A stretch of DNA of 64,000 nucleotides from the NCBI GenBank assembly GCA_965237675.1, contig OZ250150.1, positions 3,328,001 to 3,392,000 on the forward strand, written 5' to 3'. A program made the translations under genes and the position numbers. The stretch comes from Candidatus Latescibacterota bacterium (GTDB taxonomy: Bacteria; Latescibacterota; UBA2968; GCA-2709665). Below the pieces are notes generated by a model. The model was not told the origin of the DNA, searched no databases, and saw nothing but the letters and a program-made list of their open reading frames with translations. Positions 1 to 64,000 of the stretch are shown here, one piece after another; the first letter of the stretch is position 1, and every line of letters begins with the position of its first letter.

Positions 1-116
1 TGGCCATGTTTGTTGGCTCGGTCGGGTCGTTCTATCTGATGGTGGTGTTTGCCTGGGTTTTCGGGTGGCTGATTGGGGTCAGAGGCGCGGATTCCCCGGT
101 TGCCAGGGGTCGGTAG
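1..116 (+). CDS. 3' end of a membrane protein gene (partial)
   Basis: Open frame from the window edge reads AMFVGSVGSFYLMVVFAWVFGWLIGVRG..., hydrophobic, with TAG at 114-116. Confidence 0.5.
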   Translation, partial: AMFVGSVGSFYLMVVFAWVFGWLIGVRGADSPVARGR

Positions 117-278
117 ATGAGAGCCGCCAGGCGGCGTCATCAGTGCGTTCGTGCATCCGCGGCACCGGTGCGGCAACCCCTCAGGCAGATGCGCGGCGCG
201 GCGATCAAACCCGCAACGATGGCTGTCTCATGTTTGAATAAGTCTGAATTTCACCAAATAGGGAGCCGGGTGACGAGA

Positions 279-1193
279 TCATACCTGTGCCCACGCCTCG
301 TCGAGCACCCTTTTTGCGTTGGCGATGACGATTTCAGGTGATTCTCCCTCCATCGGAGAGACCTCAAAACTGAGAATGGGGCGTTTTTCAGGATCAAGGA
401 ATCCAATGTCGAGCAGTTCGCAAAGGAATTCTACGGCTTCCGGTACATCGTTTTCCCCGTCTTCACAACCAAAGCGCGGGTGGTTGTCTCCGTAAGCCGG
501 ATGATCGGGATTTCGCATCACACAGTTGCCGATATGGGCGTGGACCAGGTGGTCGCGAGCAATTCGCAGTGCATAATCCGAGGTTTCGCCCTGTAGCGGA
601 AAATGACTCAAGTCCAGCATTAATCCGAAGTTGGGATACTCACGCCTCACCCTGGAAGACACGTCGACCGCCAGGGCATTCGGGCCTACGAGACAATTCT
701 TGCCAAAGGGCAAACGGTCGAAGGTTTCCAGAACCACGCTCATGTTCCTGTCGGCCGCGGCGTCGCAAAGGCGATATAGAGAGTCGACCAGCAGATCCAC
801 ACCCCGCTCGCGGGCTTCGGGGCCCGGATCAGGTCCCGAAAGCAGGGCAACGCCGGGGGCTCCCAACGCTTCGGCCTGTTCGATACTGGCCATGACCGCG
901 TCCACGGCGTGGAGCCTGTGGCCCTCGTCGGCAGCGTTAATGTCCAGCTTGCCGCCAAGAAGAATGGGTTGGGCGCCAAAGGCTACGTCCATATGGGCGG
1001 CTGCGAGCAATTCCGCGGCTTCCGCAAGTACCTTCCCGTCGTTCATATGAGTGACTTCCACGGCCTGGAAATAAGGGTCTAGTGCGATTTTTTCAAGTGT
1101 TTCAAGAATGGGTCCATCACCGCCGATACAGGATTTGTAGGCCATAAAGTGGACGATGCCGATTCGAGCATAATTCTGAATGGGTTCGGTCAC
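279..1193 (-). CDS. Sugar phosphate isomerase/epimerase (xylose isomerase-like TIM barrel)
   Basis: 304 aa with AP-endonuclease-2-like metal motifs VLETFD, LDLSHF, HAHIGN, DNHP and SFEV. Confidence 0.8.
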   Translation of the reverse strand: MTEPIQNYARIGIVHFMAYKSCIGGDGPILETLEKIALDPYFQAVEVTHMNDGKVLAEAAELLAAAHMDVAFGAQPILLGGKLDINAADEGHRLHAVDAVMASIEQAEALGAPGVALLSGPDPGPEARERGVDLLVDSLYRLCDAAADRNMSVVLETFDRLPFGKNCLVGPNALAVDVSSRVRREYPNFGLMLDLSHFPLQGETSDYALRIARDHLVHAHIGNCVMRNPDHPAYGDNHPRFGCEDGENDVPEAVEFLCELLDIGFLDPEKRPILSFEVSPMEGESPEIVIANAKRVLDEAWAQV

Positions 1194-1356
1194 AACAGGG
1201 ACTCCTTTCTACCTGGCGAATTTACTGGCCCGAAATGGGTGGGGTGAGATTCGATAAACAGGAATGGGAAGCCGATTCCTTGAAGCCGGTACCGAGACAG
1301 CGATCCGTTCGTTCCGATATGCCGCAACGCATCCGCTCCAAGGGAATAGCGGGGGC

Positions 1357-1385
1357 AAAATACGCATTCAGAACGGTTTTGTCAA
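1357..1385 (-). promoter_or_regulatory. sigma70-type promoter for the isomerase gene
   Basis: Minus strand TTGACA-17-TATTTT. Confidence 0.5.
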
Positions 1386-1407
1386 TTGACAAATCGCAGT
1401 TTTCCGC

Positions 1408-1436
1408 TTGACTTTCCGAGCGGCGCCGTGTATTAT
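1408..1436 (+). promoter_or_regulatory. sigma70-type promoter for tRNA-Tyr
   Basis: TTGACT-17-TATTAT about 25 nt upstream of the tRNA. Confidence 0.6.
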
Positions 1437-1460
1437 TTCTGCCCTGATTTCACCTTGAGT

Positions 1461-1546
1461 GGGGAGGTACCCAAGCGGTCAACGGGGGCAGACTGTAAAT
1501 CTGTTGGCTGACGCCTTCGGTGGTTCGAATCCGCCCCTCCCCACCA
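1461..1546 (+). tRNA. tRNA-Tyr(GTA)
   Basis: Acceptor stem GGGGAGG/CCTCCCC, anticodon arm CAGACT-GTA-AATCTG, long variable arm, GTTCGAATC, encoded CCA. Confidence 0.97.
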
Positions 1547-1561
1547 ATTTTCGGGCTTTGC

Positions 1562-1589
1562 GCCCCTCCTTTTCAGGGGGTTTTTTTTT
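1562..1589 (+). terminator. Intrinsic terminator after tRNA-Tyr
   Basis: CCCCT...AGGGG hairpin followed by a T9 run. Confidence 0.7.
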
Positions 1590-1849
1590 GTTGTCTGAAC
1601 CGGTCATGTCCGTTGCCGGGCGGAATCCGCATCAGGTGGTTTGCTCCTCAGCGTTCCTGAGGCGTCTCACGGGTATCAGGCCGGTCGTTTTGAAGATGTT
1701 GATGTTTTACCTGCAGGTTTGCGAGCGCTGTCTTTTTTATAAAACTTCTTGACATAGGTACCTATATATTATAACTTCTTAAGTCTGGAAACTTTCGTGG
1801 CCGGTCTGTTCGTATGGCGGGCCCATAAAGAATTGTTTTTTTGTTAATT

Positions 1850-1926
1850 GCGGGAATAGCTCAGTTGGCTAGAGCGTCAGCCTTCCAAGCTGAATGTCGC
1901 GGGTTCGAGTCCCGTTTCCCGCTCCA
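1850..1926 (+). tRNA. tRNA-Gly(TCC)
   Basis: GCGGGAA acceptor, anticodon arm TCAGCCT-TCC-AAGCTGA, GTTCGAGTC, CCA end. Confidence 0.97.
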
Positions 1927-1980
1927 AATCCCTACGGGCTGCGTTATCAGCCCTTTTCTGTCGCGCAGACAGGGTGCAGG

Positions 1981-2056
1981 GCCCATGTAGCTCAGTCGGT
2001 AGAGCACCTCCTTGGTAAGGAGGAGGTCACCGGTTCAAGTCCGGTCGTGGGCTCCA
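1981..2056 (+). tRNA. tRNA-Thr(GGT)
   Basis: GCCCATG acceptor, CTCCTT-GGT-AAGGAG, GTTCAAGTC, CCA end. Confidence 0.97.
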
Positions 2057-2078
2057 AAATCCCGTCCCGCTATCGTCA

Positions 2079-2231
2079 ATGCCCAGAGATCTTATTACAT
2101 TGGCTTGCGCCGAGTGCGCGCGTCGAAACTATACGACAAACAAGAATCGCCGTTTACACCCAGACCGCGTCGAATTCAAGAAATATTGCAGGTTCTGCCG
2201 TAAGCATACCGTGCACCGAGAGACTCGCTGA
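2079..2231 (+). CDS. rpmG: 50S ribosomal protein L33 (Zn-binding type); not in the ORF track
   Basis: Manual translation [50 protein letters not shown] with two CxxC motifs; canonical position before tRNA-Trp and secE. Confidence 0.95.
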
Positions 2232-2261
2232 GTTTCTGGATTCATTGCCAATTATGGGGTT

Positions 2262-2337
2262 AGGGCAGTAGCTCAATTGGTAGAGCACCGGTCTCCAAAA
2301 CCGGTGGTTGCGGGTTCGATTCCTGCCTGCCCTGCCA
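2262..2337 (+). tRNA. tRNA-Trp(CCA)
   Basis: AGGGCAG acceptor, CCGGTCT-CCA-AAACCGG, GTTCGATTC, CCA end. Confidence 0.97.
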
Positions 2338-2499
2338 TTTTCCTCCGTAACAGACACCTGACCCGCGCCTGAATTCCGCAGCTTTTACAGGAGCCGGGTC
2401 ACTTTTACGAATCCCCATCACCCTGCGTCGATATCGGCTTGTGCAAGCCCAATTTCGGGCTGTCTCAGGTGTTGGGGCGTTTTCTTGGCGGTATTCCGG

Positions 2500-2685
2500 A
2501 TGTTTGCGAAAGTGGCGCAGTTAATCAAAGACGTTCAGTTTGAAATGGGCAAGGTGACCTGGCCGACCCGCGATGAGCTGATCGCTTCGACAAACATTGT
2601 GCTGGTGGTTTCGCTGGTGCTTTCCGTGTTTATTTTCGCCGTAGACTTCGTGCTTTCGCTGGTTCGCAGGTTTCTAATGAGTTGA
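2500..2685 (+). CDS. secE: Preprotein translocase SecE
   Basis: EMGKVTWPTRDEL motif plus a single TM helix; upstream of nusG. Confidence 0.95.
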   Translation: MFAKVAQLIKDVQFEMGKVTWPTRDELIASTNIVLVVSLVLSVFIFAVDFVLSLVRRFLMS

Positions 2686-2719
2686 CGGCCTCAGTCTATT
2701 CAACAGAGAGTGATGCCCC

Positions 2720-3259
2720 ATGTCAATGCGCTGGTACGTCGTTCATACCTACTCGGGACATGAAAACAAGGTGCGCTCCTATCTTGAAAGCGCCAAGGAA
2801 GGCACCGAGATTGACGACAGGATCAATCGGGTAGTGGTTCCCACCGAAGAGGTTGTCGAGATGAAGGACGGACGGAAGACAACTTCCTTCAGGAAATTCC
2901 TGCCCAGCTACATTCTGGTCGAAATGGAAATGGACAAGGAGACCATGCATTTTGTAACTAATGTGCCGGGCGTTACGAGTTTCGTTGGGCCGGGAAAGCG
3001 CCCGCAGCCGCTTCGCGAAAAAGAAGTGGAACACGTGCTGGGTCACGTGGACCGACGTCAGGTTCAAGACGATCTGGAAATACCCTATCAGGTCGGCGAT
3101 CGGGTTAAAGTGATAGACGGTCCGTTCAGTGAATTTATCGGGATGGTCGACGTCGTGAATCCCGAGAAGAGAAAGATCAAGGTCATGGTGAGTATTTTCG
3201 GCAGGAACACCCCTGTGGAATTGGATGTCCTGCAGGTCGAAGAGGCCGTGGAAGGATAG
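2720..3259 (+). CDS. nusG: Transcription factor NusG
   Basis: [22 protein letters not shown] motif [18 protein letters not shown]. Confidence 0.98.
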
Positions 3260-3263
3260 CGCA

Positions 3264-3689
3264 ATGGCTAAGAAAGTAAAGACAATCATCAAGCTGCAGA
3301 TTCCGGCGGGCCAGGCGTCCCCCACGCCGCCGGTCGGACCGGCACTTGGCCAGCACGGTGTCAATATAATGGAGTTTTGTCAGGCGTTCAACGCGCAGAC
3401 CAAAGAAAGGCTGGGATTGATTGTTCCCGCGGTAATTACGGTGTTTGCGGATCGCAGTTTCTCCTTCATTACAAAAAGCCCTCCCGCAGCCGTGTTGCTG
3501 AAACGGGCCGCCGGGCTGGAGAAGGGATCGCCTGAGTCCAATCGAACCAAGGTCGGAAGTGTGAAGCGGAATCAGGTTCGGGAGATTGCCGAAATGAAGA
3601 TGGAGGATCTGAATGCAAGCAGCCTGGAAACCGCCGAACGTATGATCGAAGGAACGGCGCGTAGCGCCGGTATTACGGTCGAGGATTAG
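3264..3689 (+). CDS. rplK: 50S ribosomal protein L11
   Basis: [20 protein letters not shown]. Confidence 0.98.
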
Positions 3690-3702
3690 GAGGACCATCA
3701 CG

Positions 3703-4401
3703 ATGGCGAGGCGTAACGGTAAGCGTTTCAAGGCGGCGCTCTCTCAGATTGACCGGCGCGCGCATTATTCGATCGAAGATGCGATTTCGCTGCTGAAAGA
3801 TATGCCGCCGACGAAATTCGATCAGGCGGTTGAAATGGCCATACGTCTGGGCGTCGACCCACGCCAGGCCGATCAGCAGGTCCGAGGCACGGTGATGTTG
3901 CCACACGGGCTGGGAAAGACGATTCGAGTGGTTGTTTTTGCCAAGGGTGAGCAGGCGGCGGCAGCCGAAGCGGCCGGTGCGGATGTCGTGGGAGCCGACG
4001 ATTTGGCCGAGAGAATCAACGGTGGTTGGACCGATTTTGACGTGGCCATCGCCGCACCCGATATGATGCGCATCGTCGGGCGTTTGGGAAGAATACTCGG
4101 CCCCAGGGGTCTGATGCCCAATCCCAAGAGCGGTACCGTAACCCCGGACGTGGCCCGCGCGGTGACGGAGGCCAAGGCGGGTCGCGTTGAGTATCGCGTT
4201 GACCGGAACGGGAACGTAAACGCGCCCGTGGGCAGGATCTCGTTTGACGAAAACCGATTGATTGAGAATGCCCGAATACTCTTCGATACGATTTTACGCG
4301 CGCGTCCATCGTCTGCAAAGGGGCAGTATGTCCGGTCGGTCACACTGGCGACCACCATGGGCCCGGGTGTACGGGTCGATCGGTCCGGCGTGACGAACTG
4401 A
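3703..4401 (+). CDS. rplA: 50S ribosomal protein L1
   Basis: [16 protein letters not shown] and TMGPG motifs. Confidence 0.98.
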
Positions 4402-4433
4402 CGGTGAGTATCCCCCTAACGGAAGGGAAAAGG

Positions 4434-4970
4434 ATGCCAACGGCTGGAAAAACAAGCGCAGTCGAAGAATTGACCAGGCTGATGAGCAGGTCCAAGGGAT
4501 TTTATCTGGCCGATTTTACAGGTCTCGATGTTCCTGATGTCACTCGTCTGCGAAAACGGCTTCGCGATGAGGATGTGACCTATCGGGTGGTCAAGAATCG
4601 TTTGGCGCTGATCGCGGTAAAAGAGGCCGGGATCGAGGGTCTGGAAGAGGTATTGCAAGGGCCGACAGGTCTGGCGAGTTCCGATACCGATCCGGTCACG
4701 GCGGTGAGGCTGCTTCACCAGTTTGCGGAGGAGGCTAACGGTCTGCCAAGGCTCAAAGGCGGCTTCGCGGACGGCCGGGTCTTCAAAGAGGATCAGATGG
4801 AGGCGCTTGCCCAACTCCCACCGAGAGAAGTGTTGCTTGGCCAGGTCGTCTCCACGGTTCAGAGTCCATTAAGCGGTCTCGTATTCTGTCTGGTCGGCCT
4901 ACTTCAAAACCTGGTTCTGGTTCTGAACGAGATCGGAAAGAAGAAGGGTGAAACCGGCGTCGAGAACTAA
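4434..4970 (+). CDS. rplJ: 50S ribosomal protein L10
   Basis: YRVVKNRL and GPTGLA motifs; gene order. Confidence 0.95.
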   Translation: MPTAGKTSAVEELTRLMSRSKGFYLADFTGLDVPDVTRLRKRLRDEDVTYRVVKNRLALIAVKEAGIEGLEEVLQGPTGLASSDTDPVTAVRLLHQFAEEANGLPRLKGGFADGRVFKEDQMEALAQLPPREVLLGQVVSTVQSPLSGLVFCLVGLLQNLVLVLNEIGKKKGETGVEN

Positions 4971-5029
4971 TCATGCCGGAGCATCTTAAACCGTTTCAAA
5001 CATCAGGATAAGACGTATGGAGGATTTCC

Positions 5030-5410
5030 ATGGCAATTGTAGACATTATCGATGAAATCGAGAAGCTTTCCGTTCTGGAACTGGCCGAACTGGTCAAAGC
5101 GCTCGAGGACAAATTTGGCGTAAGCGCCCAGGCGATGGTCGCCGCGCCGGCGGCCGGCGCCGGTTCGGCACCCGGCGGAGAGGCCGAGGAAGAAGAACAG
5201 ACGGAATTCGACGTGGTGTTGAATGCCATCGGCGACAAAAAGATTCAGGTCATCAAGGTGGTGCGCAGCGTAACAAGCCTGGGTCTGAAAGAAGCCAAGG
5301 AACTCGTCGACGGTGCGCCTCGCAGGGTGAAGGAGGGCGTCTCCAAGGAGGAGGCCGACCAGATCAAAGCTGAGCTGGAGGAGGTTGGAGCCGTGGTTGA
5401 AATCAAATAG
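5030..5410 (+). CDS. rplL: 50S ribosomal protein L7/L12
   Basis: [27 protein letters not shown]. Confidence 0.98.
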
Positions 5411-5480
5411 TCGAATGGCAATTTAACCTGCATTCCTGCCTTCAATCATTGGCCGATTTCACCAGAGGAGCGTGATCATC

Positions 5481-8400
5481 TTGGCGAAACAAGGACTTAT
5501 AGACAGGAAATCTTACGGAAAGATTGCTTCAGCCATCGAAATGCCGAATCTTCTGGACATCCAGATAAATTCTTACAGCTGGTTCTTACAAAAGGATATA
5601 CCGCCTGGCGAACGTGGCAAACAGGGCCTCCAGGCGGTTTTCTATAGCATCTTTCCCATCAGCGACCTGCACAGGCTCTTTTCGCTCGAGTTTGTCGACT
5701 ATTCCATCGGCACACCCAAATACGATGTGGGTGAATGTCTGGAGCGCGGAGCAACCTACGCGGTTCCACTGCGCGCCACGTTGAGGTTGATTTCCCGGGA
5801 AAAGCAGGACAACAAAGAGCTTCGGATCAAAGACATCGTGGAGCAGACGGTATTCCTGGGTGAACTGCCGCTCATGACCGACGAAGGCACGTTTATTGTC
5901 AACGGTTCCGAGAGGGTGATTGTAAGCCAGTTGCACAGGTCTCCCGGAGTCTTTTTCGACGAGACCATTCACCCCAACGGGAAGCGGCTCTACTCAGCCC
6001 GGATCATTCCGTACAAGGGCGCATGGCTGGAGTTCAGCCTGGACATAAACGATATCATGTACGTGCACATCGACAGGAAACGGAAACTGCCGTTTACCAC
6101 GTTTTTGCGCGCGCTGGGTTACAGCCGAAGTGAAGAAATTCTAAGCCTTTTTCATGAGAACAGAACGGCGAAGGTCAACGAAGAACTGGTTGGTGCCATC
6201 GCAATGGAGGACGTGGTCGACAAGGGGACCGGCGAGTTGATTGTCGAAGCCTATGGAACGGTGACCGACGAACATCTGCAGGCGTTGAAGGACGGTAAAG
6301 TCAAACGCATGACGGTACTCGACCTGGACACCGAGAACGATGGCGGGGTGATTGCCAATACACTCCAGAAAGACCCTTGCGATAACGAAGAAGAAGCGCT
6401 CTCCCGAATCTACAATCTTCTGCGTCCCGGAGATCCGCCAAACCTTGAGACGGCCCGTGGCCTTCTCGAGCGCCAGTTCTTCAGCCCCAAGCGTTATCAG
6501 CTGGGCGAGGTCGGTCGTTACCGCTTGAACCAGCGGTTGAACCTGAATATCCCCCTCGAATTCACCACCTTGTGCATCGAGGATTTTCACAGGGTAATCC
6601 AATATCTGCTGCTGCTGTTCAAGGGCGAAGGCTATACGGACGACATCGACCATCTGGGCAATCGACGCATACGGACCGTCGGCGAACTCCTGTCCTATCA
6701 TTTTTCAACCGGTCTGGTCCGAATGGCCCGGACGATCAGAGAGCGGATGAGTCTCAGGGATACGGAGCAGATTACACCCCAGGATCTGGTCAACGCACGG
6801 ACGGTTTCAACGGTTGTCCAGGCCTTCTTCGGCAGCAGCCAGCTTTCCCAGTTCCTGCAGCAGACCAACCCGCTCGACGAACTGTCCCATAAGCGACGAC
6901 TGTCGGCTCTGGGACCCGGAGGTCTGACACGCGACCGGGCCGGTTTCGAGGTACGTGACGTTCACCATACCCACTACGGGCGCATCTGTCCCATCGAAAC
7001 GCCGGAGGGACCCAATATTGGCCTTATCGCCAATATCTCCACCTACGCCAAGATCAACGCTCTGGGATTTCTGGAAACGCCGTACAGGGTCGTGAAAGAT
7101 GGGAGGGTTACTTCCGAAATCAGGTATCTTTCCGCCGACGAGGAAGACAAACACACGATCGCCCAGGCCAATGCACTGCTCGACTCCGACGGGAGATACA
7201 AGGACTCCGTGGTCCAGGCCCGGCGGCGGGGCGACTTTCCGCTCGTGGCGCCGTCGGAAGTCAATTATATGGACGTTTCGCCGTGTCAGCTGGTCAGTAC
7301 GGCGGCGTCCCTGATTCCGTTTCTTGAGCACGACGATGCAAACCGTGCCCTGATGGGTTCCAATATGCAGCGTCAGGCTGTGCCTTTGCTACGTACGGAG
7401 GCGCCGCTCGTAGGTACCGGAATGGAGCATGCGGTCGCCGTGGATTCCAAGGCGGTCGTAACGGCGAGGAACCCCGGGGCGGTGGTCTACGTGAGTGCGG
7501 ACAGGATTGTGGTCAAACGACGTAAGGGCCGCGACGTCGAAATGATCGATCTGTTCGACGAAGATGTCTACCGGCTGATCAAGTTTAAACGGTCAAACCA
7601 GGATTTCTGCATCAGCCAGAAGCCGCTCGTGCACGTCGGCGACAGGGTTGAAGCCGGAGATCTGTTGGCAGACGGTTGCGCCACGGACCGTGGGGACCTT
7701 GCCCTTGGCGCGAACGTGCTTTGCGCGTTTATGTCGTGGAACGGGTACAATTTCGAAGATGCGATCATTGTATCCGAGCGGCTGCTGAAGAAAGATATCT
7801 TCACATCGATCTCCATAGAGGAGTTCGAACTCCAGGTGCGGGATACCAAGAGAGGGGTGGAGGAAATAACCCGGGAAATACCGAATGTCAGCGAGCAGGC
7901 GGTTCGTAACCTGGATGAACAGGGCATCGTTCGGGCCGGCGCGGAGGTGACCTCCGGAGACATTCTCGTGGGTAAAGTAACGCCCAAGGGCGAAACGGAA
8001 CTTTCACCCGAGGAGCGCCTCCTGCGCGCAATTTTTGGAGAAAAAGCGGGTGATGTTAGAGATGCGTCCTTAAAGGCGCCGTCCGGAATGGACGGAGTTG
8101 TCATGGACCGGAAGGTCTTCTCGCGGAAAAATCGGGAGAAAACACGAAATGCGGATAAAGAAAAAACGGCCTCTGTCAAAAAACAGATCCAGGAGAAAAT
8201 CGGCGCGATAAAGACCAGCCGGAACGAACAGGTGGCGGAGTTGCTGAGGGACAAAAAGGTGAATCTGTTGCGGCATGCCGAAGATGGCTCGGTGGCGGCA
8301 CGTTTCGGAAGAATATTCGATCAGAAGCTGGCTGAAAAGCTCGACCTTGATTTCGTTCGGCCGGACGAATCCTGGGTCGAAGATGCCGGCACCAGCGACA

Positions 8401-9248
8401 AGGTCGACCGCATTATCGACTTGTCCAAGAAACTGATTCGGGCAGCCGAAGACGAACTGGATCGGGAACTGGAAAAAATCGCGCGGGGCGATGAACTTCC
8501 GCCGGGGATTGTACAGCTTATCAAAGTGTATATCGCGCGTAAGCGCAAACTGATGGTCGGTGACAAGATGGCCGGACGCCACGGCAACAAGGGTGTCGTT
8601 TCAATTATCGTTCCGGAAGAAGATTTGCCGTACCTGCCCGACGGCACCCCCATCGATATTATCCTGAATCCGCTGGGTGTCCCGTCCCGGATGAATCTGG
8701 GGCAGATTCTTGAGACCCACCTCGGATGGGCGGCCCGGGCACTCAACCAACATGTCGCCTCGCCGGTCTTCGACGGCGCTTCATTGGAAGACATCAAGAC
8801 GGCGTTGCGCGAGGCCGATCTCCCGGAAGCCGGCAAAACCGTGCTGTACGACGGAAAAACCGGAAGGCCTTTCGATAAGGAGGTAATGGTTGGGTACATA
8901 TATATGCTGAAGCTGTCGCATCTGGTCAGCGACAAGATCCACGCCCGATCCATCGGGCCGTATTCGCTGGTGACGCAACAGCCCCTTGGAGGCAAGGCGC
9001 AATTCGGCGGCCAGCGATTCGGCGAAATGGAGGTCTGGGCGCTGGAGGCCTACGGCGCCGCCTATATGTTGCAGGAGATGCTGACCGTCAAGTCCGATGA
9101 TGTCGCAGGACGTTCAAAGATCTACGAAGCGATCGTAAAGGGCGAGAATCCACCTGAACCGGGGGTTCCTGAATCCTTCAACGTGCTGGTCAAGGAATTG
9201 CAGAGCCTCTGTCTGGACGTGGTCCTGGAGAATGGTCAGAGCGGGTAA
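5481..9248 (+). CDS. rpoB: RNA polymerase beta subunit
   Basis: [47 protein letters not shown]; TTG start after AGGAG inferred. Confidence 0.99.
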
Positions 9249-9275
9249 GATCCGATAGAGGGGTCATCTTTTTAT

Positions 9276-12200
9276 TTGGATTTCGATCGCAAAAAGGGGG
9301 TAAGGCCCGTGGCGGACATCAACACTTCCAAGCGGCCCACAGAATTCAATTCCATCCGTATCCAACTCGCTTCTCCCGAAACGATCCGGGGTTGGTCCCG
9401 CGGTGAGGTGACCAAACCGGAAACCATCAACTACCGCTCGTTCAAGCCCGAGCGTGACGGTCTGTTCTGCGAACGTATCTTCGGTCCGGTTAAAGATTGG
9501 GAATGCAGCTGCGGAAAGTACAAGAGGATTCGCTACCGGGGCGTTGTATGTGACAGGTGCGGCGTGGAAGTGACACAATCCAAGGTGCGTCGTGAGCGGC
9601 TGGGCCACATCGAACTGGCGGTGCCGGTTTCGCATATCTGGTTTTTCAAGTCGCTGCCTTCGCGTATGGGTTATCTGCTGGATATCACGATTCGCAATCT
9701 GGAACGGATCATCTATTACGAGTCTTACGTCGTGTTGGATCCGGGTGACGCGCCGGATTTGAAGTATAAGGATCTTCTATCCGAAGATGAGGCCTTTGAA
9801 CTCGAGTCGGAGGGGTACAACTTTACCACGGATATGGGTGCGGTCGCGCTCAAAAAGCTGCTCAGTGAGATAGACATCGAGGAACTTTCCGCGGAGTTGC
9901 GCACCCAGGCGCGCATGGAAACTTCCGTTCAGCGCAAGCAGGAGGCGTTGAAACGGCTGAAAGTGGTCGAGGCATTTCGCCAGTCCGACAACCAACCGTC
10001 ATGGATGATTCTAGACGTCATTCCAGTTATTCCGCCGGATCTCCGGCCGCTGGTTCCCCTGGAGGGTGGACGTTTTGCCACGTCGGATTTGAACGATCTG
10101 TACCGGCGGGTCATCAACCGGAACAACAGGCTGAAAAAGCTGATCGAAATCAAGGCGCCGGAGGTGATCCTGCGCAACGAGAAACGTATGCTTCAGGAGG
10201 CCGTCGACGCGCTATTCGACAATGGCCGCAGGTCTCGAGCCGTGCGAGGCGATGGCAACCGATCGTTGAAATCCCTCTCGGATCTCCTGAAGGGAAAGCA
10301 GGGCCGCTTCCGTCAGAATCTGCTCGGCAAGCGGGTCGACTATTCCGGCCGATCGGTAATCGTGGTCGACCCCAACCTCAAGTTGCATCAATGCGGGCTT
10401 CCGAAGCACATGGCGCTTGAGTTGTTCAAGCCGTTCATCATCAAAAAACTGGAAGAGCGCGGATTGGTCCAGACCGTGAAAAGCGCAAAGAAGCTCGTCG
10501 AGCGCGAACGGGTTGAAGTATGGGATATTCTGGAGGATATTATCCAGGATCACTACGTCCTGCTCAACCGGGCACCCACGCTCCACCGGCTCGGCATTCA
10601 GGCGTTCCAGCCCGTGCTGGTGGAAGGGAAGGCCATTCGCATCCATCCACTGGTCTGCGCCGCATTCAATGCAGACTTCGACGGCGACCAGATGGCGGTT
10701 CACGTGCCGCTTTCTTTCGAGGCGCAAATTGAAGCGCGCGTCCTGGTCATGTCCGCGAACAATATGCTCAAGCCCGCAGACGGATCCGCGGTGATCGTGC
10801 ACAATCCGCAGGACATCGCCATGGGCTGTTATTATCTGACCAAGATGGTTCAGCAGTCCGGCAACGAACATGTCAAGGCATTCGGCAGCCCCAACGAAGC
10901 ACTGATCGCACACGATTACGGAAAATTACCCCTTCACGAAGCCATTCGGGTGCGTGTCGACGGAAAGCTGCTGACAACCACCGTAGGCCAGGTGATTTTC
11001 AATGACATTCTGCCCGACGGAATGCCCTATATCAATCAGATGGTGGACAAACCGGTGATACAGAAAGTAACCACCGACGTCCACCGGCGATTTGGAAATC
11101 GGGCAACCGTTGAATTTGCCGACGGCTTGAAACGGCTGGGTTATGACTACGCCACCCGATCCGGTGTAACCGTTTCGATGGACGACGTGGTGGTTCCGCC
11201 CAAGAAGCAGGAACTGATCGATAAAGCCAAGGGTGAAGTCGATCGGATCCTGCAGCAGTACGTGCATGGCGTAATCACAGAAGGCGAGCGGTACAACAAG
11301 GTCATCGACGTCTGGCAGCACACCACGAACAATATCGCCGAGATGATGAACGAGGCGCTGGAGCATTCGGAGGCAGGCTTCAATTCGATCTACATCATGA
11401 AAGACTCCGGCGCTCGCGGCAGCGACGACCAGGTGAAGCAGCTGGGCGGTATGCGGGGGTTGATGAACAAACCTCAGAAGAAGCTTACGGGAGCGATCGG
11501 TGAGATTATCGAGACGCCCATCGTCGCATCCTTTAAAGAGGGTCTGTCGGTCCTTGAGTACTTCATTTCCACGCACGGAGCAAGAAAAGGGTTGGCCGAC
11601 ACGGCATTGAAGACCGCCGAGGCGGGTTATCTCACCCGTCGCATGGTGGATGTGGCACAGGACGGAGTGATAGGCGAAGGGGATTGCGGCACCATTATGG
11701 GCATCGAGCTCGAAGCGTTCAAAGAGGGCGAGGAGGTGGTCGAGCCCCTGGCGGATCGTATCGTGGGCCGAACTCTGTTGGAGGATGTGTACGATCCGAT
11801 CGGCGGCGAGATCATCGTGGAAAGCGATATGCTCCTCGACGAGGCATCCGCTGCCAAGATTGCCGATGCCGGTGTGGAACGGGTGAATGTGCGTTCGGTT
11901 TTGACCTGCGAAGCCCGCCGAGGCATCTGCGCCAAGTGTTATGGTAGTAACCTCGCCACCGCCAGGCTCGTTGACATCGGCGAAGCCGTCGGCGTGATTG
12001 CCGCCCAGAGCGTCGGTGAGCCGGGTACCCAACTCACGTTGCGTACGTTCCATATCGGTGGTACGTCCAGCCGGATCGCGGAACAGGCCGAAATCGTCGC
12101 CAAACGGGCCGGCGTTGTGCGGTTCATCAATATGGATTCCGTCACCCGGACCGACGGACAACGCACTGCGGTGGGCAGGAATGGAGAATTCGAGGTGCAT

Positions 12201-13397
12201 GATGATCAGGGTCGTCCTCGCGGCGGGCACTACTACGTGCCCTTTGGCGCCGTGTTGAAAGTGGAGGACGGGCAGCCGGTGGACGAAAACCAGGTTCTGT
12301 ACGAATGGGATCCCTATAACAATAATATCGTCTCGAACCGGCCGGGCACCGTGGAGTTTGTAGACCTTGTCGAAGGTGTGACCTACCGCGAAGAGGCCGA
12401 CGAGACCACCGGTCTGGCTGCCCAGGTGGTGAGCGAACACCGGGATCGCACGTTGTCTCCCCGGATTCGAATCCTCGACGCCGCAGGAAATGAGGTCGGC
12501 CATTACATCATCCCCGTTGGCGCTCGTCTTGTGGTGCATGATGCGGATGTGATCGGCGCCGGAGATTCCCTGGCGAAGATCCCGCGCGAGCGCAGCAAGA
12601 CACGCGATATTACCGGTGGATTGCCCCGTGTCGCCGAGCTCTTCGAGGCACGGCGTCCCAAGGATCCGGCCGTGGTCACCGAAATCGACGGTACTGTCAG
12701 TTTCGGCGGGCTCGTACGGGGTTCCAGGACCGTAATTGTTACGACTGACGACGGCGAGGAACGGAAATATACGATACCCTACGGCAAACATCTCCGGGTT
12801 CAGGAGAATGACCGGGTTCAGGCCGGCGAGCAGATGTCGGAAGGGTCGGTGAATCCGCACGATATTCTGCAGATTCAGGGCATCCAGGCGGTGCAGGAAT
12901 ACCTGGTGAACGAGATCCAGGCCGTGTACCGCATGCAGGGCGTGCGGATCAACGACAAGCATATCGAGTGCATTGTACGCCAGATGCTGCAGAAGGTACA
13001 GGTGACGGATCCGGGCGATACCAATTTCTTGGAAGGAGAAACGGTAGATCGATTCCGTTTCCGGGACGAGAACGATAAGGTGATTGCCGAAGGCGGTGAT
13101 CCGGCGACGTTCCAGTCGGTGTTGTTGGGCATTACACGTGCCTCTTTAATGACCGATAGCTTCATTTCCGCTGCGTCTTTCCAGGAGACGACCCGCGTAT
13201 TGACAGAGGCTTCCGTCCAGGGCAAGATGGACGGCCTGCTGGGATTGAAGGAAAACGTGATTATCGGGCACCTGATTCCGGCCGGAACGGGCGCGGAACG
13301 ATATCGCGGGGTTCGGGCGGTTTCTCTTGAGACGGAGATGGAGGAGGTTCCCGAGGAGGGGCTCGAAAACATCGGTCTTCCGCCGATAAATGCTTGA
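9276..13397 (+). CDS. rpoC: RNA polymerase beta' subunit
   Basis: [12 protein letters not shown] catalytic motif and Zn ribbon; start uncertain (9276 or 9309). Confidence 0.99.
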
Positions 13398-13422
13398 CAA
13401 GCCAACCGTAAATTTGTATAAT
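13394..13422 (+). promoter_or_regulatory. Perfect-consensus sigma70 promoter for the str operon, overlapping the rpoC stop
   Basis: TTGACA(13394-13399)-17 nt-TATAAT(13417-13422). Confidence 0.85.
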
Positions 13423-13518
13423 GAAAGTCTATGGTTAAATTTAACCGTCAACGGCAAAATCGGCTGTCCGGTTGGATCGTCTGTGTTTGTGTGGATGCAA
13501 ACCATACAGGAGGTTGTC

Positions 13519-13890
13519 TTGCCCACCATCAATCAGCTGGTGCGCAAAGGACGTAAATTAAAAGCGAAGCGGTCGTCTGCCCCCGCATTGCGGGGATGCC
13601 CGCAAAAGCGGGGTGTCTGCACGCGTGTCTATACCACGACCCCCAAGAAGCCGAACTCCGCCCTGAGAAAGGTGGCCCGCGTTCGCCTCACGAACGGGAT
13701 GGAGGTCACAGCCTATATCCCTGGCGAGGGACACAATCTTCAGGAACACTCGGTAGTACTCATTCGGGGTGGTCGGGTAAGGGATCTGCCTTCGGTTCGG
13801 TATCACATTATAAGGGGTGTCCTGGACACGACCGGTGTCGCCGACCGAAAACAGGGCCGGTCCAAATACGGTGCCAAAACGCCTCAATAG
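13519..13890 (+). CDS. rpsL: 30S ribosomal protein S12
   Basis: (M)PTINQLVRK...[11 protein letters not shown]; TTG start after CAGGAGG. Confidence 0.98.
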
Positions 13891-13977
13891 GACTTCAGTT
13901 TTTATGAATGCGTTTGTTTCGGGGGAACACGCTCGAGAAGGCTGTAGACGGTGTGTCCCCCTTGTTTTGAGGGTGTT

Positions 13978-14445
13978 ATGAGAAAAAGGCGTGCCGAGAA
14001 ACGGGCGTTCTCACCCGATCCCAAATACGGCAGTGTTCTGGTGACGCAGTTTGTCAACAGTCTCTTTCGGAAGGGCAAGAAGAGCATCGGCGAAACGATC
14101 CTGTACCATGCTTTGGACCTTATCGCCGAACGGTCGGACGGAACAGGGCTGGACGTATTTGAAAAGGCGGTCGAAAACGCCAAGCCGATGATTCAGGTGA
14201 AATCCCGACGCGTGGGTGGGACGACTTACCAGGTGCCTGTCGAAGTACGGTCAGACGAGCGCCTTTCGCTTTCAATCGGCTGGTTGATTACGTTCGCGCG
14301 CGGGCGGGCCGAGAAAACCATGTCCCAGAGGCTTGCAGGTGAATTGACGGACGCGGCCAACGGCCGGGGTGGAGCTTTGCAGCGAAGAGAAGAGACCCAC
14401 CGCATGGCCGAGGCCAACCGGGCGTTCGCACACTATCGTTGGTAA
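13978..14445 (+). CDS. rpsG: 30S ribosomal protein S7
   Basis: [28 protein letters not shown]. Confidence 0.98.
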
Positions 14446-14450
14446 CGCAA

Positions 14451-16520
14451 ATGTCACGTAAAGAACAGCTGGAACGGATCCGAAACATCGGCATTATGGC
14501 CCATATCGATGCGGGTAAAACCACAACGAGCGAGCGTATTCTGTACTATACGGGTCGGCTGGATCGGATGGGCGAGGTGCACGATGGCGCGGCCACAATG
14601 GACTGGATGGACCAGGAACGTGAGCGGGGCATTACCATTACGTCGGCTGCTACCAACTGTTTCTGGGACGGACACCGGATCAATATCATCGACACGCCCG
14701 GACATGTGGATTTTACGGCCGAGGTTGAGCGGTCACTCAGGGTCCTGGACGGAGTCATCGGGATCTTCTGCGCCGTAGGCGGTGTGGAGCCTCAGTCCGA
14801 AACGGTCTGGCGCCAGGCCGATAAGTACAGGGTCCCGCGAATTGCTTTTGTGAACAAAATGGACCGTACGGGCGCCGATTTTTTCCGCGTCCTTGAAATG
14901 ATGAGAGAACGCCTGGCTTCGAATTTTGTGCCGGTGCAGATTCCCGTCGGCGCAGGCGAGTTATTTACCGGATTGATCGATCTGGTGAAGATGAAGATGG
15001 TGTCCTATCAAGAAGACACGCTGGGCACGGTATTTACAGAAAGCGAAATTCCGCACGACTTGCTGGACCGTGCACAGGTCTACCGCGAGCAGATGCTTGA
15101 GGCGGTCTCTGATTTCGACGATACCCTGATGGAAAAATTCCTCGAAGGCGAACCTATCGCCGAAGAAGAAATAAGACAGGCCCTTCGGCTTGCAACGATC
15201 AATGTACGCGCGGTGCCGGTCTTCTGCGGATCGGCCTTCAAAAACAAGGGCGTCCAGCGCCTTCTTGACGGCGTTCTAGACTATCTGCCATCCCCGCTGG
15301 ACGTTCCGGCGGTTAACGGCACCCATCCGGAGTCTGGGGCGCACGTCGCCCGCGCGCCTTCCCACGACGAACCGTTTTCCGCGCTCGCATTCAAAGTGAA
15401 AACCGATCCTTATGTGGGGCGCCTGACCTATTTCAGAGTCTATTCGGGTTGCCTCAAGACCGGCTCGTACGTGATGAATTCCAACAAAGGGAAACGAGAG
15501 CGTATCGGCCGGGTACTGCAAATGCACGCCAACAAGCGAGAGGAAATCGGCGAGGTCGTAACCGGAGATATCGCAGCCGTCGTTGGGCTGAAAGATACGG
15601 CAACGGGGGAGACGCTCTGCGACCTTGACCATCCGGTTATTCTGGAATCGATGGACTTCGCGAAACCCGTCGTGTCCGTGGCTATCGAGCCCAGAACCAA
15701 GGCAGACCAGGACCATCTGGGGACCGCGCTTGGAAAGTTATCCGAAGAGGATCCCACCTTCCACGTGTCCACCGATGAAGATACCGGCCAGACGATTATT
15801 TCAGGTATGGGTGAATTGCACCTGGAAATCATTGTCGACCGCTTGATGCGAGAATTTCGCGTGGCGGCCAATGTGGGCAAGCCACAGGTGACATTTAAGG
15901 AGGCGATTCGCAAGACGGTAAAGGCAGAGGGTCGGTTCGTACGACAGACGGGTGGCCGGGGGCAGTGGGGGCATGTCTGGCTGGAGATGGGGCCGGGGGA
16001 GTCGGGGAGCGGGCTTGTGTTCGAAAATAAGGTTGTGGGTGGGGCCGTACCGTCCGAATATATCTCTTCGGTCCGACAGGGCGTTCAAGAGGCCATGCAG
16101 TCGGGCGTATTGGCCGGATATCCTGTGGAAGATGTAAATGTCATACTTTACGACGGATCCTACCACGAAGTGGATTCTTCGGAAATAGCGTTCAAAGTGG
16201 CCGGGTCCATGGCCTTTAAAGACGGCGCCCGAAGAGCGGATCCTTACCTGATGGAACCCCTGATGGACGTTGAAGTGGTCGTGCCCGAAGAATATATGGG
16301 CGACGTGATGGGCGACCTGAATGCCCGGCGTGGACACATTGTGGGCATTGTGAACCGGCCGGATGCCCAGGTGATTACGGCAATGGTCCCCCTGACCGAG
16401 ATGTTCGGTTATGCCACACGTCTGCGGTCCTTGACTCAGGGGCGTGCTATCAATTCGATGGAATTCTCAAGGTTCCAGGAAATACCGAAAGGGCTCGCAC
16501 GGGAACTCACCGACAATTAG
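14451..16520 (+). CDS. fusA: Elongation factor G
   Basis: [23 protein letters not shown]. Confidence 0.98.
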
Positions 16521-16615
16521 TGATTGGGAGGTCGAATTCATTCTTCACGGCGGGCAACTACGATAGCCCAATAAAAAGACTTTTGAGTCGTTTATAGTAA
16601 CAGGAGGAAGGTGAC

Positions 16616-17812
16616 ATGGCAAAAGAGAAGTTTGACAGGAGCAAACCCCACGTCAATATCGGAACCATAGGGCACGTTGACCATGGTAAGACGACGTTGA
16701 CGGCGGCCATTACCAAGACGCTGGCCGCCAGGGGACTGGCGGAATATACGCCCTTCGAGAGCATTGACAAGGCCCCCGAGGAGGTGGAACGCGGCATAAC
16801 CATCAATACGGCGCACGTCGAGTATTCCAGCGAAAACCGCCACTACGCCCATGTCGATTGTCCGGGACACGCCGACTATGTAAAGAACATGATCACCGGC
16901 GCGGCACAGATGGACGGTGCGATTCTGGTGGTAAGCGCCGCCGATGGTCCGATGATTCAGACGCGGGAGCATATTCTCCTGTCACGGCAGGTGAACGTCC
17001 CGTCTATCGTCGTCTACATGAACAAGGTCGATATGGTCGACGACCCCGAACTTCTTGAACTGGTGGAACTGGAGGTGCGGGAACTGCTCAGTGATTACGA
17101 TTTTCCGGGTGACGACATTCCTGTGATTAGTGGGTCTGCGCTGCAGGCGCTCGAGGCCAACGATCCGGATTCGGACGTGTGCAATTCCATTTGGGAACTG
17201 CTCGAGGCCGTAGATACCGCGATTCCGATACCTGAACGCGACATGGACCGGGACTTCCTGATGCCCGTAGAGGACGTCTTCAGCATTACCGGCCGCGGGA
17301 CGGTGGGCACGGGTAGAATCGAGCGTGGCGTGGTCCAGCTGAACGAAGAAGTGGAGGTTGTCGGGATCCGTGAAACCCGTAAGACCGTGGTCACGGGAAT
17401 CGAGATGTTCCGAAAGCTTCTGGACGTTGGGGAAACGGGAGACAACGTGGGTCTGCTGCTGCGCGGCATCGACAAGGAAGACCTCGAACGTGGTATGGTC
17501 GTTGCCAAACCAGGTTCGGTCACGCCGCATACGAAGTTCAAAGGTGAAGTTTACGTGCTCACGGAAAAAGAGGGCGGTCGAAGCAAACCATTCTTTACTG
17601 GTTACCGACCGCAGTTTTTTTTCAGAACCACCGACGTTACCGGCGCGGTTCAGTTGCCCGATGGTGTGGAAATGGTGATGCCGGGCGACAACATTACCAT
17701 GGACGTCGACCTGACTCCCCAACCCATCGCCATCGAAGCGCAGCTTCGGTTCGCCATACGCGAAGGGGGCCGGACAATCGGCTCGGGCGTGGTTACTGAA
17801 ATCATTGACTAG
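16616..17812 (+). CDS. tuf: Elongation factor Tu
   Basis: [38 protein letters not shown]. Confidence 0.99.
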
Positions 17813-17829
17813 CGTCGACGGAGGGACCA

Positions 17830-18138
17830 GTGCCAGCACAGAAAATTCGTATTCGATTGAAGGCTTACGATCACGTTGCCCTGGATCGGTCTGTCGACGA
17901 AATTGTGCGAACGGCGAAACGGACCGGAGCGCTGATTTCCGGCCCCATTCCGTTGCCCACCAAGCGTACGTTGTATACGGTGCTCCGAGGTCCCAATATC
18001 GACAAAAAGTCCCGGGAGCAGTTCGAGACCCGGGTACATAAACGTCTGATCGATATTCACAACTCGACGCCGCAGACGGTAGATGCGTTAATGAAACTGG
18101 ATTTGCCGGCGGGAATCGACATCGAAATTAAGGCGTAG
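17830..18138 (+). CDS. rpsJ: 30S ribosomal protein S10
   Basis: [23 protein letters not shown]. Confidence 0.98.
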
Positions 18139-18142
18139 TGCC

Positions 18143-18769
18143 GTGTTAGGATTGATTGGAAGAAAAATTGGGATGACCCAGGCTTACGACCAGGACGACA
18201 ACATGGTCCCGATCACCGTGGTTCAGGTGGGGCCATGTCCGGTTGTACAGGTGAAGGACGATGCGTCGGATGGGTATCACGCACTGAAACTCGCGTTTGG
18301 CGCCACTTCCGAACGGCGCCTGACACGCCCACACCTTGGCGTTCTCAAGAAAGCCGGCGCCGGCCCACATCGAATCCTGAAGGAGTTTCGGGTTGACAAC
18401 ACGTCGGAATATGTGGTCGGTCAGACTCTTGATACCGGCATATTCAAGTCCGGCGAATTCGTCTCGGTAACCGGGCGGACCAAAGGCAAGGGTTTTCAGG
18501 GCGGCGTCAAGAGGCACCATTTCAAGGGCGGTCCGAAAACACACGGGCAGTCCGACCGGCACCGGGCGCCCGGATCGATTGGCCAGAGCTCAGATCCTTC
18601 ACGCGTGTTCAAGGGAATGCGGATGGCGGGCCATATGGGCCATCGCCGGGAAACCGTGAAGGGGTTGATGGTCGTCCGGGTGGACAAGGAGCGCAACCTG
18701 TTGTTGCTCAAGGGTGCGGTACCGGGCCCGCGAGGCGGCATCGTAAAGGTGCAAAAACAGCGCAACTAA
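18143..18769 (+). CDS. rplC: 50S ribosomal protein L3
   Basis: KIGMTQ, KGKGFQG, HRAPGSIG. Confidence 0.98.
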   Translation: MLGLIGRKIGMTQAYDQDDNMVPITVVQVGPCPVVQVKDDASDGYHALKLAFGATSERRLTRPHLGVLKKAGAGPHRILKEFRVDNTSEYVVGQTLDTGIFKSGEFVSVTGRTKGKGFQGGVKRHHFKGGPKTHGQSDRHRAPGSIGQSSDPSRVFKGMRMAGHMGHRRETVKGLMVVRVDKERNLLLLKGAVPGPRGGIVKVQKQRN

Positions 18770-18786
18770 TGGGAACCGATCGCGTT

Positions 18787-19419
18787 ATGGCATCAGTTGA
18801 GGTAACAGACCTCCAAGGCGAGGTTGTGGGATCCGTCGACCTCCCGGAGGCGATCTTCGGGATAGAACCTTCTCACCATGCCATCTATCATACGGTCAAG
18901 ATGTATCTGACAAACCAGCGCCAGGGCAATGCCCATTCCAAGACCCGTGCCGAGGTTCGACGCAGCAAGCGGAAGTTATATAGACAAAAGGGCACGGGAC
19001 GAGCGAGAGCCGGCACTGCATCTTCCCCAATTCGGGTCGGAGGCGGGGTTGCTCACGGCCCCAGACCGCGAGAGTTGAGCGAGCGCGTGCCCAAGAAGGT
19101 CCGGCGATTGGCGCTGAAATCGGCGCTTTCCCTAAAGGTTTCGAATGGTGCCATCAAGGTGGTGGAAGACTTCACGTTTGACGAACCCAAAACGAAACGT
19201 ATGGAGGGGATGACGCAGGCCATACAGATCGACGATCGAAAGGTTCTTCTGCTCACGCCGGCGGCGTCGCCGAATGTCCTGAAGTCATGTCGGAATTTAT
19301 CCAACCTTCATGTGCTGCCGGTAGCCCAGGTCTCAACATACGATGTGGTCAACGCGGATGCCGTCGTTTTTACCAGGGAAGCCCTGGGCGGGCTGCAGGC
19401 CATCGGGGGGGCGGCATGA
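18787..19419 (+). CDS. rplD: 50S ribosomal protein L4
   Basis: RQKGTGRARAG, GGGVAHGPRPR. Confidence 0.98.
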   Translation: MASVEVTDLQGEVVGSVDLPEAIFGIEPSHHAIYHTVKMYLTNQRQGNAHSKTRAEVRRSKRKLYRQKGTGRARAGTASSPIRVGGGVAHGPRPRELSERVPKKVRRLALKSALSLKVSNGAIKVVEDFTFDEPKTKRMEGMTQAIQIDDRKVLLLTPAASPNVLKSCRNLSNLHVLPVAQVSTYDVVNADAVVFTREALGGLQAIGGAA

Positions 19420-19709
19420 AGAAAGATTTCACAGACATCATCCGCAGGCCGCTGATTACCGAGAGGGCTTCCGAACTCCAGGAAAAACACAACAAGTTTG
19501 TGTTTGAAGTACGGGTCGACGCCAACAAGCTGGAAATCAAGAAGGCCGCTGAGACGATGTTCAATGTACGGGTGCTGAAAATCAATACGTCGTCCTTCTC
19601 TGGAAAGCTAAAAAGAATGGGCCGGTTTCAGGGCCGCCGTGCAAACTGGAAAAAGGCGATCATCACCCTTGCGGACGGTGATACCATAGACTTCTTCGGA
19701 GAATCCTGA
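19416..19709 (+). CDS. rplW: 50S ribosomal protein L23
   Basis: RPLITE, ANKLEIK, WKKAIITL. Confidence 0.97.
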   Translation: MKKDFTDIIRRPLITERASELQEKHNKFVFEVRVDANKLEIKKAAETMFNVRVLKINTSSFSGKLKRMGRFQGRRANWKKAIITLADGDTIDFFGES

Positions 19710-19712
19710 TCA

Positions 19713-20543
19713 ATGCCCGTCAAATCGTTTCGACCTCTTACGCCCTCGCTGCGGCACAAAACCGTCTCCACGTTTGAAGAGATTACCCGATCTCAACCCG
19801 AGAAGTCGCTCATTGAGGCGAACAAGAAGAGTGGTGGGCGAAACAATATGGGCCGTATCACGAGTCGACGGCGGGGCGGCGGACACCGTCGGCACTACCG
19901 GGTCGTTGATTTCAAACGCAACAAGCACGGTGTTCCGGCCCGGGTACACTCGATTGAGTACGATCCAAATCGCTCCGCCAGAATCGCACTGCTCCATTAC
20001 GCAGACGGCGAGAAGCGGTACATTCTGGCGCCCACGGCTCTGGAGGTTCGCACTCAGGTGTTATCCGGTCCGGATGCCGACGTTCGGCCCGGCAATGCGC
20101 TTCCTCTTGAGAACATCCCGCAGGGAACCTACGTTCACAATGTCGAGCTGCAACCCGGTAAGGGCGGACAGTTGGGGCGTTCGGCCGGTACGGAAATTCA
20201 GATCATGGCCAAAGAAGGTAAGTTCGCGCAACTCCGCCTGCCCTCCGGCGAGGTTCGCCTGGTGCCGGTTAGGTGTTACGCCACCGTCGGACAGGTTGGA
20301 AATCCGGAACACGAAAACGTCGTTTTGGGAAACGCGGGTCGCAACAGGTGGTTGGGGAGGCGTCCGTCGGTGAGGGGGGTGGCCATGAACCCCGTCGATC
20401 ACCCGCACGGAGGAGGGGAAGGACGTGCCTCGGGTGGCGGACATCCGGTAACCCCGTGGGGGGTGCCCACAAAGGGATACAAGACGAGAAAACCCAAGAA
20501 ACAATCCAATAAACTCATCGTGAGAAGACCAGACAAGAGATAA
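19713..20543 (+). CDS. rplB: 50S ribosomal protein L2
   Basis: [22 protein letters not shown]. Confidence 0.99.
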
Positions 20544-20559
20544 CCCCAGCGAGGATTGA

Positions 20560-20847
20560 ATGGCACGGTCGCTAAAAAAAGGCCCGTATGTGGAGCCGAG
20601 TCTTCTGGCGAAGATCGAGGGAATGAACAACTCTGGCAACAAGCGTGTGATTCAGACGTGGGCCCGTCGTTCGACCATTTCTCCAGAATTTGTTGGACAT
20701 ACGCTCGCGGTGCACAACGGGAACAAGTTCATTCCGGTGTACGTAACGGAAAATATGGTGGGTCACAAGCTGGGAGAGTTCGCCCCTACACGTACTTTTC
20801 GGGGGCACTCGGGAAGCCTCACGGAGCGTTCCACGGGGCTGAAGTAG
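20560..20847 (+). CDS. rpsS: 30S ribosomal protein S19
   Basis: [18 protein letters not shown]. Confidence 0.98.
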
Positions 20848-20958
20848 CTTCGGCGCACAATGTGGCGCGTTGGTACCGGTTTTCGATGTTCGACGGTGAG
20901 CTTCTCCACGCGAGACGGAGTTGACCTCCGTGAAGGCACCCGTAAGGAAGGATCTTTG

Positions 20959-21300
20959 ATGACGGCCAGGGCAGTAATCAGATATGTCAGGATCTCACCT
21001 CGAAAAGCACGACAGGTGGTGGACCTTGTGCGTGGCAAAGGTGTTGAAGAAGCGTTTCACATTCTTCAGTTTACGCCCAAGAAGGCGGCCAGAATCGTAG
21101 AACGCACGCTGCGGTCGGCGGTGGCCAATGCCGCCAACAACGAGGCGTCCGCGGCCCGTGAAGAAGCCCTGTACGTTCAAGAGGCGTTCGTGAACGGCGC
21201 CATCGCAATGCGTCGGCTTCGTCCTATGCCACGTGGCGCCGCCGGGTTTATACGAAAGCGTTGCAGCCATATCACCCTCGTCGTTTCGGACGACAATTAG
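20959..21300 (+). CDS. rplV: 50S ribosomal protein L22
   Basis: RISPRKAR, SAVANA, IRKRCSHIT. Confidence 0.96.
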   Translation: MTARAVIRYVRISPRKARQVVDLVRGKGVEEAFHILQFTPKKAARIVERTLRSAVANAANNEASAAREEALYVQEAFVNGAIAMRRLRPMPRGAAGFIRKRCSHITLVVSDDN

Positions 21301-21312
21301 TCGTCGGGAGGA

Positions 21313-21975
21313 TTGCTCTTGGGCCAGAAAACACACCCAACCGGATTCCGATTGGGCATCGTAAAAGACTGGCGTTCCCGCTGGTATGCCGGCAAGGATT
21401 TTGCGGAACTGCTCAAAGAAGACCTGATGCTGCGGCGGTACATTCAGAGCAGGCTTCAGCGGGCAAGCGTATCGCAAATTGAGATCGAACGTGCGCCGAA
21501 ACGGGTCACCATTTCGGTTCATACCGCTCGTCCCGGCATCGTGATCGGCCGCAAGGGGCAAGAGGTTGACAAGCTCCGGGACGAATTGAAACACATCACT
21601 GGTAAAGAGATATATATCAATATACAGGAAATCAAACGGCCCGAAACGAATGCGCAATTGGTCGCCGACAATATCGCGCGTCAGTTGGAGCAGCGCGTTT
21701 CGTTCCGGCGAGCGATGAAGAAGGCCATCGCTTCGGCGATGCGCATGGGTGCCGACGGCATAAAGATTGTATGCGGCGGGCGTTTGGGTGGCGCGGAAAT
21801 GGCGCGAATCGAAAAGTCGGAACCCGCCGGCAGAGTGCCGTTGCATACGCTGCGGGCCGATATCGACTATGCCACTTCCACAGCCTTTACAAACTCGGGC
21901 ACCGTGGGGGTCAAGGTGTGGGTGTGTCACGGCGAGGTTGTGGAACGTCGCATTTCGGGTGGGCCGGCGCAGTAA
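21313..21975 (+). CDS. rpsC: 30S ribosomal protein S3
   Basis: [30 protein letters not shown]. Confidence 0.98.
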
Positions 21976-22007
21976 TCGGAAACGGGTTTCATTAAGGATC
22001 TGACTCC

Positions 22008-22427
22008 ATGTTGATGCCGAAAAGGGTAAAGTGGCGAAAACAGCAGCGCGGACGCATGCGTGGCATGGCGTACCGGGGCAGCAAAATCGCTTTTGGAGAA
22101 TTCGCGCTCCAGGCGCTGGAGCCCGCGTGGATCACCAGCCGGCAGATCGAAGCGGCGCGGGTGGCCATTACGCGCGCGCTTGGGCGTGGTGGCAAAGTTT
22201 GGATCCGTCTGTTTCCCGACAAACCCGTCACCGTCAAACCCGCGGAGACGCGGATGGGTAAGGGCAAAGGAAATCCGGAATACTGGGTGGCCGTCGTAAA
22301 GCCGGGCCGCATTATGTTCGAAATCGATGGGGTTCAACGAGAGAGCGCCCGGGAGGCCATGCGAAAGGCCGGCCACAAAATGCCTATCAAGACCCGGTTT
22401 ATCGAACGGGGAGACAGCGAAGAATGA
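22008..22427 (+). CDS. rplP: 50S ribosomal protein L16
   Basis: [15 protein letters not shown]. Confidence 0.98.
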
Positions 22428-22669
22428 AAGCCAGCGAGATTCGTCAGATGACTGCGAGCGAGGTCGATGAGTTGCTCGCCGATAGGCTTGAGGAGTTGTA
22501 CAACTTGAGAATTCAGCTTGTCACCCAACAACTCGACAACCCGCTTCGGGTACAGTCGGTCCGACGGGACATCGCCCGAATTAAAACGGTTCTGAGCGCG
22601 CGCGCACTGGGTCCGAACGCCACGACCGGTGCCGACGGTGTCGAATCCAGAGGATCGGAAGGAAATTAA
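22424..22669 (+). CDS. rpmC: 50S ribosomal protein L29
   Basis: [15 protein letters not shown]; short C-terminal extension. Confidence 0.95.
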
Positions 22670-22672
22670 ACT

Positions 22673-22939
22673 ATGGCACAAACCGACACGCGCGGCCGTC
22701 GTAAGACCCTTGAGGGTCGGGTGCTGAGTAATCAGGCCAATAAGACAATTGTCGTGGAAGTTACCTGGCGGACGCCCCATCCATTTTATGGCAAGGTTAT
22801 ACGGCGTCGTTCCAAATTTGCGGCACACGACGAACACAATTTGGCGAACACCGGCGACACCGTGTTAATTATGGAAACACGCCCGATTAGCAAAACCAAA
22901 CGGTGGCGACTCACTGAGATTCTGGAAAAGGTTCAATAG
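22673..22939 (+). CDS. rpsQ: 30S ribosomal protein S17
   Basis: HPFYGK, AHDE, ETRPISKTKRW. Confidence 0.97.
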   Translation: MAQTDTRGRRKTLEGRVLSNQANKTIVVEVTWRTPHPFYGKVIRRRSKFAAHDEHNLANTGDTVLIMETRPISKTKRWRLTEILEKVQ

Positions 22940-22951
22940 GGAGTATTCAGG

Positions 22952-23320
22952 ATGGTTACGGATCAGACGGTGTTGAACTGTGCTGACAATAGCGGTGCCC
23001 GCAAGGTGATGTGTTTCCGGGTGCTGGGCGGGTCTCGGCGAAGATATGCCGGGTTGGGCGATACCATCGTCGTTGCCGTAAAAGACGCGCAGCCCAACAG
23101 TGCGGTAAAAAAAGGAGAAGTCGCACGGGCCGTTATTGTTCGGACCAAGAAGGAGGCGCGACGCTCCGATGGTTCTTACATCCGTTTCGACGACAATGCG
23201 GCTGTGCTGATAGACGCCGAGGGAGAGCCGAGGGCAACGCGCATTTTCGGACCGGTCGCAAGGGAATTACGCGACAGGCGGTTTATGCGAATTGTCTCTC
23301 TGGCGGCTGAAGTCGTTTGA
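22952..23320 (+). CDS. rplN: 50S ribosomal protein L14
   Basis: [26 protein letters not shown]. Confidence 0.98.
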
Positions 23321-23346
23321 GTATTCATCCGTGAGGGAGTCGAGCT

Positions 23347-23676
23347 TTGAAACTTCATATTCGCAGGGGTGATCAGGTCGAGGTCATCGGCGGTGTCGAC
23401 GCGGGGAGGCGCGGACGTGTCCTGAAGGTATTCCCGAAAAAGGCGCGGGCGCTGGTGGAGGGCATTAACTTTATCAAACGCCATACCCGGCCCGGGCCAC
23501 GAAATCAGCAGGGCGGTATTGTCGAGAAAGAGGCGCCCGTTCACATTTCCAAGCTCATGTTGATCGATCCACAGACCGACGAGCCCACCAGGATACGCCG
23601 GAAGAGACTGGAGAACGGCGTTCGTATTCGGCTTTCGGTCAAGAGTGGCGAACAGATTTCCGAAGCGAATAAATAG
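23347..23676 (+). CDS. rplX: 50S ribosomal protein L24
   Basis: KOW motif [18 protein letters not shown]. Confidence 0.97.
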
Positions 23677-23686
23677 AGAGGGTCGG

Positions 23687-24241
23687 ATGGCGGCGCGACT
23701 GCGTGAAGTGTACAACAACGAGATCGTCCCGGCGATGGTTTCGCATTTCTCCTACAAGAACGCGATGCAGGTACCCAGACTCGAGAAGATCATCCTGAAT
23801 ATGGGCTTGGGAGAGGCCGTCCAGAATCCGAAGGCGATCGACAGCGCCATCGCGGACCTGTCTACCATTGCGGGGCAGCGTCCTTCGGTACGGCGCGCAA
23901 AAAAGTCGGTGTCGAATTTCAAACTGCGCGAGGGCATGCCCATCGGGTGCGCCGTAACGCTCCGCCGAGATAGGATGTATGAGTTTCTGGACCGATTTTT
24001 CACGTTTGCCATACCACGTACACGCGACTTCAGGGGTTTGTCTCCCAATGCCTTCGACGGCCGGGGGAATTATACTGTGGGTGTGCGTGAGCAGATCATT
24101 TTTCCGGAAATCAACTACGATCAGATCGATCAGATTCGAGGGATGGACGTGACCCTTGTTACCACGGCCCGAACCGACGAAGAGGCATTTGAATTGTTCA
24201 AGCGCTTTGGCATGCCGTTCCAGACGGCCGAAGCGGCCTGA
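23687..24241 (+). CDS. rplE: 50S ribosomal protein L5
   Basis: [25 protein letters not shown]. Confidence 0.98.
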
Positions 24242-24264
24242 CTCCAAGAAAGCGAGCGTTTTTT

Positions 24265-24450
24265 GTGGCAAAAAAGACGTTGATTGTCAAGGCAAATAAG
24301 AAACCGAAGTTTGCCGTTCGCCGGTATAATCGTTGCCATCGTTGCGGACGCCCCAGAGGCTACATGAGGCAGTTCGGAATCTGTCGGATCTGCTTCAGAG
24401 AACTGGCGTTACGGGGTGAGATTCCGGGGGTTGCGAAGGCGAGTTGGTAA
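24265..24450 (+). CDS. rpsN: 30S ribosomal protein S14 (Zn-binding type Z)
   Basis: RCHRCGRPR...ICRICFR. Confidence 0.97.
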
Positions 24451-24481
24451 CCCTTGTGACATACAGGAGGCGGTCTGGCTT

Positions 24482-24880
24482 ATGAGTATGAGCGATCCCG
24501 TTGCTGATATGCTGACCCGTATTCGAAATGCGGCCGGGGCCGGGCACCGGAAAGTAGACATTCCGGGCTCCCGGCTAAAACGTGAATTTGCCCGAATTAT
24601 GAAAGCGAAAGGGTTCATCCACAACTTCGCCTACGTGGAAGACAACCGGCAGGGCTACATCAGGCTCTATCTCAGGTACAGTTCCGACGATGAGAGCGCC
24701 ATTCAAGGATTGGAACGCATCAGCCGGCCGGGGCTCCGTCGTTACGTCGGCGCCGGCGAAATCCCCAGGGTACTCAACGGTCTCGGCATAGCCGTGCTTT
24801 CCACTTCACGGGGTATTCTTACGGATAGCGAGGCCCGCATGGCCGGGGTCGGCGGCGAGGTTCTCTGCCACCTCTGGTAG
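24482..24880 (+). CDS. rpsH: 30S ribosomal protein S8
   Basis: DPVADMLTRIRNA, SRPGLRRY, STSRG. Confidence 0.98.
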   Translation: MSMSDPVADMLTRIRNAAGAGHRKVDIPGSRLKREFARIMKAKGFIHNFAYVEDNRQGYIRLYLRYSSDDESAIQGLERISRPGLRRYVGAGEIPRVLNGLGIAVLSTSRGILTDSEARMAGVGGEVLCHLW

Positions 24881-24895
24881 ATGGGAGGAGTCCAC

Positions 24896-25462
24896 GTGTC
24901 ACGCATTGGAAAACAACCGATTCCACTTCCGGATGACGTTCAGGTCCAGGTTCAGTCGGACGGGGTGCGGGTAAAGGGTAGCAAGGGGGAACTGATGGTC
25001 CGGATTCATCCGTTAACACACGTCCGGCAGGCAGACGGGACGCTTAGTGTGACGGTTGAGGATATTGAAGACCGGGAGTCAAAGGCGGTGTGGGGTCTGA
25101 CACGAGCGTTGTTGGCCAACGCGGTTGAAGGCGTGCGTAACGGCTTTGAAAAACGGCTGGTCGTCGTGGGTGTGGGGTATCGCGCCGAAATGAAGGGTAG
25201 AAGTCTCGATCTACAGGTCGGTTTCAGCCATCCCGTGATTATGGAGCCCCTCGAAGGCGTCGAAATGAGCGTTGAAGCGGCCCCGGCCGATATGGAAACT
25301 GCCCAGGCGTCAATTGTCATTCGGGGTGCGGACAAAGAGCGGGTGGGGCGGATGGCTGCCGATATTCGAAAAGTCCGTCCCCCGGAGCCTTATAAGGGTA
25401 AAGGGATACGGTACTTTAATGAGTATGTTCGTCGTAAGGCCGGTAAGGCCGGTATAAGGTAA
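24896..25462 (+). CDS. rplF: 50S ribosomal protein L6
   Basis: SRIGKQPI, GVGYRA, PEPYKGKGIRY; GTG start after GGAGG inferred. Confidence 0.97.
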   Translation: MSRIGKQPIPLPDDVQVQVQSDGVRVKGSKGELMVRIHPLTHVRQADGTLSVTVEDIEDRESKAVWGLTRALLANAVEGVRNGFEKRLVVVGVGYRAEMKGRSLDLQVGFSHPVIMEPLEGVEMSVEAAPADMETAQASIVIRGADKERVGRMAADIRKVRPPEPYKGKGIRYFNEYVRRKAGKAGIR

Positions 25463-25491
25463 TTTTCGGGACGTATACGGAGTGAATTTTC

Positions 25492-25860
25492 ATGGCAAAT
25501 CCACAGATCCAGAAGGCCAACCTGCGCCGGCGCCGCCGATTGCGAATTCGGAAAAAGATCCGCGGTACGCCCGGGCGGCCCCGATTGGCGGTAAGCAGAA
25601 GTCTGAATCACATTGAGGTGCAACTGATCGACGACACGACGGGCCGGTCCTTGCTTGGACTTTCGAGCAATTCTCGAGAAATCCGAGACACGCTCTCGGG
25701 CAACAAGAGCCAAAAGGGCCGCGAGGTCGGACGCGCCGTAGCAGTCAAAGCGCTGGAGGTCGGCATAAAAACGGTCGTTTTCGATCGGGGCGGCCGCCTG
25801 TATCACGGCCGGATCAAGGCATTGGCCGACGGCGCGCGCGAAGGCGGGTTGCGGTTTTAG
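25492..25860 (+). CDS. rplR: 50S ribosomal protein L18
   Basis: RPRLAV, VVFDRGG, YHGRI. Confidence 0.97.
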   Translation: MANPQIQKANLRRRRRLRIRKKIRGTPGRPRLAVSRSLNHIEVQLIDDTTGRSLLGLSSNSREIRDTLSGNKSQKGREVGRAVAVKALEVGIKTVVFDRGGRLYHGRIKALADGAREGGLRF

Positions 25861-25866
25861 GGGCGG

Positions 25867-26406
25867 TTGCCGGAATCAAAGGAGTTCCATTTGAAACGAA
25901 TAGATCCTGCGGGTTTGGACCTGACCGAAATCGTTATCAATAACAGCCTCAAGCGGGTATCCCACGTGCGCAAGGGCGGCCGTCGGTTCGCATTCAACGT
26001 GATGGTGGTTGTTGGCGACCGTCAGGGTCACGTCGGTGCTGGATTGGGCAAGGCGGGAGAGGTGGCCGAAGCCATCCGCAAAGCCACGGAAAATGCAAAA
26101 AAAGAACTGGTACGTATACCAGTGAATAACGGAACAATACCGCATGAAATTATCGGTAACTTTGGCGCTTCCCGGGTGTTGTTGAGGCCTGCGGCGCCTG
26201 GAACCGGCGTGATCGCCGGGGGAGGTATTCGGGCAGTCCTGGAATTGGCTGGCGTGCAGAACGTGCTGACCAAGTCACTGGGGTCCCAGAATACCCACAA
26301 TACCGTAAAGGCGACGCTTCAGGGTTTGTCCAGCCTCCGCGACGCGCGGGCGTTTGCACAGTTAAGGGATGTCGATGAAGCGGAATTGACCGGTGCTCGG
26401 GAGTAA
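25867..26406 (+). CDS. rpsE: 30S ribosomal protein S5
   Basis: [18 protein letters not shown]; start uncertain. Confidence 0.97.
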
Positions 26407-26412
26407 TGCCGC

Positions 26413-26610
26413 ATGGCTCACGATGGAAAAAAGCTGAAAATCATCCAGGTTCGCAGTGTGATTTCACGCAATGAAAAGCAGCGGCGTACGCTCAGGGCGC
26501 TTGGAATCCTCCGTATTCGCCACAGTGTGGTTCATGACGATACGGCGCAAATCCGCGGCATGGTCAACGCGGTTGCGCACCTCGTCGAGGTGAAACAGGA
26601 AGACGGCTGA
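26413..26610 (+). CDS. rpmD: 50S ribosomal protein L30
   Basis: QVRSVI, TLRALG, IRGMV...HLV. Confidence 0.95.
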   Translation: MAHDGKKLKIIQVRSVISRNEKQRRTLRALGILRIRHSVVHDDTAQIRGMVNAVAHLVEVKQEDG

Positions 26611-26685
26611 TCCTGGTGACGGACGTCGGCACGTCCGGCTGAGAAGAACCGGGGTCGTTTACTTGGACGCATAAGGGCTAGCAAG

Positions 26686-27147
26686 ATGAAACCAGGAAAG
26701 CTCAAGCCCCCGTCAGGCGCGGTTAAGAGGCGAAAACGGCTGGGTTGCGGGGTTGGTTCCGGCTGCGGCAAAACAAGCGGAAGAGGCCACAAGGGTCAGA
26801 AGTCCCGTTCGGGCTCGAAAACAAGACCGTGGTTTGAGGGCGGACAGATGCCGTTGCAACGCAGGCTGCCCAAGGTAGGATTCAACAACCCGGCGAAGGT
26901 GGTTTATCAGGTCGTTAACCTGGACGATATCGCCAAGCGGGGATTGTCCGGACAGGTGACGCCCGGACATCTGAAACAGTCGGGTCTGATTCGGTCGATT
27001 CGACGGCCTGTGAAGATTCTGGGTCGAGGTGAGGTTTCCGATGTCATACAGGTTCAGGCACACGCAGTATCCAGGTCGGCCGTCGAGAAAATTGAAAAGG
27101 CCGGAGGGAGTGTCAGCCTGATGGTCGCCGGTTTCAGCGCAGGTTAA
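26686..27147 (+). CDS. rplO: 50S ribosomal protein L15
   Basis: GKTSGRGHKGQKSRSG, FEGGQMPL. Confidence 0.98.
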   Translation: MKPGKLKPPSGAVKRRKRLGCGVGSGCGKTSGRGHKGQKSRSGSKTRPWFEGGQMPLQRRLPKVGFNNPAKVVYQVVNLDDIAKRGLSGQVTPGHLKQSGLIRSIRRPVKILGRGEVSDVIQVQAHAVSRSAVEKIEKAGGSVSLMVAGFSAG

Positions 27148-27161
27148 TTGGAGAGGAGGCG

Positions 27162-28502
27162 TTGGTGCTTCAGAGTTTCCAGAGTGCCTTTCGAATCCCG
27201 GAGTTACGCAATCGTATCCTGTTTACGCTGGGGATTCTGATCGTCTTTCGGATTGGTACGTATGTGACCATACCCGGCATTGACCCAAGGGCTTTGGACG
27301 AATACTTCAGCAGCGCCGCTACCGGCGTCCTGGGATTTTACGATATGTTTGCCGGTGGCGCATTCGGCCGGGCAACCGTTTTCGCGCTGGGAATTATGCC
27401 GTATATCAGCGCGTCCATCATTCTCCAGCTGATGGGCGCTGTCATACCCTTTTTGCAGAAGCTTCAGAAGGAGGGCGAAGAGGGGCGCAAGAAGATCACG
27501 CAATATACCCGCTACGGAACCGTTGCGCTGGCCGCCGCTCAGTCCTTTGGCGTCAGCTTGTTTATGGAAAGCCTCCGATCGCCAATCTCGGGGATGCTGG
27601 TGGTGCCCGATCCGGGTCTGGGCTTCCGGTTGCTGACGATTCTGACCATAACCGCCGGAACCGTGTTTGTTATGTGGCTGGGGGAACAGATTGACGACAG
27701 GGGTATCGGTAACGGGATGTCGATGTTGATTTTTATCGGGATTATTGCTCGTGCGCCCTCGGCCGTCATTCAGGAATATCAGGATTTTGTGGCCAACAAC
27801 AAGCCCATCCTGCTGGAGTTGTTTGTGGTTGTCATTATTGTCGCGGTTACCGCACTGGTGGTGCTCATTACGCAGGGCACGCGGAAGATTCCGGTACAAT
27901 ACGCCAAGCGTGTTGTGGGCAGGCGGGTATATGGCGGCCAGAGCACCCATATTCCACTAAAGGTGAATACCTCCGGTGTGATGCCGATCATTTTCGCACA
28001 GGCCATCATGTTCTTGCCATCCACCCTGGCCAATTTTTTTCCTCAGAACGAGTGGGTGCAGGATATGGCTTCCCGATTCTCGCCCGCCACCACATTACAT
28101 GCCATGCCCTACTGGATGCTCTATTCCACGATGATAATTTTCTTTGCGTATTTCTATACGGCAATCGTGTTCAATCCGGTTGACCTGGCTGACAATATGA
28201 AAAGACAGGGCGGGTTTATTCCCGGAATTCGGCCCGGCAAACGGACATCCGATTTTATCGATCGAATTCTGACTCGAATTACGCTTCCAGGGTCGATTTT
28301 TCTGGCGGCAATCGCGGTTTTCCCATTTTTTATTATCAGTTGGGCCGATGTGAATCCCGGCCTGATCGACTTCTTCGGGGGCACCGGTCTGCTTATCATC
28401 GTAGGTGTGGCGCTGGACACGTTGCAGCAGGTGGAGTCTCATCTCCTGATGCGGCACTACGATGGCTTTATGAAAAAGGGAAGGCTCAGGGGCCGAAGAT
28501 GA
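27162..28502 (+). CDS. secY: Preprotein translocase SecY
   Basis: [30 protein letters not shown]; about 10 TM segments. Confidence 0.99.
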
Positions 28503-28518
28503 CCGAAAGGATAAAGGG

Positions 28519-28635
28519 ATGAGGGTTCGCGCGTCCGTTAAGAAACGATGCAACCACTGTAAGATCATACGCAGAAAAGGTGTGGTTCGTGTGATTTGCA
28601 AACACGATCCAAGTCATAAACAGAGACAGGGATAG
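28519..28635 (+). CDS. rpmJ: 50S ribosomal protein L36; not in the ORF track
   Basis: Manual translation [38 protein letters not shown]. Confidence 0.96.
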
Positions 28636-28667
28636 GCCTTCGGAAACCGAACGAAGGGGGAGATACA

Positions 28668-29048
28668 ATGGCTCGTATCGCAGGTGTCGATATTCCGCGG
28701 GAAAAGCGGGTCGAAATCGCGCTGACCTATATCTACGGTATTGGCAGAAGCGCGTCGAACAAGATCCTTGAGAAAACGCAGATTTCCCCGGACACCCGCG
28801 TTGACGCTCTGAACGAGGAGGACGTTGCCAAACTCCGGAGCGTGATCGAGGGAGAATACCGGGTGGAGGGCAACCTGAGGAGCGAGGTGGCCATGAATAT
28901 CAAGCGGCTGATGGATATTGGCTGCTATCGCGGGTTTCGCTGGCGGAGGGGGCTCCCGGTGCGCGGCCAGCGGACGCGCACCAATGCCCGCACGAGGAAA
29001 GGGCCGAAAAAAATTCAGATTGCCAAGAAGAAGAAAGCGCAAATTTAA
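28668..29048 (+). CDS. rpsM: 30S ribosomal protein S13
   Basis: [27 protein letters not shown]. Confidence 0.98.
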
Positions 29049-29070
29049 TCAACCGTAAGGAGGCGATCAC

Positions 29071-29460
29071 TTGCCGCCGGAACAGGGAAAAGGCCGACGA
29101 CGGAACAAGCGGGTTGACGGGCAGGGTGTTGCACATATCAAGGCAACGTTCAACAATACCATTGTTACCCTGACCGACAAAGACGGCCACGTGATATCGT
29201 GGTCCACGACGGGAAAGGTTGGATTTAATGGTTCCCGGAAAAGTACACCCTTTGCCGCCCAGTTGGCTGCGGAAGCTGCGGCAAAAGAAGCGATGTCCAT
29301 GGGGCTGCGGCGTGTCGAGGTATGGGTTAAGGGCCCCGGTGTCGGCCGCGAGGCCGCCGTTCGCGCGCTGCAGGCCGCCGGGCTGGAAATCGCAGCCATC
29401 CGCGACGTCACGCCGATTCCCCACAACGGCTGTCGGCCGCCCAAGCGGCGTCGGGTGTAA
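29071..29460 (+). CDS. rpsK: 30S ribosomal protein S11
   Basis: [26 protein letters not shown]. Confidence 0.98.
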
Positions 29461-29487
29461 CGGCATCCGACCTAGGAGGTCTATTGC

Positions 29488-30117
29488 ATGGCAAGGTATA
29501 CGGATTCGAGCTGTAAATTGTGTCGCCGCGAAGGGGTAAAGTTGTTTCTTAAAGGTGAACGCTGCTACCTGGACAAGTGCTCGTTCGAAAAGCGTAGCTA
29601 TGCACCGGGCATGCACGGACAGAGACAGGGTCGCAAGCCTTCGGAATATGGGCTGCAGCTCAGGGAAAAGCAAAAAGCCAAGCGCCAATACGGCGTGCTG
29701 GAGAGGCAGTTCCGCGGCTATTATCACAAGGCCGCACGCCGGAAGGGCGTAACGGGAGAGCTTCTCCTGCAGACACTAGAGAGTCGCCTGGACAACGTCA
29801 CCCACCGGCTGGGCTTCGCGCCCTCTCACAAGGCGGCGCGTCAGCTGGTGCGTCATCGGCACATCATGGTGAATGGGCGCGTTGTAGACGTTCCTTCTTT
29901 TCAGGTCACGCCCGGCGATACGATTCAGGTACGGGAAAAGAGCCGTCAACTGGCGCTGATCCACGACTCTATCAAGCGGAGCGGCGAGGGGCGGCAGGCT
30001 TCCTGGTTGTCTCTGGACAAAGTCAATCTCACCGGAACTGTCCTCGAATATCCGGACAGGGAGGATATTCCGACACCGGTTGAAGAGCAACTCATCGTCG
30101 AGTTGTATTCGAAATAA
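29488..30117 (+). CDS. rpsD: 30S ribosomal protein S4
   Basis: [27 protein letters not shown]. Confidence 0.98.
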
Positions 30118-30207
30118 TAACTGCGGCTTGACGTGGTGTGGCCCCGCTATTCAAGCAATGCACGGGCTGCTGTATTTATTTTCAGAGGATCTAAGGAGAA
30201 TGCTTGT

Positions 30208-31224
30208 ATGAAGCCTAGGAACTTCCAGATGCCCAGGTCCGTCCAGATCGATGAGGATAGCCTCACCAATTCTTACGGAATGTTTACGGTACAACCTCTG
30301 GAACGTGGGTTTGGAACCACGATTGGCAATGCGTTGCGTCGGGTATTGCTCTCATCCATAGAAGGCGCTGCCGTTAAGGCCCTTCGAGTGGAAGGTGTGC
30401 AACATGAGTTCTCCGTTGTATCGGGGGTTGTCGAGGACATGACCGAAGTCGTCCTGAATCTCAAAGAGGTCAACCTGCGGATGCATTCGGACGAAGACAA
30501 GTTGCTTCGAATCGACAAAGTGGGTCCGGGCGCATTGACGGCAAAGGAGTTGGAGGTGGATGCGGATGTTGAAGTCATGAATCCCGATCAGCATATTGCA
30601 TCTCTGGACAAAGACGGCCATCTGGAAATGGAGATTACGGTAGGCAGCGGGCGGGGATATGTGCTGGCCGAAGAGAATAAAGTCACCGAACCCGCTACCG
30701 ATACGATTATGCTCGACTCTGCATTTTCTCCCATCCGAAAAGTGCATTATGAGGTGGATAATGCCCGCGTGGGGCAACAGACGGATTACGACAAGCTTAC
30801 TCTGACAGTCTGGACCAACGGAGCGGTACGGCCCGACGACGCCGTGTCTCACGCGGCAAAGGTACTGAAGGACCATCTGGAACTCTTTATTCACTTCGAG
30901 GAAGAGCCTGAGGAGGAATACGAGGAAATTATCGACGAAGACACACAGCGCGTGGCTTCGCTCCTGCAGATGCCGGTGGAAGAACTGGAACTGTCGGTTC
31001 GTTCCGCCAACTGTTTGAAGGCTGCCAATATTCCGACCCTTGAAGATTTGGTACAAAAGACCGAAACGGAGATGCTGAAGTTTCGTAATTTCGGCCGAAA
31101 ATCACTGAACGAATTAACGGCCATCCTGGAAGGGCTGGGCCTGCAATTCGGCATGGATATAACGAAATACAGCGGGATTGCCGCCAAGATTGAAGAGGTG
31201 GGGGTGCTGGAAGACGAATTTTAA
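30208..31224 (+). CDS. rpoA: RNA polymerase alpha subunit
   Basis: PLERGFGTTIGNALRRVLLSS, LSVRSANCL, NFGRKSL. Confidence 0.99.
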   Translation: MKPRNFQMPRSVQIDEDSLTNSYGMFTVQPLERGFGTTIGNALRRVLLSSIEGAAVKALRVEGVQHEFSVVSGVVEDMTEVVLNLKEVNLRMHSDEDKLLRIDKVGPGALTAKELEVDADVEVMNPDQHIASLDKDGHLEMEITVGSGRGYVLAEENKVTEPATDTIMLDSAFSPIRKVHYEVDNARVGQQTDYDKLTLTVWTNGAVRPDDAVSHAAKVLKDHLELFIHFEEEPEEEYEEIIDEDTQRVASLLQMPVEELELSVRSANCLKAANIPTLEDLVQKTETEMLKFRNFGRKSLNELTAILEGLGLQFGMDITKYSGIAAKIEEVGVLEDEF

Positions 31225-31239
31225 CCGGGAAGACGGGAT

Positions 31240-31791
31240 ATGAGACACGGAAAGAGGGGGCGAAAGCTCGGACGTACAGCCAGCCACAAGAGAGCAACGT
31301 TAAACAACATGGCCACGTCTCTATTTACGTACGGTTCAATTCGCACGACGTACGCAAAGGCCAAGGAGTTGCGTGGTGTGGCCGAACGCCTGATTACATT
31401 TGCCAAGCGGGGCGATTTACATGCCAGAAGGCAGGTCCTGCGGCGGATTCGAAACCAGAGCGTGGTTGCCAAACTTTTTGACGAGATCGCAACTGCATTC
31501 GAGGAACGGAATGGGGGCTATCTGCGGTTACTCAAACTGGGACCTCGACGCGGCGACAGTGTTGAGATGTGTCTGGTGGAGATGGTCGGGGAGGAGTTGA
31601 GGGCCGATTTTTCGGGAAGATCGGAATCTCGCGACGAGGCCGGTTCCGCGAATGAAAACGGGGATACAGGAGAAGCTCCCGCCGAGGAGATCGCTAACCA
31701 ATCGGGCGAATCATCTTCAGTTCCGCCCGATGTGGCCGACTCCGAGGGAGATGGCGAATCCCGAGAGGAACGAGAGCGTACGAAGAAATGA
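31240..31791 (+). CDS. rplQ: 50S ribosomal protein L17 with acidic C-terminal extension
   Basis: MRHG...KLGRT, RNGGY, RRGD. Confidence 0.97.
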   Translation: MRHGKRGRKLGRTASHKRATLNNMATSLFTYGSIRTTYAKAKELRGVAERLITFAKRGDLHARRQVLRRIRNQSVVAKLFDEIATAFEERNGGYLRLLKLGPRRGDSVEMCLVEMVGEELRADFSGRSESRDEAGSANENGDTGEAPAEEIANQSGESSSVPPDVADSEGDGESREERERTKK

Positions 31792-33095
31792 GTCCGTTGC
31801 GTCGCAACAATTGTGGGACGAGAGGGCAAATCGGCAAGTCGGTCGATTTGCCCTTTGTCTTCCGATCCGTTCCGAGGTCGTATCTCGTCTGTCTCTGCCT
31901 TGTACTCTGCCTCTGGGCGGGAGAGGTTGGCGGATCCGACCGGCCGAATGACGAGTTTCGGGGATTGTGGGTGGTTCGCCATTGGTTGAAGAATCGGGCG
32001 CAGGTGATGCGTGCGGTGCAAACCGCCGTAGACGGGCGGTTGAACGCGCTCCTGGTCCAGGTGCGCGGCAGAGGGGATTCCTTTTACCGCAGCCGTGTGG
32101 CACCAAGGGCGGAGTCTCTTTCCGAAACTGAATTCGACCCTCTTGCGCTTATCGTGGAGGAGGGTCACCGCGCGGGGCTGGAAGTGCACGCCTGGGTAAA
32201 TATGTACCTCGCGTGGCACCCGACAGAGCAGCGGCCGGAGTCGAAAGGACATATATTCCTGCGCCACCCCGAGTGGTTCATGCGGTCTGCCGACGGCATT
32301 GACATGGGACGTGTCGAACTCGATGGCGTCGATCTTGTCAAACGCGGTGTAGAAGGGCGATATCTTTCACCTGGCAATCCGGAAGTCAGGACCCATCTGC
32401 TCAAGGTTATCGAAGAGATCGTTGAGAATTACGATATTGACGGCATTCACATGGATTATGTCCGCTATCCCAATATCCACTATGACTACAATCCCGCAGT
32501 GAGCGCCGAGTTTAGGAGGCGGTTCGGCTTCGACCCGGCTGAATGGACACGCAACAAAGAGGAGCCCCGCGGCGAGAAGGGCGCGAGTGATCGCATGGAG
32601 GTATGGGAAAAATGGCGAAGTGAACAGGTCAGCGTGCTGGTTGGCCGAGTGCAGGAGCTGATTGCGCGGCTCAAGCCCGCCGTTAGGTTGTCCGCGGCCG
32701 TCAAGCCGGACATCAAGTCCGCTTACACGCAACACGGCCAGGATTGGATCGGGTGGAGTAACCGCGGGCTGGTGGACTTTGTGGTGCCCATGTTCTACGT
32801 CGGCTCCACGGAGGAGATCGAACTTCAGATGACAGAAGCCAGAAAGCGTGTGAAAAACGGGCGCCTGTATGCGGGAATCGGAATCTGGAATCAAGAAGCC
32901 GACGACACCGTCACCCAGATCGACATCGCGCGACGCGCGGGATTCCAGGGGGTCGTGTTGTTTTCCGTGGATGGTTTCGCGCAGCAGCAGGGTCTGGTGG
33001 GCGAGTTGCGCGCCGGCCCGTTTCGAGGGCCGGCGGCCGGGCCCGAGCCGAATGTGAAGGAGGAGCCCAGAGGTGCTGAAACCCAGGCGCGGTGA
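31788..33095 (+). CDS. Glycoside hydrolase-like family 10 (DUF187/YddW-like) exported protein
   Basis: EFRGLWV, QVRGRGD, DPL...H..GLEVHAW, YDIDGIHMDYVRY, QDW..W; hydrophobic signal segment. Confidence 0.85.
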   Translation: MSPLRRNNCGTRGQIGKSVDLPFVFRSVPRSYLVCLCLVLCLWAGEVGGSDRPNDEFRGLWVVRHWLKNRAQVMRAVQTAVDGRLNALLVQVRGRGDSFYRSRVAPRAESLSETEFDPLALIVEEGHRAGLEVHAWVNMYLAWHPTEQRPESKGHIFLRHPEWFMRSADGIDMGRVELDGVDLVKRGVEGRYLSPGNPEVRTHLLKVIEEIVENYDIDGIHMDYVRYPNIHYDYNPAVSAEFRRRFGFDPAEWTRNKEEPRGEKGASDRMEVWEKWRSEQVSVLVGRVQELIARLKPAVRLSAAVKPDIKSAYTQHGQDWIGWSNRGLVDFVVPMFYVGSTEEIELQMTEARKRVKNGRLYAGIGIWNQEADDTVTQIDIARRAGFQGVVLFSVDGFAQQQGLVGELRAGPFRGPAAGPEPNVKEEPRGAETQAR

Positions 33096-34437
33096 TCAGA
33101 TTGAGATTGATATTGAGCGGCTGGACCGTAGGGGCAACGGTTTGGGTCGGATGGGCGCCTACACCGTGCAGGTGCGTGGCGCAGTGCCGGGAGACCGCGT
33201 CCGGGCGCGAGTGCGAAAGGTCAGAAATCGCTTGCGACGGGCCGAAGCCCGGCTGGTGGAACTCCTCTCCTCCGATATTCAGCGGGCCAGTGCAAGCTGT
33301 TCCCACTTTGGGCTTTGCGGGGGTTGTTTGTGGCAGGATATTCCTTATGAGGCGCAGGTTCAATTGAAGCAGAACATGGTGCGGACCTGCCTGGCGGAGG
33401 CCGGGATTGATGCGGAACCGGACGAACCGATACCTTCCGACGAGCCGTTTTTTTACCGGAACAAGATGGAGTTTTCGTTTGGCCGGTCGCCAGAAGGGCG
33501 GAACGAGGTGGGGCTGCACGTGGCGGGGCGTTTCGACCGAATATTCGACCTGGACGCCTGTTATCTTCAGTCGGAAACGTCCAACAGGATCGTTGAACGC
33601 GTGAGGAGCTTTAGCAGTGGGCTCTCCGTCTACCATCTGAAACGGCACGAAGGCCTGCTCAGATTCCTGACCATACGAGAGGGCAAACTGACGGGTGAAA
33701 CCATGGTTGTGCTGACCACGTCCGGGGAGGCGTTTCCCGAGGCGGAGAAGTTGGGAAAGATGCTGGAGGAGACGTTTCCTGGGGTGAAGAGTGTGATCCG
33801 CAGCGTCAACCTGCGCCGAGCGCAGGTGGCCACGGGCGACCGTGAAGAGGTGCTTGCGGGGATGGGCACCGTCAAAGAAAAATTGGGAGATTTCACGTTT
33901 GAGATATCACCGGGTTCATTTTTTCAAACCAACACGCGACAGGCCCAGCATCTTTACCGGCGGGTGGTTGCGCTGGCCGAACCTGGTCCTGACGACCGGA
34001 TTCTGGATGTGTATTGCGGAACGGGCGCGATTTCGTTGTTTCTATCGCAGAGGGCGGGCTACATTCTGGGCATTGACGTCGTTGAAGGGGCGGTACGCGA
34101 TGCGGTTCGCAACAGCGCCATAAACTGTGTATCCAACTGCCGGTTCATCGCGGGTGCGGCGGAAGATATTCTGTGGCAGGTCCGGGAGCAGGGCGAACGA
34201 TTTGAAACCGTGGTCACCGATCCCCCGCGGCCGGGTATGCATTTAAAGGCGTTAACCGCGATCTGTGATCTGCGTCCGGAGCGCATCGTGTATGTCTCGT
34301 GCAACCCGGAGGCGTTGGGTACGGACCTGAAGCGCCTGGAAGGCGCGGGTTACAAGACGGACTACGTGCAGCTTGTGGATATGTTCCCACATACGCCGCA
34401 CTGCGAGGTTGTGGCGCGGTTGATCAATAAAGCCTGA
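33073..34437 (+). CDS. rlmD: 23S rRNA (uracil-C5)-methyltransferase RlmD
   Basis: TRAM domain, C-x5-CGGC Fe-S motif, YRNKMEF, FFQTN, DPPR, YVSCNP, DMFPHTPHCE. Confidence 0.92.
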   Translation: MLKPRRGDQIEIDIERLDRRGNGLGRMGAYTVQVRGAVPGDRVRARVRKVRNRLRRAEARLVELLSSDIQRASASCSHFGLCGGCLWQDIPYEAQVQLKQNMVRTCLAEAGIDAEPDEPIPSDEPFFYRNKMEFSFGRSPEGRNEVGLHVAGRFDRIFDLDACYLQSETSNRIVERVRSFSSGLSVYHLKRHEGLLRFLTIREGKLTGETMVVLTTSGEAFPEAEKLGKMLEETFPGVKSVIRSVNLRRAQVATGDREEVLAGMGTVKEKLGDFTFEISPGSFFQTNTRQAQHLYRRVVALAEPGPDDRILDVYCGTGAISLFLSQRAGYILGIDVVEGAVRDAVRNSAINCVSNCRFIAGAAEDILWQVREQGERFETVVTDPPRPGMHLKALTAICDLRPERIVYVSCNPEALGTDLKRLEGAGYKTDYVQLVDMFPHTPHCEVVARLINKA

Positions 34438-34520
34438 GCTTCCGGTCCATCGCAGGCAATTGACAGACAGAGCAGAGGGCGTTTACGCCGTCTGCTTTCT
34501 CCGGTTTTGCTTACCTCAGT

Positions 34521-34994
34521 TCAATCCCTGCTGATATCCAGAATCTCGTATGCGAGCGTGCCTACCGGTACCGTCGCTTCCACCCGATCGCCAACGCCTT
34601 TGCCCAGAAGGGCGCGGCCAACAGGGGATTGTGTCGAGATCTTGTTCTGTTCGAAATCGGCCTCGTCGGTCGATACCAGGGTATACCGGATCTGTGCGCC
34701 GGTACTGCGGTCCTTTAGCGTGACCGTGGCGCCCAGATAAGCCTTATCCTTGGCCATCAGACTTTCGTCAATGATTTCAGATCGAACCAGTTTGTCCTGG
34801 AATTCGGCGATCTTTTTCTCGACGAACATCTGTCGCTCTTTTGCGCTATGGTATTCCGCGTTCTCGCGCAGGTCTCCATGTTCCCGGGCTCTGGCGATGG
34901 CCTCGATAACCGCCGGCCGTTCCTGAGTTCGAAGCCGTTCCAGTTCAGTCCAGATTTTCTTGTAACCGTCTCTTGTGAGGTAAAGTCGATCCAT
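34521..34994 (-). CDS. greA: Transcription elongation factor GreA
   Basis: HGDLRENAEY, IS..SPVGRALLG. Confidence 0.96.
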   Translation of the reverse strand: MDRLYLTRDGYKKIWTELERLRTQERPAVIEAIARAREHGDLRENAEYHSAKERQMFVEKKIAEFQDKLVRSEIIDESLMAKDKAYLGATVTLKDRSTGAQIRYTLVSTDEADFEQNKISTQSPVGRALLGKGVGDRVEATVPVGTLAYEILDISRD

Positions 34995-35147
34995 TGTCGT
35001 GTCTCACTCCCTCGTTTGCGGATTACAGGGACTCACGGACCATGTTGTCTAGAGAAAAAACATCGGGGGGTCCTGATCTGCCGACAGCCCCGTCGGGTAA
35101 GTCGAAAACGACTGTGGAGAATCCGGAAATGGACGCTAAAGTGCTTA

Positions 35148-35176
35148 AAAATAAGGTCTTTTTTGAATAAAGTCAA
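35148..35176 (-). promoter_or_regulatory. sigma70 promoter for greA
   Basis: Minus strand TTGACT-17-TATTTT. Confidence 0.6.
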
Positions 35177-35203
35177 GATCAAAAGGACCATGGCAGGATG
35201 GGT

Positions 35204-35232
35204 TTGACATCTTCGGCAAAGGTTCGTATACT
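35204..35232 (+). promoter_or_regulatory. sigma70 promoter for the dapA-like gene
   Basis: TTGACA-17-TATACT. Confidence 0.75.
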
Positions 35233-35292
35233 ATAGGTTTGTCGAAACCTGCCCCAGGACAACATTGCCGCGGGAACCTTGCGAGGGTGAGA

Positions 35293-36201
35293 ATGGATAC
35301 CACGTTTGTGCACGGTCTTATTCCGGCACTGATCACCCCAATGACCTGCGACGAAGCGCTGGATGAAGCTGGCCTTGAGCGTTTGTTGGATTACGTGATC
35401 GCCGCAGGCGTGCACGGCGTGTTTGCCGGAGGTACCGCCGGGGAGTCCTGGGCATTGAGCGTGGAGGAGAAGATACGCCTTTACCAGTGGACCGTGGGTT
35501 ATACGGCGGGACGGGTACCGGTTTATGTGGGAACGGCGGCCAATTGCACAGGTGAGGCCGTGCGGCTGGCCGAGGCGGCGCAGGAGGCGGGGGCGGATTG
35601 TCTTTCGGTGCTCACTCCTTTCTTTATCACGCCCAATCCCGGCGAGATGTACAACCACTTTGCCGCCATCGCCCGCGCAGTGGACCTGCCGGTGCTTTTG
35701 TACGATCTGCCTGCGAGAACCGCCAACAGCCTCTCTGTAGATCTGGTGATGCGGCTGGCAGGAACATTCGGCAATATCGTCGGCATCAAAGACAGTTCGG
35801 GGGATTTTACCAGGACGCTCGATTACCTGCGTCATGCTCCCGAGGGGTTTCGCGTTATCATGGGTCGCGACACGCTGATCTACGCCGCCCTCGTCCACGG
35901 CGCCGCAGGGGCAATTGCCGCCAGCGCAAATGTGGTGCCCGAACTGGGTGTCGGTGTTTACGAGCGGTACAGGGCCGGAGACACGGAAGGCGCCCTGGAT
36001 TTCCAGAAGCGGCTTGTCCCGTTGCGATCCGCGTTTTCGCTGGGAACGCATCCGGCAATGCTCAAGGCGGGGGCGGAGCTTGTGGGCGCCGCCGGAGGAC
36101 CGCCCCGGCGGCCCGTGAGCCGGCTGTCCGGTGTCGATCTGCAACAGTTGAAAGTTCTGCTTGCAAAGATGGGAAAGTTGCGAGCCGTCGACGCGGATTG
36201 A
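35293..36201 (+). CDS. DapA/N-acetylneuraminate lyase family aldolase
   Basis: ALITP, GTAGE, LLYDLP, GIKDSSG (Schiff-base Lys). Confidence 0.85.
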   Translation: MDTTFVHGLIPALITPMTCDEALDEAGLERLLDYVIAAGVHGVFAGGTAGESWALSVEEKIRLYQWTVGYTAGRVPVYVGTAANCTGEAVRLAEAAQEAGADCLSVLTPFFITPNPGEMYNHFAAIARAVDLPVLLYDLPARTANSLSVDLVMRLAGTFGNIVGIKDSSGDFTRTLDYLRHAPEGFRVIMGRDTLIYAALVHGAAGAIAASANVVPELGVGVYERYRAGDTEGALDFQKRLVPLRSAFSLGTHPAMLKAGAELVGAAGGPPRRPVSRLSGVDLQQLKVLLAKMGKLRAVDAD

Positions 36202-36246
36202 ATGACTTCCAAGGCCTGAGGCCTGAACGTATTGAGGAGCGACGGA

Positions 36247-36861
36247 ATGATCGATCAACCTGAAAGGCATCGCACAATTCTGGTCGTTGGGGCGCCCGGG
36301 TCGGGTAAGGGCACGCAGGGGAAAATACTGGGGAAGATTCCAGGATTCTACCACCAGGCCTGCGGCGACGTTTTTCGGGCCCTGGACCCGAGCAGCGAGT
36401 TGGGCAAGATCTTTCTTGCTTACTCGGGTAAAGGCCGACTGGTTCCGGACCAGTTTACCGTTCAACTGTGGCTGGACCATATTCGAGGCGCTATTCAGAA
36501 CGGCAGATTTCGACCGGATGAGGAAGTGCTTGTTCTCGACGGCATTCCACGCAATTTGCACCAGGCCGAAATGATGGCGGATTATATCGACCTCAATCTG
36601 CTCATCTGCCTGGATATAGCCGATGACAACGTTCTGGTCACACGTGCCCTGCGCCGCGCGCTCAGAGAGAACCGGCTCGACGATGCCAGCGAAGCGGTCA
36701 TCCGGCGGCGGCTGCGGGAATTCGAGCGGGAAACGGCGCCTCTACTGGATTATTATCCGGCCGAGGTGATACGCAATGTTGACGGGGAGCAGAAACCGGT
36801 CGACGTCTTGCACGATGTAATCGGAATCATCCAGGAAGTGGATACGGTCACCGGCATCTGA
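36247..36861 (+). CDS. Adenylate kinase family nucleoside monophosphate kinase (short LID)
   Basis: GAPGSGKGTQ P-loop, CGDVFR, LVPD, LDGIPRN..QA, RLDD. Confidence 0.88.
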   Translation: MIDQPERHRTILVVGAPGSGKGTQGKILGKIPGFYHQACGDVFRALDPSSELGKIFLAYSGKGRLVPDQFTVQLWLDHIRGAIQNGRFRPDEEVLVLDGIPRNLHQAEMMADYIDLNLLICLDIADDNVLVTRALRRALRENRLDDASEAVIRRRLREFERETAPLLDYYPAEVIRNVDGEQKPVDVLHDVIGIIQEVDTVTGI

Positions 36862-37040
36862 AACCCAAAGCTTTTTCGGGTGGGGTACGGTCGTCTGTTT
36901 TTTCAGGCGGCCGTCGTATTTTCAGCGGTAACGGACGTTGGAGTCCGGTGATTGAGGTCTCACGGGTGCCGCGTACCCAGACCGCATATCGGCAACGCGA
37001 CGCGGTTCGTTCAGATCCATAACGGGGAGCATCTGCAGGC

Positions 37041-40000
37041 ATGTTTAGAGTGTGTATCGGCATTATTCTCCTGTTTGTCTTCCCGCCGTGCGTGGAAGCA
37101 CGCCCGCGGATGGATTGGACGGTGTTCCGGCGCGAAGACGGTCTTGCCCACAACGTGGTGACGGCAGTCGTAGAGGCACAAGACGGCGCGCTCTGGTTTG
37201 CCACACGTGAGGGTATATCCCGCTATGACGGTCGGGCATGGCGCACCTATGGCGAAGAAGAGGGGTTGCCCGGCAGCAGTTTCCGCGGGCTCTTCGAAGC
37301 TGAGAACGGCACCCTGTGGGCCACCGGAGGTGTCGGGTTTCGCTGGCAGGCTGAAAACCACATCGCCCGTCTGGTGGGCGACCGGTGGGAGCCGGTCATA
37401 CTGCCCGGAAACCTTGCGGGTGTCGGCGTGGGGCCGATTGTCGGCGTCGCAGGAGGCGGCCTCTGTTTTGCAACGGCGGGTTTGGGTATACTCCACTATG
37501 CCGGTGACGAGTGGAAGACCATTGACGAAGAGGATGGGCTGGCGTCCAATAATGTGCAATGTCTTTTGCGGTTGAAGGACGGGGCCGTGTGGGCGGCGTA
37601 CGCAGGGGGACGGCCCGGAAGCAGGTCTTTCCTACGCCGTCCCAGACGCGGGCGGGGCGGGGGCGTTAGCCGATTCGATCCTTCGAAGAATGAATGGGTG
37701 GAGGTTGCCGCGCCCGGCGAACTGGCGGGTGGCGCGGTGACCGCGATGGCGCAGGCTGCGGACGGCGCCATCTGGCTGGGAACGGAGAACAGAGGGGTAC
37801 TGCGTTACGACGGGTTAAATTGGCAGGAGTTTACTGCGGCAGACGGGTTGCCCGCGAACCCGGTGCTGGCCGTCGCTGCGGCGCCTGATGGGTCAGTATG
37901 GGTGGGAACCGTCGGTGGCGTCGTTCGATTCATGGCGCCGGAAACGGAATTGTCGGCCGGGGATCACTGGCAGATAGTTCAGATTTTTACGGAAGAGAAC
38001 GGCCTGCCGAGCAATCTGGTCACATCCATCTGTGTCAGCAGGGCCGGCGCCGTGTGGGTGGGAACCGCATGGGGTGTCGCGCGGTACGGTGCAACAGGTT
38101 GGGACCAACACAGCCGGTGGGCCGGTGCGGCTGACCCCGGCGGCGTGGCCCTTGAACGTACGGCGGATGGCCGTTTGTGGGCAGCCACAGGAGAGCGAAT
38201 CTACGAATTTGACGGCGCCAACTGGCATGAGGCTTACCGGATCCGGACCCATGGCCGCCGTCGGCCCGGGCCTATTGTGGCGTTAAATAAAGGAAAGGGC
38301 GGTACGCTCTGGGCTGCCATCGATCGACGTGTGTTTCGTTTTGACGGTGCCTATTGGAAGGAATTCGGGTTGCCGATGTCTGGACCCGGATCCCGTATTC
38401 TATCGATTTTCCCCGCACGTGCGGGCGGGGTGTGGGCGGGCACGCGAGCCGGGCTATTTCGATTCGACGGCGAGGAATGGTCCGCGCATGCGCCTGCGGT
38501 GACAGGAGGGGTGCACGCCGTATACGAGTCCGGCGATGGCGCCCTCTGGCTTGGCGCCGACAGCGGCGTCGTTTTGGATAAAGACGGCGAACGCCGGGTT
38601 TTCACCTCGGCCGACGGGTTGTCTGGGGAGCCTGTCGTCGCGCTGGCCGAGGCGCACGGCGCGATCTGGGCCGCAACGCGCTTCAAGGGGATGTTTCGAT
38701 ACAATCGGGGCGTGTGGGAAGCCGTGCCAAGGGGCGATGAGACCGTTTTCGCGGGAGCGCACCGTTTTTTTGTGGATGACGATGGCATACTCTGGTTGGC
38801 CTCCCTTGCGATCGGCGCGGTTCATACCGATGGCGAGGTCTGGACGCGCTACACGACGCGCAGCGGCCTTCCGGGCGCCCGGGTGTGGGATATCGCGCAG
38901 GACAGGGATGGACGGTTCTGGTTTGCCACAGATAAGGGACTGGGATGTTATTCGCGGGACACCGATGCGCCTGAAACCGTGCTGTCGATGCCTTCCAACG
39001 AGGTGGCGCCCTACCAGAGTGTCCTGGTAAAATTCTCCGGTCAGGACGCGTGGAAACAGACACCGACACACGAGTTGAAATACGCGTGGAGGCTCAGTGG
39101 AGAGGTTTGGATGCCGTTTGTTCGGGTCAGAACGCCTGGAATCTGGACGCCGTTTACAGCTGAAGATCATACGCTTTTAAGCGGGCTTGAACCCGGCCGT
39201 CATACCTTTGAAGTTCGTGCGATGGATCGGGAATTCAATATCGATCCGACACCAGCCCGGCATTTTTTCATGGTTCTGGCCCCCGTGTGGCAGCGGCCGT
39301 GGTTCGTGGCGCTCAGCGTATTCTCGATCGTGGCTCTTGGCGTGTCGTCCGGAGTTGCGCTGCAACGGCACCGGCGGTGGCGCGAGGCCCAAGCCCGCCA
39401 GATCCAAGAATTGGAATCCGAGTTACAGCAGGCGCACAGGATGCAGATGGGTCTGCTGCCTACGGCCACGATACGAGACGAATTTTTTGAAATTGCAGGA
39501 GTCTGCGCGCCCGCGAACCACGTCGGTGGCGACTATTTCAACTATTTCTGGCTGGACGAGGCACGGAGGGTTCTTGGCTTTGGCGCGGCAGATGTCTCGG
39601 GAAAGGCGATGGAGGCGGCCGTGCGGGCGATGCAGTTGAGCGGGATCTTCAGGTACGAGTTTCGAGGTGAAAAGCCGCTGACCGAGGTTGCGAAGCGGCT
39701 GGATGAGGATTTGAAGGAACAGATGGATGAGGCCAGTTTCATTACCTGTTGTCTGGGCAAGCTGAATCCGGTAGCGGGGCGCGTCGACCTGGTCAACGCC
39801 GGCCATCCCTTCCCATATCATTATTGCGCAGCGGCGGGGGAGTTGCGGGCCCTTCATCTGCCGTCCATTCCGCTGGGTTTGGTTTTGCCCCCGGGAAGCC
39901 CCGGCGGGCATGCCGAGGCCGCCATCGATGTGGCACCGGACGACCTGCTGGTGTTCTACAGCGATGGCGTGACCGACATGCGGAATGGGGCCGGGGAGTT

Positions 40001-40181
40001 TTATGAGACAGACCGGCTGGAAAAAACGATCAAGGCGCATGTTCGGGCAAGCGCCGCGGACCTGGTCTCTGTGATTCTCGAGGACGTTTACCGTTTCAAG
40101 GGAGATGCGCCTCAGCCGGACGATATGACGCTTCTGGTGATTCGAATGCTGGATGGGGGGCGTGCGGACGCAAGCGGATGA
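37041..40181 (+). CDS. Membrane sensor phosphatase: extracytoplasmic beta-propeller (Reg_prop) repeats, Y_Y_Y-like domain, TM helix and SpoIIE/PP2C domain
   Basis: Signal peptide; repeated DGL..N.V...DG.LW.GT; HTFEVRAMD; PVWQRPWF plus TM; VGGDY, ADVSGK, NAGHP, YSDGV, DDMTL. Confidence 0.9.
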   Translation: MFRVCIGIILLFVFPPCVEARPRMDWTVFRREDGLAHNVVTAVVEAQDGALWFATREGISRYDGRAWRTYGEEEGLPGSSFRGLFEAENGTLWATGGVGFRWQAENHIARLVGDRWEPVILPGNLAGVGVGPIVGVAGGGLCFATAGLGILHYAGDEWKTIDEEDGLASNNVQCLLRLKDGAVWAAYAGGRPGSRSFLRRPRRGRGGGVSRFDPSKNEWVEVAAPGELAGGAVTAMAQAADGAIWLGTENRGVLRYDGLNWQEFTAADGLPANPVLAVAAAPDGSVWVGTVGGVVRFMAPETELSAGDHWQIVQIFTEENGLPSNLVTSICVSRAGAVWVGTAWGVARYGATGWDQHSRWAGAADPGGVALERTADGRLWAATGERIYEFDGANWHEAYRIRTHGRRRPGPIVALNKGKGGTLWAAIDRRVFRFDGAYWKEFGLPMSGPGSRILSIFPARAGGVWAGTRAGLFRFDGEEWSAHAPAVTGGVHAVYESGDGALWLGADSGVVLDKDGERRVFTSADGLSGEPVVALAEAHGAIWAATRFKGMFRYNRGVWEAVPRGDETVFAGAHRFFVDDDGILWLASLAIGAVHTDGEVWTRYTTRSGLPGARVWDIAQDRDGRFWFATDKGLGCYSRDTDAPETVLSMPSNEVAPYQSVLVKFSGQDAWKQTPTHELKYAWRLSGEVWMPFVRVRTPGIWTPFTAEDHTLLSGLEPGRHTFEVRAMDREFNIDPTPARHFFMVLAPVWQRPWFVALSVFSIVALGVSSGVALQRHRRWREAQARQIQELESELQQAHRMQMGLLPTATIRDEFFEIAGVCAPANHVGGDYFNYFWLDEARRVLGFGAADVSGKAMEAAVRAMQLSGIFRYEFRGEKPLTEVAKRLDEDLKEQMDEASFITCCLGKLNPVAGRVDLVNAGHPFPYHYCAAAGELRALHLPSIPLGLVLPPGSPGGHAEAAIDVAPDDLLVFYSDGVTDMRNGAGEFYETDRLEKTIKAHVRASAADLVSVILEDVYRFKGDAPQPDDMTLLVIRMLDGGRADASG

Positions 40182-40789
40182 AGTGTGAGACCTCACACGG
40201 ATAAAGAGGGAAACTACCTGACCTTGGCACCTCCCGAAAAATTGCAGATCAATTCTGCGTCAAGACCCGCATTTTTTCGCATTGTCCCTTCGACCCTTAA
40301 CATCTCTCCCGTCAAGGCTCTTCTCCAGAATTCAAAGCTCATTAACGACCCCAATGGCTAATCCCCCTTCTCCAGATCCCAAACCATCGCCAAGATCGCC
40401 GTCTTACATTGAATAATTGAAAGCAAGAAACACAAGACATAGCGAGATTTACAGTTACACGTTCTCGGATCGATTCTACTCATCTAATTCACAGCTAGAC
40501 TCGATCGATGTCGACATGCCGCTTATCGTGTCATCCTTCATGGACAGAGCTATCGCTCACCACGACCCCAACAAACGAGACATAAAATCACCATTGGAGC
40601 TGAGATCCACAAATTTCAATCATAAATCCCTACAGAGACTGCCCAATATTCCTCCCCCACTGGCGCTATTGAGCCGATCGTATGGGTTGGCCCCTTTCAC
40701 CAATCATTGACAAGCTGTGAATCTCATTGCGTCTCTGAAGACGCTCAGAGCTTTGGTGGCCAAGGTCTACTAGAAGAGGACGTTTACTG

Positions 40790-41167
40790 ATGGATGCAGA
40801 CCAAACCTGCCGCCCAATGGAACCAATGAAGGATGCCATAACTAGCATGGCAATTGAATCTTGGCGGTTTACAAAGGTATTCGACCGTTTGCTCAACAAG
40901 CTAGATGCTGGCGAACAGAAACGATACAGGAGCCAAGTTCGATGGTTCACCAAAAGGTTCGAAGAGGCTCTGAAGCTGGCTGATTTGCGAATCGTCGACG
41001 TTGAGGGGCATCCCTTTGATCCAGGCATGGCCGCTACACCTCTGAACATCGATGAATTCGACGCTGAAGATTTCTTGATAGTCGATCAGATGATTGAGCC
41101 TATCATTATGACGAACGATCGTTTGGTTAAGACAGGAACTGTCACGTTGAGGAGGGTGAAACAATGA
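40790..41167 (+). CDS. Short divergent GrpE-like protein
   Basis: C-terminal half L.IVDVEGHPFDP...V.QMIEP.....RLVK.GTV follows the GrpE head pattern (G..FDP...V...Y....RL.R...V); stop overlaps the Hsp70 start (ATGA). Confidence 0.6.
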   Translation: MDADQTCRPMEPMKDAITSMAIESWRFTKVFDRLLNKLDAGEQKRYRSQVRWFTKRFEEALKLADLRIVDVEGHPFDPGMAATPLNIDEFDAEDFLIVDQMIEPIIMTNDRLVKTGTVTLRRVKQ

Positions 41168-43662
41168 GAAATTTCGTAGGTATCGACTTGGGGACAACAA
41201 ACAGCGCGATCTGCTCCTTTAACGGTTCCGAAACTTGCATTTGGAAGAGCCCCGAACAGAACGATGTAACACCCTCTGTCATCCATATAGATCGAAGGGG
41301 CAATAAGTATGTCGGTAAAAGGGCTTGCGATTCAGCCCGATACAGTCCCGATAATTCTGCAATGTTATTCAAGCGACTTATGGGAACAAGCACGCCAATT
41401 CGACTAGCGGCAGTCAATCTCACTAAAACGCCGGAAGAATGCTCTGCGGAGGTATTGAAGGTGCTGTTTGGCTATCTCTCTGAGGAGATCAGAAACGACC
41501 CGGATACAGGTACCGTGATCACTGTACCCGCGGCATTTAACCAAATGCAGAAAGACGCGACCATGCAAGCGGCCAGCATGGCAGGTATAGGAAAGGTTGC
41601 ACTCATGCAGGAGCCGGTTGCTGCGGTGATGAGAGTCATGCGATCAAGTAGCACTGATGGTATGTTTCTGATCTACGACCTTGGCGGAGGCACGCTAGAT
41701 ATAGCTATCGCCGAAAGCATCAGTGGAAGGGTTAACCTTCTTGCACACGGCGGGATTGCCATGTGTGGTGGACGGGATTTCGACCGCGTTCTATTTGACA
41801 ATGTTGTTCGTAGTTGGCTGCTTGAGAATTTCGATTTGCCCGAAGATTTGCCGGCGAACCCGACGTTTAAATCGCTCATCCGTCTAGCCATCTGGGCGAC
41901 CGAACGGGCGAAGATCGAACTCTCCGCACGCGAAGAGGCAGTTATAAGCCTTTCCGAAATAGAGACACGGGTCAGGGATCTCAAAGATAACGAAATCTAC
42001 CTCGACATTTCCTTGCAGCGCGGCACCTATGACAATCTGATAGCCGAGCGCGTAGGTGAATCGATAGATTCCGCTCGTGAGACAATGGCAAAGGTAGGAA
42101 TCCCCCCACACGATTTAGAGCGCATCGTGTTTGTCGGTGGCCCAACCATTTACAAGCCATTGCGGGACAAAGTCGCCTTCGAGTTAGGAATCCCCGGAAG
42201 CACAGATGTTAATCCGATGACAGCCGTGGCCGAAGGGGCCAGTATATTTTCTGAATCCATCGACTGGGGCTCCCACAATCGCTCAAGGAAGAAATCCCGA
42301 GGGCAGATTTCCCCGGTGGGTGGGCTGGCTCTGACTTTCAACTATATCGCCCGTACACCTGACTCAAGAGCCAAGATTGCCGTTGAGATGGCAGGCCAAA
42401 ACGCCTCTGGTTTTGAAATCCAAATCGACAGTATCGATACCGGCTGGACCTCGGGTCTTATTCCACTCAAGCATGGTGCAATAATTGAAGTAACCCTGAC
42501 AAAGACCGGCGATAACACATTCAAGGTTTTCGTGTTTGATTCTGTGGGCGGCCCTATAGCCCTCGAGCAGGACAAGATCATAATCACGAAGACTGCTGTT
42601 ACCGTTGACGCCATTCCGGCCTCGCATTCAGTTGGCATTGAGGTTTTGGAGAAGCTAGGTGGGCATCCGGTACTCGAATACCTGGTTCGGTCAGGTGAAA
42701 CGCTACCCCAAAAGGGCAAGAGGGTACTAAGAGCTGCCGAATCGCTTAAGGCAGGAGCATCTCACTCACTCAATTTTAAGCTTTGGGAAGGAGAAATCGA
42801 AGAGCCCATCAGCGACAATCGTCCCATCGGCGTTTTGAAGATTTCCGGCTCCGATTTCGATGATGGTGTGATTCCCATAGGCGCTGACCTTGAATGTGAT
42901 TATGAGATCTTGGATTCGGGGAACATCGTCATAGAAGTTTCCGTTCCATGCATCGGCGGTACATTCTATTCGGGTAAGAACTTCTATTCTCGGCAGGAAG
43001 GCCAGCTTGACTACACTTCAGATTCAGTTCGGATCGTCGAAGAAGGAGAACGAACACTCAGGCGCATTGATGAAATCAACCAAGTCGTTGACAACGCGAA
43101 ACTTGACCAAGCAAAGCAGAAACTTGAACCTGCAATTTCGCTCGATCCCAACGAAGCAGAAACCGAAAAAGCCCAAGAGGCCATGGAAAAAGTCTTCGAA
43201 GCGAAACAACTCCTTGCTCAGATTAGGAAGGCTCATCTCAAGGAGATCCGTCAAATTGATCTGGACGGGGTGGTCTCCTTTTTTGATGAGTATGTCCGCC
43301 AGCACTCACGCCCATCAGAGGCGACCTCATTCGATAACTTGGCGAAAACAGCGCAACGCTCCATTGACAGAAACGACAATGATTTTGAATATCACTTGGA
43401 TGAACTTAAAGGAAAAAACTTCGAAATCCTGTGGCGTCAGGATTGGTTCGTTGTCGAACAATTTAAAAGGATGATTGAGCTGCCTCACCTATTTGCAGAT
43501 AAGCTTCTCTCTCAGGAACTTACCAACGTTGGCATGCAACTAATGCGTTCCAATGATATTGAGAAACTCCGCGATGTTGCCGCCCAGCTAATGATGATCC
43601 GGATTGACAAAGGTCCCGACAACGAGATGTTCGGTGTTACAACCAATATTATCAGGGGATGA
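41164..43662 (+). CDS. Atypical Hsp70/DnaK-family protein (832 aa)
   Basis: GIDLGTTNS, TPSV, VITVPAAFN, EPVAA, YDLGGGTLD, GGRDFD, AKIELS, FVGG; not canonical DnaK. Confidence 0.92.
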   Translation: MRNFVGIDLGTTNSAICSFNGSETCIWKSPEQNDVTPSVIHIDRRGNKYVGKRACDSARYSPDNSAMLFKRLMGTSTPIRLAAVNLTKTPEECSAEVLKVLFGYLSEEIRNDPDTGTVITVPAAFNQMQKDATMQAASMAGIGKVALMQEPVAAVMRVMRSSSTDGMFLIYDLGGGTLDIAIAESISGRVNLLAHGGIAMCGGRDFDRVLFDNVVRSWLLENFDLPEDLPANPTFKSLIRLAIWATERAKIELSAREEAVISLSEIETRVRDLKDNEIYLDISLQRGTYDNLIAERVGESIDSARETMAKVGIPPHDLERIVFVGGPTIYKPLRDKVAFELGIPGSTDVNPMTAVAEGASIFSESIDWGSHNRSRKKSRGQISPVGGLALTFNYIARTPDSRAKIAVEMAGQNASGFEIQIDSIDTGWTSGLIPLKHGAIIEVTLTKTGDNTFKVFVFDSVGGPIALEQDKIIITKTAVTVDAIPASHSVGIEVLEKLGGHPVLEYLVRSGETLPQKGKRVLRAAESLKAGASHSLNFKLWEGEIEEPISDNRPIGVLKISGSDFDDGVIPIGADLECDYEILDSGNIVIEVSVPCIGGTFYSGKNFYSRQEGQLDYTSDSVRIVEEGERTLRRIDEINQVVDNAKLDQAKQKLEPAISLDPNEAETEKAQEAMEKVFEAKQLLAQIRKAHLKEIRQIDLDGVVSFFDEYVRQHSRPSEATSFDNLAKTAQRSIDRNDNDFEYHLDELKGKNFEILWRQDWFVVEQFKRMIELPHLFADKLLSQELTNVGMQLMRSNDIEKLRDVAAQLMMIRIDKGPDNEMFGVTTNIIRG

Positions 43663-43674
43663 TTTGTGACAAAT

Positions 43675-45062
43675 TGAAGTGGACCCCAAAAACTGGACCG
43701 GCATCAATGACCGAATGGACTTAACCTGATTTGGTGGACGCTCATCTTCTGGTTATCTTGATGAGACATAAGGAGGTTCATCGTGCCCGATACACATCCT
43801 CCGTATCCGCTTGAGGATCGTCAGCAGATGGTAGAATTGGTACGAGCGGGGCGCTCACCAGAATGAACTGGCGATGGTTAACGAGTCCACCGGCCAGTCG
43901 ATCCGTGACGAAGTGGCTCAGGTGGCTCGAGATTGCGGCCGCCGGGACGACGATCTAACGACATAGGCGTGTGAAGAACTTGCGCGGTTGCACAGCGGGA
44001 ACAAGCAACCACGTATTAAACGTGAGATCCTCTCAAAAGCCGCCGCCTGATTCGCACGGGAGACCGACTCCATTCCTCAAAAGCCTTCGCGTTTGAAATG
44101 GCGCACCGGGCCGTGTACGTTGTGGCCACGGAATGGCGCGTGATGGGGAACTCCACCAGCGAGTATATTGCGGGGCTGAAGCGTCAGATCTCAAGACGTG
44201 CGGTAGCTGATTTGGTCCTCAAGGATCACATTGCGGTACTTCACACGCGATCTTTTGGGACCTATGGCGCACGCCGAAACACACCCAACTGGCATTTGAG
44301 GGCACTAAAACGGGCCCCAAGCGGTTTGTCCGGCTACTGCGGAAAATCGTCACTATGGGGTTAGCCAACACAAAGGCGTGCTCGCTACCTCGAAGGGCCA
44401 GCAGGAAAGCACTGTCGCCGATTTGGCTAATCGGGAATTTAGGGTCGTAGCACCCGATTGTTTCTAGGAGCCTGCGCTCCAGAACGGATTTGAGCACTGA
44501 ACTACACTATATATAGTATTGTAAGTTTTCTGCGGCGCAGACTCCTAGGAGGCCGATATCACGTACTTCCCCATCTGGGCGGGCTTCCTTTGCTTTTCCG
44601 TGGCTCTGGATGCCGTCTAAAGGCGCATCGTAAGATGGGCGATCGACTCGCATTTACACACCAAGGTGGCGCTGTATGCCATGGATACAGCCTTGCGGCA
44701 TCGTCGTCCCATGGACGTGATCGATCATTCCATTGAGGGATCGCGGTATACCTGCCTCGCCTTCGGTCTGCGCTACAAGAATGCTGGTGTCCGTCCCTAC
44801 AGTGGATCGGTCGGAGACTGCTTGGCGAACGCGATGTGCGAGAGTTTCTTCGCTACGGTAGAATGCGAACTGCTCGATCGCCACTGGTTTCGCACGTTCC
44901 TGGCCGCGCAACGGGCCGTCTTCGAGTACATTGAGGTGTGCAATAGTCAGCATCGTATGTATTCAGCTTTGGAAATAGGACTCACTCACATCCCATGAGG
45001 AAATACATTAGTCACTTGGTTGATACCTAGGCCGATAACCGCCCACGAATCCGGTAAACTCA
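43675..45062 (+). mobile_element. Degenerate IS3-family element; orfA and orfB pseudogenised
   Basis: TG...CA ends flanked by AAAT at 43671-43674 and 45063-45066. orfA remnant from 43783 reads PPYP..RQQMVELVRAGRSPE...REILSKAAA*FARE. orfB remnants ADITY.P.WAGFL and GSVGDC..NAMCESFFAT.ECELL contain stops and frameshifts. Confidence 0.88.
44468..44544. mobile_element. 77-bp MITE-like element nested in the IS3 remnant
   Basis: CTAG duplicated at 44464-44467 and 44545-44548; terminal IRs GAGCCTGCGCTCCAGAA / TTCTGCGGCGCAGACTC match at 14/17. Confidence 0.75.
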
Positions 45063-45064
45063 AA

Positions 45065-46741
45065 ATGGACCTTCTAAAAAATCCCTTCCATATTCTAACC
45101 GCTACTCCCCGAGACAATCGACGAAGGATTATGGAACTGGCAGATGAACGTGATCTGCTACTAGATTCGAGTGCATGTATACAAGCGCGTTCTGATTTGA
45201 CAAATCCCCGAAAGAGACTCTTTGCCGAAATCGCGTGGTTGCCAGGATTGAGCCCAAAACGCTCTACCGAAGTGTTGCAGTTGTTGGAATCAACGGGAGA
45301 GGATCTCGACATGAACAATTGTGCGTTCTTTTCGGATACTCTCGGATTGGGAAAAACGACCCCCACCGCTCGTACCAACTTGCTTGCCGCCTGGCTATCC
45401 CGTTTGCCTGATTACTCGCCAGACGAAGTTGCGGAAAGGATTCTCGAAATTGCCTGGGCCTTTGAGGATATCAACTCAGAAGCGCTTCGCACAACCATCA
45501 ACGACGAACGCATTGTGTCCAGTTTCCCCGAAATAACAGATCTGTCGGCGGTAGAAGTGGAAATACAGAATCTGCGTCGATATTATCTTCAGGTCATCGA
45601 ATCGGCCTTGGACAATCTACCGACTAACGAGCTTGTCGAAGCGGTGGCCGACGTGGTTGAATCGGCAACAGACAATGGAGACGATCACGGGCCAATGTTG
45701 ATTGATGACCTAGTCGGATGGTATGAGCTAAGTGTTCAGGAGCCACTTAACAAGGAAGAAGGAAATATCAAGGCATTGGTCGAGAAGCTCCGAATGTCGG
45801 CTGACGGAGAACTCCCAGACTCTACGTTGGCCCCCATTATCAACGAACTCATTCGGGTCGTCAAAAACTGGGACAAGGTTGCGCAGCCGATCCAAGTCAA
45901 CACAAAGAGCCGGGGATTGGACCATAATGCAAGTCATCAGGTGGCCGATCTTGTGCGAGGATTGGCAATCCACCTTTCCAACGAACACGGCAAGCTCGGT
46001 TTCTCACGACAGCTTATGGGGATGCTGCAAGAAGTGTTCGCAGAGGTTGTTGAAGTTGCCGAGCGCACCGCTGAAGACATAAGTGCACTGGATGATATCG
46101 CCGAGAAAATTGACGACGAAAAAAAACGGGCAGAAGAATGGCGCAAAGAAATCACCTATGAGGCCGACATAGGCACACTCTTTAAACAAAAGCTCCGAAT
46201 TTCACCTGAAGGTATCGAATGGAAAGGATGTCAATGGGATCTTGATTCCATTACACGGGTTCGTTGGGGAGGAACACGACATTCAGTAAACGGCATTCCC
46301 ACCGGAACAATCTACAGCGTTATTTTCGGTGACGACTCTGACTACGCTTCCATTAGGTTGAAAAAGGAGGCCATCTACAGCGATTTCATAGACTGTTTGT
46401 GGCGGGCTGTTTGTGTGAGGTTGTTAACCGAGTACCTCAATTACCTGCGTGACGGCGGGAAAATTACATTCGGCTCCGCCGTAGTGACGGACCACGGGTT
46501 GGAGTTGGAGCGCAAGCGGCTATTTTCAAGCAATGAGCTAGTTTTTTGCCGATGGTGTGAACTCGTAATGTGGAACCACGCTGGCGTCTTCTACACAGGA
46601 AAAAAAGGTGACAAGAAGCTGGCTTCTGCTTTCTCATATCAGGAAGATGACAATATACACATACTTGAAGCCATGATTCGTATGTTGCAAAAACAGGGTG
46701 GCAACAGATTGAGTAGCATCTTGGGGAATAACAGCGAATGA
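45065..46741 (+). CDS. Hypothetical 558-aa protein: J-domain-like N-terminus (no HPD), helical middle, two PH-like C-terminal segments
   Basis: Long clean ORF. N-terminus NPFHIL...A..DLTNPRKRL resembles J-domain helices I and IV. C-terminus LRISPEGIEW...W.L..I..V and VVTDHGLEL...RW.EL. Confidence 0.75.
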   Translation: MDLLKNPFHILTATPRDNRRRIMELADERDLLLDSSACIQARSDLTNPRKRLFAEIAWLPGLSPKRSTEVLQLLESTGEDLDMNNCAFFSDTLGLGKTTPTARTNLLAAWLSRLPDYSPDEVAERILEIAWAFEDINSEALRTTINDERIVSSFPEITDLSAVEVEIQNLRRYYLQVIESALDNLPTNELVEAVADVVESATDNGDDHGPMLIDDLVGWYELSVQEPLNKEEGNIKALVEKLRMSADGELPDSTLAPIINELIRVVKNWDKVAQPIQVNTKSRGLDHNASHQVADLVRGLAIHLSNEHGKLGFSRQLMGMLQEVFAEVVEVAERTAEDISALDDIAEKIDDEKKRAEEWRKEITYEADIGTLFKQKLRISPEGIEWKGCQWDLDSITRVRWGGTRHSVNGIPTGTIYSVIFGDDSDYASIRLKKEAIYSDFIDCLWRAVCVRLLTEYLNYLRDGGKITFGSAVVTDHGLELERKRLFSSNELVFCRWCELVMWNHAGVFYTGKKGDKKLASAFSYQEDDNIHILEAMIRMLQKQGGNRLSSILGNNSE

Positions 46742-47056
46742 GAATCAGAAATACCAAACTTGGATTTTCCAGTCTAATCAGTTTGACATCGAATTCGAGA
46801 GATTTCGTTCAGCCTGAAACTTATAAAGCGTCCTACATTTCTTGGGCAGCAGTCGCACTAAATACAGTGTTCGCGTTACTGTATTTGACAATATCTCCAC
46901 CACCAGTTCGGTTGTAGAATGTTGATTAGGGTGAAGTCTGTGTATGGGGTGATTGCCTTCTTGCATTTCAGAAGCAACCGGAGATGGTTCTTGAAGTCGC
47001 CGCACAAATGCAAGGGAAAAATTAAAGTGCCGTGGCTGCGATTTCTTGACTTCCAA

Positions 47057-47911
47057 CTAAGCAGCATCGCCGATTCTTTTCTCCGCGGATTCCACGGTCT
47101 GGGTGATTAGCGTGGCGATAGTCATGGGTCCAACGCCACCGGGCACCGGGGTGTATGCCGCGCATCTGTGGACGACTGCCGAGAGTTCCACATCTCCGAC
47201 AGGGCCCGGATGGAAACCGGCATCGATGACGACGGCGTTATCTGCGATCCAGTCGGCTTTGATGAATTCCGGTTGCCCCACGGCGCCAACGACAATATCG
47301 GCAGCGAGGACAATTCGGGGAAGATTTCGGGTTCTGGAATGGCAGATGGTCACGGTGGCATTGGCATTCAGCAGCATCATAGCCAGTGGTTTACCCAGAA
47401 TAGGGCTTCGACCGACGACAACGGCGTTTCTGCCTTCCACCGGGATATCGAAATGCAGAAGAAGCTTCATGATGCCTGCGGGTGTTGCCGCGCCGTAGGC
47501 TGACGCTCCCATAGCCATCAGACCGAAACCGTGTGCCGTGACACCGTCCACGTCCTTTTCGGTCGAGATCCGGTCGAAGCACGCGCGTTCGTGGACGTAG
47601 GCGGGAACCGGGTGCTGCAGAAGAATTCCGTGCACGTCGGGATCGGCGTTGAGCTTGTCGATCTCGGCCAGGAGTTCGCGTGTGGTCGTTTCTTGCGGCA
47701 GCAGGACTTTCAATGAGTCCATGCCCACCCGTTTGCAAGCGTTGCCCTTCATTCGCACGTAAGTGGCTGATGCGGGGTCGTCTCCAACCAGGATGGTGCC
47801 CAGAACGGGAACCTGACCGCCCGCCCTTCCCTTAATACGTGCCACGCGGCCTTTCAGTTCAGTTTCAATCTGTCTGGCAAGCGATTTGCCATCCAGGACT
47901 GTTGCTGCCAT
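47057..47911 (-). CDS. folD: Methylenetetrahydrofolate dehydrogenase/cyclohydrolase FolD
   Basis: YVRMK (YxxxK), [26 protein letters not shown]; GGGAGG RBS. Confidence 0.96.
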
Positions 47912-48031
47912 CGCGCCTCCCTTTGCGACCATACATTCTGGCACGGATTCGGTGGCCTCACCGCGTCGAAGTCTGCTCATCGGGTAACGGGCGGCGGCCC
48001 CCTCGCTCCGAAATCCACCCTCAGCGAATCC

Positions 48032-51000
48032 CTAAGTTTCCTCGCACCATGCTCGGGCGTTCTGGAAGATCTGCAGCCAGGGCGAAGCGCTCAGGCAATT
48101 CTTCCAGGATTCCGGCATCCAGCCCCATTGCCATTTCAAAAACGCTCGTTCTGGATGCGGCATCATCGCCAGGTGGCGTCCGTCAGGGGAACAAAGGGCG
48201 GCGATGCCGTGCGGAGAGCCGTTGGGATTGAACGGATAGGATTCGGTTATGCAATTGCCGTCGTCGATGTACCTGACGGGGGCCAGGTTGTTCCGGATGA
48301 CACGGTCGAGCGTTTCCGGTCTGGGAAAATGGATCCGGCCCTCTCCGTGGGCAACCCAGATGCCCAGGGAAGCGCCGGCCATGTGCTTGAACATCACAGC
48401 CGGGCTTTCCTGGATCTGTGCGGTGACGAAGCGTGATTCAAAACGCCCCGATGTATTCTGGATAAAGCGCGGTTGAAACTCGGTCTTGGTTCCCGCCCAG
48501 GGCACCCACCCGAGCAGGGCCATCAACTGGCAGCCATTACAGACTCCCAGACTGAATGTGTCAGTTCGTTCGTGGAACGCTTGAAACTGATCCCGGAGAC
48601 GCGGACTGAACCGGATGACCCCGGCCCAGCCCTTGGCGGAGTCCAGGACGTCGGCATAACTGAATCCACCCACAAAGGCAACGCCTCGAAAGCCGTCAAG
48701 TCGGATCCGATCGGCCTGAAGATCGGACATCGTCACGTCCCAGGGTTCCAGGCCCGCGGCGTGGAACGCAGAGGCCATCTCACGGTCACCGTTGCTGCCT
48801 TCCTCGCGAACGATGGCAACAGGAATCTTTGTTCCGGATTTCAGAATTTCTGGCGCTGTCGGCGCAGGCGTAAACGGAAGGGTGTATCGGGGCCCGGTGC
48901 GCTGTCTCAGCGTCAGCCGTTCCTGATCTACGCACTGCGGGTTCGCCTGCAGCCGTTCGAGACGGTAGCTCGTTTCCTCCCACAGGTCGCGCAGAGTCTC
49001 CATGTCGTCGTCGAGTACGGTCATGCCGTTCAGGGCGATACGGACCGAAGTGTCCGCCGTGGTTTTTCCAATGGGAATACATGGCACGTCCGCGGCATTG
49101 AGGGTTTCGAGAACGTGGCGTACTTTGTTGGCGTGCACCTCGAAGACCAGGCCCATCTCCTCGGAAAAGAGAGACGAGATCGGATCTGAGGATGTCGGGA
49201 GATCGATCCGGATGCCGCAGTTCCCGGCGAAAGCCATTTCGAGCATAGCAGTGAGGATGCCGCCGTCGCTCCGGTCGTGGCCCGCGGCCACGCTGTTTTC
49301 GGCAATGAGTTGTTGCAAGGCGTTGAAGGCGCGTTTCAGCAGACCGGGGTCCTCCACGTCGGGCGGCGTATCGCCGATCTGGCTATAGACCTGGGCAAGG
49401 GCCGAGCCTCCCAGGCGGGTTTTACCGTCGGCAAGGTCGATGTAGAGCAGGCGCCCCGCTTCGGGGAGTTTCAGGTCCGGAGTCACGACTTTGGTCACAT
49501 CCGGACAGGTTACATAGGCCGAAATGACAAGGGCCCCAGGCGCGGTCACGGTCTCTCCGGTCCCGCCCGGGCCGGGTGCCAGCGCGGCCATTGAGAGACT
49601 GTCTTTCCCGCCGTCTATAGCGATACCCAATTCAAGCAGGAAATTCACCAGCGACCTGGCCGCATCGTAGAGCGCGGCGCCCTCGCCGGGTAGTTTCGCC
49701 GCCCACATCCAGTTTCCTGAGCATTTCACGTCTTCCAGCGCGCTGACCTGGGCCCATACCAGATTGGTTAGCGCTTCCCCGACACTCATCCGAGCCATCG
49801 CGGCGGGGTCCAGGAGTCCGATGACGGGTTGTTCCCCGATGGCAGTGGCGGCACCTGTTATGCCGAAGTGGCTCTGCGCGATCACGGCCACGTCCGAAAC
49901 CGTGAGTTGGAGAGGACCGGCGCACTGCTGCCGGGCAACCAGGCCGGTGACGCTTCGGTCGACCTTGTTGGTAAGAAAACGCTTGGAGCCAACCGACACA
50001 AGGCGCAGCACTCTCTCCAATGCGGACTTTACGGTAATGTCCTCGGGAAGAACCAGAGGCGCCAATTCGGTTGGCCTGCGGTACAGTTCAAAGTTTTTGC
50101 GAGGCATGTCGCCCAGCACTTTTTCCAGTTCCAGGTCGACGGGGGTGGTGTCGTCGGTTTCGTCGTAGAGGACGATTCTTCCGTTTCCGGTTACGTGGCC
50201 GACGAAGGCCGCCTTTATCTTTTCCCGCCTGCACAGGTTCTTGAACGCGTCCGCGTGTCGGGGATGCAGAAGCAGGGCGTCGTTTTCCTGGTATTCGGCG
50301 CCCCAGATCTCCAGGACAGAAAGCGACCGGTCACCGACGGGCAGGGCACGAACGTGTATGCGGGCGCCTTCGGGCGCTACGATTTCCTTGAGAACGTTAC
50401 AGTTACCGCCGGCCCCCTGGTCGTGGATGCTGACGATGGGGTTCTCCGCGCCCATTTCCACGCAGGCACGAATGACCCGGTTCACTTTCTGCTCCATTTC
50501 GGCATCGCCCCGCTGCACGGCGTTAAAGTCCAGTTCCGCTGTGTTCTCACCCTGGACCATCGACGAAGCCGCCCCGCCCCCCATCCCGATGCGGTATGCA
50601 GGGCCACCGAGTTTGACCACCCACATCTTCTCTTCAGGGGTTCCTTTCCGCGTGTGCCGGGCGTCAATCTGGCCGATACCACCGGTGAACATGATGGGTT
50701 TGATCCATTCGCGGCGCTGGCCGTCAGGCAGTCGAAGACCGAAGGCGCGGGTATAGCCCTGGATGAGTGGTTCGCCGAATTTGTTACCGTAGTCGGACGC
50801 GCCGTTACTGGCTTCAATCTCGATCCGGAGGGGGGAGGCGAAATTGTCGGAATATTGAAACGAGGGGTCCTCCCAGGGCATTTCATAGTCCGGGATACGC
50901 AGATTGCCCACGCAGTAGGCTGCGGTACCTGCAACGACAAGGGCGCCGCGCCCGGCGGCATGTACGTCCCGGATGCGGCCTCCCGTACCGGTTTCGGCAC

Positions 51001-51988
51001 CCGGGAAGGGCGCCACCCCGGTGGGAAAGTTATGAGTTTCCGCGGTGAAAATGATGTGATAGTTCGGTTCTGAAGCGGCGAATGGACCGGGTTCACCGGG
51101 CCTGGCGGGCATGATGGTTCTTGTGGGATAACCTCTGATACCGCTTGCATTGTCCCGGAACGCGATGGTGCTGTTGCCGGGACTGGCCTTCAGGGGTTGT
51201 TGAATCATACCCAGGAGATGTTCCGGCATTTCCTCACCGTCGATCGTCAGCCGACCCTGGAAGAACCAGTGCCGGGAGTGTTCGCTGTTGGACTGTGCAA
51301 TGTCGAAACACTCCACGTTGGTGGGATTTCGCCGAAGGTGGTCCAGAAAGAGGTCGGTATAATAGTCCAGATCCCAGTCGTCAAATGCCAGCCCCCACGC
51401 TTTGTTGATGCGTTCCAGCGCCGGCCTGCCTTCCTGAATGAGCGGAACTTCGAAGACGGGCTCCGGTTTTACGCCGGTCTCGAACGTGGCCAGCGGCGAG
51501 GCGAATTCGCATTCGGTCATGCGGTCGTGGATTGTTTCCAGAAACGCGGATTGTCGTTCCCGCGTCAGGCGAGGCCTCAGTAGATAACGCCTCGACCTTT
51601 CAATGCGTGTGATCTTCGTCAGGTCGCAGGCATGGCAAATGGAAACGGCATTCGTAGACCAGGCCGTGCTGAAGGTCAATCGTGGTCCCACTTCGAGAAC
51701 CGTACCGTCGGTGCCCAAAAATGGCGTCGTGTTGAGTTTTTCGGGCTCAAAGGTCTCGCTCAGGAGCCAGGCGAGTCGCTCCCGTTCTTCGGACGTCAAC
51801 GTGCCATCCAGTTCGACATAGATACATGCTTCGGTTTCGAGCCCCTCAATACGGGGCCAGATGCTCTGCCTGACCTGGCGGAGCAGGTCGCCCGTTTGCG
51901 TCCGGGAGAGGTACGGCCAGCGGTATAGATGAAGAAGGCCCACGGGCAGTTTCAATTCCTTTCCGGCGTTGACAATTGGGACGAACAC
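48032..51988 (-). CDS. purL: Phosphoribosylformylglycinamidine synthase, large single-chain type
   Basis: NSEHSRH, AETHNFP, IHDQGAGG, GGKDSLS, HDRSDGG, GGFSYAD, GVCNGCQ, MMPHPER; start uncertain. Confidence 0.96.
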   Translation of the reverse strand: MFVPIVNAGKELKLPVGLLHLYRWPYLSRTQTGDLLRQVRQSIWPRIEGLETEACIYVELDGTLTSEERERLAWLLSETFEPEKLNTTPFLGTDGTVLEVGPRLTFSTAWSTNAVSICHACDLTKITRIERSRRYLLRPRLTRERQSAFLETIHDRMTECEFASPLATFETGVKPEPVFEVPLIQEGRPALERINKAWGLAFDDWDLDYYTDLFLDHLRRNPTNVECFDIAQSNSEHSRHWFFQGRLTIDGEEMPEHLLGMIQQPLKASPGNSTIAFRDNASGIRGYPTRTIMPARPGEPGPFAASEPNYHIIFTAETHNFPTGVAPFPGAETGTGGRIRDVHAAGRGALVVAGTAAYCVGNLRIPDYEMPWEDPSFQYSDNFASPLRIEIEASNGASDYGNKFGEPLIQGYTRAFGLRLPDGQRREWIKPIMFTGGIGQIDARHTRKGTPEEKMWVVKLGGPAYRIGMGGGAASSMVQGENTAELDFNAVQRGDAEMEQKVNRVIRACVEMGAENPIVSIHDQGAGGNCNVLKEIVAPEGARIHVRALPVGDRSLSVLEIWGAEYQENDALLLHPRHADAFKNLCRREKIKAAFVGHVTGNGRIVLYDETDDTTPVDLELEKVLGDMPRKNFELYRRPTELAPLVLPEDITVKSALERVLRLVSVGSKRFLTNKVDRSVTGLVARQQCAGPLQLTVSDVAVIAQSHFGITGAATAIGEQPVIGLLDPAAMARMSVGEALTNLVWAQVSALEDVKCSGNWMWAAKLPGEGAALYDAARSLVNFLLELGIAIDGGKDSLSMAALAPGPGGTGETVTAPGALVISAYVTCPDVTKVVTPDLKLPEAGRLLYIDLADGKTRLGGSALAQVYSQIGDTPPDVEDPGLLKRAFNALQQLIAENSVAAGHDRSDGGILTAMLEMAFAGNCGIRIDLPTSSDPISSLFSEEMGLVFEVHANKVRHVLETLNAADVPCIPIGKTTADTSVRIALNGMTVLDDDMETLRDLWEETSYRLERLQANPQCVDQERLTLRQRTGPRYTLPFTPAPTAPEILKSGTKIPVAIVREEGSNGDREMASAFHAAGLEPWDVTMSDLQADRIRLDGFRGVAFVGGFSYADVLDSAKGWAGVIRFSPRLRDQFQAFHERTDTFSLGVCNGCQLMALLGWVPWAGTKTEFQPRFIQNTSGRFESRFVTAQIQESPAVMFKHMAGASLGIWVAHGEGRIHFPRPETLDRVIRNNLAPVRYIDDGNCITESYPFNPNGSPHGIAALCSPDGRHLAMMPHPERAFLKWQWGWMPESWKNCLSASPWLQIFQNARAWCEET

Positions 51989-52782
51989 TAGGTTTGCAGT
52001 AGTTCCGGTAAGGATCTGATGGTCCGATCCGGACGAATCTCACCGTCTTCAGGCAGTCCCGTTCCCCGGGCGTCGTACCAGATGCAGTAGATGCCCAATT
52101 TCTGCGGAACGGCGACCTCCCACTCCAGGTTGTCGCCGACCATCCACGCATCCTTGGGGGTGGCGTTTAGCAGGTGCAGCGCATCCCTATAGATGCGAAT
52201 ATCGGGTTTACCGTATCCACATTCTCCTTCGATGAGGATAGCGTCAAAGAAGGGCTCCAGATTGAATCTGCGTATCTTTTCCCTCTGGGGCTTGGCACCA
52301 CCGTTGGTCACGAGGGCCATCCGCACGCTGCCGTCCCGAAGAACGCGAAGGGTTTCGAGGGCGCCGGGAAAAGGCTGGATCGTCTTCCTGCGCTCACGGT
52401 CGTAAGATTCGCCAATGGTGCCCGCCAATTCCCAGTCGTCTATGGCAAGTCGGCGCAGGGCATGGTGGGCGACACGCTGATACGCAAGGGGCATATTCTG
52501 GCGGTTCGCCCGGTGCCGTTCGGGATCGCCCCAAAACCACGTACGGGCTTCGTTGAGCGTCCTGTACAGCTCCTCTGCGCTCGTCCCGTCAATCTGGCTG
52601 GCCGCCTGGTCAGAGACCCGTTTCCAGCACGGTTCCGCATACGTGGAATAGGAGATGATGGTATCATCTAGGTCGATAAGCATCGCGCCGGGCAGGCGCA
52701 AAACAGAGACCCTTGCAATGGTCGAACCCGGGGTTGAATCTAACGTTGAGCCGCCTCTGGAGGCCGAGCGATGAGATCGCAC
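51988..52782 (-). CDS. HAD-family hydrolase
   Basis: DLDDT motif I, VTNG, GKPD, MVGDN; true start probably downstream of 52782. Confidence 0.88.
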   Translation of the reverse strand: MRSHRSASRGGSTLDSTPGSTIARVSVLRLPGAMLIDLDDTIISYSTYAEPCWKRVSDQAASQIDGTSAEELYRTLNEARTWFWGDPERHRANRQNMPLAYQRVAHHALRRLAIDDWELAGTIGESYDRERRKTIQPFPGALETLRVLRDGSVRMALVTNGGAKPQREKIRRFNLEPFFDAILIEGECGYGKPDIRIYRDALHLLNATPKDAWMVGDNLEWEVAVPQKLGIYCIWYDARGTGLPEDGEIRPDRTIRSLPELLQT

Positions 52783-53060
52783 CGACGCGCGGGCGTCCGA
52801 TGTAAAATTAAGGCGTTGCCGAGTATATTGCTAATTTATTATTTTGATATAATCAATAAAAATGTTTTATCAATCCATCATCCTGTCGTATCTGGATGAG
52901 AGGATTCCTTCCAATTCATCGAATCGTAATACTTGAAACGACGCGTCGATGAGAATGTGGTGTCTGCCGCGGTCGCTCGCGTCGAAACCCCGCTGCCGGG
53001 TGCATCCATACCGGCGTCTATTTTCCACGACGACCCAATATGCACCGATACCAATTCTGG

Positions 53061-53089
53061 TTGACAACCTGGCTTGGCGGTCATATTTT
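53061..53089 (+). promoter_or_regulatory. sigma70 promoter upstream of the AKR leader
   Basis: TTGACA-17-TATTTT. Confidence 0.6.
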
Positions 53090-53117
53090 CTGTGCGGTAT
53101 CCGAGCGATACCATTTT

Positions 53118-53168
53118 CGGCCTTCGAAGGAGTCGCCGGGAGGGAGCCTTCGAGGGCCGTTTTTTTTT
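53118..53168 (+). terminator. Intrinsic terminator within the AKR 5' leader
   Basis: 13-bp stem CGGCCTTCGAAGG/CCTTCGAGGGCCG (one G-U) followed by T9. Confidence 0.7.
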
Positions 53169-53196
53169 CGCGGCGTTGGACAGGTGCGAGGTGGCC

Positions 53197-54150
53197 ATGG
53201 AGCATCGGGCGCTTTTCAGGGGCGGTCCCCTGATTTCGGAGGTTGGATTCGGCGGTGGGCCGCTCCGGGGACTGGACTGGGGGCCCGTGAACGACGAAAC
53301 GTCGGTCCGTGCCGTTCACAGGGCTCTGGATGTTGGGGTGACATTTTTCGATACCGCGGACGCATACGGGAACGGCCGCAGCGAGCGGGTGCTTGGAAGG
53401 GCGCTGGCGGGTAGACGAAACCAGGTTGTGCTGGCAACAAAGGGCGGCTGGTGGTACGTGGACGGTGCGCCTTATTGTAATTTTTCTCTGATCTACCTCT
53501 TCCGGTCCCTAGAGGCCAGTCTGAGGTGTTTGCGCACGGATTTTGTCGATTTATATCAGATCCACGATCCGGATATTGAGACCATTCGGCAGGGTCGTAT
53601 TTTCGAATTCCTGTTTCGTATGAAACGAGCGGGTCAAATCCGATTCGCAGGGGTGTCTATAAATACCGTTGAAGAGGGACGGCTTTGCATCGAATCCGGT
53701 TGTGTGGATGTGATCCAGGTCTATTACAATATTCTGGACCAGCGTCCCGACCCCGAGTTGTTTGAAGCGGCTCGGCAGGCCGGGGTCGGGACAGTGATTA
53801 AGGCGCCGCTGGCAAGGGGTCTGCTAAGCGGGAAATACCGTGCGGATTCCGATTTTCCGGACGTGGATTTCCGAGCATGTTGGCAGAAGGACGGGCGATT
53901 GCAGCGAGCCATACGGCAGGTGGCCAGGGTGGAGGCGCTGGTGGGCGACCGTAGCCCGGCGCTGGCGCAGACAGCACTGCGATTCGTGTTGAGTCATCCG
54001 GCCGTGTCGTGTGTGATTCCCGGCGCCAAAACACCGGAGCAGGCCGAGGCTAACGCAGCGGCATCGGAAATGGGTTCGTTGGATGAAGCGGATGTAGCCG
54101 CTTTGAAGGCGCTCTACGGAGAGATGGACGGACCGGTTGACGCATGGTAG
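53197..54150 (+). CDS. Aldo/keto reductase
   Basis: FFDTADAYG.G.SE, LATKGG, SL..L.TD.VDLYQIH, PLARGLL, VIPGA; GAGGTG RBS. Confidence 0.93.
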   Translation: MEHRALFRGGPLISEVGFGGGPLRGLDWGPVNDETSVRAVHRALDVGVTFFDTADAYGNGRSERVLGRALAGRRNQVVLATKGGWWYVDGAPYCNFSLIYLFRSLEASLRCLRTDFVDLYQIHDPDIETIRQGRIFEFLFRMKRAGQIRFAGVSINTVEEGRLCIESGCVDVIQVYYNILDQRPDPELFEAARQAGVGTVIKAPLARGLLSGKYRADSDFPDVDFRACWQKDGRLQRAIRQVARVEALVGDRSPALAQTALRFVLSHPAVSCVIPGAKTPEQAEANAAASEMGSLDEADVAALKALYGEMDGPVDAW

Positions 54151-54222
54151 AACCCCAAGAATGGATTGGGTATGAGCCCACGCTCGCCCGGAGCCTGAGG
54201 ACGACAAACAACGATGAGAAAC

Positions 54223-54283
54223 GGCATCCACAAAAGAACACAGGCGGGGTCTTGCACCCCGCCTGTGTTCTTTTGTGGATGCC
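54223..54283. terminator. Perfect 28-bp inverted repeat between convergent genes (probable bidirectional terminator)
   Basis: 54223-54250 is the exact reverse complement of 54256-54283; loop CTTGC. Confidence 0.8.
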
Positions 54284-54293
54284 ACGTGCAGAT

Positions 54294-54479
54294 TCAGTCG
54301 GCGGCGATACCCATGTGTTCCACACCCGAACCCGTTTCGCCCGCCAGCGTCTGCCTGGCATTCTCCATAAACTGCGCGATTCGCACCTGAAGGTCTTTGG
54401 CTTCCGATTCAAACCGATCCAACTCGTCCACTAGATCCTCATAGTCGAGACGTGGCTCAACGTCCGTGCGGTTCGCCAT
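54294..54479 (-). CDS. Small acidic coiled-coil hypothetical protein (61 aa)
   Basis: MANRTDVEPRLDYEDLVDELDRFESEAKDLQVRIAQFMENARQ...; AAGGAG RBS; own promoter at 54568-54596. Confidence 0.65.
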   Translation of the reverse strand: MANRTDVEPRLDYEDLVDELDRFESEAKDLQVRIAQFMENARQTLAGETGSGVEHMGIAAD

Positions 54480-54567
54480 ACAACACGCTCCCTTCGTGCA
54501 AGGGGAAATAGGGAGAGGGGGGAGGTTGAATGCCAATTAAGCTCGCGATATTTGAGTGAGGAACCAA

Positions 54568-54596
54568 ATTATAGGACAGGGTGGAAGATGGGTCAA
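54568..54596 (-). promoter_or_regulatory. sigma70 promoter for the small ORF
   Basis: Minus strand TTGACC-17-TATAAT. Confidence 0.7.
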
Positions 54597-54629
54597 GAGA
54601 AAAGGTAAAAAAGTGGGGAATAAATACGG

Positions 54630-55580
54630 TCAGGGTGGCGATTGACGCTGCGGCTGTGCGTCCATCAGGGCCCGAATCTCCCGTTCTCGCGGCAGCGAAG
54701 CCTGTGCGCCGATTCGGGTAACCGCGAGGGCGCCCGCGCAATTGGCGAACGCGACCGCGTCCGCAAGGGACTGCGATACGCCGAGTGCGGCCGCGAGAGC
54801 GCCGTTGAAGGCGTCTCCCGCGCCCGTGGTGTCGCGTACGTCGACCCTGGGCGCGGGGATGAGGAGTTCGGTTTGCCGGCCCGTTGCCAGAAGCGCCCCC
54901 CGTGCGCCAAGCGTGATAATGACGTTGATTACACCGCGGTCCATCAGGATGTCTGCGGCTTGGCGTGCCGCTCTTTCGGTATCCGGACGAATGCCGGTTA
55001 GTGTCTCGGTTTCAGGTTCGTTCGGCGTCAGGAGAAAAAGATCGGAGAGAAGCTCCGCCGGAAGGTCACGCGCGGGGGCGGGGTTGAGAATAACCGGCAC
55101 GTTGTGTTCCCTTGCCAGACCCGCCGCGTGGAGAACCGTGGGCATTGGTGTCTCAAGCTGAAGCAGGCAAGTTGAAGCGCCGTTGAAAACAGAACCCGCA
55201 GCGTCGATCTGAACGGGGGATAGGGCCGCGTTGGCGCCGGGAACCACGGCAATGGCGTTCTCACCCTTTCCGTCGACCAGAATCGAGGCGACCCCAGAAG
55301 GTAAATACGGATCTTTCAACACGAAGGTGGTGTCGATTCCCTCCGCCTCGAGGCAGCGCAGGGCCTCGCCACCGAAGGCGTCGCTGCCTACTCTTGCAAC
55401 AAAGGAAACACGCGCCCCGGACCGCGCCGCGGCGACCGCCTGATTGGCGCCCTTGCCGCCCGGTAATGTGGTAAACGTATCCGCCATAATGGTTTGGCCA
55501 GGTCTTGGCAGACGCTTCGATTGAACGATCAGATCCGTGTTGGAGCTGCCAATGACCAGAACGTGAGCGTGTGACGCCAT
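54630..55580 (-). CDS. rbsK: Ribokinase
   Basis: GSSNTD, GGKGANQAVA, QLE, NPAPA, PNEPE, DTTGAGDAFNG. Confidence 0.9.
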   Translation of the reverse strand: MASHAHVLVIGSSNTDLIVQSKRLPRPGQTIMADTFTTLPGGKGANQAVAAARSGARVSFVARVGSDAFGGEALRCLEAEGIDTTFVLKDPYLPSGVASILVDGKGENAIAVVPGANAALSPVQIDAAGSVFNGASTCLLQLETPMPTVLHAAGLAREHNVPVILNPAPARDLPAELLSDLFLLTPNEPETETLTGIRPDTERAARQAADILMDRGVINVIITLGARGALLATGRQTELLIPAPRVDVRDTTGAGDAFNGALAAALGVSQSLADAVAFANCAGALAVTRIGAQASLPREREIRALMDAQPQRQSPP

Positions 55581-56096
55581 GGGGATCTCCGGAAGAATCG
55601 GGGAGCCGCGAATTGGACGGCGCAAATGGTCCGCTTCGTGCGGGAAGTAGCCCGTATCTCGATCCGTCACCTCTCAAGCGGCTCTGAGGCAATTCAAGAA
55701 CGGGATTCAAGGTAACAAGATTCGGGCTCCACCGCCAAGGTGAACCTGACTGAATCCTCGCGGAATTATCCGAAACATGCGGACCTCATTGTATTTCCTT
55801 GACTTGCCTGTGGGGTTTGCTTAAGTTTTTTTTATCTACGTACGAAAGCGGAATGGAAACCGAATGCCATCCTGTTCACGACAGGCAGGATGGCCGAGTT
55901 TCCCGTCGGTTTTGTCCGGAACCATCCGTGTGTCTCCAGAGTCAAAGGTGAGAGTGGCCTGGCGTCGGCTGTATTGTTGTTTCCAGGGACTGTGCGACAA
56001 ACAGACGTCCGGTTTTCGGGTCGTCGATAGCACCGACCGTTCGGGGTTGGGAAAAAACAGGGCCCCGATTTTCTGTCTTAGCGGGGTACGAAGGGT

Positions 56097-56918
56097 ATGT
56101 TGAAGCGGATTACGTTTATTCTATGTTCAATCGGTCTGCTGGTATTGGGCGGATGTGCGCAAAACAGATACCGCCACCCGAGTGCTGACCGGTACCTTGA
56201 AACAGCGAATGAGGAACTCGAGAAAAAGAACTGCTGGGAGGCTCAGAAGTTGCTCCGCAATCTGCTTTCGGATTTTCCCGGGTCCCATCTGGTAGATCGT
56301 GCACAATATAAACTGGGCTTCGCCTATATGTGCGATAAGGACTACGTGACGGCCGTTTTTGAATTCGAGCGCGTGCTGAATGAATTTCCGACCAGTCCGT
56401 TTGTTGACCAGGCGCGGTATCAGATCGGGGTGTGTTATTATCGGCAGTCCAGGGGTATCCACCACGACCAGGACGAAACCCACAAGGCCATCCGGGAGTT
56501 TGAACGGTTTATCGAGGATTTTCCCGAAAGCGAACTCGTCCCGCGCACGCGTACCAGAATTCAGGAGCTTCGGGCCAAATTGGCTCGGAAAAAACTGATG
56601 GTCGCGGAGAACTATATTCAGTGGCAAATGTACGAATCCGCCGGGCGTTACTGCGAGATTGTCCTGAAGGAATTCGAGGATACCCCGCTCGCGACAAGAG
56701 CCCGGTTTCTCCTCGCCCGGACAAAACATCGCCTGGGTGCGCTGGACGAAGCGCTCGAGATGTTGAGACTTCTGGCCTCGGATGGTGTTCAGAACGACCT
56801 CAAACAGGATATTGCGGAAGAGATACGTCAGATCGAAAAAACCATGGCCGCGCAGAAAACCGAAACTCAGAAACCGGCGGAAAAGACAAACGGATCCAGC
56901 GCTGCAAACACCAGGTGA
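56097..56918 (+). CDS. bamD: Outer membrane assembly lipoprotein BamD
   Basis: Lipobox LGGC, TPR repeats, DQ..T.KA...F..FI..FP.S pattern. Confidence 0.85.
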   Translation: MLKRITFILCSIGLLVLGGCAQNRYRHPSADRYLETANEELEKKNCWEAQKLLRNLLSDFPGSHLVDRAQYKLGFAYMCDKDYVTAVFEFERVLNEFPTSPFVDQARYQIGVCYYRQSRGIHHDQDETHKAIREFERFIEDFPESELVPRTRTRIQELRAKLARKKLMVAENYIQWQMYESAGRYCEIVLKEFEDTPLATRARFLLARTKHRLGALDEALEMLRLLASDGVQNDLKQDIAEEIRQIEKTMAAQKTETQKPAEKTNGSSAANTR

Positions 56919-56924
56919 GGCGGC

Positions 56925-57512
56925 ATGGGCGGCAGGATCGGCATTCTCGGTGGAACGTTCGATCCGATCCATCTCGGCCATCTGATAATCGCGCAGGAGG
57001 CGCTGGCGCAATGTTGTCTGGATCGGGTCCTGTTTGTTCCCTCGGCGGACCCTCCTCACAAACGGGTTGCGGAAATGGCGCCCGCCGAATCGCGCGCAAG
57101 GATGGTGACCCTGGCCCTGGACAGCCAGCCCCGTTTTGAACTGTGCCGGATCGAAATGGAGCGAACCGGAAAGTCCTATACCGTCGAAACCCTGAGGCAA
57201 CTCCGCAGGAAACTTGGAACCAGGACTGAGTTTTATCTGATTATCGGCGCGGACAACGCTGTGGAGATGTCGACATGGTGCGATCCTCAGGGCGTACTCG
57301 GCCTTGCCCATGTGACGGTGGCGGGTCGGCCCGGGTTTCTTCCCGCGGATGTGGATGACAGAATCGCCGCACAGATGCGGTTCCTGGATACGCCGCTTCT
57401 CGAGATTTCTTCCACCCAGATCCGTTCGCGAATTCGTACAGGTCGGCCCATTCGATACTGGGTGCCCGAGAACGTCGCCCGGTTTATCGAAACGCACCAC
57501 CTCTACCGATAA
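56925..57512 (+). CDS. nadD: Nicotinate-nucleotide adenylyltransferase
   Basis: GGTFDPIHLGH, PPHK, SYTVETL, IIGAD, ISSTQIR. Confidence 0.95.
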   Translation: MGGRIGILGGTFDPIHLGHLIIAQEALAQCCLDRVLFVPSADPPHKRVAEMAPAESRARMVTLALDSQPRFELCRIEMERTGKSYTVETLRQLRRKLGTRTEFYLIIGADNAVEMSTWCDPQGVLGLAHVTVAGRPGFLPADVDDRIAAQMRFLDTPLLEISSTQIRSRIRTGRPIRYWVPENVARFIETHHLYR

Positions 57513-57527
57513 AAGAGCGAGCAAACG

Positions 57528-57794
57528 ATGGTCGAATCATCGGACCGCCCCAAACAGAGCCGCGCACAACTGGGCGGGAAACCCGAGGGGCGAATCCAGC
57601 GTTATTTTTGTGTGGACGACGAAAAATACCATGCATTCGCCATGGTTTCCAAAGACGCGACGGTATTGCGTCGGATGCCCAAGCGGATTCGGGTAATGGG
57701 CAAGGACGTGGACGGATGGATCGTGGAAGTGATGGTGCCGGCGACGGACGGCGTGGTGCGGGTGGATCCGCTTGAAAGTGTGAATAAGATTTGA
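57528..57794 (+). CDS. Hypothetical protein (88 aa)
   Basis: Starts 15 nt after nadD on the same strand; protein-like composition. Confidence 0.55.
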   Translation: MVESSDRPKQSRAQLGGKPEGRIQRYFCVDDEKYHAFAMVSKDATVLRRMPKRIRVMGKDVDGWIVEVMVPATDGVVRVDPLESVNKI

Positions 57795-57975
57795 ATTCGA
57801 CGCCACCTGCACAGGGGTCGGCGCATCCGTGCGGGCGACGCAGATAACACCCCGAACGACATATCCCGAACACCGGGATTCGGGGATGTATCCACTGCTT
57901 GGCGGGCGAAACAAGTGCATTCCAAGGGCGATTGATCGGCGGCACCGATGTTCCGTGGACAGCTCAGAGGGTAGA

Positions 57976-58308
57976 ATGACACTGCCGGACGGCCTCAACC
58001 GGGGTGAGACTACCGACGTTACGATTTTCGGGCGCCAATATCCCGTTCAAAGTCGGGAGTCATCGGAGTATACCCAGCGGGTTGCAAGCCTTGTCGATCA
58101 TCGAATGTCGGAGATCGCATCGCAGCAGAAACTGGCGGATCCAACAAAAATAGCGATTATCGCCGCATTGGATTTAACCGACAGGCTGTTAAAGTACCGG
58201 TTCGGACGCGAAGCGGCTGGCCGCCAGGCCGAGCAGGTGGCCGCGCGCCTGACGATGATGTTGGACGATAACGATCGGGGTGATCGCGGGAGATCCCGTA
58301 CAATATGA
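57976..58308 (+). CDS. zapA: Cell division protein ZapA
   Basis: VTIFGRQY, VASLVD.RM, KIAIIAALDLTD. Confidence 0.85.
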   Translation: MTLPDGLNRGETTDVTIFGRQYPVQSRESSEYTQRVASLVDHRMSEIASQQKLADPTKIAIIAALDLTDRLLKYRFGREAAGRQAEQVAARLTMMLDDNDRGDRGRSRTI

Positions 58309-58354
58309 CCTCCTGGGTCTTCAATAAAATTGACAAGTGTGGGGCCAGGGCATC

Positions 58355-59068
58355 TCAAACCGGGGCGCGGCGTGGCGTGTTGATGAATCTGTATTTGAAG
58401 ATGATATAAAGAATTCTCCAACCCGCCTTGATCGTGCCGCTTATGGTTCCGGTAATCTTGGAAACGCCGATCCGACGCCGATAACTGACCGGAACTTCCA
58501 GGAATCGGAAATCCATCAGTGCAGCTTTTATCTGCATCTCGACCGTCCAACCAAAGGTTCTGTCCTGCATATCGAGTTTTACGAGCGCAGGGTATGTAAG
58601 GGCGCGGAATGGGCCGAGATCGGTGAAGTTGGCGCCAAACAGACGGCGGATGAGCCACGTGGCCAGCCAGTTGCCGAAACGGGCCTGTGGAAGCAGCGCG
58701 CCGGCCTCCCGGGTCCCCAGTGTGCGCGAACCGATCACAAGATCCGCGCGTCCCTCAACGATGGGCTCCACAAGTCGCGTCATTTCGTCCGGATAGTCAC
58801 TGTAATCGCCGTCCAGGAAAACGACAATATCGGGTTTGTCCAGGGCGTCGATACCCGCCAGGCATGCCCAGCCGTATCCCCTGCGATGTTCGTGAACAAT
58901 ACGGGGCCCCATCCGCCTGGCCAGGTCAACCGTTCGGTCCGTGGAGCCGTTGTCCACCACCACGACGTCGGCGTCGAGATGACGCGGAATGTCGGACAAT
59001 ACGTTCTGAATGGCTTCCTGCTCGTTGAAAACCGGAATGACCACGGCGATTTCGGGAAAGGTGTGCAT
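58355..59068 (-). CDS. Glycosyltransferase family 2
   Basis: VIPVFNE, VDNGSTD, GYG.A, FLDGDYSD, TDLGPFRA, GWTVEMQ. Confidence 0.92.
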   Translation of the reverse strand: MHTFPEIAVVIPVFNEQEAIQNVLSDIPRHLDADVVVVDNGSTDRTVDLARRMGPRIVHEHRRGYGWACLAGIDALDKPDIVVFLDGDYSDYPDEMTRLVEPIVEGRADLVIGSRTLGTREAGALLPQARFGNWLATWLIRRLFGANFTDLGPFRALTYPALVKLDMQDRTFGWTVEMQIKAALMDFRFLEVPVSYRRRIGVSKITGTISGTIKAGWRILYIIFKYRFINTPRRAPV

Positions 59069-59104
59069 CGGAGGAATGGCTTTCAGGGGCGTGCTGAAAG
59101 GCGT

Positions 59105-59305
59105 TTATTTTCGGGCCGGAGGCTTTCGTATCATCCGGCTCGTTCTCGAGTTGCTTCGCCCCTTCAGGCGAGCAACCAGAACGAACACGCAGAAAACAAC
59201 ACCCAGGAGAACGCTTCCCCCTATTTTGTTGGGATGATCCGCCAGCCACATCAGACCCAGGGTGACCAGCAGGCAGACGCTCGCCATGATGCTCTCTCTA
59301 CTCAT
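59105..59305 (-). CDS. Small two-TM hypothetical protein
   Basis: Two hydrophobic segments and a basic tail; GAGG RBS; upstream promoter. Confidence 0.5.
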   Translation of the reverse strand: MSRESIMASVCLLVTLGLMWLADHPNKIGGSVLLGVVFCVFVLVARLKGRSNSRTSRMIRKPPARK

Positions 59306-59355
59306 CGGATCCGCCTCTTTTGTCGGGTAGAGGTTCGAGGGAGTTCGTCTCCGAG

Positions 59356-59384
59356 AATCTAGCGGACGTCGGAAGCGTTGTCAA
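59356..59384 (-). promoter_or_regulatory. sigma70 promoter
   Basis: Minus strand TTGACA-17-TAGATT. Confidence 0.65.
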
Positions 59385-59537
59385 TTGATTCAACCCGCAG
59401 GCAACGGCCCATTACATACCGAGCAGGTCGGGAGATTCGGTTCGTGGCTCTGAGTTTGTAATTAAAGTTAAGCGGCTTTCGGAGCCGCCATGAGAACCTG
59501 TGCCCTGAAGGGCGCGGGTTTTTTTCAACAAGTACGG

Positions 59538-60761
59538 TCAATCTTGCCGGCCGTCACCCGGGGAAGTGTCGGGAGACGGGCCGTCGGTGAGGGTTTCCGG
59601 CACGAGGAAGGCAAAGGTGGCCGCTGCGAGCAGGCCGAATCCCGCGATTGCGAAGGTGGCGGGGGAGAGGCCGAGCAGATCGGCGATGCCCCCGAACACG
59701 AGAGGCGCTCCCATATGGCCTGTATCGCCAACCAGCCGCCAGGCCCCCAGGAACTCACCGATGGAATGCCGTGGCGCAAGGTCCGCCCCAAGGGTCATCA
59801 TCGAGCCGGAGCCGATGCCGTTTCCCAGGCCCAGGAGCGCCGTGGCCAGCAACAACCCGGTAAAGCTGTGGGTGAAGGGAATGGCCGCCATTGCGACGGC
59901 CTGAGTCAGGAAGCAGGGTACCATCGCGAATTTTCTTCCGTACCGGTCCATAATATAACCTGCCGGATAGAAGAGAGACATGTCGACCAGCGCAGAAATG
60001 GTGATGATCCACCCGATCGCCTGAACGTCCAGACCGATTACGTCGGCGGCATACAGGGGTACAACGACGGGTCGACCGGCTCGAATGGTCTGGGCAAAGA
60101 GCTGTCCTGAACCGGCAGTGGCAAGTTCTCGAACATGCGATTTGAAGATGGCCAGTAGCCGTCTGATATGACCCGCACCGATCATGGGTGTGGCGCGCGC
60201 CGTTTCGGTTTCAAACGTGACCAGGGCAACAATGACGACGACCGCCGCCAGGGCAGCAAACACCAGGAACGGGGTCTCCAGACTGTAGAAGGCGCCGAGC
60301 GCGCCGCCCGCCGCGGGCCCCGCAAAGCTGCCGAACCGGTGAATGCCGCCGAAGATCGAGAGCGCCCTTCCTCGATGAAAAACAGCGGTAGCGTCCGCCA
60401 GATAGGCGTGACAAGCGATGTTCCAGAGCGAACTGCCGACGCCTGCGGCAACACGATAGAACATGACTTCGTGAACGTCGCGCGCCCAGAACAACATGAG
60501 GGTGGCGACGGCAACACAGCTCACGCCAAGAACCATGGCGGGTTTCCGCCCGACTCTGCCAAGCAGTATGCCAGCGGGTAAAGCGCCGATCAGCCTGCCC
60601 ACGCCTTCGGCGGCAAGTACAACGCCTACAAGACCGTACGAAGCGCTGAAGGTCATTGCGTAGAGCGGTAGAATGGGGATTAGCATCCCATTGCCAAACA
60701 TCAGCATCAGCGACGGAACGTAAACGGGCAGGACGAGTGGATTGCGGGTGGGTCTGTTCAT
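59538..60761 (-). CDS. MFS transporter
   Basis: About 12 TM; motif A-like GILLGRVGRK and GYIMDRYGRK. Confidence 0.92.
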   Translation of the reverse strand: MNRPTRNPLVLPVYVPSLMLMFGNGMLIPILPLYAMTFSASYGLVGVVLAAEGVGRLIGALPAGILLGRVGRKPAMVLGVSCVAVATLMLFWARDVHEVMFYRVAAGVGSSLWNIACHAYLADATAVFHRGRALSIFGGIHRFGSFAGPAAGGALGAFYSLETPFLVFAALAAVVVIVALVTFETETARATPMIGAGHIRRLLAIFKSHVRELATAGSGQLFAQTIRAGRPVVVPLYAADVIGLDVQAIGWIITISALVDMSLFYPAGYIMDRYGRKFAMVPCFLTQAVAMAAIPFTHSFTGLLLATALLGLGNGIGSGSMMTLGADLAPRHSIGEFLGAWRLVGDTGHMGAPLVFGGIADLLGLSPATFAIAGFGLLAAATFAFLVPETLTDGPSPDTSPGDGRQD

Positions 60762-60799
60762 GGGGTCTGTGGGCGGTTGTACCGGCTTGAAAGGTGGGT

Positions 60800-60828
60800 A
60801 TGGTAAGCAGGGAATACGGTTTTGTCAA
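60800..60828 (-). promoter_or_regulatory. sigma70 promoter for the MFS gene
   Basis: Minus strand TTGACA-17-TACCAT. Confidence 0.65.
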
Positions 60829-61097
60829 GCAATGCGGTTCTGACCGATGTGCGGGGGCCAATCGGAACCGGCTTTGCAACACATCCAGGATCGCGTCCTA
60901 AAAAAAACGGGTCGTCCGACGCCCGAAATGTCCCGGTACGGGGATGGTAAATCCGATCGGACCGCTGAATCCGGCCGACGAATTCAACCATACCGTGAAA
61001 TCCCGGAATGGAGCGTGATACACGCGCCAGAGGGCGGGATATGGACCGTTGAATACGGGGATGGAGCCGAGTTCATCTCAGAAAGGAAGGTTTACCC

Positions 61098-62060
61098 ATG
61101 AAGATTGTTCTGTGCCCGCCGGTGAGCGAGGTTTTATGTGACCAGGTCCGTCGGGCCGTGCCCGGGGCTGAGGTGGTGATGGCGGCAATGGACGAAGCGC
61201 ATGCGGTGGTTGGGGATGCGGACGTGATATTCGGAATGTACAACCAGAAGATCATCAGCGCAGCCAGGCGGGTCAGGTGGATTCAGACCACCAGCGCTGG
61301 CATGGATATGTTGATGGACATTCCGGGCGTTCGTGAGGGCCGATTCAGACTGAGCAACGCCAGCGGGCTTCACGCCCTGCAGGTGGCGGAGCACGCCTGG
61401 GCATTGACGTCGGCCCTCTTTCGTGGACTGCACGTCTACATCAGGAATCAGGTTGCACGTGAATGGAAGGGTGCGCCGATTTTGGATCTGTACGGGGCGA
61501 CGGTCGGCATTGTCGGATTCGGAGGAATTGGAAGGCGGTATGCCAGGCTGGCGGCTGGGTTTGAAGTGAAAATTCTCGCCGTGGACGTACAGCAGTCGGA
61601 CAGGCCGGATCATGTGGAGGCGCTGTGGGGAATCGATCGTCTGGATGACTTGCTGACGACATCCGACGCGGTGTTTATTGCCTGCCCCTTTACGCCGCAG
61701 ACGGACAAGCTGATCGATGCCCGCGCGTTCCGTCTGATGAAGAATTCTGCCTTCCTGATCAATACGGCACGGGGTCCGATTGTGGACGAGGCGGCGCTGG
61801 TTGACGCGCTTGAGTCCGGTGAAATCGCCGGGGCGGGGCTGGACGTCTTCGAAACGGAGCCCTTGCCGGAGACCAGTCCGCTCTGGCAGATGGAAAACGT
61901 GATCATTACCACCCATGCGGCGGGCTCGTCGAACTACCGCCCTCAACGCACGGTTGATTTTTTTTGCGAGAATCTGAATCGTTTTCTGGGGGGGTTGCCG
62001 CTGTTGAACGAGACGGATCGGAATCTGGGATACCCCACGCTGGAACGGCGCGTTGGGTGA
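61098..62060 (+). CDS. D-isomer-specific 2-hydroxyacid dehydrogenase
   Basis: VAEHA, GFGGIG Rossmann motif, INTARG, LDVFETEPL, THAAG. Confidence 0.93.
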   Translation: MKIVLCPPVSEVLCDQVRRAVPGAEVVMAAMDEAHAVVGDADVIFGMYNQKIISAARRVRWIQTTSAGMDMLMDIPGVREGRFRLSNASGLHALQVAEHAWALTSALFRGLHVYIRNQVAREWKGAPILDLYGATVGIVGFGGIGRRYARLAAGFEVKILAVDVQQSDRPDHVEALWGIDRLDDLLTTSDAVFIACPFTPQTDKLIDARAFRLMKNSAFLINTARGPIVDEAALVDALESGEIAGAGLDVFETEPLPETSPLWQMENVIITTHAAGSSNYRPQRTVDFFCENLNRFLGGLPLLNETDRNLGYPTLERRVG

Positions 62061-62242
62061 CCGTCAACGGGCAACCGCGGCAAATTCAGTACCTTGCCCA
62101 GATTCGCAGCCCGTTCCGCGCCGCGGCGGCAAGACAAGGGGGTCGGGTCCACGGTCAACCCTGACGTGAATGCGTGCGGGTGGTCGTTGGTCCAACAGGG
62201 ATCGGATCCGATGGCTGCGGGTAATTTTCGGAGAGATGGCAA

Positions 62243-63574
62243 ATGGCGGAGATCAGGGCTTTTCGTGGGATTCGTTACGCGATTGAGAGAATAGACAACG
62301 TCGGGGACGTCGTCGCGCCGCCGTACGATGTGATTGACGGGTCGATGCAGCGGGCCCTGTACGACTCACATCCCAACAACATTGTTCGAATTATTCAGGG
62401 CGTGGAGAAAGCAGGGGATTCGAACGGCGAGAATCGATACACCCGTGCCGCGGCGGCATATCGAAGCTGGCTTGAAGAAGGTGTTCTGGTGCGGGACCGG
62501 GAAGAAGCGATCTATCTGTACGCACAGGATTTCGATATAACGACGTCCGAGGGGATACAAAATAAAACGCGGCTGGGGATTGTGGCGCTGGTACGTGCGG
62601 ACGCATTGGGTGAAGGCCCCATATTGCCGCACGAGAATACGATGCCGGGTCCGAAGGCGGACCGGTTGGCGCTCATGCGGTGCACCCGGGCGGCCTTTGG
62701 GCAGATTTTCTCGCTATACTCCGACCCGGGAGGCCACGTGCGGAATATCGTCACTCCCGTCCTGGATGATGCCCCGTTATTTGCGTTCAAAAGTCGGGAC
62801 GGCGTCGGACACCGGTTGTGGCGAATAGCGGACCGCGCTCTGATAGACAGTGTGGCCACTACGCTGCAAGACAAGCCGTTCTTCATCGCGGACGGCCATC
62901 ACCGATATGAAACTGCGGTGGTCTACCGGGACGAATGCGCGGTGGCCAATCGTGAGGATTGGCAGGGCAAGCCCTACGGATACCGGATGCAGACGCTCGT
63001 AAACATGGATGACACGGAGGGGATGGCCATCAATGCGATTCACCGCGTGGTCCTGGATCTGGGGGAGAACGGGGTCGTCAGACTCATCGATGGACTGGCG
63101 GACCTGTGCGAGGTTGAACGAGCGCCCCTCAAGGATACTCAAACCGTATTGCGGGAATTAAAACGGCGCGGCGGCGGCCGAACCGCATTCGGATTCTGCC
63201 ACGGAGCGTGTTCCGAAGTGCACTATTTGACGTTGAAGAGAGGTGTGGAGCCGTCGGACCTGGATTGCGGGGAGCACTCGGAGGCGTGGCGGATGCTGGA
63301 TCCGGGATTGTTGCAACTGATTCTGGGCACGGTGCTGGATCTGGATTCGGAGACATTGACCAGGGGGGAGAATGTGAAGTTTGTAAAGGTCGAGCATGAG
63401 GTGTTGGACCTGGTGAAAGCGGCGCCCGATCGGGCGGGTTTCTTTCTGAATCCCGTGGGCATGGATCAGTTGCGCGACGTTGTGCTGGCCGGGGAGCGGA
63501 TGCCGCCAAAGTCCACGTTTTTTTATCCGAAAGTGTTTTCGGGACTGGTTATTCAGGATCTGCAGTCGTTCTAG
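62243..63574 (+). CDS. DUF1015 family protein
   Basis: PPYDVI, ILPHENT, IADGHHRYETA, MPPKSTFFYPK. Confidence 0.92.
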   Translation: MAEIRAFRGIRYAIERIDNVGDVVAPPYDVIDGSMQRALYDSHPNNIVRIIQGVEKAGDSNGENRYTRAAAAYRSWLEEGVLVRDREEAIYLYAQDFDITTSEGIQNKTRLGIVALVRADALGEGPILPHENTMPGPKADRLALMRCTRAAFGQIFSLYSDPGGHVRNIVTPVLDDAPLFAFKSRDGVGHRLWRIADRALIDSVATTLQDKPFFIADGHHRYETAVVYRDECAVANREDWQGKPYGYRMQTLVNMDDTEGMAINAIHRVVLDLGENGVVRLIDGLADLCEVERAPLKDTQTVLRELKRRGGGRTAFGFCHGACSEVHYLTLKRGVEPSDLDCGEHSEAWRMLDPGLLQLILGTVLDLDSETLTRGENVKFVKVEHEVLDLVKAAPDRAGFFLNPVGMDQLRDVVLAGERMPPKSTFFYPKVFSGLVIQDLQSF

Positions 63575-63732
63575 CCGAAACAGACGGCCCGTGAACACAC
63601 GGGAATTCACACCGAGAACCGGGGCGCTATGCGCCCCTTTTTCAAATCGGTTCGAGCGTGGATGCCAATGCGGCAGCACGTTTACCGCGTACCGCAGCCG
63701 GCGCTCGGGAATCGGAGGCATCCGGCCGGTGA

Positions 63733-64000
63733 CTACAGAACCGGCAATTCCCCGCGAGCGGATTCCGATAGGATTTCGCAACCGGTATCGGTCACAACAA
63801 CATCTTCTTCGAGCATGAAGTACGCGCCGTCTGTATACAGTGAAGGTTCCACGGTGAGTACCATGCCTTCCTCCAGGAGACTGTCGTCTTCAAGTTCGAT
63901 AAAGGGGGGCTCGATGATATCAAGGCCTATGGAATGTCCGATTCCGGTGACGCGCCGCGCCTGGTCAACATAGCCCGCAGCCGCCAGCGTCTCGATCGAG
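63733..64000 (-). CDS. M24 (Xaa-Pro peptidase-like) family protein, C-terminal part (partial)
   Basis: Manual translation ...GHSIGLDIIEPP...LEEGMVLTVEP.LY...LEEDVVVTDTGCEILS. Confidence 0.85.
   Translation of the reverse strand, partial: SIETLAAAGYVDQARRVTGIGHSIGLDIIEPPFIELEDDSLLEEGMVLTVEPSLYTDGAYFMLEEDVVVTDTGCEILSESARGELPVL

Follow-up and report, generated by a model that had tools for sequence, protein, structure and literature searches.

The 64,000-nucleotide stretch of DNA analysed here (the window) carries an inserted island that includes three co-oriented ORFs, as the first-pass annotation had described, together with several features that lie between or beside them. The features are as follows.

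40182 to 47056, no strand assigned: inserted island of low GC content, ~6.9 kb, between a SpoIIE-type regulator gene and folD.
40182 to 40789, no strand assigned: island leader of 608 bp with no recognised gene.
40790 to 41167, plus strand: gene 1, for a 125-aa stalk-less GrpE-like protein (Pfam, hhalign, synteny).
41164 to 43662, plus strand: gene 2, for an 832-aa Hsp70 (PF00012, hhalign, AF2).
43666 to 43668, plus strand: relic GTG start codon of a lost AAA+ gene (junction comparison with six relatives).
43669 to 45064, plus strand: decayed IS3-family insertion sequence in place of the AAA+ gene (Pfam, blastn, tblastx).
44464 to 44551, no strand assigned: short repeat element inside the IS remnant (same-genome matches).
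45065 to 46741, plus strand: gene 3, for a 558-aa protein, which is G4, the fourth gene of the intact cassette (AF2, structure search).
46738 to 47021, plus strand: stump of the tagged-protein gene C6 (tblastn, DNA homology).

The upstream flank encodes a Reg_prop/SpoIIE protein, the gene for which ends at position 40181, and the downstream flank consists of folD (47057–47980, minus strand) and purL. The GC content is 0.46–0.53 over 40.0–47.0 kb, as compared with 0.58–0.64 in the flanks, and the lower-GC segment between housekeeping genes noted earlier is thus real, the flanking genes being housekeeping or regulatory. At all 11 congener loci examined the site is empty, with the ends of the regulator gene and folD ~100 bp apart, and the G4 gene was found in none of the 21 other genomes of the family. 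The GC profile, the empty site and this distribution bear out the proposed horizontal acquisition. No tRNA gene was found within 36–52 kb, flanking direct or inverted repeats of the island were not convincing, and megablast of the island against E. coli genomes gave no match. The leader contains a 97-aa ORF (40417–40710) without a Pfam match, and DNA homology with relatives begins only at 40826. Separate dnaK, grpE and dnaJ genes are present elsewhere in the genome.

Gene 1 overlaps gene 2 by 4 nt (ATGA), as annotated. The Pfam GrpE family (PF01025) matched its product with an E value of 0.0045 and 17.1 bits, which is below the gathering cut-off of 25.8, and the match covers profile positions 57–161 of 165. 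The NCBIfam GrpE models gave E values of 0.08–0.15, and the orthologue from the related locus L002 matched Pfam GrpE at 0.12. Alignment with 18 canonical GrpE sequences by hhalign gave a probability of 76% (E 2.2e-5) over 69 columns and placed the G-x-P-F-D-P motif in register, and the best named Atlas cluster is an auto-named GrpE fragment (score 0.92). A profile of 36 GrpE-like proteins searched against PDB sequences retrieved no GrpE, the sole match being RNase HII at E 0.15. Moderate support is thus available for a GrpE-like protein, as judged by sequence comparison, and its presumed role is that of the nucleotide-exchange factor for the Hsp70 encoded by the next gene. The long N-terminal dimerising helix (stalk) of GrpE is absent, given the length of 125 residues and a match that leaves out the first 56 of the 165 profile positions; GrpE-type similarity without a stalk was what had been described. 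The protein departs at one of 26 columns conserved in ≥95% of sequences, which is ordinary; the replacement is G111R.

The product of gene 2 matched PF00012 with an E value of 4.6e-49 (167.6 bits; cut-off 20.6). It consists of a nucleotide-binding domain (NBD, 1–364), a disordered stretch with a β-rich insert (~365–480), a β-type substrate-binding domain (SBD-β, ~483–602) and a helical tail (617–831). DnaK structures match residues 2–362, and in the AF2 model (pLDDT 75.8) the NBD superimposes on that of BiP with Z 32.4 and rmsd 3.1 over 353 aligned residues; the matches listed for a structure search with the whole model were NBD and actin-fold entries. Pfam and PDB sequence searches alone picked up only the NBD and not the SBD-β. 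The latter was recognised by hhalign against 15 DnaK sequences (probability 100%, E 2.9e-43), which aligned residues 3–564 with DnaK 1–454, left the insert gapped and, within this alignment, paired residues ~483–564 with DnaK 384–454. The GIDLGTTNS, KR..G, QEP.AA and DLGGGT.D motifs align with their DnaK counterparts, and the description of gene 2 as an Hsp70 with intact ATPase motifs and an extra domain was therefore correct. The canonical interdomain linker (DVLLLD type) is absent, ~110 residues (~365–480) being gapped relative to DnaK, and the lid is not of canonical length, the C-terminal helices spanning 617–831. An internal repeat test revealed no sequence similarity between the insert and the SBD-β. 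The Hsp70 departs at 14 of 319 columns conserved in ≥95% of sequences, as compared with 0–8 in ten sequences of the close clade; four more distant sequences reach 14–20, and this test for relaxed selection is therefore suggestive only.

G4 is 558 aa long from the ATG start codon, and a TTG at 45020 would give 573 aa. No Pfam family was found for G4 at E values up to 1, and all sources label it 'hypothetical'. The AF2 model (pLDDT 92.2) shows a helical scaffold (1–363) followed by two β-rich domains (365–462 and 467–544), each closed by a helix. Residues 365–458 matched the PH-GRAM domain of MTMR6 and the PH domain of Tfb1 with Z 8.3, which is close to the borderline of the tool at Z 8, and rmsd 2.7–2.9 over 78–84 aligned residues. 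The second domain has the same strand-then-helix order as the first, no listed structural match, and no detectable sequence similarity to the first. Thus, of the two PH-like segments that had been proposed, the first may be PH-like, and for the second no listed structure speaks. Foldseek with the whole model against the PDB gave nothing at E ≤0.001, the weak DH-PH entries being Ephexin4 and FARP1 at TM 0.1. G4 departs at one of 33 columns conserved in ≥95% of sequences, which is ordinary, and it had no match among 50,697 phage records.

The N-terminus of G4 had been annotated as J-like but lacking HPD. The absence of the HPD tripeptide was confirmed, the loop reading LLLDSSA, and the J-like start was not: hhalign against 15 J domains gave a probability of 0.4%, no match to PF00226 was obtained, and the likeness to a J domain thus lacks statistical support. 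A relaxed hhalign raised the probability to 1.2% with a colinear alignment over residues 8–55, in which a gap of 13 residues takes in the HPD-containing segment. Helices at 7–10, 19–30, 35–46 and 48–56 in the AF2 model have an order compatible with the J fold, the whole-model structure searches having been filled by other parts of the protein. The genome-wide search with PF00226 found dnaJ only.

In a complex prediction, G4 residues 1–115 with Hsp70 residues 1–620 gave a weak score of 0.43 (best of three controls 0.00), at a mark that was passed by 58 of 80 solved complexes and two of 110 mismatched pairs, and in a range (≤0.60) that holds seven of the 80 solved complexes and both passing mismatches. 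At least 81% of the contacts are shared between prediction runs, and the partner pLDDT is at least 70. The role of client-recognition adaptor assigned to gene 3 is plausible but not supported beyond this weak prediction.

Comparison with 80 related loci indicated that the three genes are the remnant of a mobile cassette of five to six genes built on a private Hsp70. The order in the intact cassette is mini-GrpE, 831-aa Hsp70, Cdc48/VAT-like AAA+ protein, 550-aa helical and PH-like G4, and usually one or two proteins of the envelope or membrane. Immediately upstream of the Hsp70 gene, 79/80 loci carry a homologue of gene 1; the AAA+ gene lies downstream of the Hsp70 gene in 72/80 (tblastn), and G4 is present in 67/80, most of the 13 misses being short contigs that break off shortly past the Hsp70 or AAA+ gene. 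The synteny expected of the genes was hence found. The best PDB relatives of the AAA+ protein are VAT, Cdc48, p97, NVL and AFG2 (E 5.7e-49). With the Hsp70 61–84% identical, the cassette occurs across Acidobacteria, Desulfobacterota, Gamma- and Betaproteobacteria, Nitrospirota, Bacteroidota, Chloroflexota, Verrucomicrobiota and Poribacteria, and G4 as a marker retrieved 1,267 representatives among 50%-identity clusters (E ≤1e-10). The cassette is also carried on plasmids and a Tn7-like element; in an Aeromonas caviae IncP plasmid it follows tnsD and tnsE of the latter. The Hsp70 module is therefore dedicated and non-canonical, as had been suggested, and not a self-contained unit of three genes, the conserved set being five to six.

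The segment between genes 2 and 3 had been interpreted as an IS insertion into a 10-nt spacer. Its derivation from a transposase gene was borne out by Pfam matches to rve_3 (E 6.4e-7), rve_2 (E 1.5e-4) and HTH_21 (E 0.014), by distant blastn matches to IS3 family transposase genes and by a colinear tblastx match to an annotated IS3 family transposase (58.6% over 140 aa). The element is decayed: the tblastx alignment includes at least three in-frame stops and at least two frame changes, HSDQGSQY reads HSIEGSRY, and each forward frame contains 14–19 stops. A right inverted repeat was not recognised, a second copy was not found in the genome, and no close intact relative was found on plasmids, the best matches being 65–70% identical over no more than a quarter of the length. 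Segment positions ~802–889 match at least five other sites in the same genome with 87–100% identity, and this repeat element includes a palindrome at 44501–44522.

The spacer was not borne out, since a 472–502-aa AAA+ gene lies between genes 2 and 3 in relatives. DNA homology to relatives ends at 43668 with a relic GTG located 3 nt past the Hsp70 stop codon, as is the AAA+ start codon in relatives (TGAtttATG), and resumes only at 45065. Therefore, the IS segment replaced a gene and did not split a spacer. The GGAGG Shine-Dalgarno sequence found upstream of the G4 ATG in relatives is lost in the window; the IS3-family element has taken the place of the AAA+ gene and has also eliminated the G4 ribosome-binding site. 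No AAA+ homologue was found anywhere in the window.

Nor is the locus one of only three genes. A truncated fourth gene, the C6 stump, is what is left of the first tagged gene; it overlaps G4 (ATGA) and has a tag-like N-terminus, KLGFSSLISL, and an in-frame TAG at 46915–46917. The L002 C6 protein matched it by tblastn with 39.6% identity over 96 aa (E 1e-12), and DNA homology to L005, L002 and L001 extends to 47021. The peptidoglycan-binding tagged gene is absent from the window.

These junctions bear on the first-pass reading of the locus as a complete machine of a GrpE-like protein, an Hsp70 and a J-like adaptor, with the IS merely in the gene 2/3 spacer. All three ORFs are indeed intact, and in 5/80 loci (L034 and the Poribacteria loci L037, L040, L068 and L070) G4 directly follows the Hsp70 gene with no AAA+ gene. 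However, the AAA+ gene is present in 25/25 loci of the close clade (Hsp70 ≥73% identical) that have downstream sequence, and a relic AAA+ start, homology that resumes only at the G4 ATG and the stump of a further cassette gene after G4 contradict such a machine, which is thus very improbable. Thus, the island in the window should be annotated as a decayed relic and not as a working three-gene system. This copy is unable to run the full cassette cycle and may retain a residual AAA-independent activity. That it is dead is not secure: over their 4545 nt the three ORFs are free of stops and frameshifts, beside a rotted IS of ~1.4 kb.

The envelope and membrane proteins of the cassette have in common a conserved N-terminal tag, K-G-F-S/A-G-L-S-D/S-L, which is placed in the cytoplasm. 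The motif was found in 40/49 C4 ORFs, 6/8 C6 ORFs and 4/628 other ORFs, all four within cassettes, and in none of the Hsp70, AAA+, G4 and GrpE-like ORFs. The tagged C4 family, which occurs at 47 of the 78 loci with a called Hsp70, matched PG_binding_1 with an E value of 1.6e-15, and one tagged protein combines a peptidoglycan-binding domain with variable Cys-rich repeats. The confinement of the tag to cassette-encoded membrane proteins, in which it is better conserved than the remainder, would be expected if the cassette were an assembly or insertion chaperone for tagged proteins that are themselves functional (e.g. in surface or entry exclusion), the tag then serving for targeting and not as a trigger. 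Carriage on plasmids and a Tn7-like element would also fit. Two ATPases and an exchange factor would, however, make a heavy apparatus for one or two proteins, and this explanation is considered improbable.

ORFs of 200 aa or more that flank the cassette elsewhere, 119 of the 158 eligible being scanned because of a size limit, gave 297 PADLOC family matches, which count families and not genes, many models being redundant. They include HamA (5 ORFs), type I REase (4), mad2/mad3/mad8 (4), a ZorD/DpdE-like helicase (4) and AriA (3). In the control, 119 ORFs around canonical dnaK, grpE and dnaJ, called in the same way, gave 17 matches; the cassette loci are related and hence not independent in this comparison. 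The accessory location had been regarded as compatible with anti-phage defence or a specific stress response, and the relatives do lie among defence genes.

No toxin, nuclease or other effector domain is recognisable in the core genes, the recognisable domains all being of chaperone, unfoldase or cell-wall-binding type. This would suit a mobile proteostasis or envelope-stress module that maintains or remodels its own envelope proteins and is not immune. Horizontally transferred heat-resistance islands carry ClpK/ClpG disaggregases, and such a module would resemble them. A specialised Hsp70 that acts at the membrane with membrane-anchored co-chaperones is also known, namely HscC with DjlB/DjlC (PMC8215388). 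Nevertheless, matches to defence models in the flanks greatly outnumber those around housekeeping genes (297 versus 17), neither a small heat-shock protein nor a protease travels with the cassette, and the tagged protein differs strongly from locus to locus in its periplasmic repeats, which is what a recognition surface would be expected to show. A stress module is accordingly rather unlikely.

A function in defence or conflict is favoured, and the locus is probably a partly destroyed copy, gained by horizontal transfer, of a mobile cassette that is widespread and whose Hsp70/AAA+ cycle would serve conflict. In such a cycle, the tagged envelope proteins would be sensors, clients or anchors, G4 would deliver them to the Hsp70 as an adaptor, the mini-GrpE would reset the Hsp70, and the AAA+ ring would unfold or extract the target, with an output used in conflicts with phages or other mobile elements. 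A more specific scheme is put forward tentatively, as one possibility for an immune or conflict system. Envelope proteins with variable periplasmic repeats may sense attack at the cell wall and expose or release the cytoplasmic tag, which would be seized via G4 by the dedicated Hsp70, itself reset by its own mini-GrpE. The protein might then be passed to the Cdc48-like ring, and pulling on a membrane protein would execute the response. In this scheme, the AAA-less remnant in the window, which has kept free of stops beside the decayed IS, would amount to a natural partial knock-out on which residual selection still acts.

As to novelty, PADLOC (v2.0.0) assigned genes 1, 2 and G4 of the window to no family, and the L002 orthologues likewise to none, apart from one cyclase match at E 0.029. 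Of the cassette proteins, only the AAA+ matched PADLOC, through generic IetA and TRIP13 models. A literature search over full article texts found no description of the cassette gene set. The first-pass view that the genes match no characterised system therefore stands with respect to PADLOC and this literature. Bacterial Hsp70 relatives beyond DnaK, HscA and HscC are referred to as unexplored "dark matter" in a 2026 review (PMC13580251). The cassette represents a large part of this unexplored set, being found in many phyla, on plasmids, in a Tn7-like element and in defence-gene surroundings. If defensive, it would bring bacterial immunity together with an Hsp70 cycle and a Cdc48-type unfoldase, and would offer chaperone biologists a minimal set of Hsp70, exchange factor and adaptor with a defined peptide tag.

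Hsp70-like parts have been described in known or predicted conflict systems: CnuD of CoCoNuT type III (PMC11090510), HSP70 with GrpE in GAP1-N2 GTPase systems (PMC7159879) and DnaK-like fusions to EACC1-protease modules (PMC12642450). The cassette resembles these in having an Hsp70 homologue in a defence-island context and, in the case of the GTPase systems, also a GrpE-like partner. Their defining parts are McrBC homologues, GAP1-N2 GTPases with FNIII/J proteins, and a caspase-like protease with EACC1, respectively; in a comparison that covered the text of the reports, none of these was found in the cassette. CnuD has degenerate Walker A-like motifs (PMC11090510), whereas the NBD of the cassette Hsp70 is intact.

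The AAA+ protein of the cassette matches the PADLOC IetA models (best E 1.3e-28), a likeness to IetAS that involves only the generic AAA module (residues 247–475). Unlike IetAS, the cassette has no IetS-type protease, and in the window the IetA-matching gene itself is absent.

HscC of E. coli is likewise a further, specialised Hsp70 whose partners are dedicated to it and linked to the membrane, and it too occurs sporadically. According to PMC8215388, HscC is 550–580 aa long, is thought to be without a nucleotide-exchange factor and has partners with true J domains; the cassette Hsp70 shares none of these three properties.

The DnaK-DnaJ-GrpE/ClpB system has in common with the cassette an Hsp70 that includes an NBD with catalytic motifs and an SBD-β, a GrpE-type partner, which in the cassette is putative and translationally coupled, and an AAA+ unfoldase partner, which is present in intact cassettes. 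In contrast to DnaK, the cassette Hsp70 has a ~110-residue insert at the position of the interdomain linker and a 215-residue helical tail in place of the lid. The GrpE-like protein of the cassette has 125 aa and no stalk, no J domain with HPD is encoded, and the AAA+ protein is of the single-ring Cdc48/VAT type, unlike ClpB. Unlike the canonical Hsp70 system, the cassette is mobile and patchy in distribution, includes tagged membrane proteins, and exists beside the host's own dnaK, grpE and dnaJ.

The window contains three co-oriented ORFs between a SpoIIE-type regulator gene and folD, with purL also a neighbour:

37041-40181, Reg_prop/SpoIIE-type regulator gene
40790-41167, co-oriented with genes 2 and 3, gene 1, GrpE-like, 125 aa
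41164-43662, co-oriented with gene 1, gene 2, Hsp70, 832 aa
45065-46741, gene 3, here called G4 as the fourth gene of the intact cassette, 558 aa if started at the ATG shared with relatives (573 aa from an upstream TTG)
46738-47021, stump of a C6 gene, 3' of G4 with an ATGA overlap, 39.6% identity over 96 aa
47057-47980, minus strand, folD

Most of the features from which the first-pass annotation had proposed a three-gene module were found, namely the co-oriented ORFs, the ATGA overlap of genes 1 and 2, the flanking genes, the low GC content (0.46–0.53 at ~40.0–47.0 kb versus 0.58–0.64 on both sides in the GC profile) and transposase sequence, 1.4 kb of debris, separating genes 2 and 3. The leader upstream of gene 1 (40182-40789; 608 bp, AT-richer) includes no recognisable gene and shares no homology with the upstream regions of the relatives.

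The low-GC segment is an island gained by horizontal transfer. The SpoIIE-type gene and folD converge ~100 bp apart in all 11 congener loci fetched, and a search of 21 other genomes in the family (14 being congeners) did not find G4. A tRNA, an integrase and a flanking repeat were looked for as island marks, and none was found. The same genome encodes its own dnaK, grpE and dnaJ elsewhere.

With each species represented by one genome, 274 stretches coding for a relative of the window's Hsp70 were detected, and the top 80 were retained. A gene 1 homologue lies directly 5' of the Hsp70 gene in 79 of these loci, and a G4 homologue is present in 67, most of the 13 loci without one being short contigs that break off shortly past the Hsp70 or AAA+ gene. 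The proposed synteny of genes 1, 2 and G4 is thus found elsewhere, but the three genes are not the whole unit, as 72 of the 80 loci also include an AAA+ gene (472–502 aa) that starts 3 nt past the Hsp70 stop, and 47 include C4 (see below). Two of the eight loci without an AAA+ gene (L012 and L052) reach a contig end and L059 is otherwise different, while in L034 (a Desulfovibrio MAG) and Poribacteria L037, L040, L068 and L070 G4 directly follows the Hsp70 gene. These five AAA-less variants, in which the Hsp70 is slightly longer and L068 carries two G4-type genes, are a useful comparison for the AAA-less remnant in the window. The AAA+ gene of a Desulfococcus MAG (L024:9509-10934) is divided by a frame change into two ORFs of 195 and 287 aa, either another partly damaged cassette copy or an assembly error.

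Clustering of all 979 ORFs of the loci revealed further conserved members, C4 to C7, C5 and C7 occurring in the more distant clade. The order is either GrpE-like, Hsp70, AAA+, G4, (C6), C4 or GrpE-like, Hsp70, AAA+, C4, G4, C5, C7. C4 combines a PG_binding_1 domain (E 1.6e-15) with a transmembrane segment and Cys-rich repeats that are variable; C6 (~250 aa) is present in eight loci. C4 and C6 are related only by a common N-terminal tag, K/R-G-F-S/A-G-L-S-D/S-L, which is carried by 40 of 49 C4 ORFs and by 6 of 8 C6 ORFs. Among 628 other ORFs four have it, each at a cassette position, and it was not found in any other core family. That the cassette is a dedicated assembly chaperone for these tagged proteins is considered improbable. 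In the more distant clade (L042-L076 class, e.g. L042:12679-14703), G4 has an N-terminal extension of ~130 residues that opens with a zinc-ribbon-like CxxC...CxxC motif not present in G4 of the window.

The window copy is a broken one. DNA homology with the closest relatives extends from 40826 to 43668 and again from 45065 to 47021, and no AAA+ homologue was found across the whole 64 kb. At the left junction, TGA-ttt-ATG (the AAA+ start) in relatives is replaced by TGA-ttt-GTG followed by IS sequence. Seven relatives have a GGAGG ribosome-binding site ahead of the G4 ATG, which at the right junction of the window copy has been lost. The intervening 1396 bp are an IS3-family element (rve_3, E 6.4e-7), with distant blastn matches to IS3 family transposase genes and tblastx colinearity with an annotated one. 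The element is badly decayed, with three or more in-frame stops, two or more frame changes, 14–19 stops in each forward frame, and HSIEGSRY in place of the HSDQGSQY transposase motif. A short repeat (~90 bp, 44464-44551; central palindrome 44501-44522) is inserted in it and resembles a small element of the REP or MITE kind; partial copies (87–100% identity), often as two adjacent pieces, occur at five or more other sites on the same chromosome. The C6 stump begins with a tag-like stretch, KLGFSSLISL, is interrupted by an in-frame TAG at 46915 and loses homology 35 bp short of folD. C4 is missing from the window's cassette copy.

Without the AAA+ gene, the tagged proteins and a ribosome-binding site for G4, this copy cannot complete the full cycle. 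Neither a stop nor a frameshift interrupts the 4545 nt of the three ORFs, the adjoining IS has several, and AAA-less arrangements are natural in five loci, which together suggest residual purifying selection. However, the IS may have been defective on arrival or mobilised in trans, and the events are not datable. Among 319 columns with conservation of 95% or above, the window Hsp70 departs at 14, as compared with 0–8 in ten close-clade relatives; four more distant rows depart at 14–20. Overall, it is doubtful that the remnant keeps a residual function.

The GrpE likeness proposed for gene 1, with no long coiled coil, found moderate support in a comparison of 36 orthologues with 18 canonical GrpE proteins (hhalign probability 76%, E 2.2e-5; G-x-P-F-D-P in register). 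The Pfam GrpE match (E 0.0045) is below the cut-off and is confined to the model's C-terminal two thirds, the best named Atlas cluster is an auto-named GrpE fragment (score 0.92), and a profile search of PDB sequences found nothing. Gene 1 is probably a stalk-less GrpE relative. Gene 2 certainly has an Hsp70 nucleotide-binding domain (NBD). Its residues 3–564 align to DnaK 1–454 (hhalign against 15 DnaK proteins), with ~110 residues gapped relative to DnaK between the NBD and a substrate-binding beta domain, which keeps the DnaK pattern. In the AF2 model (pLDDT 75.8), residues 365–389 are disordered, 390–602 beta and 617–831 helical.

The AF2 model of G4 (pLDDT 92.2) is helical over residues 1–363 and then forms two beta domains, with a helix closing each. 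Of the two terminal PH-like segments claimed earlier, both are modelled as beta domains, and for the first a borderline match was found, to PH-GRAM and Tfb1 PH domains (Z 8.3). The suggested J-like start was supported neither by Pfam or hhalign nor by searching the whole genome with PF00226, and a relaxed alignment (residues 8–55 colinear with positions 3–63, HPD segment deleted) gave a probability of 1.2%. A predicted complex of G4 residues 1–115 with Hsp70 residues 1–620 was weakly supported (score 0.43; best of three controls 0.00), on a scale whose mark 58 of 80 solved complexes attained, as did 2 of 110 mismatched pairs, scores of 0.60 or under comprising only 7 of those 80 together with both passing mismatches; agreement between runs was 81% of contacts or higher, with a pLDDT of 70 or more for the partner. 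The AAA+ protein, known from relatives only, has one AAA module and a private N-domain of ~240 residues, its closest solved relatives being VAT, Cdc48, p97, NVL and AFG2 (E 5.7e-49).

G4 is widespread, with 1,758 representatives of 50%-identity clusters at E ≤ 0.001, 1,267 at E ≤ 1e-10 and 629 at E ≤ 1e-30. All source names among the best 120 matches listed are "hypothetical" or "uncharacterised"; the domain has no Pfam family, and the nearest Atlas clusters are also unnamed. The cassette is mobile. G4 occurs on 13 plasmid records (full length on four), and on the Aeromonas caviae IncP plasmid pKAM471_1 (L164, locus 1-14454) the cassette lies immediately downstream of Tn7-like tnsD and tnsE. 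Its genes there are named in RefSeq, in order, hypothetical protein, Hsp70 family protein, ATP-binding protein, peptidoglycan-binding domain-containing protein and hypothetical protein; another five small genes, one of them for an RDD family protein, accompany them. G4 was not found among 50,697 phage records.

The defence-gene neighbourhood anticipated for the Hsp70 relatives was recovered. The 119 flanking ORFs scanned, out of 158 eligible (on either side of the cassette, the two nearest that reach 200 aa), gave 297 PADLOC family matches versus 17 for 119 ORFs obtained by the same calling at canonical dnaK, grpE and dnaJ loci, a crude comparison as PADLOC families are redundant and the loci related. 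By flanking ORF, the matches include HamA (5), type I REase (4), mad2/mad3/mad8 (4), ZorD/DpdE-like helicases (4), AriA (3), HEC-01A (2) and PDC-S02 (2). A HamA (Hachiman) homologue is directly 3' of the cassette in L002, L005, L013, L014 and L016, and a type I restriction R subunit directly 5' in L013, L014, L017 and L021. A role of the cassette in conflict or defence has roughly even odds, and a mobile stress or proteostasis island is a rather unlikely alternative.

In the proposed mechanism, the tag would be a handle by which cytoplasmic components engage envelope proteins, G4 would be the adaptor, the gene 1 product, with its putative nucleotide exchange activity, would be the exchange factor, and the AAA+ ring would unfold or extract the target. 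A specific model, in which tagged envelope proteins are sensors, the tag is seized via G4 by the Hsp70 and pulling by the Cdc48-like ring leads to an immune response, is put forward tentatively. No description of the cassette gene set was found in the full-text literature searched. Although supplementary tables of the papers on CoCoNuT type III (PMC11090510), on the GAP1-N2 GTPase systems (PMC7159879) and on the EACC1-protease fusions (PMC12642450) might list the neighbourhood, the Hsp70s of these systems each belong to a gene set other than that of the cassette.
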